A stretch of 63,985 nucleotides of DNA, the filler included, from Dimargaris cristalligena (Eukaryota), in assembly GCA_003614675.1 (NCBI GenBank). It is 5 parts of 5 records of this genome, joined end to end, with 100 filler letters (N's around TTAATTAATTAA, not from the genome) between each part and the next. Parts side by side here need not be neighbours in the genome. Positions count along the whole stretch, not along the records: positions 13,200 to 26,288 come from ML003005.1; 4 more parts are not named here. One strand, 5' to 3'. The position numbers were made by a program, and so were the translations under genes. Each line of letters starts with the position of its first letter. Within the stretch, counting starts at the first letter, position 1. This document shows, one piece after another, positions 1 through 63,985 of this stretch. The notes beneath the pieces were generated by a model, which was given only the letters and a program-made list of their open reading frames with translations, ran no database searches and was not told the DNA's origin.

Positions 1-1702
1 AGGAAATCCAGTAAAGCTATAGAGACCCACCGCTTTCTCCATCGACAACCCATTTAGTTTCTAATCGTCATCGCCTCAGTGTTCCACAATGACCGCCCAA
101 CTGGTGGCCCATTATTGACCGAATGCAGCCGATCCGCTGTCACATACTCCATTTATTAATATACCAATAAATATTAGTCATAGGTACTGAGAGCGAGACA
201 TAGTCGCTATTTGATGACACCATTAGTTAGCTAGGAGCTCCATGATGGTCTTTCGTGCCCGTTTTATCTGGGGCTCTGCTCGTAGCAAGGAAAATTACGA
301 GGTTGAGAGAGGCTACCAATCTAGATAACCGAGCTCTAATAAACTGTTCCGAATTTCAGCGAATTCTGAAATCAAGGTCAAGACGAGTCTCAGCCCCCCG
401 TTTATGGACTGCTCATGAAAGAAATATTCAAAAAGTAATAATTATGAGAAGCGTCGGCGAGGACAGCTGGCCACGAGTGGGTATTGCAGTCTCCACAAAT
501 CCAGCGCGTGGATTAGGAAGTATTACCTGAGAGTATAAGATAGCCGTCAGGGTATAAAATTTGGTTTAAAAATGTATGGATATGGTGGTGTGTTTGTACC
601 AGTAATTATAAAATGGCAAATTAAAAATTGACCCCATAAGGCTTATCTGGTGTACCATGGCCATACCTACTAGGAAAATAGCCAGCAGCCACATTTCATA
701 TACGTTTACCCGCACTGGTGAATGCCTCTATAGACAACTTTCTGCGCCCACAAAAACTGAGATTGGGTACCCAAATTCATTTCGAATTTTATGCATTGTG
801 ATCAGTAGGGGCAAATGTCGGAGCAGCACAATATTGATATGCCTAGACTTGAGGGTGGATTCGGTAGTAAGGGATTACTAAATTGTATATTTTGATGTAT
901 AACCTGCGCTAAAGTAGTTAAAGCCGATATATCTTTAATAGAACGGCAATTAAGACCTGGCCAGGACTGCTGCTCTCCCACATATGTAATACCTATACAG
1001 GCAGTATATGCTCACGTTTATTATGCCATTAGTTGACAAGGCCTAACCCGGGTCAAGCCATATAACTAAAATAGCTAATTAAAGTCCTCGCACTGTAATT
1101 AGTGGCTTGAATCATTGCTTGAAAGAAGTTAATGCAATGGGCTCCTAATGCACTGCATGGGTGTATAATTACTTCCCTAAGGTATGCTACCCGGCTCTTG
1201 TTTTGCGTAGATCCGCCTGTTTGATTACAACAAACCCTTTTATAACCCACCCTCAGTCGATACCCCGCACCTAAGTGCCCTTATGTTAATACCCCCCCCC
1301 CTTGTTCCCTATCGACAAGTCCCAGTGTAGTATTCTTAGGCAGGTCGCCTACTTTGATAAACTATGAGGATGGCTAACTATTGTAGCAGCAAGCTATAGC
1401 TTTAAAAGAATATAAAAAGGACATATATTTCATTATCATACTTATTATAGGCGAGTGGTTCATTGGTGTCAAAATCGGGCGTTCATTCACCACTTGATAT
1501 TCATTAAATAGAATAAAGGCGTATTAATAGCCTGATTTTGCTTTTTATTAGAATAAGTAATCCCATTAGTTCATTCATTAACTTTCATCCAAAATCTTAT
1601 ACAGTACATTGAATATCTCCCATCATAAGAAGTCCTTTGACGGGGCAATTTCTTTGGGCTAACAATCCCATCCACTCGATTCATATAAACATAGCTTCAT
1701 AC

Positions 1703-2833
1703 CTATACCTTGGCCATTGTTTTGTACTTATCCCGGTTAGTGGACCGCGAGCCGATCCCAGTGTTGCTGATCTGCTCGTATATCCGCTGCTTAAACATCG
1801 GTACGTTGACTGTCCGAACAGCGGGGTTAAGTGGAGAAGATGAGGTGGGAAGGGGAGCGTAGACAGCAGACCGGGAAGGGTCTAGGGCTTCGTGAAGAGT
1901 ATGGTGAGATGGAAGCTGTCCAGGCAAAGCTATGGAGGTCGCTAGATGTGTTGAGCTAGGTGCTAGTAAGGAGTGGTGATGACCGGGTTCGCTGTACATT
2001 GTGTTAGGCGATAGGTAGTTACCACCGGCGTTATGAACTGGGCCCACCATGGAAGTGGGCACGCTGGGCTGAGTGACCTCAGTTGATGGGGATTTGGCAC
2101 ACTGGTCAAGAATGGGCTGTAGGATACGACGTCTCGCATTAATGAACCAATTGCTAATCTGGTTAAGCGACAGTTCGGTCTCGTGGGCCAGCGCGATCTT
2201 CTCCTCTTCAGTCGGATACGGGTGTTTAACGTGCTCCAGAAGCCAGGCTTTGAGAATGGCAGTGACGGCTTTAGGTAGATTTCCCCGGCGCTTTTTCGCC
2301 CCTTTGTTGGGATGTAGGCCTGGGGTGGCGGTGGGGGCGGCAGCGATGATTGATGGACCGAGATTAGACATTGGGGTGTTGGTGGAAAAATGATAGGGCA
2401 GGTGGGGCCCGCCCATTGCGTAGGAAGGTGGCCGACGGATAGGTCCGCCTGAGGTGTGACTAGGACCGGCTTGGTGGGTCATCATGGGTGCACCACCCAT
2501 TTGTCCGTAAGGGTTGGTATAGAGGGCCTGGGAAGGGTCGGTATGGAACAACCCCAAGGCGGCGGGGTTGGCTTGTGTGAAGGTCCAGAGGGTTTGCCAA
2601 TACTGGGCATTCTGTAGGAGCATATCGTTGATGCGCACTTTAACCGACTCCAGTTGGGGGGTAGGGTCAAAGGAAGGGGTAGCGAGGGTGGGTGGGGGTC
2701 CCACAGACCCTAAGCCAGGCTGCTGGGGCGGGAAAGAGTTGAATAGCACGACTGGTTTGAAGACCCGCTGGGGATGGTTGGCGGGGGCCACGTAAGGGTG
2801 ATACCTCGCAGACTGATGGAGGGAAACCGCCAT
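1703..2833 (-). CDS. TALE-class (Homeobox_KN; MEIS/TGIF/Cup9-Tos8-like) homeodomain transcription factor
   Basis: 376-aa ORF containing KKRRGNLPKAVTAILKAWLLEHVKHPYPTEEEKIALAHETELSLNQISNWFINARRRIL, with the PYP loop extension and WFINARRR helix 3. The extreme 3' end (AAG|GTATAG) could be a splice donor, so the C-terminus is slightly uncertain. Confidence 0.93.
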   Translation of the reverse strand: MAVSLHQSARYHPYVAPANHPQRVFKPVVLFNSFPPQQPGLGSVGPPPTLATPSFDPTPQLESVKVRINDMLLQNAQYWQTLWTFTQANPAALGLFHTDPSQALYTNPYGQMGGAPMMTHQAGPSHTSGGPIRRPPSYAMGGPHLPYHFSTNTPMSNLGPSIIAAAPTATPGLHPNKGAKKRRGNLPKAVTAILKAWLLEHVKHPYPTEEEKIALAHETELSLNQISNWFINARRRILQPILDQCAKSPSTEVTQPSVPTSMVGPVHNAGGNYLSPNTMYSEPGHHHSLLAPSSTHLATSIALPGQLPSHHTLHEALDPSRSAVYAPLPTSSSPLNPAVRTVNVPMFKQRIYEQISNTGIGSRSTNRDKYKTMAKV

Positions 2834-5800
2834 TCTGGCAGAACTATCAGAATAGGCGCGAGGAAACGGGTAAGTATCGGCAGGGAACGGGGGAGGGGAG
2901 GGGGCTATGGAGTAGTACAGCAGAGGGGAAAAGTAGATCGCCCGGGTTAAATAGGGGGGTTGAAATAGAGAGAGTAGGAGAAGAAAAGCTATCTAGGTAT
3001 GCAGTTCTGCCAAGTCAACGAGGTGGCGACGTGCTCTGGTATACTAGACACTAGCGCGCGGGGCATAGAAAGACAAAGTTGGTCAAGTTTAGAAGGTTAA
3101 ACACGATATAAAAAGCCGGGGGCTAGGTTCAGAAAAGAAGGGGGGAAGGTGACGACGAGCTAAATTGCCTCGAAGAGAAAGGGCTTGGGGAAACTAGGGT
3201 TAGTGAAGGCTGAAGAGCCTGGTCCACTCACCTTATGATATCAGCCCGGTCTAGAAGAGCAACGGATCTCGCGTACGGTGAGATGTACCCATATACCAAA
3301 AAGGGATTCTTGCACTAAGTGGATTGACCGGGAGCGAGTGGAGGTTTCCAAATTAGTAAGTTGGCTTCGCGGGGATGACTGAAGGGTGGGGAAGGAGTTT
3401 AAGGGTGTGGAAGAAGAAAAGATCACGAGGTTGAAGAAGGTGGAACGGCGCGGTATAGGGAAACAGAGAGCTATCAGGCAGGGAGCGAGAACAATAAGCT
3501 AAACAGAAGGATATATTATTTAGGGGTATATTTTAAGTGGTATGAGCTTGCATCAAAAAGGGAAAAGGAGAGGGAGGAGGGGTACTGGGAATGCGAGTAG
3601 ATAATTATTTAAATAGAGAGAGAAGCCTAGACTAAAATGATATTGATTAATATAAAGAGGAGGAGGATACAAAGCAGGTGGTTGGATGCCAGGGTGGGGT
3701 GTGAAAACTATCTTGATGCTGGGAATAACACGGGTGTGTGGAGAAGGATGTCAGTGGTGGTATGGTGGGGGGTATATAGAATAGAACAGGAGGGGTGCGC
3801 GGACCTTTTCTAAAAATATGTATATATATGTGTGTATAGCAAAAAGCACCAAGGAAGAAAGGAGGAATATGTTTGGATAATAGAGGAACAAATGGCAGTG
3901 GATAACCAATCCAGTGGGAGGAGAGAGGAGGTCTAGTGAGGCGAGGAACCCGCAGGCAGTGACATTTAGGGGGAGGAAGGCGTGGCCGGGTGACAGCTGA
4001 CAGGGGCGGCGGCAGAGGGCTGAAAATATTGGCGGTAGGGTGGGACAGCGAAGGGGGCAGTGGTTGGTGGTTATAAGGTTGCACACAGCGAGTCAGGAGG
4101 TGAGGGATATGTTGGATGAAGGTGGTGGGGTAGTAATAAACAATACTAATAAATGAAAGCAGCGCGCACGCTCGCTCTCTCTTTCTCTCTCTCTAATTGA
4201 CAGCTGCGGTGGAGAAGAATAATACGCCGACGGAGTCAAAAAAAGACAGATATCAAAAAACGGGAATATACACAAGCAGCAACAGGTGCGAAATGCAAGG
4301 AGACCCTAACGGGGAGAGTATGGTGCAGGATATGCGTATAAATATAGTCGTGGACGAGGACGAAAAAGGACAAGTGAGGGCGTGCGAATGGTACGCGGAC
4401 AGAAGGATTCAACTGTACATGTGAGGTGTGTGTGTGTGTCTAAAGAGTCCAGTGGGTTGGCACAACAGAGCAAGGTGGAGAAGAAAAGGGGGGGAAGGGG
4501 CAAAAAAGTGGCTTCGACAACTTGGGGGCCGGGGCGTTGGATTATATACTTACAGAGGAGGGACATGCCTGGAAAACCACCGTGCCTCAAGCGATGGTCA
4601 ATCTATGCGCCAAAGTGGGGAGGGTGGTTGTATGCGCATATGCGTTGTTGGATAGGGGGATAAGGAGAATTATAGGGATAGCGTTGGAATTTTAGGGGGG
4701 GCATCCAAAGAGGCGCATATACACCGAAAACAACCCCGCCATGATTGCCGTTCCAATTGGTGGATGTGCCCCGTAGAGGTATATAAAAGTAAAATATACA
4801 TCTCTGTGATACGAACACCCCTCCGTCACAGAAATGCCCAAAGTGTCCGCCGTCCTTTGTCCCCAGTAACGCCCGAAAAGTCGCCAAAGCCCGCTCACTG
4901 ATTTAAGGCTACGCTCGATGGTTTGGCGCATTAAAGCCAAGCACCATCTGTTCGAGAGGCTGGCTGTAGCAGCTACCTCCCCTTCCTGTCCCTGTATTTA
5001 TCCACCCTGTGTTTTACATGTACCCTTGCACTTAATCCACGGCTATACTCTGGCCAAGGCAAATCCCCCCCCCCCATTCGGCTCTATACTCCCCGCCTAA
5101 TTTGACGTGATTGACGTGGGAGGGGAACCTAACGCGACCCACTCGTCCCCACGCCCTCACTTACATAGGCTAGTCTTTAAAACGATGTAAAATTGTATTT
5201 GAGAGTTCACAGTACGGTACGTAACATTCTAAAGAGCGCTGGGTAATGGATGTCGCTGGCTAGGAGATTACCCTCTATAGGCGTCTCGATTATAGCTGCT
5301 ATGAAGAAACTGGACAACAGGGTCGTTGAAGTTGGCAGAATAGATAGACCTCCCCCATACGGATCCCGATATCAGCTTGAAATCCATACCACCAGGTATC
5401 GCTGACCGGGTAATTAATTTGTTGAGGGTATTGATTGATACCGTAAACCATGAATAAGCTCCGTTTTAGAGGGCCGGGCCCAGCTTCTATGAATCATTGT
5501 AATTAGACTATCGGAACCAACCCAAAAAGGACTGGTCCCGCCACCATCTGTAACCTAAGAGTTATTTTTTCTTGAATAGCTACTTCCACCCACTTCCTCG
5601 CTCGAAAACATTGGCATGGTGGAAAGTGGTGGTGATGGTAATGGTAATGGTATAAAGTAGTGATTTTGAGTGGTATCCCTTTTGCATTGCTACCAAGACC
5701 ACACCATAGAAACAGAGCCACAGGTCGGTAATTTAAATTTAGCTTTTGGGGAGGGGGATTCGTGGCCCTTTGTCCCGAGTCACTTTACCATTCTATCTTT

Positions 5801-6440
5801 CAGCCCAGGCCTTCTATGCTTCCGGTGTAACCAACGGGTCCTCTCGAAACAGCCTCCACTAGGCTAAATGAGGGAATCTGACCTCTTTTTTTATTATTAT
5901 TATTTTTTCGGCGGTGGTGGTTCCACCCATCGTATATTACCCCTAATTTCGGATTCGTGCGTTAGTGGAAAGTGGCCGATTTTCCTTGCTCAATAAGCGC
6001 TTTGTTATGGCCCCAGGGTCCCACCAATCGAATGGTTTGATCGAGATATGCGTAGCGGTGGAACAACGAACGACCGGTCGGTCCATCCTGTACTTTCTCT
6101 CGTCGCTGTTCAATAGTAGCGCAGTAGAGAATATAGCAAGCGTTAATAGAAAAAAATAGGGTCATTAGTAAATAAGTTTAAATGTGATCCTGGACCAATC
6201 TAATAGCTTAGGGAGGGGTTTTCTTTTCATTGTTGGATTAGTGCTGGCAAATGGTAGTTGGGCAATAGAATTGCAGCACTGTCGTACTATGGGGCGACCT
6301 AAACGAATATCGGAAATAGCGATTGGGCAGTAGCGGTTACTCGATAAAAGCAATGAGTAGCCGATATTAGATTGGCACACCCCCTTATAGCCCCCGCCCT
6401 CCCTCCTTCCCGTCTATTATAGCCGCACCATGGACCGACC

Positions 6441-6584
6441 ATATGGGTGATATTCGGCCCAGCTGTATGGGGATTTAAATGATAAGTGCACGAAAAAATG
6501 GGTGAGTGATTCATTTCTAGCCAGTAGTATTTGCCTCATCCAATGGATTTTTCGTTATACAGCCTGGTTGAACCTCTCCCATAT
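6441..6584 (+). mobile_element. MITE family A, copy 1 (144 bp including ATAT flanks)
   Basis: ATATGGGTGATATTCGGCCCAGCTGTATG...TTATACAGCCTGGTTGAACCTCTCCCATAT; imperfect ~30-bp terminal inverted repeats; aligns to six other copies. Confidence 0.85.
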
Positions 6585-9500
6585 GGTTCACAGGTTTAAG
6601 CGGAGGCCACGAATAGATGGATATACCGGTAGTTGCAGGGTATCAAAAGAGCGAGCAAAGAGTGGTTCATAGTATCCTGTCAAACGTAGCGAGGGAATTC
6701 ACTCATATTTGAATGGGGCAAGTCCCGATCAGTGCTGGTGGGGCAACCCGCATCATACAATCGGAATATAGGTTTACGATGATACTTTATATCGATTTTA
6801 TTACAACATTCCAATAGCATTGTTGGCCTGGAAGATTTAATGTGACAGGGGCTAAGCCCGATGAGCGGCTACCATCTTTATGTAGGAAGTTGGTTAGGCT
6901 GACTAAATGGGGCGAAGGAGCGACAAAGACAATCCCCCCCCATAACATTCACTTATCTGTACAGCTCCATAAGCTGTGACCGTGTGGTTCAATCCATAGT
7001 GGATGGGGGAGGGAGGGGAGAGAGAGAGAGAGGCCCCCCTTTTCGAGCTTGGTAATCCTTGAGCATACTAAATGGACAATTGGAAGCGCCCCTCCCCCCT
7101 TCCCCCTCAATGCAATGTTTATCTACAATAAACGCCCCAGTTAGCGATTGGGCAACGGTACCTGTGGGTCATTACAGTATTATTTGCAGGGCTGATGCAG
7201 CGACCCCTTGAAGGGTTAATTGCCATACCTGTATAACTTGGATACTCGGTCTGTGAACGTGTGGTCTATTGGCGTTAGTCCAAGCCCAAAATGGTTAATT
7301 CTTCCGCCTATGCGTCCTCTAAACGATACCGGTTATACAATAATATGTTCCCTCTTTCCACATATGATGTCGATTACCAAAGATACATTCGGAATTATCA
7401 TCCGTCAGAAACCCAGCCTCAGTTTTGGTGGTCTTTTGTGAATTGGTGTGGGGAATATTGAGCCGCCGTGCAGGGTTTGAGGGGGGAGGGGGGTCACCGT
7501 GGAGAGGGCATGGGGAGACCACCCAGTAATTTAGGTCGGAAATAGCGGACTGGCAGCGCCAATCTCGGCCTCTCCTTTCACTAATACCAGTGAGTTTTTA
7601 GATTGCAGGATATGCCACTACTGAGACTGGTAGGCTGGGACTGGGCTACAAGGGAAAGGGGTCAAGGGCTGCACCTAGCGAATATATAATATCGCTGCCC
7701 CTATATTTACAGTCAATTACTCGGGGCCAATATATATACTATTTTTTGACGGCGCAGGGCAATGTGAAGCCACGGAAGTCGGCTCCCACACTTGGATTGC
7801 CAGCCGCCAACGATGATTGGGGGGAGCGAAGGAGGAGGTGGAACTGTCCCAGTTGCCCGCATGTGTCATAATAACCCGCTCATGGTGGACTGCCACAGTG
7901 TACTTGGCTCTAAAAGGGAGGAAAGTGGAGGGATTGTCAACCTGTCTAAGCCGACCCCCACTATTTGAGGCCCCGTATTCCCACAGACCAAAAAGATGCT
8001 GTGATTTGGCTTTATACGCCAACCACTGGTATTGCAGTGATTCTGGCCAAAATAGATAATTGGTGCAATTGAATCACTTCATCGCCCCGACTCGTCATGG
8101 ATTATTCCTGGTAAAACGTAGAGACCAATTAACTCCCAGCCGGACGATTCCAAAGCTCCAGGGGACGGGGGGGTTTCGGGATCAGGTTAATATAGTAGGC
8201 GGCCTATTCCAGTGTCGGCAGCACACCAGTGGTAGAGAGGAGGGAGGAGGTGTGTTCGCCTCGGTAACGAGGAGAGAGGTGTCGCCCCCCACAGCCCCCA
8301 CCGCTTTTATTATGCCTTGATGCGCATTTCGCCAGTTCTTCAATAAATACCGAGAAAAGAAGGGATGATCCATGGGCGATAATACTCTAGTGGGTAGAGA
8401 AGCCTTGGGGTTGGCAAATCAGGTTACATCTAAGAGTCCGCAAATTCCCAGCTGTCAAAAAAATAGCGGTCAGACGGAGCGCAATGTGGGGAATGCCTGG
8501 CCAGCTTTGGTAATTGCCCTAGCCAGCCGATTCGTCAAAAGGGTGTCAAATTTGGCCATTGAACTAACGGGTAGGTGCAGTATATAATAGGTCATGTCGA
8601 GTCGCAGTCAGGGGAGCTCGCTATTATCTATTACGATGTCCCCAGGGCTCTGGCATTGGCAGCCGCCAGTATTTCTGTATGTTTGCTTGCATAGGACCAT
8701 CCAGTAGACTGCCGGGATGGAGCAAAGGCGTACTTGAGTACTTATTTTATTTTTGGATCTAGGTCGTTGTTATCTAGTCCCGCCGTTTGTAGATACCGAT
8801 GGAGAGGGGGCCGAGATGAATAAAATTCACCCTTGGACCACCTTTCATTTAGGACAAGTGAACCATCTCAATTTGACACTAAACACGGCATATGACACAA
8901 TGGCCTGTGCATAAATACCCATACACCCAGCCTCCCACTAATTTCTCCCCCATTCTGCACTCGTATTTTAGTTACTTTAGCCTCCTGACTCAAGAGTATT
9001 TGATGATATAGTATCAGACATAGTAGTGTACACGCCTGCAAGAAAAGGGTGTGGTAAGAGGAAACCTCCATAATACAAATGTATATTACAAGGCCAACCC
9101 CGAAAATGGAAATTTTAGTCAAATATGCAAGAGGTAAAAAAATAACCAGCGGAGCCGGATTTTAATACGTTACACAGTGGGTGTGGTAAGAAGGGGGGGG
9201 CGACCGGTCCATTAATTTCGGACCAGATATCTCGTCTGCACAGCTGCCCTTTTCGAAAATGCAAAAGATTGGCAATCCAGCCATCGCAGTGGTGGTGAGC
9301 TGGTGGTCTACGTACGTGTGGGTGTGAGTAATGTGCACGCGTTGTGGGCTCTATGACTATGGTAGTGAGTGTAGGTTATATAGTGGGCGGATCGTTGGAT
9401 ACTGGGGCTATGGTCTGGAGCAACTCTATTAGTCCATATAGGTCCAACGAAGGGGCCGTCTTCATGGGAGCTGTGGCGATTTTAAACCATCCCTCTCCAA

Positions 9501-12500
9501 AGCCCCTAAACTGCACAGCTGATGCTTCTTTGTTGACGAAACCTCCAAAGCCGAAACAATGGCCGCTTACTAAGAGTTATGGGCCTGGTCGGATGGATCC
9601 CACCTTCGTTTATGTGTTGCCATATGTACCCAGTTGATACGCCCAAAAGGATGCTTCCGTATACCACCAACCGGGCCCAATGGACCTCGGCGGGTTTATC
9701 CGCTATTTATTTCTAGGGGGTGGACGGGAGATACTGAGTACCGGACGCCTAATATCAGGAAGGGGGTGTATATTTTTTGGTGAAGGAAGGAGGGGGTGTC
9801 AATGGAGGGGAGGGGGTTAAAAGAGGGTTCCAAACGCCCTAAAGTGCGATACAGTCTGGGTCAAGATTGCCAGAGTCATCCGTTTAGCGATTGCCTATTT
9901 TTAGTAAGATTATAGGGGGGAATCGGCTGGAATACAATTCTAATAGGCCATCTTAATTATGCGATGCCTCGACTGTGAATCCAGGGAATCTCGGTGTGTG
10001 GTGAACGACACCCGCACCACTACCACTTCCCTCCTTTTTATAAAGCTATCCGACGGTGCCAAATAAATCTAGGTCTTGTGTGCGATGGATCTAACTTGGG
10101 GCATGATTTGCTTAAGTATGGGCTGCTTAACCCTGGCTCCAAGGGGACGGCGGTCCAGTCGCAAAGGACGTCTTCCCTTTTCGGTACCTTTGCATTTCAT
10201 TAGCATCGCTCTCATGAATCCCCAGAGTTGCTTTAATTATGCGCACTGTAATGGCCGCCGGCCCTATCAGCCACTCTGTTCCCCCCCAAGTTCCTTCCGG
10301 ATCCCTGGGATATGAATTATAGCGGCCGAACCAGGGGATGCTTCCCCGGTATTCTCATTACCAGCTAATGGATAACATTATTTTAACCGGACTAGCTAGT
10401 CTCTTGGCACTTAATTGCTCCCCTGTCACCATCAATATGGGTGCGACTGGTTTCGAAATGGTATTCCATTTTAGTGCACATTCAGACACTCTCTTGGTAT
10501 TTGGACCACGCTAGCATTATATCTAGGCTGTCGCCCAGTACCCCATGGTTATTATGGCTGAAGTCCTCAACTACCATCACTTGGGATACTTGGCTCTTTT
10601 AAAAAAAAACATTATCTTACGATTAGTCACGTCAGCTACAGAAAAAATACAGGCTCGTCAAAGGGGGGTTTTATGAATTGGGCTAAGGAAAATTGACCGA
10701 GGGTTTCCGAAAAGGCAGTCATATTGGGGTAATAGACCTGGGTACTGCCTAGGGGAGTGCGTGTTAGATTTTGACATTTCGATTACACCTCACATTTCCA
10801 GCAACCCAGGTCGGAGTCACATATCGACACCCCACAGCCAAATAGTATTATCGCGTCGCTGTAGGGCGATCCAGTTATCCAGATCACTTTGTTCCTTTGT
10901 CTGGGCTGCGCTTTAGGTGAAAAATTCGGAGTTGGCGTAGTTGGTAAAGCTTATAATGTAAGTTACTGGTAGGACCTGGAGGTAGTGGACGGAGTCTCGT
11001 GGGGACACCCGTCACCTAATCATTGAAGTACTTTTGATGGTCACTAATGAATATCGATTTCTTATAGCTAGTACTTCTTGACAGCGTGGCTTCACCCGAA
11101 AGCTGGCGACCATAGTCCCAAAGCCGGAATATACACACCGCCCTGGCTATAACCGGTATATTTAATCATCAATAAGAGGTTATTTAATGACCGAGAGTCG
11201 AGGGGTTTCAACATGGTAGTGTACGGCGTAGGAAGCTCCGGGGCGTTCAATCGGTAGTGGGGAGCAGCGGTGTGGTTCGAGAGTTCGGAGTGGACTGGCA
11301 GATTTCGTGTACAGTAGTAGCCAGGCCATTCGCATGGGTAATAGAATTACCATGAAAGGAGGTGAGGCACTCTAACTCCCTCTGCAACCCGCGGAGGCCA
11401 AGCAGGATGGGGTCGTAGGGAGAGGTGTCGGACGATTCAGGGAGCATGGTACTACGTGAAATAGTGAGGTGATAAACTGTACTCAGATGGTACCGGGGTA
11501 GTCAGGCTAAAGTGGAAAAGGTCAAACAAGTGAAAATATGGCGAATGGGGCGACGGGGAATGAAAATGAGCTGTATGTGTTGGCATTAAAACTAGTATAA
11601 GTGAGAGAAAAGACCACTGTTTATTGATTGAGACTAATCGTTCGAGAGAGATATATATATCCCATAACGGGTTAAACTATTGGTTGGTTCTCTAACGGCG
11701 TGCGTGATAAAACCATACTCGAAATTGGGACTACTTTTTGCTTCCCTTAGAACAGTGTGTTTTCGAGTGCTTATTCATAGAATGTATCGTTGGCCTGTAT
11801 TTTAATTTAGCATGGTCCAAGTATAGGGCATAAGAGAGAGAGGGAGGGAGGAGGGAGCTTCGAGTTACCGCGCTAATATACGTTCACACTACTTCATTTA
11901 CCAATTGGGTTCCGACAGTGGCTGGAGTAGCTATTGGCCGTTGCCTGGTTGACTTTCAGCTATTACAGCGTGCAGCTAAGGGTTCCGGGCTTATATTTTG
12001 ATATACCGAGTATTATATTATAATGAATTAGTCAATTGTGGGCCGGATCCAATAACTGCTCCACCAGTACAGTGGGTCTGGGATTCGTACATTAGTTGTA
12101 GTGAGCCCGAATTTTCGTATTAAATACAACTATCATTGGCGACTATCTCCTGAATAGGCCGATGGACTGACACTGTGCCAAAATATACAAGAAGAAGCTC
12201 TTTTCGTTAATCTGAACTACAAATCATAAAAAAAATAGGAAACCATGTGGACAGTGGTTACAATCTGGGGAAGGTGTTATATTTCGGGAGACAATGGGCG
12301 ATTTGAAAGACTATGGTCCAGAGGGGTATAGCTCGATTTGGAAACTTGTTATTCAAATAAGTACAGGAATTCCAACCATATTGGTAATGTCGTAGTGAGT
12401 CACAATTTCACATGAAGAGTATGACCTTACACATTGGGACTGGGGGTAGAGTATGAGTTTCTATATTTACATACCTGTTTATTAATTACGGCGCTGGATA

Positions 12501-12968
12501 ATATATTTACAATTGTATAAGAAAACAGTACATGTAGTCAGGACAGTGGTTAGCATTATCCGGTAGTAAATCACTGTGTAAAATTACTTTGTTGAAATGA
12601 TCTTACGATCATAAATGTATACTGAAAAATATCGGCTGGGACTGAACACGTCGTTAGAGAAACAAAACCTGCCGTTGTATGGATCAGGAGTCCGCTGAAC
12701 TGGAATGATTGCTTAGGGATTGGTAGTATTGGGTAGTATGATATTGTATGTATACAATGTCTAATATGATGCGTCGTTTTTGGCAAGTAAATACTACTAT
12801 CAAGGTGAGAATCAACCAATGGAATCGTAAAAGGTAATAGTGAACTAGAGGTAGGAGTATGTATTATCATATAAGAATACAGGTAAGCAGGTGTTTAGGG
12901 AAAAATATATTTTGCAAAAATAGGTCACCGAGTTGGATAAGATAATATATAAAATAAATATCGCCCTT

Positions 12969-13099
12969 TGTCGCCCCTCCTAATCCGTCCTAATCCAACT
13001 GATATGACCGCCGTCATATCAGGCCATATAGCACCATATTGTACCCCCCTGGCCCTAACCAGGCCGAACATCATTGATAGCCCCTTAACCGGCCAGGCC
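12969..13099 (+). repeat. Repeat family B, copy 1 (runs into contig end)
   Basis: Closely similar to 26109-26238 (CCTCCTAATCCRTCCTAATCCAACYGATATGACCGCCGTCATATCAGGCC...). Confidence 0.85.
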
Positions 13100-13199
13100 N
13101 NNNNNNNNNNNNNNNNNNNNNNNNNNNNNNNNNNNNNNNNNNNTTAATTAATTAANNNNNNNNNNNNNNNNNNNNNNNNNNNNNNNNNNNNNNNNNNNN
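13100..13199. other. Artificial contig-joining linker
   Basis: N44-TTAATTAATTAA-N44; the core has stop codons in all six frames; identical at four positions. Confidence 0.97.
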
Positions 13200-14119
13200 C
13201 CCCCTTGCTGCCACCTCTTGGAACAGCAAGTCTATCATCACCTTTCCCTTTTATTATCTATCTTTTCAAATAAAGTTCAGTTTTCAAAGATTTGATTTCA
13301 GTTCTTTACACCTTCTAATCTGACTTAATCCAGATATAGTGATTGTCCATCCCTATTAGGTCTTATAGCACCATATTAACCTTCCCATGGTCACCCCCAG
13401 TACTATGGGATTGCCTTATATTACATAACCATTCTCCTTCTGGACTCCTTAGTTCACACTAATCACTCCCAGGTTAATCTGATGACTCTTCCAGTTCCCA
13501 ACAGAGTCTTCCAAGCCCTTACAACTGTCTGGTTGGCTTATTTATTATACCTTAGTCTTAGTAGTATCCTCCTTTGGGGACCTCCCTCTGGAGTTATCCC
13601 CTGCATATAGATAACTGGGCCCCATTGGGACTGGTTCAAGGCTTAGCTTATTCTTACCCCCTTAGTTTATCCCAATAAACTCTGTATATGCTCACCCCCC
13701 TTATATTAACTAGTAAGTGTGCTCCCTGCATGTACCTTGCCTGAACCTGTATTTATAGCCTTTATTAGTTAGTATTGTGCCCCCACCTAATGCTAGGACC
13801 TGCTTGGCCAAGTCTAAGCCCCATCTACCATTAGAAGCCTATCCTTGGGACTCTTGACAGACTAAGAGTAGTTAACCCAGGTGATATCCCTGTCAAACTG
13901 AACTATTATTGATCAAAACATGTTATTGATACTTATGGCTCATTATTGAATATACACTGCACTTCCTTAAAAAATATTATGATTCTCTACTTTTCATTGT
14001 TACTCCTAGGTGGGCCAGGCTAGTGAGCTAAGGGTCATATATATTGGAAATATAAATATGATGGTAAACACAAGTACCTTCAATTACAACTATAAAGATT
14101 TAAAGAATAGAGAAAGAAC
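13200..14119 (+). mobile_element. Degenerate CpG-free repeat/TE relic containing a diverged family B copy (about 13310-13500)
   Basis: No CG dinucleotide found by eye in 920 bp; shares TATAGCACCATATT and AGTTCACACTAATCACTC with family B. Confidence 0.65.
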
Positions 14120-16953
14120 CGCAAGGGGCAAAGCTAGATGCCTGTAGTTGGTTTTATTGTATTAGAAATAGCAATAATGATGATAAAAACGTTGTTTCAA
14201 ATATAGGGTGATATAATCATAGATAGAGAATAGTCCCGGGTATTAGGACGGACCAATCAGAGTAAAGGATTCGGAGGGGTGGGAGAAATGAATTTCTAAT
14301 AATATAGTGGCTGCCGTCGTTAGCCTTGCATCTGGATGGGTGAAACTCTCCTGAATGACAATTGCCCTTTCACTGTAATACAATATTAATTCACATTCCC
14401 GAAAATGCCGGAGACCGTCTCTAGTCGTAGAGTGCACTAATCTGGTGTTTGTGTTCATATCTATCTTATTGGCAGCGGCGGTTACCATTTCAGAAGTTTA
14501 GGTACTGGGAGGCTATGGTGGCTAATGCTTCTGCGAAAGGCTGAGCTTTGCCGTATGGTGTTAGAATGGGCTCTCGCCGAGCGGTGCAGGAATACCATTA
14601 TTAAAACGACCGCCAATAGAGTGCCCTCCTCTGAGTATTATTACTGTACTATTATAGTGGGCTCAGGGTACTGATAATAGATTTTGAGATTGGGTTTTGA
14701 TGTTTTATAATCCCAAGATTGGAGAGCTCCTGTGAATTGAGTAGCCACATAAAAGGGGCGGTGAACAGCGATATCAGCAGATATATCAGTGACGGTGATA
14801 TTGGTTATTTATATCATTAAATATGAATATTTACTGCATATGTTTCTAAACAGGCTTCTAAATTAGGCAAATTGTTTTCATTTAGATGGCTTCCGAGTAT
14901 ATCCACACAGCCAAAGAATGTCTATTGGCTGCTTTGTAGATATAAAAATCCGCTTTCTTGTTAGATTATGTTTGATAGGGGCAATTTTCTTCCGAATCGG
15001 CACCAGCTAAGTGTCTGACAATTCGGTTATTTACGGACAGATTATAGTAAATATAGGAAAATAAGTCTTTTAATCGAAGCTAAAATCCAAAGCCGAAATA
15101 CGCAGGGGTTTCAGTCCCAGTGATTATAACCTGCCCTTTTTTCAGTCCGGCTATTTTTCGAAATTTAACCCAATCAGGGTAAGTGGCGCTATGGATTACT
15201 TATGAACATCAATGTAATCAGTTGTCAGCTGTTGGCCCCGCCCATCTGCTGAATATTTATTATACCAATATATCCTAGGGAAGTTATATTATTGTATACC
15301 AATATCATTATCCAAGCAATTCGGTCAAATCACCTTACTAGCTCACCAATTTCAATTTAAAAACTAGCCAAAACTGTTGAATATCAATACAAGCTTCCGA
15401 TTTTGCTTTATGGACCTTGTAGACAGTATTTGGAACCGCTCAGTTCCCATGTCTAACTTACCATTCAATGTACCAATCGATCAATCGAACCAACCTCGAT
15501 CATTTTTCTATCAGCATCAATTCAATCCACAATCTACCCGTTAAAAAATCTATATACTTGCTTTGAATAGCATAAATGAAAAATCGGAAAGGACTGTTTC
15601 ATAATGACGAATGCCTCTGACAAATAGCCGTAAATCCGGTTTGAAACTGATCGACCTTATTCCAAGCATCATTGATTATGTTATGTTTCGCACCCGTATA
15701 CCTAACCCCTTGTGGATTTATGGTCGTTTCAAGATATTACCAACCCCACCCCCACCCTCTCTCAACTGTTTCATCGAATTGAACTCTTATACGGGCTTTC
15801 ACTTTGCCACACACTTCCTTCCACACCCATACGTTCACAGTCCTTGTTATTTTTAATTTGGGTGGATGATTGGGTATCGCTTACTCAATATTCGGCCATA
15901 CGCCAATTACAGCGTAGTTTAATATTGGTAGTATCCTCTGATGGGGGGACATTCTAGACCTGTTGAAATATAAATCGACCGAGAGGTCCAATATAGTGGA
16001 AAGTCGACTATTGGCTGTTCCCACATATAAGGCAAACCACGTTCTATACAATCTGCGAATGTACATAACAGGGGAGAGGGAGAGAGAGAGAGGATGGACA
16101 TAATTTCATAGACCAATTGGATGGAGCGGATACTGAAGTGACTTCACGGGTGCGACAGTTGCGCGAGTGGGTGGGTAATTTACCTACTCCGACCGAGATT
16201 TGTTACGGAAGGAGGCCATACAAAGCCATGCTGCACAACCTATGGGGTGGGTGTGGAAATGCCATGGGGGGTCAGGCAAACTAGATGCGGCACCTTGCAG
16301 TTCCAACCTGGCCAAAATACAAAACAATGGAAGGGGGCATACTCTCTGTCCACCTGTGGCTTCACTATCCGGGGCTGTCGTCATATTGAGTGAGTCGGTC
16401 TCGGCCCCGAGACTACCCGGCAGGGGGAATGCACGCTGTGAGAGTCTAGTTCGTGGTGAAGAAAGTGTTTGGGCGGGGGAGGGGGAAAGAAGAAGAGGCG
16501 GAGGAAGAGGAGATACATGCGGACGAAGTGACTATGCGAAACGCAGCACTTGTTCAGTTTGGCAGATCCTCGGCTCACTTGGTGATGAGTGCTAGTGGGT
16601 GGTTTTTTTTTTCATTAAGGCTGTGTTTAGGATGAGATAGTAGTATTTTGTGCAACCTCAATTGAACTAACCGGGCCATCCTAATGAAACACTCTGCACG
16701 GTGTGCTGACCCAAAATGAAATCAGGCTGGGCTAGGAAAGGGGTCGCTCTTTCTCTCTCTAGAGAGACCCCACGATGGCGTCTATATTTTTTTCTTCGCT
16801 AGAGCTACAAGATCGCCTGGCTACCAGTGTCTTTTAAAAAATGGTTGACAGTATCGCCAAACAGTAATTTAATTTAGATCACACTCTCCACTACCCCCCC
16901 TGTCTAGGGTGATAGAGGCGGAAATCCCAGGCCCATCTACGACATCAGGTGCC

Positions 16954-16955
<2 letters not shown>

Positions 16956-16984
<29 letters not shown>
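16956..16984. repeat. (TA)n microsatellite
   Basis: About 14 TA units. Confidence 0.9.
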
Positions 16985-16987
<3 letters not shown>

Positions 16988-18653
16988 TGGCCTTAGACCA
17001 CCTGCACTGGCTAGCTCTTCTGGTTGTCCATATTTGTTATTAGCTTCATTTTTTGCCTACCTGTTTTCTAGCCTATTCACATTCTGCAATTTTATATATT
17101 TTAAATATATTGTGTCCCCGAGTATAGTATAGCCTACGTGGTACACACTTTTTTTATGTATAATTGCTATTTCTTCGTTGAGTTATGTCCATTATTTTAC
17201 TACCTATTAATATACTTGGACTTAGCCTGGGGATACTTGTCTGGATAAGATAATTTACAGGTTTTATATTTCGTTATTTGACAGCCATTTTACTCAATAT
17301 CGTTATGCCTTTTTGGATGGGGACAATTGTGCCGCTGAGATTTATTTTTGAGACCATATTGCCGGGCGGGAGTTTAAAATTTTCCCAGACATATATTTAT
17401 ATTCCCACCATGGTATATATTTATGCCCATGGGACATTATTTGTACCATTCGAAAATTGACATCAACTATCATTTAGGCTTTCCCTTGTCATTGTATCAG
17501 ACCAATTTCATCAGCAATATCATCCCATATCGTTATTACCAGGCATTCCCCCTTTACTACTACTATTGGTTCAGTATAGGAGGAGTTGACTCTGCTGGCC
17601 AGGGTGTACCTCATATTTTCCGAGTGGGTCGGCTTTTTATTTGATTGATCCATCTGCAAGCGGGAGGGGGGAGTTTTTGGGCTAGAACAGTAGTGTATCT
17701 CATCTATTTATTGGTCGGGATTTCTCGGTTGAAGAGTATATATTGGGTTGTGCTTCTAGCACTGCACTTCGCTACTGTGTCCATTACCGAATTACCGGTC
17801 TCCTGCATATACACCATCCACTTGCTCCACCGGTTGCCTTTGATCCAAACCGGTCGTCACTGCCCCTTCTACGACGGCCACTAGGCCTTTCCTTCTCCTC
17901 TATTATCTAGTGTCTTGATCCCCCTCTTTGGCTTCCTCGTGCCTGTTATCCTCTCGTCTTCCTCCCCGTCCTTCGATCTGCGGGTGGCGTACCAGTGGTT
18001 AAAACAGGGTGGCTCCCTTTCCATCCCTACGTACTTCCTCCATTGCTCTGACTGTCGGGGGTTCGTTGATTCTATACCCTACTATTGCTTTCTTGTCCAG
18101 AATACCCTCCCTCCCTCTTTCCGACACTGCACCTCTCTTCGCGAGACTCGTGCCATTACTACCCCACCCCTCTTTTATCATCCCCCCTTCGACTTTAACC
18201 GCTCTCCTACTCAAGACCTCCTTTCGCTTAGCTGTAGTTTTTTTCACCCCCCCCATATCTACCTAATTCTTTTACTTGCCGTGGCATTGTGTCCTTCATA
18301 CTCCGCTAGTTAGTTAGTATACACCCTTCCCCCCTCGCCTGACTCGATTGTGCCCAGCCGACCTCGTCCCTGGTGTGCTGCGTTTCTTGTGGTGGTGTTT
18401 CCTGTTAGTCTCGTGGGCTTGCGAGTCTTTCCGTTCCGTCAGCCTGCAGTGGTGAATGGTTCAGCCCCTCCTGTCGACTCCCTCCCCTTCTTCCGTTCCG
18501 CCGTTTGCCTAACCTCGCCATTAACCCTCTTTCTTCGTCTGCAGTCGTTGGGTCGCTAACCCCCCTCCCCTTTGACTAGAATTGTCCCTTTTGTACTCGT
18601 TTTTTCAGGTTTGGACCCGCCTCGCTGCAACAAGGGTATACCGGCCGTCTCCC

Positions 18654-18686
18654 TCTCTCTCTCTCTCCCTCTCTCTCTCTCTCTCT
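18654..18686 (+). repeat. Imperfect (CT)n microsatellite upstream of the bZIP gene
   Basis: ctctctctctctccctctctctctctctct. Confidence 0.85.
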
Positions 18687-19516
18687 TTATCCACCACTTG
18701 TCCCTATTTCCCCGCTGCCCCCTCGGCCCGTGTCCCCCTTCGTTTGAAACATTGTGCAGCCCTTGGTTAACCACCTTCTCCCTGGGACTTGCGTACCACC
18801 GGTAAGTGAGTATGGGCGACCCTTATCGGGCTATATAGCCCCGGGCCAGTCTCTATGGATGGGGAGGGTGTTGCCGGGTCGGACAAAAGCCCCGCTTGTC
18901 GGCGGGTCCTCCACCAGCAGCAGTGTGCGACTTACTTATAACTAGTTGGAAGACCGGGTAGTTGCAGGTGTTGTTGTGACAAGACCACCTCACTACCACA
19001 CCGGGCGGGTATGGCTTATATATGGGGTCCTGCCCGCACCAGTCCTTAGGCTCTTTTTTCCACGCTATCACCTCCCCAGGAGCCGCGCCGACTTTCAGCA
19101 ACCGCGAGTTTCCTGCTTGACTCGTGCACCCTTTAAAAGAACAACTCTCTCCCTCTCTTTGTAAACTTTTACCACTTCAAAGCGGCGGACTTTTCGACTC
19201 TGTTGTTAAGCCGCTCACCCACTGACTGCTACTAACTTCGCCCTACCAATGTGTGTGTGTGTTCCTCTCTTCCCCCACACCTAGGCGAGGAGGTCTCTCA
19301 TTCCTTTTGCTTCACCTGTGTCATTCCTTCCTCTCTCTCTCACTCGCGCAGTCCGTCATATGGTCCACTTTTATTCCCAGCGGGTCCATTAACTTCCCCA
19401 CCCACCTTATCTCTCTCACTTCGTTTTCCTCCCGCTTCCATACTCAGTCTCTCTTATCCCTCAGTCAGTGTGTCTACCGCGTCTTTTCCTGCCCCCCTCC
19501 CTCCCCACTTCTCTAT

Positions 19517-21757
19517 ATGGCATCACCCAAGCCTCTCGGGGATTCGGCCCCCCCTGCCGAGAACCCTCCTCGTCCTTCTTCTCCTCCTCCCAATTCTGGT
19601 TCGGACGTCCCTCTCCCTAGTTTCCTTCGTCCTGGTCTAGTTTTACCCCCATTACGCCGTTTCGGCAAACCATCTCACATACCCGTCCAGACTACTAAAT
19701 TACCCGACTTTATCGAGTCTGCGAGACTCGCTGATGGTTCGGCCGTCCCCAAGTCTCCTTCACCAGTAAGTCGTATTCCCTCGCTCTCTATCTATAATCC
19801 ATGCATATCCCGCTGGATTATGTGTATTACTGCCTATCTCTGGCTACCCTGTGCAGGCTCCACTCCGCTGTGCATTATTGGACTGGTGTGGACTCGGCCT
19901 AGGCTGTGCTATTGGTGGTCCTGCTGGATAATCCCGCATTGGTATGTGCGCCTCACCAACTCCACTCCCACCACCACTGCACATAGTGGTCGTAATTCCC
20001 GTATACCACCGTAATTGGTATACGTACACACACATATATATATACATATATCTACACGGCGTCTTTTTTTCGTAGCCAGTCACTATAGTAATAATACTTC
20101 CACCTTGTTTTATCTACCCCCTCTATACCTTACTTTAAGACGCCACTTAGTGATATACCGAGGCCGGCAACTGAGGCGCTCTCAAAGTTAGTGGTAAGTT
20201 ACTACCAATATCCCATATGTTAATTCAAAGTGAGTTGTGTCTATTTATTAGTAATTATAGCTTTGTGTTTTATCCCAGCAGTAAACCGCCACATTACCGG
20301 TCCTTTCCCCCTATTATCTAGATAATACCACTCCTCCGGGCCTGGTACCGGAATTACCTCATTATGCGACGTTACTGATATAGAATCTGTGGCTCCGCTG
20401 CCTACGTATCTGATTATCATCCTAATCAGAAATATCCCTCACCGCCGAAGAATTCACGCAATATCCCCATTCGGACTGCCGTACCGTTGCCACTGGACCC
20501 ACCATCACAACCCCAATCCCTCCCCGGCTTCTCACCCGAGCCTCTATCGTCCGTTCAAATCTTTGGCCGCCAAATCCCCTCATCTCCACTATTATCCATC
20601 ACCGAACCGCCCGAATTCATCCCCATTCCAGTTAAAATACCCCCATCTCCGTCTCGTGGGCGCATGCCTGTAACGCCGATCCCCCCTTATATTCCCGAGC
20701 TTTTACTAATCAACCACCGTGCTGCTGATCTGAAGAATTCCCGGATTTTACCGGTAACGAGGAATTTACTACCCGTATACCCTCCGGTTAGCGGCCACGT
20801 CCCTATCCCCACCGTCTCATCACTAGCTACCCATCATCACCTAATAGCCCAGACCCCCCCTACCGTACCTACTAATAATACCGCCACCTCCACGGCCACA
20901 ACCACCACCGCTGTCACTTCTACTGCCACTGCCACTGCTACTGGCACGTCTATCGCAACCCCCTCCACTTCGGCTGCTCGACCCCGGTTGTCCCAGAAAC
21001 CCAAATCGCACGGCTCATTTCGATATTACAGTGAAATGGAACATATTCCGCCCGATCCCGAAGAGGAACAGCGCAAGAGGGACAAGCGCCGCGAACAGAA
21101 CAAGAACGCCTCCAAACAGTTCCGTGAGCGTAAGAAGTCCGAAATGCAACGGCAACGGAAGTTTCAGCAGGAACAACAGGCCAGGGTCGAATTCTACATC
21201 CAACAGGTGGTACACCTACAGGCCCATATCAAGGAGATCCAGGGTAGAGGGGGCGGGGTGGCCCAGATGCCTTTGCCCGATGAGATACTCGATAATCCCG
21301 CCCTATTGAGTACTCTGCAGGGTCCGAATCCCCCCGATAAGGTTTACCGTAACCCTAGCACCATGTCCATGGATGATGTTCGAGAGGAGATTGCGCATCT
21401 TGAGCGCAAAAACAAAGAGCTTCGCCTGATTAATGCCGAAGTTGACACTAATGTAAGTTGTACCACATATTATACGTTTGCTATATATGTAACTGCTTAA
21501 AGAATCGGACATCTTGAATGTGCTGGGGTTACCAAGTAACTGTATAAGAACCCCTGGTATTTCTTTATTTGATAGTATCATTAATCGCCTAAATTCCTTG
21601 ATCTCTCTGTTTTTGTCATCTATATACCTATATATATATATAGGTGTCAAATCTCCGCAGTCAATTAGAGCTTATGTCTAGTAGTGGGGCAAATGAAATG
21701 TCCGAAGGTCACCCTGGTCCACCAGAAGAATCTCGGTCTCGTTTAGAGACGGGCTAG
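19517..21757 (+). CDS. bZIP transcription factor; predicted exons 19517-19765, 20140-20193, 20430-21452, 21644-21757
   Basis: Basic region RKRDKRREQNKNASKQFRERKK (N-x7-R) followed by a coiled coil. All junctions are phase 0 with GTAAGT donors (19766, 20194, 21453) and AG acceptors (20139, 20429, 21643). The last exon reads VSNLRSQLELM...ETG*. Confidence 0.85.
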
Positions 21758-23356
21758 TGAGGTCCCACCAAAATTTGAAGGTCCCTGCTCATTTTATTAT
21801 TATTGAATATTGCCTTTGGGATCCGTGACTGCTGATTAGTCTGCAGGCTACTACCACAGTTGTCCGCCAAATAACCTTAACTAATTTATCTTTATCGATA
21901 TTATTGCAAATTGGATATCAGTACTTCATTTAACTTTATATTCGGAGAGTCATTCAATCAGTCTAATTGTCTCGGCATCTACGGGGACGTTTGATCCGTC
22001 GGTTTTGGTACCAGGTGTTATTTACCAACCTTTGATATGTTTGTTGCACAGTTATTGTCATTGTTAAATTAACAATCAAGTACCCCTTTCCACCCACCCT
22101 CTATCATTTACTAGCTTGGTTTTATTTCGCTACCTATTATTACAAGTAATGTCCCCGCTTAATTGGACTATGTTAGCTACGTGGATTTTTCCAATCCAGT
22201 TATTCTTGTGGTTCTCGGCAGTTCTTTATATACCGCCTTTTCTTACCCTTCCCCCACTGTCTTTGGTCAATGGGATTGAAAGTCGAAAGTTTAGGTGGGT
22301 AAACACATGGTACACCCGTTTCAATAAAAACATCGATTTGGGTGAGGGGAACCTTTTTTTTACTTGGAACGGTCCACATGGGTAGACTAAGCTTTTCAAT
22401 GTTCATGATGTATATTTTACGCGAAATGAATACTTTACTTCACCCCACACTCCCCTTTAAGCTTCTACTAAATGTCATGAATCCCGGGGAAGATTGATTC
22501 ACCGGGCAGCAAAGTCCCTCTCAAAGAATAGGAAGAAAAAACTTACTTGTGCGTAGTAAGGCATTTCTTATAGATTTATAGGGTGGTTGCATTTGCACAC
22601 TTTGTTGCCCACGACCGACTGATACGGTATGATATCCACCACATTTGCTGATCATATTTGAGTTATACAATTTTTAATTAAAGATTAATTGCTCTTAACC
22701 AGTTATTTATTTTGTTTTAATCGGTTTTCGCCATTATCCTATTGTCTGAGCATTCTAGTTGTCAAATGAATCGAGGTCGCTATTGCTGCGTTTTTCACTA
22801 ATGTCGGTAGTTGGATTTGAGTATATAGACCCATAGCTCTTATGTGTCAGGCAAGTGGCTTCTTTATCATCAAATCGGCACTTTACTAGCAATTTCCCTA
22901 TAGTTTTCGCAGTCAGCCGTAGGCCACGTGTATATTCTTAACCCATTCTATAATTAGCCATGCCAATAGTTATTATTATCGAGGGTGTTAATTGTTCATC
23001 CTTAGTGGTGGTAGCTGCTATACAGTTTAGGAACTACCTACTCCTATTTGCTTCCGGTGGAACCCCCTCTCTTCACCTTAGACTGAATCGTTGACTCCAA
23101 AACCCTACCCCCCCCTTCCTGCTTTAACTCATAGGAAAATCTCGGGAGTGACTTTCGTCCCGCCGTTCATCCCTCCCCACCAAAGTCGGCGGACCCGATC
23201 TATAAGATCCCCTCTAAATATACCCTCGCGAAATAATTCTTAGCGTTCTTTATATATTGGTCCTACGGGGCCAGGTTGCAAATTATATATCTCGCTAACT
23301 AATAAGTAGACGTCGCACCAGTTGGGTGGATTGGTTTTCTTCCATGGTGTGTAAAA

Positions 23357-23500
23357 ATATGGGTGAAATTCGGCCCAGCTATATAAGGGTTTACATTATA
23401 CGTGTATGGGAAAATATATGGGAAATGTATTTTTAACTAGTAATAGTGGCCGAATCTAATGGATTTTTCGTTATACAGCTTGGATGAGCTTCTCCCATAT
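23357..23500 (+). mobile_element. MITE family A, copy 2
   Basis: ATATGGGTGAAATTCGGCCCAGCTATATAA...TTATACAGCTTGGATGAGCTTCTCCCATAT, 144 bp. Confidence 0.85.
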
Positions 23501-23921
23501 CAAACTGGATGATTGTGACCAATAGACTTGCGAGGCAACTGTTTTATTGGGAAAATGATAATGCTGCTAGTACTAACTCAAATATATATATCATATGCAA
23601 TGATGACTAATGAATAATGGGTATAATTGGATAATACATAGGTGTAGGAGTCACCTTGCTAAGGAAAGGACGAAAAAAACGAGTGGGCATGCAGCGAGTG
23701 TAATCAACACAACTCTATATAAACATATGCGGGCAATTTAATAGTCAATTAGCTCCTGACCAACCCCACCGGGAAATATCCTCACATACATGTCCTCCTC
23801 TATGTATATATGTAGGTATATTATGAGGGGAAAAGAAAAAGACCTGGGCCAGCCAAAGTAAAAGAAAGGGCCCCCACATCCTCCTTACGCCGCCCTAACG
23901 AGATGAAAATTTATCCATCTA

Positions 23922-24158
23922 CTACTTTTTCTTGGAACTGAGTAAACTACCCGCTGCTTTTACACCTTTCCATGCCAACCTAGCCCCTGTCACAAGAGCA
24001 GGGAGAAAACGCCGCTCGAGGTGAGCGGGCGTGGTAGGTTGAACGGCATTAATGACAGCGGATGGGGAAGGCAGGGGGTGGGCCAAAGTCGGGGAGTTGA
24101 AAAGGGCGTAGGTGGCCATGCAAAAGCATAGGGTAATCAGGCGAATGAGAAACAACAT
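23922..24158 (-). CDS. Secreted prepro-peptide: signal peptide, pro-region, LERR dibasic site, 28-aa cationic amphipathic peptide
   Basis: Hydrophobic N-terminus with a likely TLA|HP signal cleavage; P/S/T/A-rich pro-piece ending HLERR; mature FLPALVTGARLAWKGVKAAGSLLSSKKK; TA-rich TATA-like element at about 24429-24440. Confidence 0.78.
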   Translation of the reverse strand: MLFLIRLITLCFCMATYALFNSPTLAHPLPSPSAVINAVQPTTPAHLERRFLPALVTGARLAWKGVKAAGSLLSSKKK

Positions 24159-26108
24159 TGCATATGTCTTTAGGGGTGTTAAAACAGCCGGTTCCGTTGG
24201 AGAGAGGATATGATATACACCTAAGTTGGGGTGGTGGGGAGGAAGGGGACTGAAAATTGGGAATAGGTAATGGATAGTGGATAGCGAGGATGAAAAATGT
24301 GGTGCAGCGTAATGGGAGGCGGATGAGCAGTGGGAGCGAAAATGCTAGCGGAGATGAATAGCAAAAAATGGGTGAATGGAATCTATGAAATGGAGTTGAT
24401 GCTAAAAGCTTGAGGGGAGAGGGGCATCTATATATATAAATAGCTAAATCACCAGGTGATATATACTTGTATGGTTGAATGGGCTGAGGAAGATTTACTG
24501 GGACAAGTTGAAGCTGTTGCGTATTGGAAAAAGCAAGGGTGCGAGCGGAGCGGAGCGAAGAGGGGGAGTGAGATGAGCCATCGAACAAGGGAGAAGGTCT
24601 CCTATCAGCTGAGATACATACAATATAAATGATTTACTACTGGTATAGCCGTTGCATTCTTCCGAACTCGGCCCCCCGTTTTGCTGTAATGCATGTCGAC
24701 AGTGATATTTAGGCTGTGATTATAACACCAGATAGGCCAACGAAAACACGTCTCAATAACAAAATATTAATATTCTTGCCCATATTTTCAACCACCTCCC
24801 CCACCTCCTCCCTACATGTTGAAGGGACTTTGGGGAAACTAACATCCTCTTCTTCGAAGAAATATAACACCGCTTTAATTTACCCCAATATACGGCGGAT
24901 GTACACTCTTTGTTAACCGGGCAATCCGCCCATTATTTACAAAAAGGTGAAAGGAGAGCTTAAAAAGCATTCGACGGAGGGAGGTAGGGAGGGGACATGG
25001 GGGCATTATCGCTCCTCCTGTTGTCGGAGGGGACGAACGGAAAATGTACCAATAGGCGGCTTGCCGATCGATACATATCTACGATTGAGGTTTTTTTAGG
25101 ACACGAGAGCCCCTCACAATCCACCACCAGTCTGTCGACGAGGACTTGCTTCAGCTAACCCAGCCAATTTATTTGGAGATTATTGGGACTAGACATCCAC
25201 TGCTGGCCACAAATTATAATATATACTTTAGGGCTAGGGAGACCGCCCACCAGCCGAGCTTCAAACTAATCGAGTCGGAGGGTTTTTAACGACGGTATAT
25301 GGCCGAGTTTTGTTGGCCTGATCGAATAATTCTCTCTCTCTCTCTATGTGTGTGTGTATAAGGGAGGAGGGACATTGGCTATATCCCCGGGCCCTTGGTC
25401 GCGGATACCTCACCGAATGCTTCTAGTAGGGTGGTGTTGGAGAAGGTAGGTCGAATGCAGGAATAGACTCCATCGAATAAACCGCCTGTCTTTCCTTACG
25501 AAATTGTAAACCAATTTGGCTGAAGTAGGAAGAGGGGATGTGGTAATAAACACAGCGCGACATTTGGTCAGAACCAATAAAAGTTAACTCAAATAACCAG
25601 CGTATATCATTTGAATCTTGACTGCTGCCCTATAATGGCGGAATACGCTGCAGGTTAGTACAACCTGTAATTTGCCAAGCAGGTATAGATCTAACCTCAT
25701 TGTGACTATGTATTTATACGTGGAAGTCCGCCGCTGAGGAAAATACTCAGTCTCGCATAAATTTGAATCGAAGCAGTACGGTATATTTCATATATAATTA
25801 CTATTTTTTTGCAACAGAGGTATTCACCCCAACAGAAATTATTAGGGTGCTTCATACACTGACCCTCCCCACCCGAGTCTAAGGGGCGACAACTCTACCA
25901 GCCATCTCCCAATATTGCATTACACTATACAACCACTCCTACTCTGGCCCACACCCCTAGCTATATACCCGGTACTTGGGGTATAGGGCAAAAGTAGAGG
26001 TAGTCTGTCTACAAGATCCCAGACCCTTCCTGGGATTCAGATAGCCAAGACATACCCCCCCCCCCGCCTGCCCTACAATGACTTTCTCCAAGATCAATGA
26101 TTCATGTC

Positions 26109-26288
26109 TGTTACCCCTCCTAATCCATCCTAATCCAACCGATATGACCGCCGTCATATCAGGCCGTATAGCGCTATATTGTACCCCCCGGCCCTAATAA
26201 GGCCGAGCATCATTGATATCCCCTTACTGGCCGGGCCTCCCGGAGTTCGCACTAATCACTCGTAGGTGATCCTAGTGCCTTCCAATTC
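26109..26288 (+). repeat. Repeat family B, copy 2 (runs into contig end)
   Basis: Aligns to 12969-13099 and, more distantly, to 13310-13500. Confidence 0.85.
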
Positions 26289-26388
26289 NNNNNNNNNNNN
26301 NNNNNNNNNNNNNNNNNNNNNNNNNNNNNNNNTTAATTAATTAANNNNNNNNNNNNNNNNNNNNNNNNNNNNNNNNNNNNNNNNNNNN
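26289..26388. other. Artificial contig-joining linker
   Basis: N44-TTAATTAATTAA-N44. Confidence 0.97.
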
Positions 26389-28475
26389 CCCTACGTCCTA
26401 CTCGGCTCCCCTAAATACTAGTCCACCACGACCAAACGTAACAGTAGTATGAGAAGGACTGTGGGACATTAGGTCAAGGATAACCTAAAGAACGGTGCAT
26501 CCGGACCGGTTTGGAGTGTCTGGATGGTTGGTTGGTAGGGCGCTTGATCTTGGTTCACCTACCGAATCCGATGAGAGCGGTCCCATCCAAAATACCTTTT
26601 GATGACTGGGCCGGCAGTAAAATAGATGGGGGCGGCGTGATAAAGCAATTGGGGCTAACAGTAACTTGGCCAAGGCCTCGCCTGCCCCTGTGAAACGGCC
26701 CAGCTTAACAAGGTTTTCGGCCTCAATAGCCAAGATATATACATCGCTATGCATCTAGATTTGGCATCCGATAACAGGGTCCTGGTGGATAATGACCGAA
26801 TAAAATAATCACCCACCAACCCCGACCTAAAGGCCTAGCTTCGCCCTATTTCGAGCCCAATTAACGGTGCGTTCGACCACAATAAACATGGTGTACTGCT
26901 TTATTTTCTATTATAATTTGGCCCGGACTAATAATCGCCTGCCCATTTAGCCAGTCGGACCCTACCGAATTTTCTCCCAGCTACTGCTTGCAACAGGCCA
27001 GTGGCTAACGTAGCCCCGATTTGGAGACTGGTCCAGAGATTGCCGTTCCGAACAGACCTGTGGCTAGGATTCAACCACGAAAGCCGTTACGATGAAATAA
27101 GCAAACCCCACCCCATGAACATCAAGTTACTTGCCTAACCTGACAGAAAGAGCGAAGACTATCCGCCTCCAGCAGGAGCTGCAGGCGTTAGAGCTCAATC
27201 CGTCTAATCCCCCAAATGATGGCCAGTGATTAGGAGGTGGAGGATCGGTCAGACTTCACTCAGGGATCCCGCTGTCGCTCCTGTCCGCCGCCTAAAATAT
27301 GCGAATGCCCTTTATTTAACCTATTTATCGCCCTTTCCTCAGGATTGGCCGTTCCCCATTCATTACCATTTAGAATCGACCGACCATCGTCGTGAGGTCT
27401 TGGGACTTCCTAATATATATTAGTGGGCCTTTAATATAGTTGATTTCTTACTGATCTTCTTCGTTCCATCCACCACTCCCCCTCCTCCTTCCCCCTTTCT
27501 TGTTCATCTTTGCTCTTTTTTGCTTCCGCCCATCTTTCAGATGAAAGGGACTGCTAGGTGGGGTTGCTCCAATCGAAGCCATTGCTTCTCCACCTCCTCT
27601 ACTTCTCCCCCCCCTTCCTCGTCCCTGTACTAATTGTACTTGCTGTCATTCTTGACTCCTCTTTGTATGATGCCGGCTCATCCATCGGCCGTCACCAGCT
27701 CATCTCAATTAGTGTATCTCCAAGAATACCGACGATGATCACGAAAAAGGGATCGGCTTAGATGTGGGCTGGATATAAAACCGCCCACATCCCCCCCACA
27801 GTGCACCGCCCTATATTCACTAAAGCCTTTTTGGGCACTTTTTGGTTTTCCTTAACGTTTTGTAACCCCTTTAAAACTGGAGTCTTCCAGCATCCTCTCC
27901 GCCTTTTCTCTTATTCTTACTCTCTAACTCTCACTCTCTCCCTTCCTCTCTCTCTCTCTCTAGTTCGCTTACTCTTTAAAACTCTAATTGTTTTTATGCA
28001 GTCATTCTGCATAGTTAGTGAACCGCCCTTAACGAATTCCGCCTCTATACCCTGTAGCACCGCTTATTACCCTTTTAAATTTATTTTAATTTAGTACATA
28101 CCGACAGGTTCACCCAGCCCAAACCTGCCGATTATTCTTATTTTTGACTTTGCCCAACGATCAATACTGTTTCGGCCTAAAATAACTACGCCCGCATTTC
28201 GGTTTGGACCTGTGTGTAGTACCAACCGTTCTTTCTTGCCCAACACCTTCATTTATTAAAGCGTCTATCGCTTACTTCTGACGCCCACTTTTATAATTAC
28301 CCTATCCTCCGCCGGTATTTAGACCGAACCTTTTCCGCCTTACCACCTTAGCCACCCCCTCTTACTTAGTGTAATTCCCCGACCTATATCTTTCGACGCC
28401 TTGCTTACATTACTGCCCCTGAGATTATAACAGGGTCTCTCAACGAAACACCTCGGTCCTTTCTATTCGTTCGAC

Positions 28476-29939
28476 ATGTCGGAAACCGGAACTGATTTTG
28501 GCCTGTACAGCTCTGTACCTTCCTCCACCGCACGGAAGTCGCACGACGGTATGGTCACCAGTCTGGACGAGGCACTTGGCAACCTTCGCCTACCCAGCGG
28601 GTTTGGTGGGGTCATGACGCCCAACAGCCCCAATCCCACCCAGTTCTCACTCCCGCTGGGGAACGGCCCCTACTTTACCGGGCTGGAAAAGCCGGCGTCC
28701 CCGTGGCTGGCTACACCCCCCCGCTCCCGGACCACCTCGGAAAATAGCATCGAGCCCCAGGTCCATCGCAGCAACAGTAACTTTGGGTTTTCATTCGCCA
28801 GCTCACATCCCAGTCAGTCGATCCCTAGCCCACTGGCCATCCAAGATATCCGGGGTTACTTCAACTACCCCAAATCCCCCTATACACCCGTGCCGCTGTC
28901 CGCTGGCCAAAACCAGCAGCTTAGGTCACCGTACCCATCCCAACCCCCCACGCCCTGCACTCCCCCCTACGCGGCCGGGTATGCGCTCGGCAGCCCCAGT
29001 CCATCCTACCCGCATGCCACTGCCCACCACCACCAGTACCCTCACCACCATTACCCTTTAGCCAACTCAGGTGCCAACAACCACCTGTTTTACCCTAAGG
29101 CCGCCCCCGCCAAACGGGGCAAGGGTCCCCAGATTGTCACTTCGCCCCAAGCCCTGGGGGGACGGCTGGGCTCGCCCACGGCCTCCTCCCCCTGTGGCAT
29201 GAGCCCATCATCCGCCTCCCTCCGCTCCGCGCCCACCAGCGCATCCCTACGTGGCCCCCGGGAGGCCCTATCCAGTCCCCGGGAGCGTGCCCCCGAAGCG
29301 ACGGCCTTCCAGTATCTGATTATCGTCGATTTCGAAGCCACTTTTGACCCCCCCTCCAGCCACCCCCCGACCGGTGGCCCCAACACCCGGCGCACTAACA
29401 ACCAGGAGATCATTGAGTTCCCCCTGGTGGTTTTCGATATGAAACTCAACAAGGTCGTGGATGAATTCCACCATTACGTGCGGCCCGTGCACCGCCCGTT
29501 GCTCACCCGGGCCTGCATTGAGTCCACCGGTATTGATCAGCGCACCATTGACCAAGCCGACACGTTCCCGTCGGTGTTCGAGCGTGCCCGTTTCTTCATT
29601 GGCGAATACGACATGCGGGCCCGGGCCGCCGGCGGCTCCCTGACGTTTGTGACTTGCGGGGACTGGGACCTGCGCAAAATGCTGCCCCAGCAATGCCGCC
29701 TCTCAGGAACCAGCGTGCCCACCTGTTTCCGCCGCTGGATTAATGTCAAGAAGAGCTTTGCCGAATACTTCCAAACCGAGCCCCAGAATATGCGGGATAT
29801 GTTGAGCCACTTGGGCCTGCCCCTTATCGGCAAGCACCGCAGCGGTATCGACGACGCCCGTAATGTGGCCAGTGTACTCAAACGTCTGATTGAGCTGGGC
29901 TATGGTCTCAAGCTCACGACTGACTTGGATACCATCTAA
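28476..29939 (+). CDS. ERI1/ERI3-family 3'-5' exoribonuclease (DEDDh) with long disordered S/P-rich N-terminus
   Basis: ExoI IIVDFEAT, QEIIEFP, YVRP...LT...TGIDQ, ExoII TCGDWDL, W-I-N-V-K-K, ExoIII GKHRSGIDDARN. Confidence 0.92.
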   Translation: MSETGTDFGLYSSVPSSTARKSHDGMVTSLDEALGNLRLPSGFGGVMTPNSPNPTQFSLPLGNGPYFTGLEKPASPWLATPPRSRTTSENSIEPQVHRSNSNFGFSFASSHPSQSIPSPLAIQDIRGYFNYPKSPYTPVPLSAGQNQQLRSPYPSQPPTPCTPPYAAGYALGSPSPSYPHATAHHHQYPHHHYPLANSGANNHLFYPKAAPAKRGKGPQIVTSPQALGGRLGSPTASSPCGMSPSSASLRSAPTSASLRGPREALSSPRERAPEATAFQYLIIVDFEATFDPPSSHPPTGGPNTRRTNNQEIIEFPLVVFDMKLNKVVDEFHHYVRPVHRPLLTRACIESTGIDQRTIDQADTFPSVFERARFFIGEYDMRARAAGGSLTFVTCGDWDLRKMLPQQCRLSGTSVPTCFRRWINVKKSFAEYFQTEPQNMRDMLSHLGLPLIGKHRSGIDDARNVASVLKRLIELGYGLKLTTDLDTI

Positions 29940-31107
29940 GCCGCGCTATGGCTTCCGTCCAAAGAAGCTGTGGTAGTGGCCGCGTACCCTGGAATCAATA
30001 CCACGGAAAACATGTGGTCCGAGGACAGGGACCGTTCACTGTCCCCGTGTAGATTGGCTATTTACCACCTCAAAATACGACTCGGTCGATATATATTACA
30101 TATTTTTAACTCTTGCAGCAGCCTTGTCATATCAATCAACTTCGTCTTGCTTATGCGTGCGATCACTTATTTATGCGACAGTTCTATTTACCTTTGTATT
30201 TACTTTCGTTAATGTATAATGGATATCAGGGGATATATAACCCCATCTAGTTGCTTTTATTATATATTTATTTATTTTAGTTTGAATATGTCCGGCATAT
30301 AATTTCCCCTAGATTGCATCTTTTGAACGAGCCACGTATTTTTATGTATTGCAATAAAAACCAACCATGACAGATCTACCGGCGGATTAGTTTGTAGATT
30401 TACTGCAGGTCGCTTAGCTAGGATTGCTGCTATAATATTCGAGTTAACGACAATCCCCCCCTCCTCCTCCACCCCTTTTCCTCCCCATTTTTCTGTGGAC
30501 GAATAGGTTAAAACCCGTGATATTGTCGAGCAGTCTATTCGCTTAAGGAGGAGGGAGAGGATGATTTACCACTGTAATTATTTTTCCGCTTGGTGCCAAG
30601 GGATGAACCTTGTCACTTGACTATTAGTACCGCCTGAATGCTATAGACTTGGGCGAACCGAAGATTTGTTAGTGAGTGGTTTAATCTGAGGATGGCTTTA
30701 TCGATCGGGGTGCCAAGTGAAGAGAAATTTTCTGCGTACCGAAATGTGGCGTGGTCCTAAAAGCCCCTCGACCGACCCCTGATGGCCACTATCCTCTACA
30801 GTGCCATTGGGTTTGCGAACAGCTCTAGGCCAATAATACCCATGGTCTGATATGAGCCCCTCGATTATATCTATCCATCGGCGAGCAGAATGCATTAGTG
30901 GGTAGACCTAGGCATATACGTTTAGTGGAGTTAGTCTACTCTAGCTTGAGGTAGGTAGACCGCGTGCTTTGGGAATTTATCACGTGACTGAGATTTGAAG
31001 GTGTCATCCATACCCACGGGACTGACTGTTTCAGCCTTTACAGTAGCTTCCACATAAGAAGGGGAGGGAGTCTTGCTCTGTGTAACACAACCTGCAATTA
31101 GAAGTCA

Positions 31108-31251
31108 ATATGGGAGAGGTTCAACCGAGCTGTATAACGAAAAATCCGCTAGATGAAGCAAATACTACTGGTTAAAAATAAATCTCCCATATATTATCCC
31201 ATGCACTTACCATTTAAAACCTTATACAGCTAGGCCGAATTTCACCCATAT
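31108..31251 (-). mobile_element. MITE family A, copy 3 (reverse orientation)
   Basis: ATATGGGAGAGGTTCAACCGAGCTGTATAA...TTATACAGCTAGGCCGAATTTCACCCATAT, 144 bp. Confidence 0.85.
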
Positions 31252-31316
31252 TATACAGCTTGCTAAGCTATACACTCCAACCAAAGCTCTACCAAGGCTG
31301 ACTAGTTGGCGAATGC

Positions 31317-31460
31317 ATATGGGTAAAATTCAAACCAGCTGTATAAGGTTGCACATAATATATGTATGGGCGAATATACGTGAGAATAGCTTTTAACCAG
31401 TAATATTGGCCGCATCCAATGGATTTTTCATTATACAGCCTGAATGAACTTCTCCCATAT
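31317..31460 (+). mobile_element. MITE family A, copy 4
   Basis: ATATGGGTAAAATTCAAACCAGCTGTATAA...TTATACAGCCTGAATGAACTTCTCCCATAT, 144 bp. Confidence 0.85.
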
Positions 31461-31612
31461 TCTGAACTATAACCGATTCAACAGTGGTATATAGCAACAA
31501 CTCGTTACCTGGGAAGGCAACGCATTGATTCCCGCCATTTTGTACCCCCCACTCTTTGGACTCTACCGCCTTGTTCTCTAACCATTGAATTCCACTTCGT
31601 CTCTCATTCAAT

Positions 31613-33074
31613 ATGCGCTCGATGCTGATTCCCCGCCTGGTTAACCGGACCGTCCTCGCACGTCCTCTAATCCGTGGCTGTCCCTCGCTGCCTCTACTAT
31701 ATGCGTCCCGTGCTGCGCCACTCACCTGGCAGGATGCCCCCTCAGTTCGCCTGTACTCGGGGAAGCGATCGGCCAAAGGTAAACGGGATCGTTCGGACGC
31801 CTCCCCCGCTGAGGCTGAGTTGGACGAGGGACATCGGAGCCGGGGAAAGAACGAACCCATCGACGCGGGAGCCCTCCTCCTGGATATGGAGAAAACCAAG
31901 TCCCGCATGGAGAAGACGGTGGAATACCTGAAAACGGAGTTTAAAACCATGCGGCTCGGCCAGGCGTCACCAGTGTTACTGGATTCGGTCAAGGTGGTTT
32001 ACCAAGGCGACACGGTGAATCTTAGCGATATTGCGAGTGTTTCGGTGAAGGATCCCCAAACTCTCCTGGTTATTCCCAGCGATGAAGAGGTACGCTAATT
32101 ATATATATATATATATATATTGGACGGTTGGAGGGACCCGCTTTGTGTCAGTTTGTACTATTAAAATTGGAAGGGGTTATGGATGGCCCCAGCCTGGACT
32201 GTCCGCCCGAGTACCATGCGAATCCCGTTTACTCGGGGACCGGCAGCATTGCCTTTGGATGCGTTACAGTCACTACATCACATTAGTTTTACTATACTAC
32301 ACTGTGCTTTACGGGATTTGATTACACCCTTATTAGTATAAGAAGGCCATTGAAAAAGCGATTCGGGAGGCCCAATTGGGACTCAACCCCATTTCTCAGG
32401 ACACCATTATCAAAGTACCTATTCCTAAGTAAGCAACCCCCCCCCCACACACACACATGTACTCTAATCTAACAACGTTGCTGATGACACGGTGTGTTTG
32501 ACAACCGGGGCATCCCAAGAGCGGCGATGCACATGTCCAAAGAGGACCAATTACTTTTGCAAGCCCATTTAAAGCTCGGAAGGGAATTGGGTAAAAATAT
32601 CTACCTATATTTTCCCCTATTTGGTGGCACGGACAAATAGCTGAAGCAATCTTGTTTTATTGGTATGTGTTATTACAGGCCTACTAAAGAGCACCGGGAC
32701 CGGCTGCTTAAGAACGCCGCCAAAGCCGCGGAGAAGATTAAGAACCAAATCCGATCTATCCGCCAAGACACCATGAAGGACCTTAAAAAGGACTCGCGCA
32801 ATAGTAAAATGAGCAGCGACGAGCTTCGGATGTATGAGAAACAGGTAGGTGGATCGATCGTTATTAAAGGGCATTGGATGTGTTTTCCCTGGTCTGTCCC
32901 CGTTAAACTACAGTTGTTGTCTACTTGAATATCTAACCTTTATGGTGGGAGTACTGCATTGCTTTTTCATCCCCATACCGCGCCCTAAACCAGGTCCAGG
33001 AACTGACGGGCCGGTACATGAAGAATGCCGAGGGTCTGCTACTGGCCAAGACCAATGAAGTGAACCGACACTGA
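31613..33074 (+). CDS. RRF1: Mitochondrial ribosome recycling factor; exons 31613-32089, 32337-32428, 32679-32844, 32994-33074
   Basis: Arg-rich presequence; RRF motifs [71 protein letters not shown] introns with compatible phases (0, 2, 0). Confidence 0.93.
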
Positions 33075-36000
33075 GCTGGAGAGCCCCCAGGTCAAGAATA
33101 ACGGCCCTGGCGTAATTCGGCTGGACTATGGAGTTGTTTAGGAGGAGTTGTCCTGGAAGAGTATAGTATAGACCTTATCGTGGACATGGCCGCACTCCGG
33201 CGCAATGGAGGGAGATTTTTGTTGCTTGGTATGTAAACCATTAAAATTCGTGATTAAGCAAGGGGTGGAAGATGAGCATGCCACTGGAGAGGGGAGGATG
33301 TTAGGTTGAGGAGACCCACCTCTGAGCAACCCACCCCCGGATTGGGAAGGGACCATCTCATCTATTTTGGAAATGTTTGACAGGATATTCTGTATTGTAA
33401 GCACTGTGACAGATCGCGCAGGGGATAGTCCCAAACAATAGCCCGGGTTGGCCGAGAAGGGGGGATATACCTGGTGATTGGCTCAACTTAAGGGATCCGA
33501 ATGCACTCAATATCAATACCAATACAATATCAATAACAGAACGGGGCCCCATTAGGGGAAATACCAGCCAGGGCCCACAACAGATGGAGGGGTAAATCTA
33601 GCCGTCGCCCCCAGTGGGGCTGGTTATTATGCCTTTTAATAGATAGACTGGTAGGTGGGTCACTCTTCCTTGCAGTGCATCAAGTGTAGGTCGATCGGAA
33701 TGGACTAATAAGACCTCTCTCTCTTATTTTTGCCTGGGTATAAATCGGCCAATAACCGGTGGGTGACCCACACCACCACCACAGCCTACGCGTTGGTGGA
33801 TTAGGATTAGGATGACCCGCGTTATGCTCTGTATATGGAGGGTGGATGTTATTAACCCAGGGATTAGAAAGGAGATCAATGACTCTAGTCTTACAAACTC
33901 ATCCCCTCCTCCTTCTTTCATAGGCATTGGGGGAGGCTGTGGGTGTGGGTGTGTGAGTAATATGTGTGCAGCATACCCACTATTCCCACTGGCTCTCTTG
34001 TTCACCCCCCTTTTACAGGCCATGTGGCTATACAAACCAGGCAAGTCGGAATTGCGGTATGTTGTGGACAATAGTAGCGCGGCAGGGTTCGGCAGGGTCC
34101 ACCCCCACTACTCACGATGCGCAAGACCAGACCTCCCTCCCTCCCTACTAGGCCAGGGAGTGGGGTATGGGAAGGGGCACCAAAGGGATATGGTGGATAT
34201 ATGTCATGGGTAACCACCCCCCGCCTCTCTACTGCTCTGGTGGTAATCGAGACTGCAACGGTCAGGTGTGGGAAAATGGCATTGCTTTCTGGTATGAGAG
34301 GAGATTCTACAGCGGATGAATTGTGCGGACCAGAAAACACGTGCCGGGAGCCATTAGGTCTCGCGACACGTCACACCGGCCCCTCTATTGTCCTTGGTGT
34401 TTTTTGGTAGGCTATATATGAGTAGGGGGGGCTCTATTGGGTGGATGAGTGGGTGTGTTGGCCCAAGGAAAACGGAGAAAAGGGGAGGAGATATTGATGT
34501 CGGGTATCGGTAGCCATCCCGCCCACACCACCACCAGTTAGCCGGTGCCGCTTATTGGACTGTGGCCATGGGAAACCCCACCGTTGGTGGACCAGTAAAA
34601 TTCGAGTGGATTTTCCCATCCCTACCGCATTTTTTTTTCACGGTGGGAGTTTAGGGGGTCAAAATCAGGAGAAGAGAGAGAGTATAATAATAGAGAAAGA
34701 AAAGAGCATACAAAGAGAATCAACCAGCCCGGTTGGGTATATGCTCTGAGATGATGACTGACAGCCCCCCCCCCCGCTGTTGGCATATACTCAGTTAGTT
34801 GGTTAAACGCCTACTATATGCGGTAGTAAAGAGTACATGCGGTAGTAGAAGAGTAGAGTATATGCGGTAGTAGGCCCCCCCATTCGATTGGAAAATATTG
34901 GAAGCCTTAATAAGCACCCCAGCCTATTTTTTTCGACCCTTCTTCCTTCACTTAACCACCTGCGTCTCTTTCTCGTTTCCCCCCTTTTTTAGGCTATTAT
35001 TGTATTGTTGTTGCAGCGGCCGCCGTTTCTTTCCTTCTTGTCGTCTTGATCGCTGTTGCCTTTCGTTTTCTCTACAAAGTCCTTGGCTGATCTCCTCGTT
35101 ATCCCTTTGTGGTCGGTTATTGCTTGCTTGTACACCTACCTACTTCGTTGGATCACTACTCCTACTACTCCTACCTAACTCATACGGCCTACGGTTGTTG
35201 TGTTGCTTCTTTATTATACCTTCCTTCCTTACCCACCTAATAATAATCCTCCCAACACTTCCCTCCATGTATACACCCCAGTTCACTATCGACTCTACCC
35301 GATCGTCCCTGTAATTTTACTTTCTTCTTCTTTCACTTCCCTTTTAGTACTCCCCACCCCTTTGTCAGTTTGACGTGCTATAGTTTGTTTCCTGACTTGT
35401 ACCCTAGTTTCTTTGCCCACCCCACTCTCCAATATATATATATATATATTTAAATATATATCCTGCCCTCTCACGCACGACGTACTCCCCCAAAAGTAAG
35501 TCTCATCTACTGCTGACCAACCCCCTCCCTTCTCGACGTCCGGTTCTTTGACACAGAGCCCCATCGGGCGTGACCCTTCGAGCCGCAGTATACTTGCTTG
35601 AGCTGTGAAACTGCTTGTGGGAATAGGGGTGTGGGTATATTTATATTACGCCAACTCCCTTCTTAGTACTTTTCAGAAGTAGAGTAAACGAAGTCTTTCC
35701 AGTTTCCCAGCTCAGTGAGACCAGGTGGTGCCCTTTTGCGGCCGACTTACCTGGCCCCCTTCAGCCTAACTAACCTAAGTTTATATTGCCTATTTTGTCT
35801 TCCACTTTGCTGTCATTGTCGAATAATCCTGGGCTGGCTATTTCTTGTTTAGGGAATTCCCTCTACTCGGTTGATTCCTCTCTGCGTTATCTTTTCCTGG
35901 TCTAATTTTAAATTCCAGCCACCTGTCCTCAACCAAGCCGGTGTAGTCCTAGTGTTCCCTTTTATCTATCGACTTGCCCAGGTTTCTGTAGTTTATTCGC

Positions 36001-36274
36001 CCACTTTTTCTCCCTTTTGAAGTCCGTTTTCCCAAACCCACGTATCGAGTCACCCCGTCACGTCGTTCACGTATTATCTCATCCCGGTCCGTTTGTTCTA
36101 GCGTTCCCCGAGCCCCTTCTTCTCTCTCTCCCCCGCCTATCAACGGTGTATTCTGCTTCCCCTATTTCGCTGCCTTGAGGTTTTGCTTGGTAGTGTTATT
36201 CCCCCATCTCTGTCACCTCTCTCTTTTAGATACTGGCTTTTGCGCCGTATGCTTGTCGAAGCTGATTCTTCCCA

Positions 36275-39200
36275 ATGCCGATTCTAAACGCACTGGAACC
36301 TAGTAGTCCTCGGTTCAACCATCACGTGAGCGCCCACCATTCTATCAATGGCGATAACACTCGTCGTCGCTTGAGCGGCGGCAGTGTGCTCGAACACTCC
36401 GGCTTATTCGCCACCAGTCGCCCCGACTCCCAAAAATCCTCCAATGCAAAGGGTGGGCCGTTGGCCAATCTCACGTTACTCGACCTTTCCCAGAAGGGTC
36501 GCAGTGGCTTGTCCGCTGGCTTCTTTGACACTCGCCCAACTCCCAACTCCCATTCCCCACCCGACTCGTCTTCGATTTTGGACGGATTCCCCTCGCATAT
36601 CACCGGCCTCGACTCGAGCTCGGGTATGTTCCCACGTAACCGGGGCGAAAGCCTCCTCCGCTCCGCCTCTGCGTTCCAACCTACCCCCATTTCACCCCCC
36701 TACCCACTCACCGACAATCCCCTGGGCGGCCCCGGCATAAACGGTAATGGTCATGTGGTCAACCTCCCGCCCTTTCAGTCCCAACCGACCTCCCCCAATG
36801 CCCTTTCGTCCGGCCTCAATCCGACCTTCATGAGCATCGTGCGTTCCGTCCCCTCTTCGCGGCGCAATTCAAACGAGTTCCCCAACCTTTTGCAGGGGCT
36901 GGAGTCCATGAACCTCAACGAGAATGTCTCTTTGGGTGGCCGCAATCCGCCCGCCGCTCTGAACCTCGATGACAACTCCCTCAACCGCTACGGCGAAAGC
37001 CCTCAGCTGCCCGCCGGTATCGCAGAGACCTTGTTTGAAGACGAAGCCGACTTGGATCTGGTGATTGGTGGTAGTAGTTCCGGTGGTTCCAAATCTGCCC
37101 ACACGACGTCCGGTGGCCCCATGCGCAGCCTATTGCGGAGCCATACCGACTTGGATGGCTTCGCCATGATGCGCTCGGACAGCTTCCCTAATCTGATGAC
37201 GGCGTCTTCGGCAGTGGATCCCGGGGTCTGGCACCCCAATGCCGGAAAAACCTCCGGGAATGCCGATACCATGCGCGATGATTCGCACACCATGGGTGGT
37301 CCCGGAAGTCGTCGCCGTCTGCCATCACACAGTCGCGTGGAGCACTTCTTCCAGATCAACCAGCGCACCAGTAGTGGCGGTGGTCTTTTGGCTGGCGCCC
37401 TGGCTTCCGAATCTCATGGTGCCCCAGCTGTCTCTCAATTGGCTAAAGTTGGTGGGAATGGGCCCAGCGGTGGCTATCACTCCACCAACCTGTCGCGCAC
37501 CCAAAGTCAGTTTATGGGTGATGTAGAGCCCAGCCCCCGCTTTGATAACCCCCGGCCTGCCTTGCCTCGCAATATCTCTATGCCTCTGCTGGACCAGTAC
37601 CCCTTCACTCCCAACGGTAATGGGGTCGGCGCTCATCGCCTAGCCGCTCACCGCCACCATCCCGACAATCTTCCGGCCCTACTTGATACCGGCGCCATGC
37701 GGCCGGGTTACAACCCGGGTCCTCTGACCCCCGGCTTGGATGTTCTAACTCCGACGGGTGTGTGCCGGCTATACCAGTCCGGTTTCTGCCCTAACGGTGA
37801 TCAATGCCCTTTCCCCCACATTGGCCCGATTCTTGGCCATCAGGCCCCACCGCTGGGCATGAATCATTTCTCTGCCCGCGGTCCCCTCAGTCCCACGACC
37901 CCCAACGGGACTAGCTCCGGCTTCCTGAGCCCGGCCAGTACCGCTGCCCTCGGCCACCCGTCCGGTTCCAAGTACGACCCCCACCACCTTTCCGGCCATC
38001 CCCATCACCCCCACCATCCCCGCGCTGCCAACTCCTATGCGGTTAATGGCGCCCACCCCGGATTCCCCAATAATCCGCCCGTTGCTCATCCGGCCCTTAT
38101 TCATAATTCTAATCTCGGGACTAGTGTCTTGCCTGGTAACCACCATGGACACCCTCTAACCCACTCCAACTACCCCCATTTACCGGGTCAGTTGCCGAGT
38201 ACCGGCACCAATGGCCACGGCAAGCACCATCACCACCACCACCATCATCATCACCATCACCACCCTAACCAGCACCACAACCGGGCCCCTGGCCATGCCC
38301 ATACCGGACCTGGCCTGCACCCCCTGAAGGCCAACTCCAAGCGGGCGGCCGGTGACCAGGATGGCAGTCGTTATAACGGTGCCTCCCTGGAGACGTTCGT
38401 TGGAGACATGTACTCGCTCTGCAAGGACCAGCACGGCTGCCGTTTCCTGCAGAAGCAGCTCGAGGAGAGTCCTGAGAAGAATGTCCCCGTTATCTTCAAG
38501 GAGGTCTTCCCACACTTTGTGGAGCTGATGACCGACCCCTTTGGAAACTATCTGTGCCAGAAATTGGTCGAATACTGTAACGATGAGCAGCGCACTCAGA
38601 TTGTCGATATCGTTGCCTCGGAACTGATCAACATCTCGCTTAATATGCACGGCACCCGTGCGGTCCAGAAGATGATCGAGTTCCTTTCCAACAAGGCCCA
38701 GATCCGCGCCGCTATCATCGCACTCAAGGCCAGTGTCGTTCCCTTGATTAAGGACCTTAACGGCAACCACGTCATCCAGAAATGCCTGAACCGTCTGACC
38801 TCGGAGGAAAACCAGTTCATCTATGATGCAGTGAGTGCGAATTGTAACGAGGTGGCCACTCATCGTCACGGCTGTTGTGTGTTCCAACGGTGTATTGACC
38901 ATGCATCTGAACCCCAGAAGCACCAACTGGTGCGTGAAGTGACTGCTAATGCTCTCATGCTGGTGCAAGACCCCTTTGGTAACTACGTGGTGCAGTATGT
39001 TCTCGATTTGAATCGCCCAGATTTTGCCGATCCTCTGATCCGCCAATTCACGCGGGACGTGTGTGCTCTGTCCATGCAGAAGTTCTCGTCCAACGTTATT
39101 GAAAAGTGCATCCGGGCTGCTGAAGCATCCACCCGTCGCCTACTGGTTGCTGATTTGCTGACCAATCCCCACCTGGAAGACCTCCTGAAGGATTCTTTCG

Positions 39201-39424
39201 CGAACTACGTGATCCAGACGGCATTGGATTTTTCGGATCAGGAGCAGCGTACCCAGCTGATTGAAGCTATTCGGCCGATTTTGCCTGCTATCCGTAACAC
39301 GCCCTATGGTAAGCGTATTCAGAGCAAGATCCAGCGGGACCCCCAGGCCGCTGCCCTTTTATCGGAGTCGAACAGTGCTGTACATAGTCGAGCCAATTCA
39401 CCCATCCTTAGTCCCCATCGTTAG
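36275..39424 (+). CDS. Pumilio/PUF RNA-binding protein (Puf4-type) with a CCCH zinc finger and poly-His tract
   Basis: Eight PUF repeats: DQHGCRFLQK, DPFGNYLCQK, NMHGTRAVQK, DLNGNHVIQK, HRHGCCVFQR, DPFGNYVVQY, QKFSSNVIEK, DSFANYVIQT. CCCH finger CRLYQSGFCPNGDQCPFPH; His13 at 38225-38263. Confidence 0.95.
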   Translation: MPILNALEPSSPRFNHHVSAHHSINGDNTRRRLSGGSVLEHSGLFATSRPDSQKSSNAKGGPLANLTLLDLSQKGRSGLSAGFFDTRPTPNSHSPPDSSSILDGFPSHITGLDSSSGMFPRNRGESLLRSASAFQPTPISPPYPLTDNPLGGPGINGNGHVVNLPPFQSQPTSPNALSSGLNPTFMSIVRSVPSSRRNSNEFPNLLQGLESMNLNENVSLGGRNPPAALNLDDNSLNRYGESPQLPAGIAETLFEDEADLDLVIGGSSSGGSKSAHTTSGGPMRSLLRSHTDLDGFAMMRSDSFPNLMTASSAVDPGVWHPNAGKTSGNADTMRDDSHTMGGPGSRRRLPSHSRVEHFFQINQRTSSGGGLLAGALASESHGAPAVSQLAKVGGNGPSGGYHSTNLSRTQSQFMGDVEPSPRFDNPRPALPRNISMPLLDQYPFTPNGNGVGAHRLAAHRHHPDNLPALLDTGAMRPGYNPGPLTPGLDVLTPTGVCRLYQSGFCPNGDQCPFPHIGPILGHQAPPLGMNHFSARGPLSPTTPNGTSSGFLSPASTAALGHPSGSKYDPHHLSGHPHHPHHPRAANSYAVNGAHPGFPNNPPVAHPALIHNSNLGTSVLPGNHHGHPLTHSNYPHLPGQLPSTGTNGHGKHHHHHHHHHHHHHPNQHHNRAPGHAHTGPGLHPLKANSKRAAGDQDGSRYNGASLETFVGDMYSLCKDQHGCRFLQKQLEESPEKNVPVIFKEVFPHFVELMTDPFGNYLCQKLVEYCNDEQRTQIVDIVASELINISLNMHGTRAVQKMIEFLSNKAQIRAAIIALKASVVPLIKDLNGNHVIQKCLNRLTSEENQFIYDAVSANCNEVATHRHGCCVFQRCIDHASEPQKHQLVREVTANALMLVQDPFGNYVVQYVLDLNRPDFADPLIRQFTRDVCALSMQKFSSNVIEKCIRAAEASTRRLLVADLLTNPHLEDLLKDSFANYVIQTALDFSDQEQRTQLIEAIRPILPAIRNTPYGKRIQSKIQRDPQAAALLSESNSAVHSRANSPILSPHR

Positions 39425-39426
39425 TA

Positions 39427-39526
39427 NNNNNNNNNNNNNNNNNNNNNNNNNNNNNNNNNNNNNNNNNNNNTTAATTAATTAANNNNNNNNNNNNNNNNNN
39501 NNNNNNNNNNNNNNNNNNNNNNNNNN
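39427..39526. other. Artificial contig-joining linker
   Basis: N44-TTAATTAATTAA-N44. Confidence 0.97.
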
Positions 39527-40520
39527 GTGAAGCGAAAGTGCAAGGTTGATAATCAACTTTGTTTTCTACGGGGCGGTGGTGTGCGTTATATACAAAATGT
39601 CCGAGACTTGGTAGTCAGGGCTAAAACGGCCATAAAATTTAGCAAGTAATGTAAGGCATCTAAAGTTAAAGTATCAATTGATTCTATCAGTGCCATTTAA
39701 AAATTCAGACATCGGTGGACTGCCCTTGGCTAGCTCCATCATGCTAATAGGTACACTGAATTGGATGGGGTGTTGGCATTGTTGTCATCTGGTGGCTGGT
39801 CACACCACCTCTCAGAAAATTATAAAATCTTGACTTTCAAATGGGCACATTCAGTCAGGGTACATTGGTGCCTGATAAATTACCAGGATTTAATCAGTTT
39901 AAGAAAAGTTTCAACCAGATTCGGACTATTTCAATAATATACACTCTTCTTGCCGTAATTTATCAATGGGTATGTGGCCTGGATGACATGTGTAGGCAAT
40001 CCGTCATATAAACACGTCAGTTTGTTGGAAAAATACAACGTAGAACTACCCGGAAGTGTGGTGTGTAGGACGACGCGTATTTTCTGATCATCAGCCGTTT
40101 ATACTGCGATTGATAAAGTTGGTCATGTATACATCAAGTTTTAAAAATCCTCTAATTTTTGATTGAAAAGGGTGGCCGGGGAAGACGTAATACTAAAGTG
40201 GTGTATTCTTAAGCGACTGGTCTAATAAGCCAACAAAGAAACCATGGCGAAACAGAGAATTCATGATACATGGCGGATATAAACAGGACAAAGTCTATCT
40301 ACTTCTATGCCAATTCACTGGCTGTTTCGTCTGTCTTGGAGTTGCCAAGCTAGACCCATTATTTTGAACACAAGATCACATTAGTCCTTTAAATAATTAC
40401 ACGAAGTGTGGGCGCAATTCATCCCAACTGTATTGGATTTTGAATAAAATAAAAACTGTAAAGTAAGTGAGAATACAATTTCTGGTGAGTGAAATCGGTC
40501 GCATAAAACCAACTTTCAGT

Positions 40521-40661
40521 ATATGGGAGAGGGTCAACTGGACTGTCTAACAAAATATCCGTTAGACGAAGCAAATATTACCGTTTATAATAAAACTCCC
40601 GTCAGCTATTCCATACACGTCAATTTAAACCCTATACAGCGGGCGCGAGATTCACACATAT
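40521..40661 (-). mobile_element. MITE family A, copy 5 (reverse, diverged)
   Basis: ATATGGGAGAGGGTCAACTGGACTGTCTAA...CTATACAGCGGGCGCGAGATTCACACATAT. Confidence 0.8.
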
Positions 40662-40828
40662 GGTGTTGGAATATAAGTACTAAGCAATACACCTGTAAAT
40701 AAAAAAAAAAGAAAGTAGCTGGAGGGTGGTAGGTACTACCGCGCGGTTAGTTTTATTGAACAGTAGTATTGGTAGGGTGTATTTTTAGCAATTAAAATGT
40801 GAGGAAATAATGTACCTTTAGGGCCGGA

Positions 40829-41104
40829 TCACTCCACCTTCGGCGTACTAGCCTCAGAAGGCTGCGAAATAGCCTCGAAGTCCTCCTCAGGCTGATTCCG
40901 TGCCGTAGTAGAGTGTCCGACTTTGGCAGGCTTAGGAATGTTCCAGGACACAGACTGGCTGGTTTCGGGGTTGCTGGAACTTATGGTGGAGGCTGGGTAG
41001 AAACGTAATTAACACGGAATTGCGATTACCGAAATGCTTTGAAATATTAATGAAAATAATAATAGTAATGGAATGTAAACTTCAATGAGGTTGGTGAACT
41101 TATG
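40829..41104 (-). pseudogene. Decayed small secreted protein gene (start ATG lost, one premature stop)
   Basis: One frame reads KFTNLIEVYIPLLLLFSLIFQSISVIAIPC*LRFYPASTISSSNPETSQ...STPKVE*; context ACC-AT-AAG-TTC looks like ATG AAG TTC missing one G. Confidence 0.5.
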
Positions 41105-42486
41105 GTTTCCTTCACAGGATTCCAATGTCTTTTATATGCGAATTCGATCCTGTAGAAATACCAATTGTGGTGCAGAGATATATACAAAAGACTTGAAAGT
41201 AAGCTATGATAAGGGTTTTTGTTGGCAAAATAGCTACGACCAACTAATTGCAGGTTGTTAATTGCAACAATGATAAAATAACTATCGTCTCAATAGACGC
41301 TGGCGGGATAGAAGCAGACCAGACATAGGACTGATGAATAAACTATGGGCAGGATGTAATGTCAACCGCTGACAATCAACCATGGTTTGCTGGATCGCAC
41401 TGCGCCTACATATGTCATCCTATAATGCCCCTTGGAGTCGACTGCCTACATTCCGACAGCATTTGTCCTTACCATATTCTGCTCACTCCTTTTTAGCACC
41501 GTGTGCGAAAGCGATTTTATATCAACATACTTATTCCCCTGTATTGTAAACAAACTCACCGTTGGTGGACATGTCATGTTTATTAATGGCTATTCAAGAA
41601 ACTCTCTTGTACAGCACCTGAATCCTTCGCCATTATAGCGCAAACCATTTGAGCATTGCTTATAACTGCCACTCACCCCTAATTTCAATTGCATAACGGC
41701 ATCACATGCCATCACACTCGAATGTGATAATAGATATAATGATTTGCTTAAAGGACTGTGGGTTTATTCAAAGTAGGACCAGTCCGTGACGAAATCGAGA
41801 TTAAGACATATCATTAAAATGACGAGGTAAAGTGTGTGTGGGAGTGCGAGAGAGAGATAAATCATAAAACTACACATGAATTGGAAATGGGGCGGGTGAT
41901 GCGAATAGGGGGCAGCAATGATGGAGTAGGCGGTTGGAATGGGTGTTTGGCCAGTATTTAAGTGTTTGTAATAGGATGGATAAAAAATTAAAAGAGGACA
42001 GCCTAATTGGCGCTAATATACTAGATAACTATGGTGAAGGCGGGGCAGAAAGTAACCAATTTCTGAACCAGACAAATACACTAAGCTAAAATACTAAAAT
42101 AATTTGAGAAAAAAGCGGTATTAACCTATTAAAAAATAAAATGTAAAAAAATAGATGGTGGTAATAACAAATAGTAATCAAATGCAGTTGGAGTGAATAA
42201 CAATAAAATGAGGGGATACTTGGCGGCTGAGTCAGCCAACTAAGCCACACGTCACCTAATGTAGGGTTAGGGAATGGCAGATATCCGGTAAAGCCGGCTT
42301 CCAAAGTTGTCATTAAGAAGCCGGTATTTTACTGGAAAGCCCCTGTTGGAGAGTAAGGTATAAGCATGTAAAGGGTGAGAGCAGAATATTAATAATAATA
42401 AAAACAAGCTTAAAAATAATAATAGTAATTGGGGTGCGGAATAGGGGGACCCTTCCCCCTCCCCGTCCTCACCCGCCTCCCCTGAA

Positions 42487-45400
42487 TTAAGTCTGGTTAG
42501 CGTTCACCGGCGTTTCACCAGAGATCCGGTGATCGTTCGAAATACTCCGCATGACGGGCCACGGTTCGTAGTCACGGATATTTTGGACCATCTGCGTCCA
42601 CCGGCGATTAGAGCGCTGAAGTTGAGTCGGAAGCTCGTCCCCCACCGCCATGTCCATTGGGGTCGGAGTGGGGGTTCGCGAACGCATACGACTGCGTGTT
42701 TGGGAGGGGGGTCGATTGGGCGAGGGAGAACGGCTTCGTCGCGATTTAGTCAGGGTGGGGTGGGAACGCCGGGGTTTGGTACGGTGCGACAGGTAAATCA
42801 GGGGTAGATCGTCATCCATTTCGTTGACGGTGGGTGGCTGGGGAGCCACCATGGCTCCCCCATTGCGCCCCGTGCGTGAGGGTAGGCGGACCGTAGCCGC
42901 AGATGGAGCGGAATGAGGCCATAGTCGAGTGGCGGCTGACAGCACGGGGGAGTGCTGGGGTTGCAGCTGGAGTTGGGACTGGGGTTGGTAGACAGGCGGC
43001 AGCGGGGCCAAGTATAATAATGGTTCATTATCGGTGTAATCGTCGTCACTGGGGTCAGCTTGGGATACTGACGAAAGGGATGACGAGTCGGGGAAATGCG
43101 CCCGGCCGGGCGGATGACTTCCCGCCGCTGCCTGTCGCCTGGCCATGGGGTGTGCGAATCGGGCCGGCCAACTCCGCTCGACTGGCGTGGTCTCTTCGGT
43201 AAGAACCGGGATTTTAGCCAAATGCCGGGCCAAGCTCCCGCTCTGCGACGTATTGGCCATACTAGACGCGGGCCGAGGACTGAACCCCCAAACCGTCGGC
43301 AAAAACACCGGGGCCGGCGCCAGCGGAATAAGACGGTCGGCCGAAGCCGGCGGGGTCACAATAGTCGTTCCACGGGGTCCGCAGAGTTGGTGCAGGGGAA
43401 CAGAGTCGGAGCCGGTGTCTGATTCAAAACCCGGGCGGAGTTCGGGTTCGGGGGAGATATCGCTACTATCAGCGAGGTAAGCATTGGGTTGAATGGATAG
43501 TACTTGAGAGGGAGGCAACATGGTATCGGGGATTATGGCTGATTCCCCGATTTCAGCGCCTGGTTGGCTGATCTTAGAGGCGGTGACGGGGGACGGTACA
43601 GATGCCGGGGATGACGCAGAGGTCAAGGACGGAGAAGATACGGTCGTTTCGCTTGTGGACCCTGTGGACGGCAACTGGGTGGATATTATTTCGTGGGCGG
43701 GGACCACTCGCGCCGGGAAGGGCCCCAGTGACTCCCTTTGATCGGCGGCGGGGCGAAGCGCAGAAATGCAGCTGTTGTCGTTGTGGTCGCTGTTGTAGTC
43801 ATCGTCGTCCCTCCCACTATCCCCCTCTCCATCCGCGGGACTGAATAGGCGGGGCATGGTCTGAATGATAGGCACATCATCATTACTGGACAGGGACCCG
43901 GAACTGTGCTGCATGTGGTGGGCGATTTCCGGGAGGACAGACCGGGTGGCAGGCAGGTGGGCCAGGGGCGAAACGTGAATTTGCCGGGACGCACTGAGCA
44001 CCCAAGAGGCCGTACTGAGGGGATCCTGCAGATCGTCCGAGTAGTGTTCATGCAGCCAGGAGAAGTTGCTGGGACTGGGGTTATTCATGGGGTTCATGTC
44101 GTCGGGCTCATTAGTATCATAATGCGGTAGGTAGGCGTGGTCGGGGATCGTAGCGGTGGCTGAAACGGGAGTTAGGGCGGCCCCCGTTGCGGCGCCACCC
44201 AAGGGGGGATAGGAGGGATACATACCGACGTCGCCATCCCTAGTTTCGGGCACGCCGGTACCGTATAGAAGGTCGTTGTCGTTGTCGTGGGTCAAGTTAG
44301 AGGCCGATTGTTCAATTATAGGCCGTCCCGGGGCTAGCCTAGCCAAGGGGGAGTGATGCTGGCGGCTGTGGTTTTCACCACCTATATGAGAAGATGGGTG
44401 TCGGTCAGCTTCTTCAGGCCGACGCCGGTGGCGAGGGAAGTCACCGGGCTGACAGTTTTCGGACGATGCCACATGGATAGTACGTCGTCGATAGCGTTTG
44501 GCTTGCCGGACAGTATCGGTACCGGGTTGTTCCGGACCACCCGTTCGGGCGGAATCTGTCCGGGAACGGATGGATCCGATGCTCCGGTGGAGATTCCGAG
44601 GAACTCCCGTGGCCGAGGGAAGTGCACCACTGGCGAGAGGTGAAGCCGGGGTTAGGATATGGGTACGGGAATACCGCTCGTCAAGGGTATCTCGACGCCG
44701 GGGCAGACGGGACCGTGTCGTATCCAGGGCGGCGGGGGTATCCTCCAGGGTGGGTTGCCGGGGTACTGAATTGGTAGCGGAAGCGGGGTTGGGGGAGGGG
44801 TCGGCAGAGGAGTGGGATTCGCGAAGGTTGGTGTTGATTCGCAAATGGGAGGGGCGTTTGGCCGGGGGTTGGTGGCGCCGGGGAATAATGGATCCTACGG
44901 TCGAGGTGGGCACTGGTAATGGTGCGGCTGCAGGTAGGGACGGAGTAGACTCGCTGGCGAATGAAATGGAATTTGCCTGACGGCTCCGCTGGGAGGAGCC
45001 GCTAACTCGGCTATGCAGAGAGGCGGGTGCGGGTATGACCTGGGGGTTGGTGGAAGTAGTAACAGCGACTGATGACGACGATTCGACCGTAGCGGCCCCT
45101 ATGGTAAAGGAGGGAATGTGTTCCGTTAATGTAACTAGGGGCGTCCGGGGGAACCCCAGCTTCTCGCCTCGGCGGTTGTGGCGGTTCAACGAGGAATTGG
45201 AGCGCAGACGCCGGGCCAGGGTTGACACCGAATCGGGGGAGGTCATATGAAGGGTGGAAGGATCCGCCGGCGGATCCTGGATTAGAGTTTGGCTTTGGGT
45301 TGGCGCGAGAATGGAGGAGGAACGCCGGCGAATCTGTGAACTTCGGGCGGAGTGGGACCGGGTCAGGGAACTCATTTGACTGGTAGGGGTGTGCGAACGG

Positions 45401-46206
45401 GGCCGGCTTTGCGACAGGGCGCGGTCCAGGAGTCGAGTTTCGCGGGTGCGAATAAGGGGTTCGGGGCGACTCGGTTTAGTGGAAGCCGAGCGAGTGAGTA
45501 TAGACGTGCCGGGTAGGGTGGCAGTGGTAGTGGCAAGGGGCGTGGAGGTTGGGGCAGCGGTGGGAGCAGGCGTGGAGTGAGGGGCTTCCAACCTCGAAAG
45601 TCGGCGAGGAGCGGTGTTTGAGCCGCCGGGACCGTAATAGTCGGAATGCTTGGAACGCGAAAAAGCGCCAGGGCTGTGGGTTCCGTAGCCGGGAGGGGGG
45701 CCTTCGGATTCCAGCACCACCACGCATGACGACAGGGGAATGAGGTCGGCGTCCTGCTCGATAAAGCCGGTGCCCAGGTCAGCCACCGTATGGACCTGTG
45801 GGAAGAGGGGGGCGCTTTGCCGGTATATTCTCTTGAGGTCAGTTTTGGGATCTCCCTTCAAGGGCGCTTGGCTAACGGTGCTGGCCGGGCCGGGTGGGGC
45901 CGTAAAGGGCGAAGGAATAAGGCTACTGAAGCGCCGGGGGTTAGCGCCAGCGGGGGCTAGACCCGCCCCTTTGCGATAGCTTCCTTCGTCGGCAAATGGG
46001 GTGGAACCTGGACCGCGTTTGGACCGCAAACGAGGGGGAAGCCATGCTAACCAGGGCTTTTTATCCGTGAAGGGGGCTTTGGGCGATGGTAAATGGGAGG
46101 CTGAGGCAGACTGAGGAGGAGGGGAAGGGGGAATGGAAACGGGGACTTTGGAGTCGGCGGAGCGACCCTTGTTCTTGCCGAAAGCTATGCGAAGCTTGGC
46201 GAACAT
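42487..46206 (-). CDS. Large intrinsically disordered S/P/R-rich hypothetical protein (1239 aa)
   Basis: Uninterrupted 3.7-kb GC-rich ORF between AT-rich flanks; no recognisable folded domain. Confidence 0.85.
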   Translation of the reverse strand: MFAKLRIAFGKNKGRSADSKVPVSIPPSPPPQSASASHLPSPKAPFTDKKPWLAWLPPRLRSKRGPGSTPFADEGSYRKGAGLAPAGANPRRFSSLIPSPFTAPPGPASTVSQAPLKGDPKTDLKRIYRQSAPLFPQVHTVADLGTGFIEQDADLIPLSSCVVVLESEGPPPGYGTHSPGAFSRSKHSDYYGPGGSNTAPRRLSRLEAPHSTPAPTAAPTSTPLATTTATLPGTSILTRSASTKPSRPEPLIRTRETRLLDRALSQSRPRSHTPTSQMSSLTRSHSARSSQIRRRSSSILAPTQSQTLIQDPPADPSTLHMTSPDSVSTLARRLRSNSSLNRHNRRGEKLGFPRTPLVTLTEHIPSFTIGAATVESSSSVAVTTSTNPQVIPAPASLHSRVSGSSQRSRQANSISFASESTPSLPAAAPLPVPTSTVGSIIPRRHQPPAKRPSHLRINTNLRESHSSADPSPNPASATNSVPRQPTLEDTPAALDTTRSRLPRRRDTLDERYSRTHILTPASPLASGALPSATGVPRNLHRSIGSIRSRTDSARTGGPEQPGTDTVRQAKRYRRRTIHVASSENCQPGDFPRHRRRPEEADRHPSSHIGGENHSRQHHSPLARLAPGRPIIEQSASNLTHDNDNDLLYGTGVPETRDGDVGMYPSYPPLGGAATGAALTPVSATATIPDHAYLPHYDTNEPDDMNPMNNPSPSNFSWLHEHYSDDLQDPLSTASWVLSASRQIHVSPLAHLPATRSVLPEIAHHMQHSSGSLSSNDDVPIIQTMPRLFSPADGEGDSGRDDDDYNSDHNDNSCISALRPAADQRESLGPFPARVVPAHEIISTQLPSTGSTSETTVSSPSLTSASSPASVPSPVTASKISQPGAEIGESAIIPDTMLPPSQVLSIQPNAYLADSSDISPEPELRPGFESDTGSDSVPLHQLCGPRGTTIVTPPASADRLIPLAPAPVFLPTVWGFSPRPASSMANTSQSGSLARHLAKIPVLTEETTPVERSWPARFAHPMARRQAAAGSHPPGRAHFPDSSSLSSVSQADPSDDDYTDNEPLLYLAPLPPVYQPQSQLQLQPQHSPVLSAATRLWPHSAPSAATVRLPSRTGRNGGAMVAPQPPTVNEMDDDLPLIYLSHRTKPRRSHPTLTKSRRSRSPSPNRPPSQTRSRMRSRTPTPTPMDMAVGDELPTQLQRSNRRWTQMVQNIRDYEPWPVMRSISNDHRISGETPVNANQT

Positions 46207-49200
46207 AGTCGGGGAGATACAACAACCGAGAAAAACTAAAGGGTTTTTTATATATAAATGTTAAACCAATAATGCGAATAGAAAAGAATAATAATATTAA
46301 AAGAAACAAGACGGAGATAACCAAGAGGGAATATAAGAGGCGGAGTTTACCACGAACCTTACTCAGATAGACCCTTTAAAATGGAAGAGTTGTTTAATGA
46401 AAATACGCAAATTGTCAAGAGCAGTTCAGGCAGGCGATTGGACCAGGAATATCCCACTCATCGGTAGCCACCCAGTACAATAAATTGGGTTGACTGCAGC
46501 GGCGGGGGGCGATCGGCAGTGAGAGCAGTCCAACGAGAATAGCCCAGTGTAGGCCAAACGAACGAACGAATGTGACAACTATTATAATAGACAGACCGAG
46601 AGAGAGGGGCGGCGGGGCCGGGCCGTTAAGCAGCTTATAAGCAACGCTGGATAGAAGAGCGTCAGAGGGCCCGGGACCACGGGCAGTAAAAGCGCCAAAT
46701 TAAAACGGGGCCGCGTTAATGTTGTGCCTACGGAGTGGACAAGGCTAAGCAAGAGACTGAGGCAATGGGACCTGATAAATCATTGGGCATTCTATAGCTG
46801 GCTGAATACGAGGGCAGCGACCAAAAGAGCTCACCGATTGTAGGCCATAAGGGGGGAGGGCCAGCTGCAGGATGAGGCCCAACGGCATGCAGTGCAGCCG
46901 GTGAATAGTAGCAGGCGTGACAAGGCCAGCGCACAATGAACGCGACTCCACTACAGTGTGTTATAGGGGGGAAGGGTATTGAACTATGTACCACGTACCG
47001 AAATGAAAAAATAAATCTATCTGAATACAGAGTGAGAACGAGAGAGGGAGAAGGATAAGGAGGGGCACACAGCTGTGGGAGTGGAGAGGACGAAGACTAG
47101 GGGGAATGGGTATTATAATGGTAATCGGGTACCCCCTTTTTTCTTTAAAAAAGGGCTAGGGCCGCGGCAGTGCGTCCGCCAAAGGACAGTAGCGATTTTG
47201 AAGAGATGAGCACAGCAAAGTGTGTAGATACGAATAAACTAATACGGGAATTGCTTATAATGTGCGAATGGGGGAAGCTTTGAGAGGAGAAGCGATGGGC
47301 CTAAGGTTTCACCCTGATTTAATGAGTTGGGCGACGGGGATGACCCGTTGGAACGAACCACCACCCCCCTTTTGAAACAGCCCCCAGCGACAGCCGTCTG
47401 GAGAATAAGGGGACGCACCTTCTGTGTCCGCTACTACGGCGATTGCCCTGCTGCTCTTAAACCCATGGCAGAGTAGGGTTGGGTATCGATGGGAGAAAGC
47501 GGCGTTGTAACGGGCGAGCGACCAAGGAAGGACACACCTGACCTCAGCCCAATAAGTAATGATCGACCGACTGCCACCAACAATAAACTCTATTTTAAGC
47601 CGGCCCATTCGTTGTTGATATTGGCAGTATTGTCTTCATGGTGATACAGCTGCACCCGCTAGCACTATCAACGACGCCCCGAGTGGCTTAGCAGGCCGAA
47701 CAAAGTCGCTAGCCGCGGCGAGGGACTATCACTGATATTCTAAGGGGGCGTATGTTCCAGTTGCATGCCGAAAGCCAGGGCGGCCCAGCCATAGATGAGA
47801 TGCCACTTATCCACCCATTTGCCGCTAGACCACGGTACTTGTTGTCCCAAACCCCCGTCGCACTCGAGGCCCTGTGCTACGGCTGGGGTTGGTTGACTCT
47901 GCGCCCATGCTTGGAACTGCTGCAAGTGGTCAACAGGAATAGTGCCAAATTCGAATCCTCATGCACACATCTACGACTGGTTTAAAACCCAACTATACAG
48001 AATTTGGGCATATTGTGGACCCCCGCGAAGTCTCGACCGGGTGGGTTTATTATAGGAACCGTTCATTCTCTAGCGTCCTTCCCCCGCTGAAGTACGTGCA
48101 GTGCTACATTCGCAGCAGGGTCCGGTAGTATCCATGCCAATTCCCCACATGCACATCCATCGGCACGCCAGCCATTCTTATAGCAAGGAGCCCCCTCTTG
48201 CGGAGTATTCAGTTCACAGTCTCCCATCAAGTAGCTGGTGAGGTGGTTCGCACAGTATGGAGGAGAAGGCAAGGAGAGGGGGTAGCTAATATACCTGCCA
48301 ATGGCCTTGTGATTTAGGTATAATTATAGTAATATCACATTCAAGTGCCATGGCAGATACAACTATTACTAGCCTTGTAAGAATAAGCGCGAATTAGTAG
48401 GGCGTGAACGGGAAAACAACCCCATACCTTCGTTTTCTCTATCCACTGTAATAGACCCCCTCTTGACGAAAGGCATCGGTCCCCTGGCTCATTTACGGTT
48501 GAATCAAAGCCTCCTGGCATGCTCTGTTCCACATCACATTAGAAAAATAATAATGTCTGAGTGCGCTATTTGGATATCAGTATTTTACACTCCGAATAGA
48601 GTCAGCGGGCTGATCGAATGTGGGAGAGAGAGAACAGGAAAGAGGTAATAAGGCGGAGGCAACCACCCCAGCGATAGTCGCTGAAACCCACCCCATCCCC
48701 ATACACTCGTGACTATGTTTCAGCGGAAATAGAGAAGTTCACGGAAGTAATACCTTAATGTGATACCACAACTGGTTGTGGGAAGTGGTTGGGTAAACAG
48801 AGCCAGTGGAATCCATCTTCTAACCAATTTCCCGCAGTGGCAATAGGCGTAATATACGCTAAAGCGGACACTAAATCCCACGACTAGGGAGGGGGAGTTC
48901 ACCGCCATGTCAGCTTCCAATATAAATGAACCCAACTATAAAACACCTCGATAGAATAGATAATCCCTTCAACGATGAGGTGTCGCTATTTCCAATGCAG
49001 CGTGGGTGGAAGCTGCTCCCCGATGTCCAACACGAATAGCCTGTATAGCCAATTCCGTTTCCAATGCCCACATTTATGTATATGTATCCCAATCGATCAT
49101 ATATGCTCAGGTGAAGCAGTAAGTAGTAGGATAAGAATAAACTGGGGGACTAGGTTCTCCTACTTGATATCCAGTCCGTTCACATAATCACTTTGATAGA

Positions 49201-49620
49201 TGTCCATTATTTGGAAAGGGATGTCGTCTGCAAATAATTGCCAAACCCTGTGAGTATTATATCCGTTGGACAGCTAATCGGAATACGTCTACTCATCTCC
49301 ATCTTCACCCATTTGCCTCCACAATCCAGAGATACGACACCTCAAATCCGAAAGACCACCCAAACCGTTTGGTGTTTAGGATCAGCACTATCTGCGTAAT
49401 TTATCAAATTCCACAAATGAATTAGTTAAATGAATCCTGCTGTTTTTGTCGCAGTATCCAACGTTTGTCTTTCCACCGCGAATTCGGCTTATATGAACCG
49501 TTGCTGTGGTTTGCATCATTTTTTTTGTCACTACACAATCCTTTGATCCTTTAATGATTAATTATTGCAGATGCCAACTATATCATTACATTTACTCACA
49601 CTTATGCCTATTTTCTGAGC

Positions 49621-49763
49621 ATCTCAGAGAATTTCGTCCATGCTGTATAACGAAAAATCCGTTGGGTGGGGCAAACATTACTGGTTGAAATTAAATCTCC
49701 CGCCTATTATCCCATACACATATTCTGTAAATCTTATACAGCTGTACCAAATTTCACCCATCT
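49621..49763 (-). mobile_element. MITE family A, copy 6 (reverse; ATCT direct repeats)
   Basis: ATCT-CAGAGAATTTCGTCCATGCTGTATAACGAAAAATCC...TTATACAGCTGTACCAAATTTCACCC-ATCT. Confidence 0.8.
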
Positions 49764-51945
49764 CTTTTTATGGGTGTTTACTCTAAGCACCTCGAACGAA
49801 CGAATATATCAGCAGGCATCGGGTTGCAATGGCATTCGGGAGGTATGCCGGAACCCCAAGTAGGAATATCCCGAAGGCGTGGTCATTTGCCAATGGGGAA
49901 AAGCAGCCCCTTCTCTCATCCGCGACCTTCCCTCATAGTTAATCACGGGAGTCGTCAATGTAATAGCAAACCAAAACCCCCCTTCCCCACTTTAAATTGA
50001 TATGTCGATGCACTGATGTTAATTGCGTTCCCCTGGGGAATGGTCTTCTTCATAATTTTACAAGAGTCGGCTGAGTAATGAAGGGCTGGTCAACGACCCG
50101 CCTATTGAATACGATTAAAGATACCATGTCCATAAGAGTAATTGCATGAGGCTACATAGATTTTACAACTTCGAACAAAAAGAATCCACCTTCAAAAATC
50201 CACCAGAGGATTAATAACCACCAGCTGAAGACCTGATTTAAATAAATATACATATAGATTACTAATATTGTTGTTAAAGCATGGTATCAGACAGATATCT
50301 AGCCAAGAACACCATACCATTAAGGCGAATCATCTTGAAATTGCTCGAGCCGTAATTGAAAATGAAGATAAATCGGCCTTACATCCGATTAGGCTGCAGC
50401 TTCGGTGTAATAACAATTACATTGATAAGTCGCATGGGATCCATGCCTTGAGATGTAGAATTCCCGCCTTTCTCATTTGCCTATGTGGTATCTACATACT
50501 CCCTCTTCTAGTGGCATATTTTAGCACAGCTGCAGCTGCCTTCTAAGTTTTGGTACTGCTTATCTAATTGGTTAGATACAGTCAAAATTAGGTTTATTAC
50601 TTACCTGACATTTAGTCGAGCAGGATAATCTGCACCATTATGGTCTTGCCCCTTGCCTTAGCTATCACATGATTAAATCACGATTATGCCATAATACCTT
50701 TCCCTTTAGATCCAAACAATTCCTCTGGTTCCCACCATAGCCTTCCTGTGCCACCTTCCTATTCTTAGGCAACACCCTTGCTGTCATTATGCATATAAAT
50801 ACTTTATTGGCTTATGAGCCATCACTTCTTAGTGTTTATATATTATGTATTCCATAACCCTTACCTATATATATGCCTCTAGTTGTTGAACATGTCCTTA
50901 TATATCCTCCACTGGTGAGTGCACATAACCCAGGAATCCTATATATTAATACACCCATCCATGTATCACCTTTTAATAAGTCACTGGTTAACAGACTCCC
51001 GCGACTCCGTTAATGGTTGTTTGTCATGTGGACTCTGATGTGAGACTAGAAAGATCAGCTTTAGCAGAGTAAAGCAAGGCATAATAAACGGGTTTAATGG
51101 TGAAACTAATGACAAGGCTGCTGGAAATATCAAAGGAGTATCAGTAACACCATATAGAAGGGATAAAAAAAACAGCTAAAGGACAGTAGGTGCCTCTAGA
51201 TGGTTAGTCTTATTGAATAGTATAGTCGGCAAATGGGATTTTAGGCGGTTACAGTGAGTGGACATAGAGCAACTAAATAAATCAACATCATTGGTTAGAA
51301 ACGGGAAATAGTAATCGACCCGTCAGGACAAATTTTTCAACATACATGTAAATCCAAACCGCACCAAAACGAAAGCGGCACTATTGGAAACCAGTAAAAA
51401 GCAACGGCCATGTCATAAAGGATGTGGTAGTACCTGCAATTAGGGCCAACCGATAATAGCGTTAAACATGTCCTCGATATATTAGACATTTATATACCCA
51501 GTGAAATATATAAAGAATGGGCGATGACCCACCCCATGTTGTGGACAATTCACAGCTTCCAACGCAGCCTATGGCCCAGGTCAACGTGTGGATACCAAAA
51601 GCAAGGCGATTGCCCTCCCAAGGACGAAGTATATGGTATTCGGGCTTCTAATGCTCGAAGGTAAAGCTACTTAGACCCAGACCAGTTGCGTCACCACATA
51701 GTAAAATATTGACTGGCCGAATGCCGACAAGGTATTGAGAAGTATCTCTGCAATGCTTACCAACACTGATAGTGCCCATACAGATATCTGATGTGGAAGT
51801 GTTTAGGGCCAAGGGTATATTGTACTTGGACATATGCTTAGCCAGATGGCAGATTAGTGAGCTTGATGAGAATATAACAGTGTCCATATTGAAGTAAACC
51901 ATTGAAAATGACCACCTATCCGGGCATGAAAGAGAACATATATTG

Positions 51946-52087
51946 ACATGGGTAAAATTCGGCGCAGCTATATAGGGTTTTGAAAGACGTGTATGGGAAA
52001 ACATACGAGAGATTGATTTATATCCCGTAATTTTTGCTTCATCCGGAGGTTATTTCATTATATAGCATGTTTGAACCTCTGCCACAC
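51946..52087 (+). mobile_element. MITE family A, copy 7 (ACAT/ACAC flanks)
   Basis: ACAT-GGGTAAAATTCGGCGCAGCTATATAG...TTATATAGCATGTTTGAACCTCTGCC-ACAC. Confidence 0.78.
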
Positions 52088-52558
52088 GGAACTTCTCAAG
52101 ACTTTTGGTGGTATACTTGAATCCCAACTGGCGAGATGGCAAACAGTGAAGGACTAGCCGGGTATTCGACATTGTTAGGGGGGGGGGCACTTTTTTTCTC
52201 ACCGCTGGACCTTTCATCCACCAAAACTGGATTATAATGTTGTTACCCACTATGTCTTCACATATTAAAATATAGTTACTGTTGAGGGGCCTGGTATTGT
52301 TCTTGATAAGAGGAGAAATGTCATGGATTCTTAGCCAAGTAATTTCCTAAATAGCACTTGGGCGTCGATAGGGAGGAGGTCGACGGTACTGGAAACCAGG
52401 CCATTGGTGATTGTAAGCCACCTTTTGACATGTCAAGCATACGGCCAAGTTGATTGCTTACTGCGAGGATAATGTGGCCTCGCCACCATCATTTATTCCT
52501 TCGAGTTTGGTTGGGGACGAATTAATGGCCGACGAAGAAGACTAAGTAGCCAAGCACA

Positions 52559-52658
52559 NNNNNNNNNNNNNNNNNNNNNNNNNNNNNNNNNNNNNNNNNN
52601 NNTTAATTAATTAANNNNNNNNNNNNNNNNNNNNNNNNNNNNNNNNNNNNNNNNNNNN
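52559..52658. other. Artificial contig-joining linker
   Basis: N44-TTAATTAATTAA-N44. Confidence 0.97.
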
Positions 52659-52897
52659 AGAAGGAGAAAGATAGAGAAACAAATTTTCACTAGAAAATTT
52701 TTCCTTTCTACTTCGGGGAAAGTAATATTTTTACGGAAAAATTTTTCTTTCCCCTCTATTAACATAATGAGTTTGTATAAACGAATTAGCTCGACCTCCG
52801 TTCTACCTTGGGCCTTCAACACAAGCCTCAACGTACGAAGGGTCGAATCTTCCGTTTGACCCGCTCTCCTTTGTTTGAATCCCGTCACTCGCCCAAC

Positions 52898-55800
52898 ATG
52901 CTTCACAACTTCGACTCCGTCTCCGAGGTGGGTCATTTGCGCCATATTGGACCTGTTGCCTACGTTTTGTACCCCGTTGTTACGCTGTCGAGCCCCTTCC
53001 TCTTCAACACAATCGAGAGTCTAGTCTAGTGTCTTTTTTTTTGGCATTGGGGGTTTTTCTCTAAGATTTACTAACATGAGGTTAAATTGCTTGTATACCT
53101 GGGCCACAATGTAGAGCTGCTTTGTTATTCAACCGACCATTCGAGGGAAAGGGTCCCGAAGAAAAGCTCCAGGTACGTATAGTACGACATGTGTATATGG
53201 GGATTGGCTAAACATGTCCAGGCAATCGTTGCAGCTCCAGCTCTACATATAGTCCTATACACTTGGCCAGTGTATTCATAACCTAGAGATTTATGCCCAT
53301 GAAGTATACTTTAACGGCAATGCTTGTGCTTACCAGCCTATGTCCGACTTCTCTATGACTACCCATTCCCCACTGACATAGTTCTCCCCCACGTCTCACT
53401 CAGTGGATTCCGTAAATTAATCAACGGTAAGGAATCCGACCACCTAATAGCCCTCCGACACCAACTATATACCCAAGTCTGGTCGGCGATTCGGGGCGAA
53501 ATTGACGAATGCCTGGCCCATGTCCATGAGAAGGGTCTCCAGCAGGTGACCGACCGGATCATCCAGACCGCCGAGGCAATGGAATCGATATCGTCCACCA
53601 TCTCAGGTGCACAGGCCTTCAACGAGATTCCCACTCTTTCCCTGTTCGCCGGTATCAATTTACAGGACCATGATATTCTATACACCCAAATCGCGCAGCG
53701 ACTACGCACCCAGCACCAGTGTTTCGTGATGGTATTGCCCTCGGGCCAGTGCACCAACCCTAAAACCACCATGACTATGATCGTCAGCGAGTTGATTGGA
53801 AAAGTACGAGACCGCATTCTGCTGGACCACGACGATGTAACCGGCATCGGGGAAGTTGAGTTTCAAAATCTAGTCCGGTCGGCCAAGAGCCAGGGGTTCA
53901 ACGTCCCTCCCTCCTACGATATCAAAACCCTCGTGGACTGGTTCAGGCATTTAAAGTCCCGCAACCCGACAGATGGGGCGCCGCTCATCGTGTTGGTTTT
54001 CAAGGATTTCGAGGGCTTTGATCAGTCGACCTTAGAAACCCTGATCCGTATATTCAGGTAAGTTAGACAATAGTACTAAACTGCAGAAGCATCTGCACTA
54101 TAATTATTTTCTACCTGTGGTGCTTGGCATTCGACAGCTTGATATGCAATACCAGATCTCATGACATACCAATGGGGAGTTTTAGGCTACTGGTAGATTT
54201 TTTGGTTTTAGATCTACCAGCGCGCTCATATCTACCATTTTTATGTCTTCTCTTTCACTATCCTCCTTTATTTGAACCGGCCTCCATTGTATAGCGAGTA
54301 CTGTGGCGAGTTGCCAGTGTCCTTTGTGTTCGGTATTGCTACCTCGGTGGACTGTGTTCAGCAGGCCCTCCCGAAACACGTCTCCAGTCTATTGCAAATC
54401 GAATCCATCAACCTTCAGCTCTCGGCCGAATCCGTCAACCGCATCATTGATCGAATCCTCATCCCGGGACACTACGGCCTTTCGTTGGGCTACGAGGCCT
54501 ACGAACACCTGCTGGACCAATTCTTTCTCCACAACTTCTCGGTCAAAGCGCTCGTTTCCACGCTACAGTATGCCTTTATGGATTACTTTTACGCCAATCC
54601 ACTGAGCGTTCTGGTATCCTTTGTAGCCAGTCCCGACCGGGCCCCTTTAGCCACTGGGGAACTTAGTTACACGCTGGACTCACTGGCCCGTGACATGGCT
54701 GAAGACCATTTCGATATTTTACGGATGCAGCCATCGGTGCGAGAGTATTTAGAAGGGCTGGATCTCCCGGCCAAGGCGTTATTCGCGGTACTGGATGATA
54801 ATATGTTGTTTTTCAATGACCACCTGCGCCCCCTTATGGACCGATTGCGCCATTTCCGTCTCCACTACACTTTGGCCATCCGGTGTTTCCAGTCCATGCA
54901 AGAATGCTGCGACCAGTCGTCCCTCAAGAAACCGCTGCGCATTATACATCTATTTAACTTGAACGAGGATCTATTTCGCACGGAGCATTACAAAGCCGTG
55001 ACCAAGGCCTTCAAGTAAGTTACACTGACCAGTACCAGTTGTATGATTGAATCTAGTTATAGCTACTCTATAGCCCATTAATGACAGTTTGCCCCATCCT
55101 CACCACCATAACTGCTCTCCTCTTGACTAGCAGGAACTGTTATTTTTTGGGGACTAATAATATGGTATTATATTGTTAATTCGGCAACGCGCCTCTCCTC
55201 CAATAGACGACTGAACGTTGAGACGGTGACGGACTTCATCCGGTCTTGTGTAGAGGCCTTTTTACCCCATGTGAACGACCAGGGCGAAGGCAACCGGGTG
55301 TGGGTTATCATTCGCATGCTACAGGATGTCATTCGGGGGCTGTGTAATGAACCCAATCCCACGGTGACCCCGGATACTGTCCGGATGATACTCCAGACCG
55401 ACCGAACTATCCACCAGGCCGATCTTGAACAGCTATTGACAGGTGTAACTGCCACCCAGCAAGGCGGGGACAGTAGTGACCAGTCGTCGGTTCAGACTGC
55501 AGTGCCCAGCGGCCTCTCTGCCCCACCAATGACTCCGCACCGAAATTCGTCGATGCGCAATGACCTCTATATGTCGCTTCTCACGGGCGCCAATCGCACG
55601 CCGAGCGCCGCCACTCCGCAACGGATTAACCGACGGCTCATGGTTCTGCCCGACCAATCCCAGAACCTTACCGATGCCCAAATTGGCTGGATCCAGGTGG
55701 CTTACGAATGCCTTGATCAATTCTTCCGCCGAACGCTCCGCTGCTACGACCGAGTGACGCTCCACGAGCTCTTCTACTACGACAACAAGCGGCTGCTCAA

Positions 55801-56155
55801 GAAGGCCTTCAATGCGCAACCCCGTGCCTCGGTGCAAACCGCCTTAGGCCAACCGGGTCTTTATATCCGATGCCAGTGCTGTGCTACCCACAAGGAGGTG
55901 GACGCGATTCATCACTCCCACGACGACACGTGCGTGCTTTATAAACTGTATTTAGAGTGCGGTCGATTGATTAATCTCTACGACTGGTTTGTTGCCTTCT
56001 CCAGCATCAAGGAGGGGGACCCTCGCCACCCTTCGCCCAAAGAACTGCAGGCCCGTTTTGTCCGAGGCATTTCGGAGCTTCAGTTCCTGGGGTTTATTAA
56101 ACCCACCACCCGCAAGACAGATCATGTTATCCGCCTGACTTGGGGAGCCATGTAG
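52898..56155 (+). CDS. ORC3: Origin recognition complex subunit 3; exons 52898-52927, 53115-53172, 53382-54057, 54295-55014, 55207-56155
   Basis: N-terminal DSVSE|SCFVIQP; EIPTLSLFAGINLQDH; LVFKDFEGF; FVFGIATS; QFFLHNFSV; MDYFYANPLSVL; winged helix LYKLYLECGRLINLYDW...ARFVRGISELQFLGFIKPTTRKTDHVIRLTWG; intron phases 0, 1, 2, 2 all join in frame. Confidence 0.94.
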
Positions 56156-58566
56156 TGTAATAAAAGGAAGGGTCAATTGGCTGAAGATACCCTCCCCCTA
56201 GTTACTCCCCATCCCAACTAATGGGTATAACTATTTGCTCCCGTGGCCCAATTTGGATTAAACTTTAGCGCTCTATACATATTTTTGTTGTATTGTTTAA
56301 AATACTTGATTTGGTATAATGCCCTTGGTACACTAGTTATTAGTCACATTGTATTCCTCCATTAGTAAATTATGCGTCCCTGGATGCCTGTGGTGTATTG
56401 ATTATCCTTGTGAAAGATTAACCACCTGAGGAACTGCAAATACCGCATCAGCCCGAAGAACGCATCCATATGGGAACGTGTTTACGTAGTTTTCTTCTGT
56501 CAGGATTACTGATGCCAATATGATCAAGCCTATAATCCCCCTGGGAGCTAGGGATATGCAGTAAAACCACCACCTTTCATTTATTACAGAAGGCTGCGAC
56601 TTCTTCTATGGACAGTGTGAACTCTGCGGGCTCGGCAATACGTTACTATATATGGCTAAGGCTAGGGAATTCGTGTGAGTACGCTAGGCAAAACTACTTG
56701 GGATAGAATGTATAGAGAAATGCATTATCTAATGGTGATAAATAAGCCAGGGAGGGATGAGTGTAATAGTTAATGTTATGATGTAGAGCTTACGAATAAT
56801 TAGGGAAATAACTGTTTTGGTGGGTTAATAGAATCTGGGTGGCTTTGGCGTTCGGAATTAGAGCTATAATACCTTGGTGTTGGAGTGGGTCACTTGGTAC
56901 TTATTAGGCAAGTTTAGCCCCTTGATAAGGCAAGACGTGGAACCCTGGTAATATTGGCCAGAATGGGCAGGAGGTGGACATGCAATAGAAAGCCCCAAAG
57001 TCCAAGGTTTAAAGAGCTAATTGCTTTGTACATATCAGCGAAAAACTACGGCAGTGATATGGTCATTATTGACCTGCGAAATATGATACAGACCCTTTTC
57101 ATGACTAGTGGTTTGTTTATTGGTAGGGAGTGGACTGCAAACCCAGAGCGAATCCCTGAACTCAGAAATGGTTGCAAGAATCGCCGAATCATCTCTACAG
57201 GACGAACTAATAATTTGCATTGAAGCACGCTTCACCAAATACACTATAGTGGCCCAATCAACTTACTTAGCTAAACCCACTGACTTGCCAAGTTGGTTCA
57301 ACTCCATTGATGTGCGGAGTCAATGCAAGTCTGTACGACTGGGTTAACGGGCCAATCCCGGATTTGGCGTTATCATTTTTCGTATTTATATTTACCCGAC
57401 CGCCCGCCATACCAGTCTCTCTACGTCCACTCTGGCTCTCCGGCCTAATCCGCTTAAACAGGCATAGTAGGGGGGAAATCGATGGTGCTGGACATTGGTA
57501 TTGCCAAAACAAGAGGACACATCCCCCCTATTCGCAAATTATTCCGAATTGGTGGTTTGGGGTGATTAGGTTGTCAACTGTGGAGTAAAGATCCCACACC
57601 CCCTCCCTTCTCTACCGCCAATAGAATCATAGACATGTCGATCAGGATGTACAGCAGATAGACGGTTGGATAGGTGCCGACCACCAAAATCGCCGCGCAC
57701 TATTGCCTATAATTTGGCATTAACCGGAATGCCCGTCGGTCGAGTGATCTGCCGCATATCATCCCCGATTGGCCAAATAGGGAGGAGGAGCAATAGTCAA
57801 TACCACCACACTGCTTCACTGGAGGTGGTGGGCTATCCCTGAATATCTTATCTGGCGCCTCTATTTTAAGCCTTTCAACGTGAAAATCTAATACAGAAGG
57901 GGAAGGGGGAGTGGGGAAGTTTCCGATATTAAAGAGGCCTAAATGGTAATGCAGAACACCCTTCCCCTCCCGTCCCCTCCGCGCACACACGCCGTATTCA
58001 AATTACTTTATTTCACCAAAGGCTTTTGTTCACGGGTGTGATTGATACTTGTTCCTCGTGTTCCTGCGTCCTTAAAATACCCCCTGCTCCCTATTCAGAC
58101 CAATCGAACGTGCCGAAGAGGGCGGGGGGCCTCTATTAACGTACCACTCGCTCTCCTATTGAAGAAACCCCCACTCCCTCACCGTCATCCCCCCTGTGAG
58201 GGAGGAGGGGGAATGTCCGCTGGATTACAAACTAGAGATTGAAGTAAGGGCAATCCGCCCTTTGTTTAAGGGACGCCCATCGCCCAGAATTGATGAGCCT
58301 AATGATACTACAAGGGGGCTAAATACTGCTAGTCGTGCCCATTGCCAAGTGTGCTCTCCCTATTTTTATTTTTTTAAGCCATACCGCAAAGGGTTGATTG
58401 GATTTCAAATGTTATATAATACAGCATGCCCCGCTACCCAGTGGGCAATTTGTTCCTTCCAAGTATTACCCCCTAATTCTAAAGTATTTTTTACTCCTCC
58501 CCTCCCTCAATCCCATTATATAACGCAAGCTGACCAAGGCCACTCGCTCAATTATTATATTACACC

Positions 58567-59751
58567 ATGGACACTCCTTATTATGCTGTTAGCGCGCTGC
58601 TCGTCACTTTATCGATAATATGTAGTTTTGTATCCATTGCCCTAATAATGTGGATAAGGCACCGGAAGCCAGCCGCCACCAATTCACCCTCCTTCGTGCT
58701 GGCCTTATGGATTGCTATAGCCGATATCCCCCTTCGAATCATCGATTACGCGACCAATCCCCTTATTCTCAATAACAACTTTCCAATGGACCGTCACTAT
58801 GCCCGCTTTCTCTCTTGGTTTGCGATGTTTAGCACCATGTGGATTGTAATGCTCAACGTCATGATTGCGCTCGATATGCACTTGACCATTTACAAACACC
58901 TGCCCAACCGGGCCCGCATCCGCTCCCTGTATCCATACATCGCCACTGGTTCGGCCTTTTTCTTCAGCTTCTGGTACCTTATCCTACCTAATGTGCGCTT
59001 TTTGAGGGACGGTGCGATTTCGGTGTCCTTTGCCGGTTCCCTTTCCGGTCGGTTTTACACGATTTGGATGTTGATCTGGCTCTATGGGGCCACTCTTTAC
59101 ATCATGTGTGTCGTTATTGCCATTTTCGTCACGTTGTTCCGGTCACGGAGTCGGGTCAGCAAATTTACGCTCGATAATGCCTGCCGGCAACGCAGTACTA
59201 CTCTCATCAAAAGTGCCCGGTTGGTAGTGGCCTACCCCATTGTCCTGATCGTGGTCTACTTCCCTAACGCCCTAAACACGCTCCTCGTAGCGTTGGACAT
59301 GGTGGACTTTTCGACGGCCCTGAACTACATCCAAACCATCCTGTTTGCTACGCAGGGTATTCTCAACTTAATCACCCTCATTTTCCACCCCGCTGTCGTG
59401 GCGGCCTACCGACAGGAAGTGATCCCACTCCCATCGTTTTTGATGTCATTCACTAAGAGCCGGCAATCAAAGAAGTCCAAGGACCTCGATGTCATCCAGT
59501 CGGGCTTACCCACTTTTGTCGCCTGGCAGCCCCCGACCAAGGCCACGGACACAGTCGCAGTCACCGCCCCACTGCAAACCTTGGATATGGACTACGGGGT
59601 CACCGGCTATTTCGACTCCGTGCTGGAAAAACAGGGCTCTTCGGAATGCTATGATTCCCAGCGAACCGCCGGATCATTCAGCCAATCCATGGCTGATCTC
59701 GGGCCATCTAATGACGACGGCTACGAATCGGATGAATCAACCTGTCTTTAA
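58567..59751 (+). CDS. Seven-transmembrane GPCR-like protein (cAMP-receptor/Git3-like fold)
   Basis: Seven hydrophobic segments; SPSF..LALWIAIAD (TM2), LNVMIALD (TM3), RLVVAYPIVLIVVYFP (TM6), QGILNLITLIFHP (TM7); Ser/acidic C-tail. Confidence 0.82.
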   Translation: MDTPYYAVSALLVTLSIICSFVSIALIMWIRHRKPAATNSPSFVLALWIAIADIPLRIIDYATNPLILNNNFPMDRHYARFLSWFAMFSTMWIVMLNVMIALDMHLTIYKHLPNRARIRSLYPYIATGSAFFFSFWYLILPNVRFLRDGAISVSFAGSLSGRFYTIWMLIWLYGATLYIMCVVIAIFVTLFRSRSRVSKFTLDNACRQRSTTLIKSARLVVAYPIVLIVVYFPNALNTLLVALDMVDFSTALNYIQTILFATQGILNLITLIFHPAVVAAYRQEVIPLPSFLMSFTKSRQSKKSKDLDVIQSGLPTFVAWQPPTKATDTVAVTAPLQTLDMDYGVTGYFDSVLEKQGSSECYDSQRTAGSFSQSMADLGPSNDDGYESDESTCL

Positions 59752-62015
59752 TATGGGCGGATCGCCCCCGCTCCTGTATATATTAAGTGTATAATATCTA
59801 CGATTTTATGTATCAATAAATCACCTATTCTATTCGATACCCACTTCCCCTCTACTTGGGTGCCCCGAGCTATATAGTTGGGAGTGAAGCGGCTGTGAAT
59901 GTCGTGCACGAAGTGTAGGATTGAATGACTGACGCCATTCGCCAACCCTAATGGGGGAGATTGGAGGGCAATTCCTCGGGCAGACAAAGGCCGTAAAGGT
60001 CATTCACTTAGGGTAGGTCAATCGAGCTTGTAGGGGGAGGGGTTGCCTATGGGTAGGTAAGCGAGTACAGAAGGATGGGCAAACTTTATTTTTATCTATT
60101 GGGCACTCACTACCTCAAGTGGGTAGCTCATGAGCCCACCTTGTCCGACGGCAATGCTTTCGAAGTAGATTACAATTCACTGGGAACCGCGAGCAGTGGT
60201 CGGGCTCAGAGCTGTCTCTGCCGGTCCTCATGTTCAGGCGGTCAGAGCAGGTAAGGTAACCAATACAGGTGTCTCGAAACTAAGTTTTTTTAAAATATGT
60301 TTGGTTCAAATTAGAAGGGAGGAAGAAAAAATGGGTGACGGGGAGGAACATTTTTCCAACAGTCGTAAAAAGTGGTACGCGGTTGGGACAAAGTGGGAAA
60401 CTAAATGTTTATGTTGATCGGTACTGGTTAAATATTACATTGATGATTTTTAGTGGAGGGGAGTTCTATAATTAGCTTTGTATGGCAGTTGGTTTGGCTA
60501 GCCCCTCATTAAAGGGACATGTATATGCCTATCTCGAAAACCATGACAAATAGGTACAGGCAAAGTGGAATATTCAAGTTGGCGGCAAAATATTCAGAAT
60601 TACGGACGACAGTAAACAAACCAGAAGATAGCACCACACTAGCTGACATTGGATATACCATAAGGTCGCCCGAGTAGGAGAGAAATCAGTGGATGTTTAC
60701 ATATACATTTCAACGCGAACAGAGGTTCAGGGCCGATTAGAGTGTACGGAAGTGTCAATAGAATCAATTCGCTCACCCATTACTGGATGACATATCAATG
60801 TTCCGGGCTGTTCAGAAAACCCCGTAAAGCAGTGGACAACAATATGCGAATATATTATCGGTATTCCACTTCGTTGGCCTTAATTGTGTGCCATGACGAA
60901 TGGGTAAGAAGAAGTGATTAGCTGAGTCGCTTTCTAAGGGGCCATTCCAAGCTCCAGTCTGGAAGGGGGCAGGAATTCCAGGGTACCGTAGGTCTGGTGG
61001 GTTTAAATGCAGGGTCGGCTCACTCCCCCCCCCCCTAATACTAAAGAGCGCCCGCCTTGAACACCGTAGGACTATCTTGAACAGCTACAAAGTCCCTTAA
61101 GACCCTTAGGAAATTAATGGTCAGAAACACGGGAGCCCAAAGAGTGTTGAACTGATTTAATCAGGGATTTAAAAGTGGGAGTAGGCGGGTCCAACCAAAC
61201 CGGAAGTGTGACGAGTGCCTTTCCCCTATTCGAACTGTAAAATAGGTATCCAACCCCCTACCCCTCTTATCAATACCATCCATTATGGGGTTCGTCTAAG
61301 AAGAACCTGACTGGTATGGATTTTGAGAAAGGCTCGCCCTGAAAAGGCCTAGACACTGAGAGTAAGGCAATTATCGTGTCGCGCGTCGCGTGTCGCTGCG
61401 GCCAGAATGGCCACTGGTGCCCATTTGTATGAAAGAGCCGGACGCTAAAGGGGTCACACTCCGAAATATTTTGTTATGGTTTAGCATCTGCATTTTTAGT
61501 AAATGGGCCATACATAAACTAGGCAGTATCCGCGGTTACCCCCTCTTCCGTTCGGCTTATTCTTACTTCCAGTTTTTTAATGATATTTGATGCTTTGTAA
61601 ATACCCCGTCGATTAGAGACTTGGTATCGATCTGATGATATTGGAGTGTCATTTATATGACTTACCTAATTTATGCTATGCTTATGTTCTCCTTGTAATG
61701 TTTTCATTATCTCTCCATTAATACTTAATTTTCACCATTCCAGTTGCACTTGAAGTATATTTGCAAATCTACGGACCGAATCGATTTAATTACACCGTAT
61801 TTTTATTTATACTCCACGGATCATTGACGCACGGTTCAGCCAATTCATAGTGAACAATCCCTTCTAATAGCGGCCCAAGTACTTAGACGCCATAGATTCC
61901 ATTTAATAGCGATCATATTGTAGAAATCCAGGCTATATTATACTATAGCCTATTTCCTACGCGGCCAAGCTAGCGCTTTTCATTTAATAGTTATAGTAAT
62001 TCTAAATTAAAGGCC

Positions 62016-63985
62016 ATGTTGGACATTGATTCTCAACCCCAAAGTTCAACACGAGTTGAAAGGGGAAGTCCAACTAAGCCCTCCCACAGTGTCCCTCTTC
62101 CCCAGACCCCCGTGACCCCAACAGTCGTGAACGAAGGCCCGTCGTCCCAAGGCCCAGCTGCTGCAAAAACCGGCTCCGCCTTGGGCCTTAACGGATTTTC
62201 GCATTATATGCCCCGAACTACCTCCGTCCCGGCCCAGAATTTTAGCAACGCAACTCCGGAAGCCGCAGGAATCTCCCACTCGGGACTACCCACATCCAAT
62301 GGTCCGGATTCCGCCTTATTCGCCGCCGGCTTAATTTCCCCCATCTCGCCCTTTCACGTTTCGGCCCATCAACATCCCTCCACCTTCATGGGACATGCCA
62401 TGTCCGGGGCCAATAATGCGTGGGGGGTTTTCCCCTTTCTGCAACACGACCCTGCCACTATGTTGCAAGCGGCCGCGGCGGCGGGTCAAAACACAACCAA
62501 GGTGGACTCGCAAGGCTCGATGGGCGGCTATTTAACCAACGATGCCCTAACCAATTCCTATTTATACAATATGTCGGGGGTGCCCTTTCTTTCGGGCGCG
62601 GAGGCCACTTATTTTAATAATTTCATGACCCCTACCAAGGGCACCCATCTGGATTATCACCATCAACATCCTACGGGGTTGATGGTGGGCTCGCTGGAAC
62701 AGGTGGAGGGATCTCTCAACACGTCTGTATCGGTACCCCCCTCATCTAGGCCTTGGGCTGGCCGCCCCCGGCTCGGCACCCGCCTCTGCCAAGGCCGCCC
62801 GACGTACCGTTAGTGACGGAGAGGCTTACTGGGCCGGCCTGGCCCTCCAAGGACCAACCCACTATACCCCCGTGCGCCAACGGGTAGTGTCCTACCATGG
62901 ATCGACTGACGGCCCCCCATTCCAATGCAACGGTGGTGGGGTAACGGCCTCCTCCCTTTTGATGAGTGCCGTACCCCCGCGCCCTCTGACCAGCCACCCT
63001 ACTCCGCGCAAGCAAAAGATCCCCCGGAAGGCGACGCCCAACCGTTTAACTCAAACGGGGCCCACCCCCACCGATCCGACGAGCCCCTCTTGTGGGGCCG
63101 TCTTGAACCGTAAACGTAAATACCTGCCAAATGATACGTCGGTCCGTCGCACCTCAACTATCAACCCGGAATGCCTAACGAATATCGTCCCCCTTTCAAC
63201 CCAAATCCGGCAAGATGGCACCAAAAACGGCAAACCTCAGGCGTTGTTTCGGAATATGGCGCGTAGTGGACTCGGTGTCAATACTACATCGACTTGCCCA
63301 AAGACTGGGATGGGACCCGCCTGTAAACGGACTAAACAGGATCATGCCGGGGAACTTCCACCTAATCTGGCCAAGGTGAATCGTTCCCTCGAAGCATTGG
63401 AGAAGCAGCTTCCGCCCTCCCCATCCTTGGATTCCACCATCCCCGGTCAATCGGAGGTGGATAGTGTAGATCCACTGTCAGACGACCATTCTACATCGTC
63501 ACCCGTTCGAATGACCCCAGAAAAATCAATGGGTTTGGATATGGGTCACTCCTCAACCTTTGCCACTCCCAACCACCCGCATAGGTAAGTCGATTAGTCA
63601 TTTGACTCTATTTTTAGTGACAGCCCCGATTTGCTTGCCATAGTTTATCATTATTGTCTCTAATGTAATTTTAATCTCGTATTGTACTTGGTATAACTTA
63701 ATGCATTTATTTCGGATTCGCTTATCCGTCAATCTCTAGTGTACCCGAAGAATCCTCGGCGATGCGTAATTTGAAACACAAGGTGGCTGAGCAAAAGCGA
63801 CGTGACGCTATGAAGGAGGCATTTGAGCGCCTCAAGAAAATTGTCCCCCCCTATGTGCTCGAATCCGAGGATGGGCGGGACTTGGCTCGGCCCGTTCTCC
63901 TGGCCCGGGCGGTAGACTACATGGAACAACTGACCCGCGAGGTTCACTCCCTTCGTTCTTTCCATGGTAACACGGCCCCTTTCAT
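62016..63985 (+). CDS. bHLH transcription factor, 3'-truncated by the window; +1 frameshift near 62736-62741 and intron 63585-63739
   Basis: After the intron (AG|GTAAGT...CTCTAG|T) the frame reads SVPEESSAMRNLKHKVAEQKRRDAMKEAFERLKKIVP...RPVLLARAVDYMEQL, with the H-E-R E-box-binding basic region. Upstream ORFs 62016-62813 and 62872-63588 lie in different, overlapping open frames. Confidence 0.82.

Follow-up and report, generated by a model that had tools for sequence, protein, structure and literature searches.

The question raised by this locus is whether a short open reading frame (ORF), lying on the minus strand at 23922-24158 of a 63,985-nucleotide stretch of Dimargaris cristalligena DNA (the window), encodes the precursor of a membrane-lytic peptide. 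A preliminary description had read into it a signal peptide, a pro-piece that ends in a Kex2 site and a cationic helical mature peptide for use in antagonism, mycoparasitism or defence. If real, such a gene would extend the known lytic peptides by a linear one that is made on ribosomes and released by Kex2, in a mycoparasitic lineage that has hardly been studied, and it would show that genes of this kind escape annotation. Here we conclude that the ORF is most likely not an evolved antimicrobial-peptide gene.

Genomic setting of the ORF

The window consists of five size-sorted contigs of 13099, 13089, 13038, 13032 and 11327 bases placed end to end, with spacers at 13100-13199, 26289-26388, 39427-39526 and 52559-52658 that are each made up of 44 N, a 12-base linker carrying stops in six frames and a further 44 N. 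Because the window is built of joined contigs, genes on different pieces are not neighbours. The contig to which the ORF belongs (13200-26288) has only one clear gene, at 19226-21500 on the plus strand; between 21500 and 26288 a search of Rfam at E up to 1 gave no match and a tRNA scan none, and a search for repeats around the ORF returned only a TA-rich pair and the spacer. Genes that can be named through Pfam are found on the other contigs and comprise a homeobox gene, an RNase_T/ERI1-like exonuclease, a PUF gene and ORC3. In a further ORF of 1239 aa (42487-46206, minus strand) codon usage strongly resembles that of genes; Pfam gives no family for it at E up to 0.01, and its exact protein is present in public collections. 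The ERI1-type 3'-5' exonuclease (28476-29939, plus strand) has its nearest named relatives in five species of Dimargaritales, at 46-70% identity, and by this sequence affinity the organism appears to belong to the mycoparasitic Kickxellomycotina. The Dimargaritales are described as a mycoparasitic order with genomes of about 20-30 Mb (PMC9866270).

A dispersed repeat of about 144 nt, the seven copies of which are 71-83% alike, occurs at 6441-6584, 23357-23500, 31108-31252, 31317-31460, 40521-40661, 49627-49767 and 51948-52084. It is common to four of the five pieces, which indicates that the contigs belong to one genome, and its nearest copy is 420 nt downstream of the ORF. Summed over the contig sets, the repeat is several hundred- to a thousandfold deeper than unique DNA, and we therefore regard it as MITE- or SINE-like. 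The two copies at 31108-31460 are arranged head to head. A second repeat, 90% alike between its copies, occupies 26114-26237 and 12974-13099, each at the very end of a contig, and this placement fits an assembly that broke at repeats.

An assembly chimera at the locus is unlikely because contigs of two studies are collinear over 23458-26054. One contig from a run of the second study (X5) spans 23458-26137 with 9 other letters and 3 gaps relative to the window, and among the differences listed (24672, 24957, 25730, 25833, 26060 and 26065) none falls in the ORF; differences as few as these are too few to speak of selection. A run labelled as a different organism (X6, organism B) contains four identical 151-nt pieces within 24660-25729, at a depth of 2-3, along with matches to the repeat. 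The identical pieces look like carry-over between libraries and not like a relative.

Architecture of the predicted product

Calling the ORF and translating it reproduced the previously described 78-aa frame exactly, in coordinates and in sequence. It extends over 78 codons from an ATG to a TAG stop and is directly followed by a second in-frame TAG (23919-23921); the frame is open in the 5' direction up to 24344, which amounts to 140 codons from stop to stop. The start of the product, residues 1-26 (24081-24158, codon score 0.313), is signal-peptide-like in that Arg6 is followed by an uncharged hydrophobic run and Thr-Leu-Ala precedes the proposed cut after Ala26, with an earlier acceptable cut after Ala18. 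Where the preliminary description put a signal peptide of about 26 residues, a basic-then-hydrophobic stretch is present. It is signal-like by a crude, home-made rule, which was applied to the 110 ATG ORFs of 45 aa or more in the intergenic DNA and is passed by 2 of them. There follows a spacer rich in Pro, Ser, Thr and Ala (residues 27-50, 24009-24080, codon score 0.486), the end of which is formed by LERR (residues 47-50, 24009-24020). The reported preference of Kex2 is for an aliphatic residue, best Leu, at P4, for Lys or Arg at P2 and for Arg at P1 (10.1101/2020.05.27.120113). By this preference LERR, with Leu at P4 and Arg-Arg at P2-P1, is a good and indeed near-optimal match, and the cut after RR proposed earlier would fit it.

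The remaining 28 residues (51-78, 23925-24008), which constitute the proposed mature peptide, include six Lys or Arg and no Asp or Glu and have a net charge of +6. Translation has in this way confirmed both the LERR end of the pro-piece and the basic, acid-free tail. The whole product has a single RR, a terminal KKK and no repeat, the part after LERR is without cysteine, and the pro-piece is not acidic, having one Glu as against two Arg and two His. In a single-sequence AlphaFold2 model of the 78-mer (mean pLDDT 61.3) helices are predicted at residues 2-21, at 32-37, where it is short, and at 45-75, the last of which passes through the LERR site. Means over 10-residue blocks are 54-72 for the helix at 45-75 and 50-54 for residues 22-44, which are mostly devoid of secondary structure. 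Such a model shows a predicted helical propensity and nothing beyond that.

Some other identities for the product were considered and rejected. A signal-anchored membrane micropeptide is ruled out by the length of the uncharged run after Arg6, which is only about 14 residues, and an ER retrieval tail of the KKXX type by a Lys at -3 that has no counterpart at -4 or -5. An alpha-pheromone precursor is likewise ruled out, there being no repeats and no likeness to alpha-pheromone motifs.

The tail had been described as an amphipathic helix. On a helical wheel at 100 degrees per residue F1, L2, L5, A9, A12, W13 and V16 (numbered from the start of the tail) do lie together at 0-120 degrees, and R10, K14 and K17 at 160-220 degrees, but L11, L22, A4 and V6 are outside the hydrophobic arc. 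The best hydrophobic moment of the tail over 18 residues is 0.336 on the Fauchere-Pliska scale, compared with a shuffle mean of 0.314, and 39% of 5000 shuffled versions of the 28-mer do as well; for residues 1-25 the moment is 0.31, which 6% of shuffles reach. A moment clearly above that given by composition, which would be expected of an amphipathic alpha-helical antimicrobial peptide, was not seen when the 28-mer was compared with its shuffles.

Searches for relatives

The exact 78-aa protein was not found in a collection of 15 billion protein sequences. That collection does contain, with NCBI as their source, two other proteins of the window (487 aa and 1239 aa), and because the product of the ORF is absent while these two are present we conclude that public annotation does not call the ORF. 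Word-indexed protein searches gave 4 candidates of 42-137 aa and 201 candidates of 138-2000 aa, none of which scored. With phmmer, a search of 1.84 billion representatives at E up to 0.001 yielded three matches: P0005 is a repeat protein of 2827 aa in which one 40-residue match, 28-33% identical, recurs many times; P0006, of 2156 aa, is matched by phmmer over 6 stretches; and P0007 has a BLASTP E value of 0.06. Judged from these sequences, none appears to cover the tail convincingly. The ESM Atlas gave no usable match to the product, and there were no matches at E up to 10 to Pfam families or to PDB chains. When metagenomes were scanned with the ORF, 588 pattern matches were obtained and none was confirmed; a scan with the exonuclease, for synteny, located only two loci, at 31-33% identity and on contigs of 2-3 kb, and was of no use. 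Paralogues, which the preliminary description had suggested looking for, were not detected by tBLASTn within the 64-kb window. Little weight attaches to this lack of relatives: the organism's nearest named relatives are distant, with only 46-70% identity even in the conserved exonuclease, and the searches covered proteins, metagenomes and the window.

Coding character changes at codon 50

Codon usage was compared with a small reference set of 11 genes, 9 of which are on other contigs of the window. Over residues 1-50 the codon log-odds score is +0.396, as against a median of 0.355 for gene windows, and among 899 open non-coding windows 0.8% score as high. The synonymous index of the same residues is 0.735, within the range of the genes (0.60-0.76) and reached by 0.9% of 1149 open non-coding windows, and their GC3 is 0.66 compared with 0.64 in genes. 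A position-specific base model favours the ORF's own frame over these codons by 7 and 16 bits; with the same model the CT tract immediately 5' of the ORF has no such frame preference. This gene-like, frame-specific stretch of 50 codons at a gene-type start site is the one feature of the locus that is not explained away.

The tail is of a different character. Its codon log-odds score of -0.404 is below that of every 28-codon gene window, and its synonymous index of 0.476 is below all 458 windows of 28 codons from the 11 reference genes; of 3275 non-coding windows that are open, 7.8% lie lower still. None of the 203 gene windows that are themselves basic (net charge of at least +5) undercuts this value, the minimum among them being 0.517. 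The GC3 of the tail is 0.39 as against 0.64 in genes, and the position-specific base model finds no frame preference in it. Gene-like codon usage is consequently not a property of the whole ORF, since the index lies inside the range of genes for residues 1-50 and outside it for residues 51-78, where composition and codon usage are both non-coding-like. The 28-residue tail is the weakest part of the lytic-peptide claim, though the claim rests on it.

A pyrimidine-rich tract precedes the start codon

On the minus strand a pyrimidine-rich tract of promoter or leader type, containing up to 76% C+T per 150 nt, occupies 24171-24440 and ends at the ATG of the ORF, and a second one at 23991-24150 covers most of the first 50 codons together with the first six codons of the tail. 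A TATA-like run of alternating T and A at 24429-24442, about 270 nt 5' of the ATG, is a candidate element read from the sequence. Tracts were defined by a C+T content of at least 70% per 150 nt, and they form seven clusters in the window. Five of these adjoin known genes on their 5' side and on the strand that codes, as long tracts at 2781-4510 and 46191-47130 (minus) and at 17791-19720, 27381-28420 and 34901-36270 (plus); one is 3' of a gene, and the seventh is the cluster at 23991-24440 (minus). A start in, or no more than 60 nt after, a CT-rich tract of the same strand is found for 5 of the 8 known genes, the exceptions being ORC3 and the genes at 58567 and 62016, and for 2 of the 110 intergenic ORFs, namely the ORF studied here and that at 27762-28094. 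Same-strand tracts of this kind thus make up a promoter or leader signature that may help gene calling in this genome. The ORF at 27762-28094 (plus) is a chance frame of 110 aa that begins with ATG and lies inside the CT-rich leader of the exonuclease gene, from which it follows that CT tracts can hold long chance frames.

The start codon of the ORF is overlapped by a short out-of-frame ORF of 8 codons (24137-24163, minus strand), the ATG of which is 5 nt upstream. At position -3 the upstream ATG has a pyrimidine, which makes its context weak, and the ATG of the ORF a G; the known starts in the window mostly have a purine there.

The base composition switches near the proposed cleavage site: GC skew on the minus strand is -0.6 over 24134-24020 and +0.35 to +0.43 over 24017-23865. 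Because the skew flips at about 24017, the tail, on which the entire functional claim depends, is composed like purine-rich DNA that does not code. Base shuffles of the N-terminal part were open for 50 codons in 7848 of 20000 cases, and only 221 of these 7848 looked signal-like; among 3354 open shuffles of the C-terminal part, the tail, only 204 were basic and free of acidic residues. Composition alone does not account for the combination of a signal-like start with a basic, acid-free end.

How often the arrangement arises by chance

The length of the ORF is ordinary, the window containing 60 ATG ORFs of at least 78 aa. Of the two intergenic ORFs that are signal-like by the crude rule, one, that at 23922-24158, has in addition a dibasic site and, behind it, a basic tail free of acidic residues. 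We simulated 700 sets, in total 32.1 Mb, from a third-order Markov model of the intergenic DNA of the window and obtained 1.97 signal-like ORFs per set. In the whole of this simulated DNA 139 ORFs satisfied a loose composite rule and 9 a strict one, which was written after the finding had been seen and hence understates chance. From these counts several look-alikes per genome are expected without selection. The 32 Mb of simulated intergenic DNA in which about 9 chance imitations are expected is roughly the size of the contig sets of this genome.

Discussion

We give a little better than an even chance to the view that the ORF is a fortuitous or very young frame without a selected function, one that arose by chance or is a proto-gene, at a promoter-type tract that is itself real. 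According to this view, the ORF would have formed where a pyrimidine-rich promoter- or leader-type tract on the minus strand meets DNA that is richer in purines. The C/T-rich tract, in which stops are few, translates into a sequence rich in Leu, Phe, Ser, Pro and Thr, and so into the appearance of a hydrophobic signal sequence followed by a Pro/Ser pro-piece; at about 24017 there is an abrupt change to DNA with G over C and lower GC3, which as far as the first stop favours codons for Lys, Arg, Gly and Ala, and the RR is provided by a CGG-CGT pair at this very switch. We infer that a short or non-coding transcript may have its promoter or leader in this tract, or that the tract may be left over from a gene since lost, and that whatever the ORF produces would probably be without a selected membrane-lytic role. 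The composition switch, the non-coding-like codons of the tail, the lack of relatives and of annotation, and the rate at which chance yields the same arrangement are all observed. Against the fortuitous origin stand the placement of the ATG at a same-strand CT tract, the gene-like first 50 codons, the LERR motif and the G at -3, and orphan status is in itself weak evidence. Should the ORF be translated, its product would be expected to enter the ER, to lose a signal peptide after Ala18 or Ala26 and to be cut by kexin after LERR in the Golgi, with the release of a 28-residue basic tail.

The same promoter-type tract with its well-placed ATG, the gene-like codons in a preferred frame and the signal-like start are also what a real gene would present, and we have weighed the case for a small secreted pre-pro-protein of the Kex2-processed pro-domain type, confined to its lineage and missed by annotation, the tail of which would act not in membrane lysis but as a signal, as an effector or in no role yet. 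The poor codon usage of the tail would then be explained by its youth. This reading gains from the position of LERR behind a spacer that AlphaFold2 models at low confidence and as largely unstructured, and from the prediction of Kex2-processed repeat proteins in some Zoopagomycota (PMC6339444); we nevertheless hold it to be rather unlikely, given a tail that is unlike every coding window of the reference genes, an upstream ATG that overlaps the start, and a product that is neither annotated nor related to any protein found. The sharp passage from coding-like to non-coding-like sequence at codon 50, together with the high-copy dispersed repeat a short way downstream, could instead mean that the first 50 codons are the first exon of another, spliced gene with later exons that went unrecognised, or what survives of a secreted-protein gene that a rearrangement cut short; the tail would then represent intron or junk in which the frame happens to continue to the first stop. 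The two ORC3 introns that we read in the window, about 110-150 nt long, use GTAAGTTA donors, yet no GTAAGT occurs inside the ORF; all three minus-strand frames are closed by 23922, and no coding-like open frame follows on the minus strand within 21500-23900, where the best score is 0.076 over 36 codons. With the contigs of two studies collinear here as well, we consider such an exon or relic decidedly unlikely. An upstream exon spliced into the open frame at 24159-24344 was ruled out separately, there being no coding-like frame in the 5' direction up to 26050.

There remains the reading with which the locus was introduced, a ribosomally made, linear, cationic, helical peptide released by Kex2 to permeabilise membranes, for example those of a mucoralean host. 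The succession of signal, spacer, LERR and basic tail agrees with it, as do the net charge of +6, the partial hydrophobic arc and the helix modelled over residues 45-75, and since the nearest named relatives are mycoparasites a weapon directed at a host would be biologically plausible. Codon usage could in principle also break where a conserved signal and pro cassette gives way to a mature part that evolves fast. Even so, we judge this reading very unlikely: the hydrophobic moment of the tail is matched by more than a third of shuffles, its codon usage is worse than that of most non-coding windows, the pro-piece is not acidic, no PDB chain or Pfam family is similar at the threshold applied, and the 64 kb hold no paralogues. 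Little credence can be given to the fuller version of the idea, in which the ORF is a genuine gene of a dimargaritalean mycoparasite with a conserved signal and pro cassette that ends in an optimal Kex2 site, and in which the 28 residues behind it, young and evolving fast, form a cationic helix that permeabilises the membranes of a mucoralean host or of competitors. As it stands the locus is mainly a caution, which is that a pyrimidine-rich leader tract beside purine-rich DNA can mimic a precursor composed of signal, pro-piece and basic peptide.

Comparison with known precursor systems

The mature peptides of the frog temporins and brevinin-1 are basic, typically start with Phe-Leu-Pro and follow a dibasic site behind a signal and an acidic pro-piece. 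The tail of the ORF is like them in that it starts with FLP, is basic and comes after a dibasic site. Unlike the frog precursors, the ORF has a pro-piece that is not acidic and no cysteine, and the organisms are of unrelated kingdoms, so that relatedness of the precursors is not indicated; the likeness to frog peptides drawn in the preliminary description comes down to a coincidence of three residues, and the Pfam and PDB searches at E up to 10 returned nothing.

In the fungal effectors termed K2PP, a Kex2 site comes after a disordered pro-domain (10.1101/2020.05.27.120113), and the ORF resembles them in this respect, with LERR at residues 47-50 behind residues 22-44, which are modelled as mostly unstructured. 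The K2PP mature parts reported there (SnTox3, ToxA and SIX1/4/6) begin at residues 59-96 and take up the remainder of proteins of 178-284 aa, and the pro-domains tested in the same study aid the folding of cysteine-rich effectors (10.1101/2020.05.27.120113). In contrast, the ORF has only 28 residues after the site, no cysteine and no sequence similarity to these proteins, and nothing in it corresponds to a folded effector domain. KEPs are secreted precursors that are cut at KR or RR into small peptides and have been predicted in some Zoopagomycota; as defined in that source they have at least three repeated motifs between Kex2 sites (KR, RR or KK) (PMC6339444). The ORF, with one site and no repeat, falls outside this definition.

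Candidalysin, from Candida albicans, was a parallel drawn in the preliminary description. This peptide of about 30 residues is reported to damage host membranes and is cut by Kex2p, after a dibasic site, from the secreted Ece1p (PMC5784256), and the ORF would, by prediction, likewise give a short peptide, of 28 residues, after the dibasic site of a secreted precursor. Ece1p is a polyprotein of 271 aa with seven KR sites, in which candidalysin is internal and lies between two cuts (PMC5784256), whereas the ORF has one RR site, its peptide is C-terminal and no homology was found, so that it does not have the features that mark Ece1. The preliminary description had further supposed that Kex1 would trim the C-terminal basic residues. 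Kex1p does trim candidalysin, but by the account in that source it takes off only the terminal Arg and the mature form keeps its terminal Lys (PMC5784256); because that Lys is retained, loss of the KKK end of the ORF product is not implied. If the lytic reading were true after all, the break in codon usage at codon 50 would mark the recent birth or rapid turnover of the active part, and the locus would represent a weapon similar to candidalysin in a lineage of fungi that diverged early, with a precursor that yields a single peptide instead of a polyprotein.
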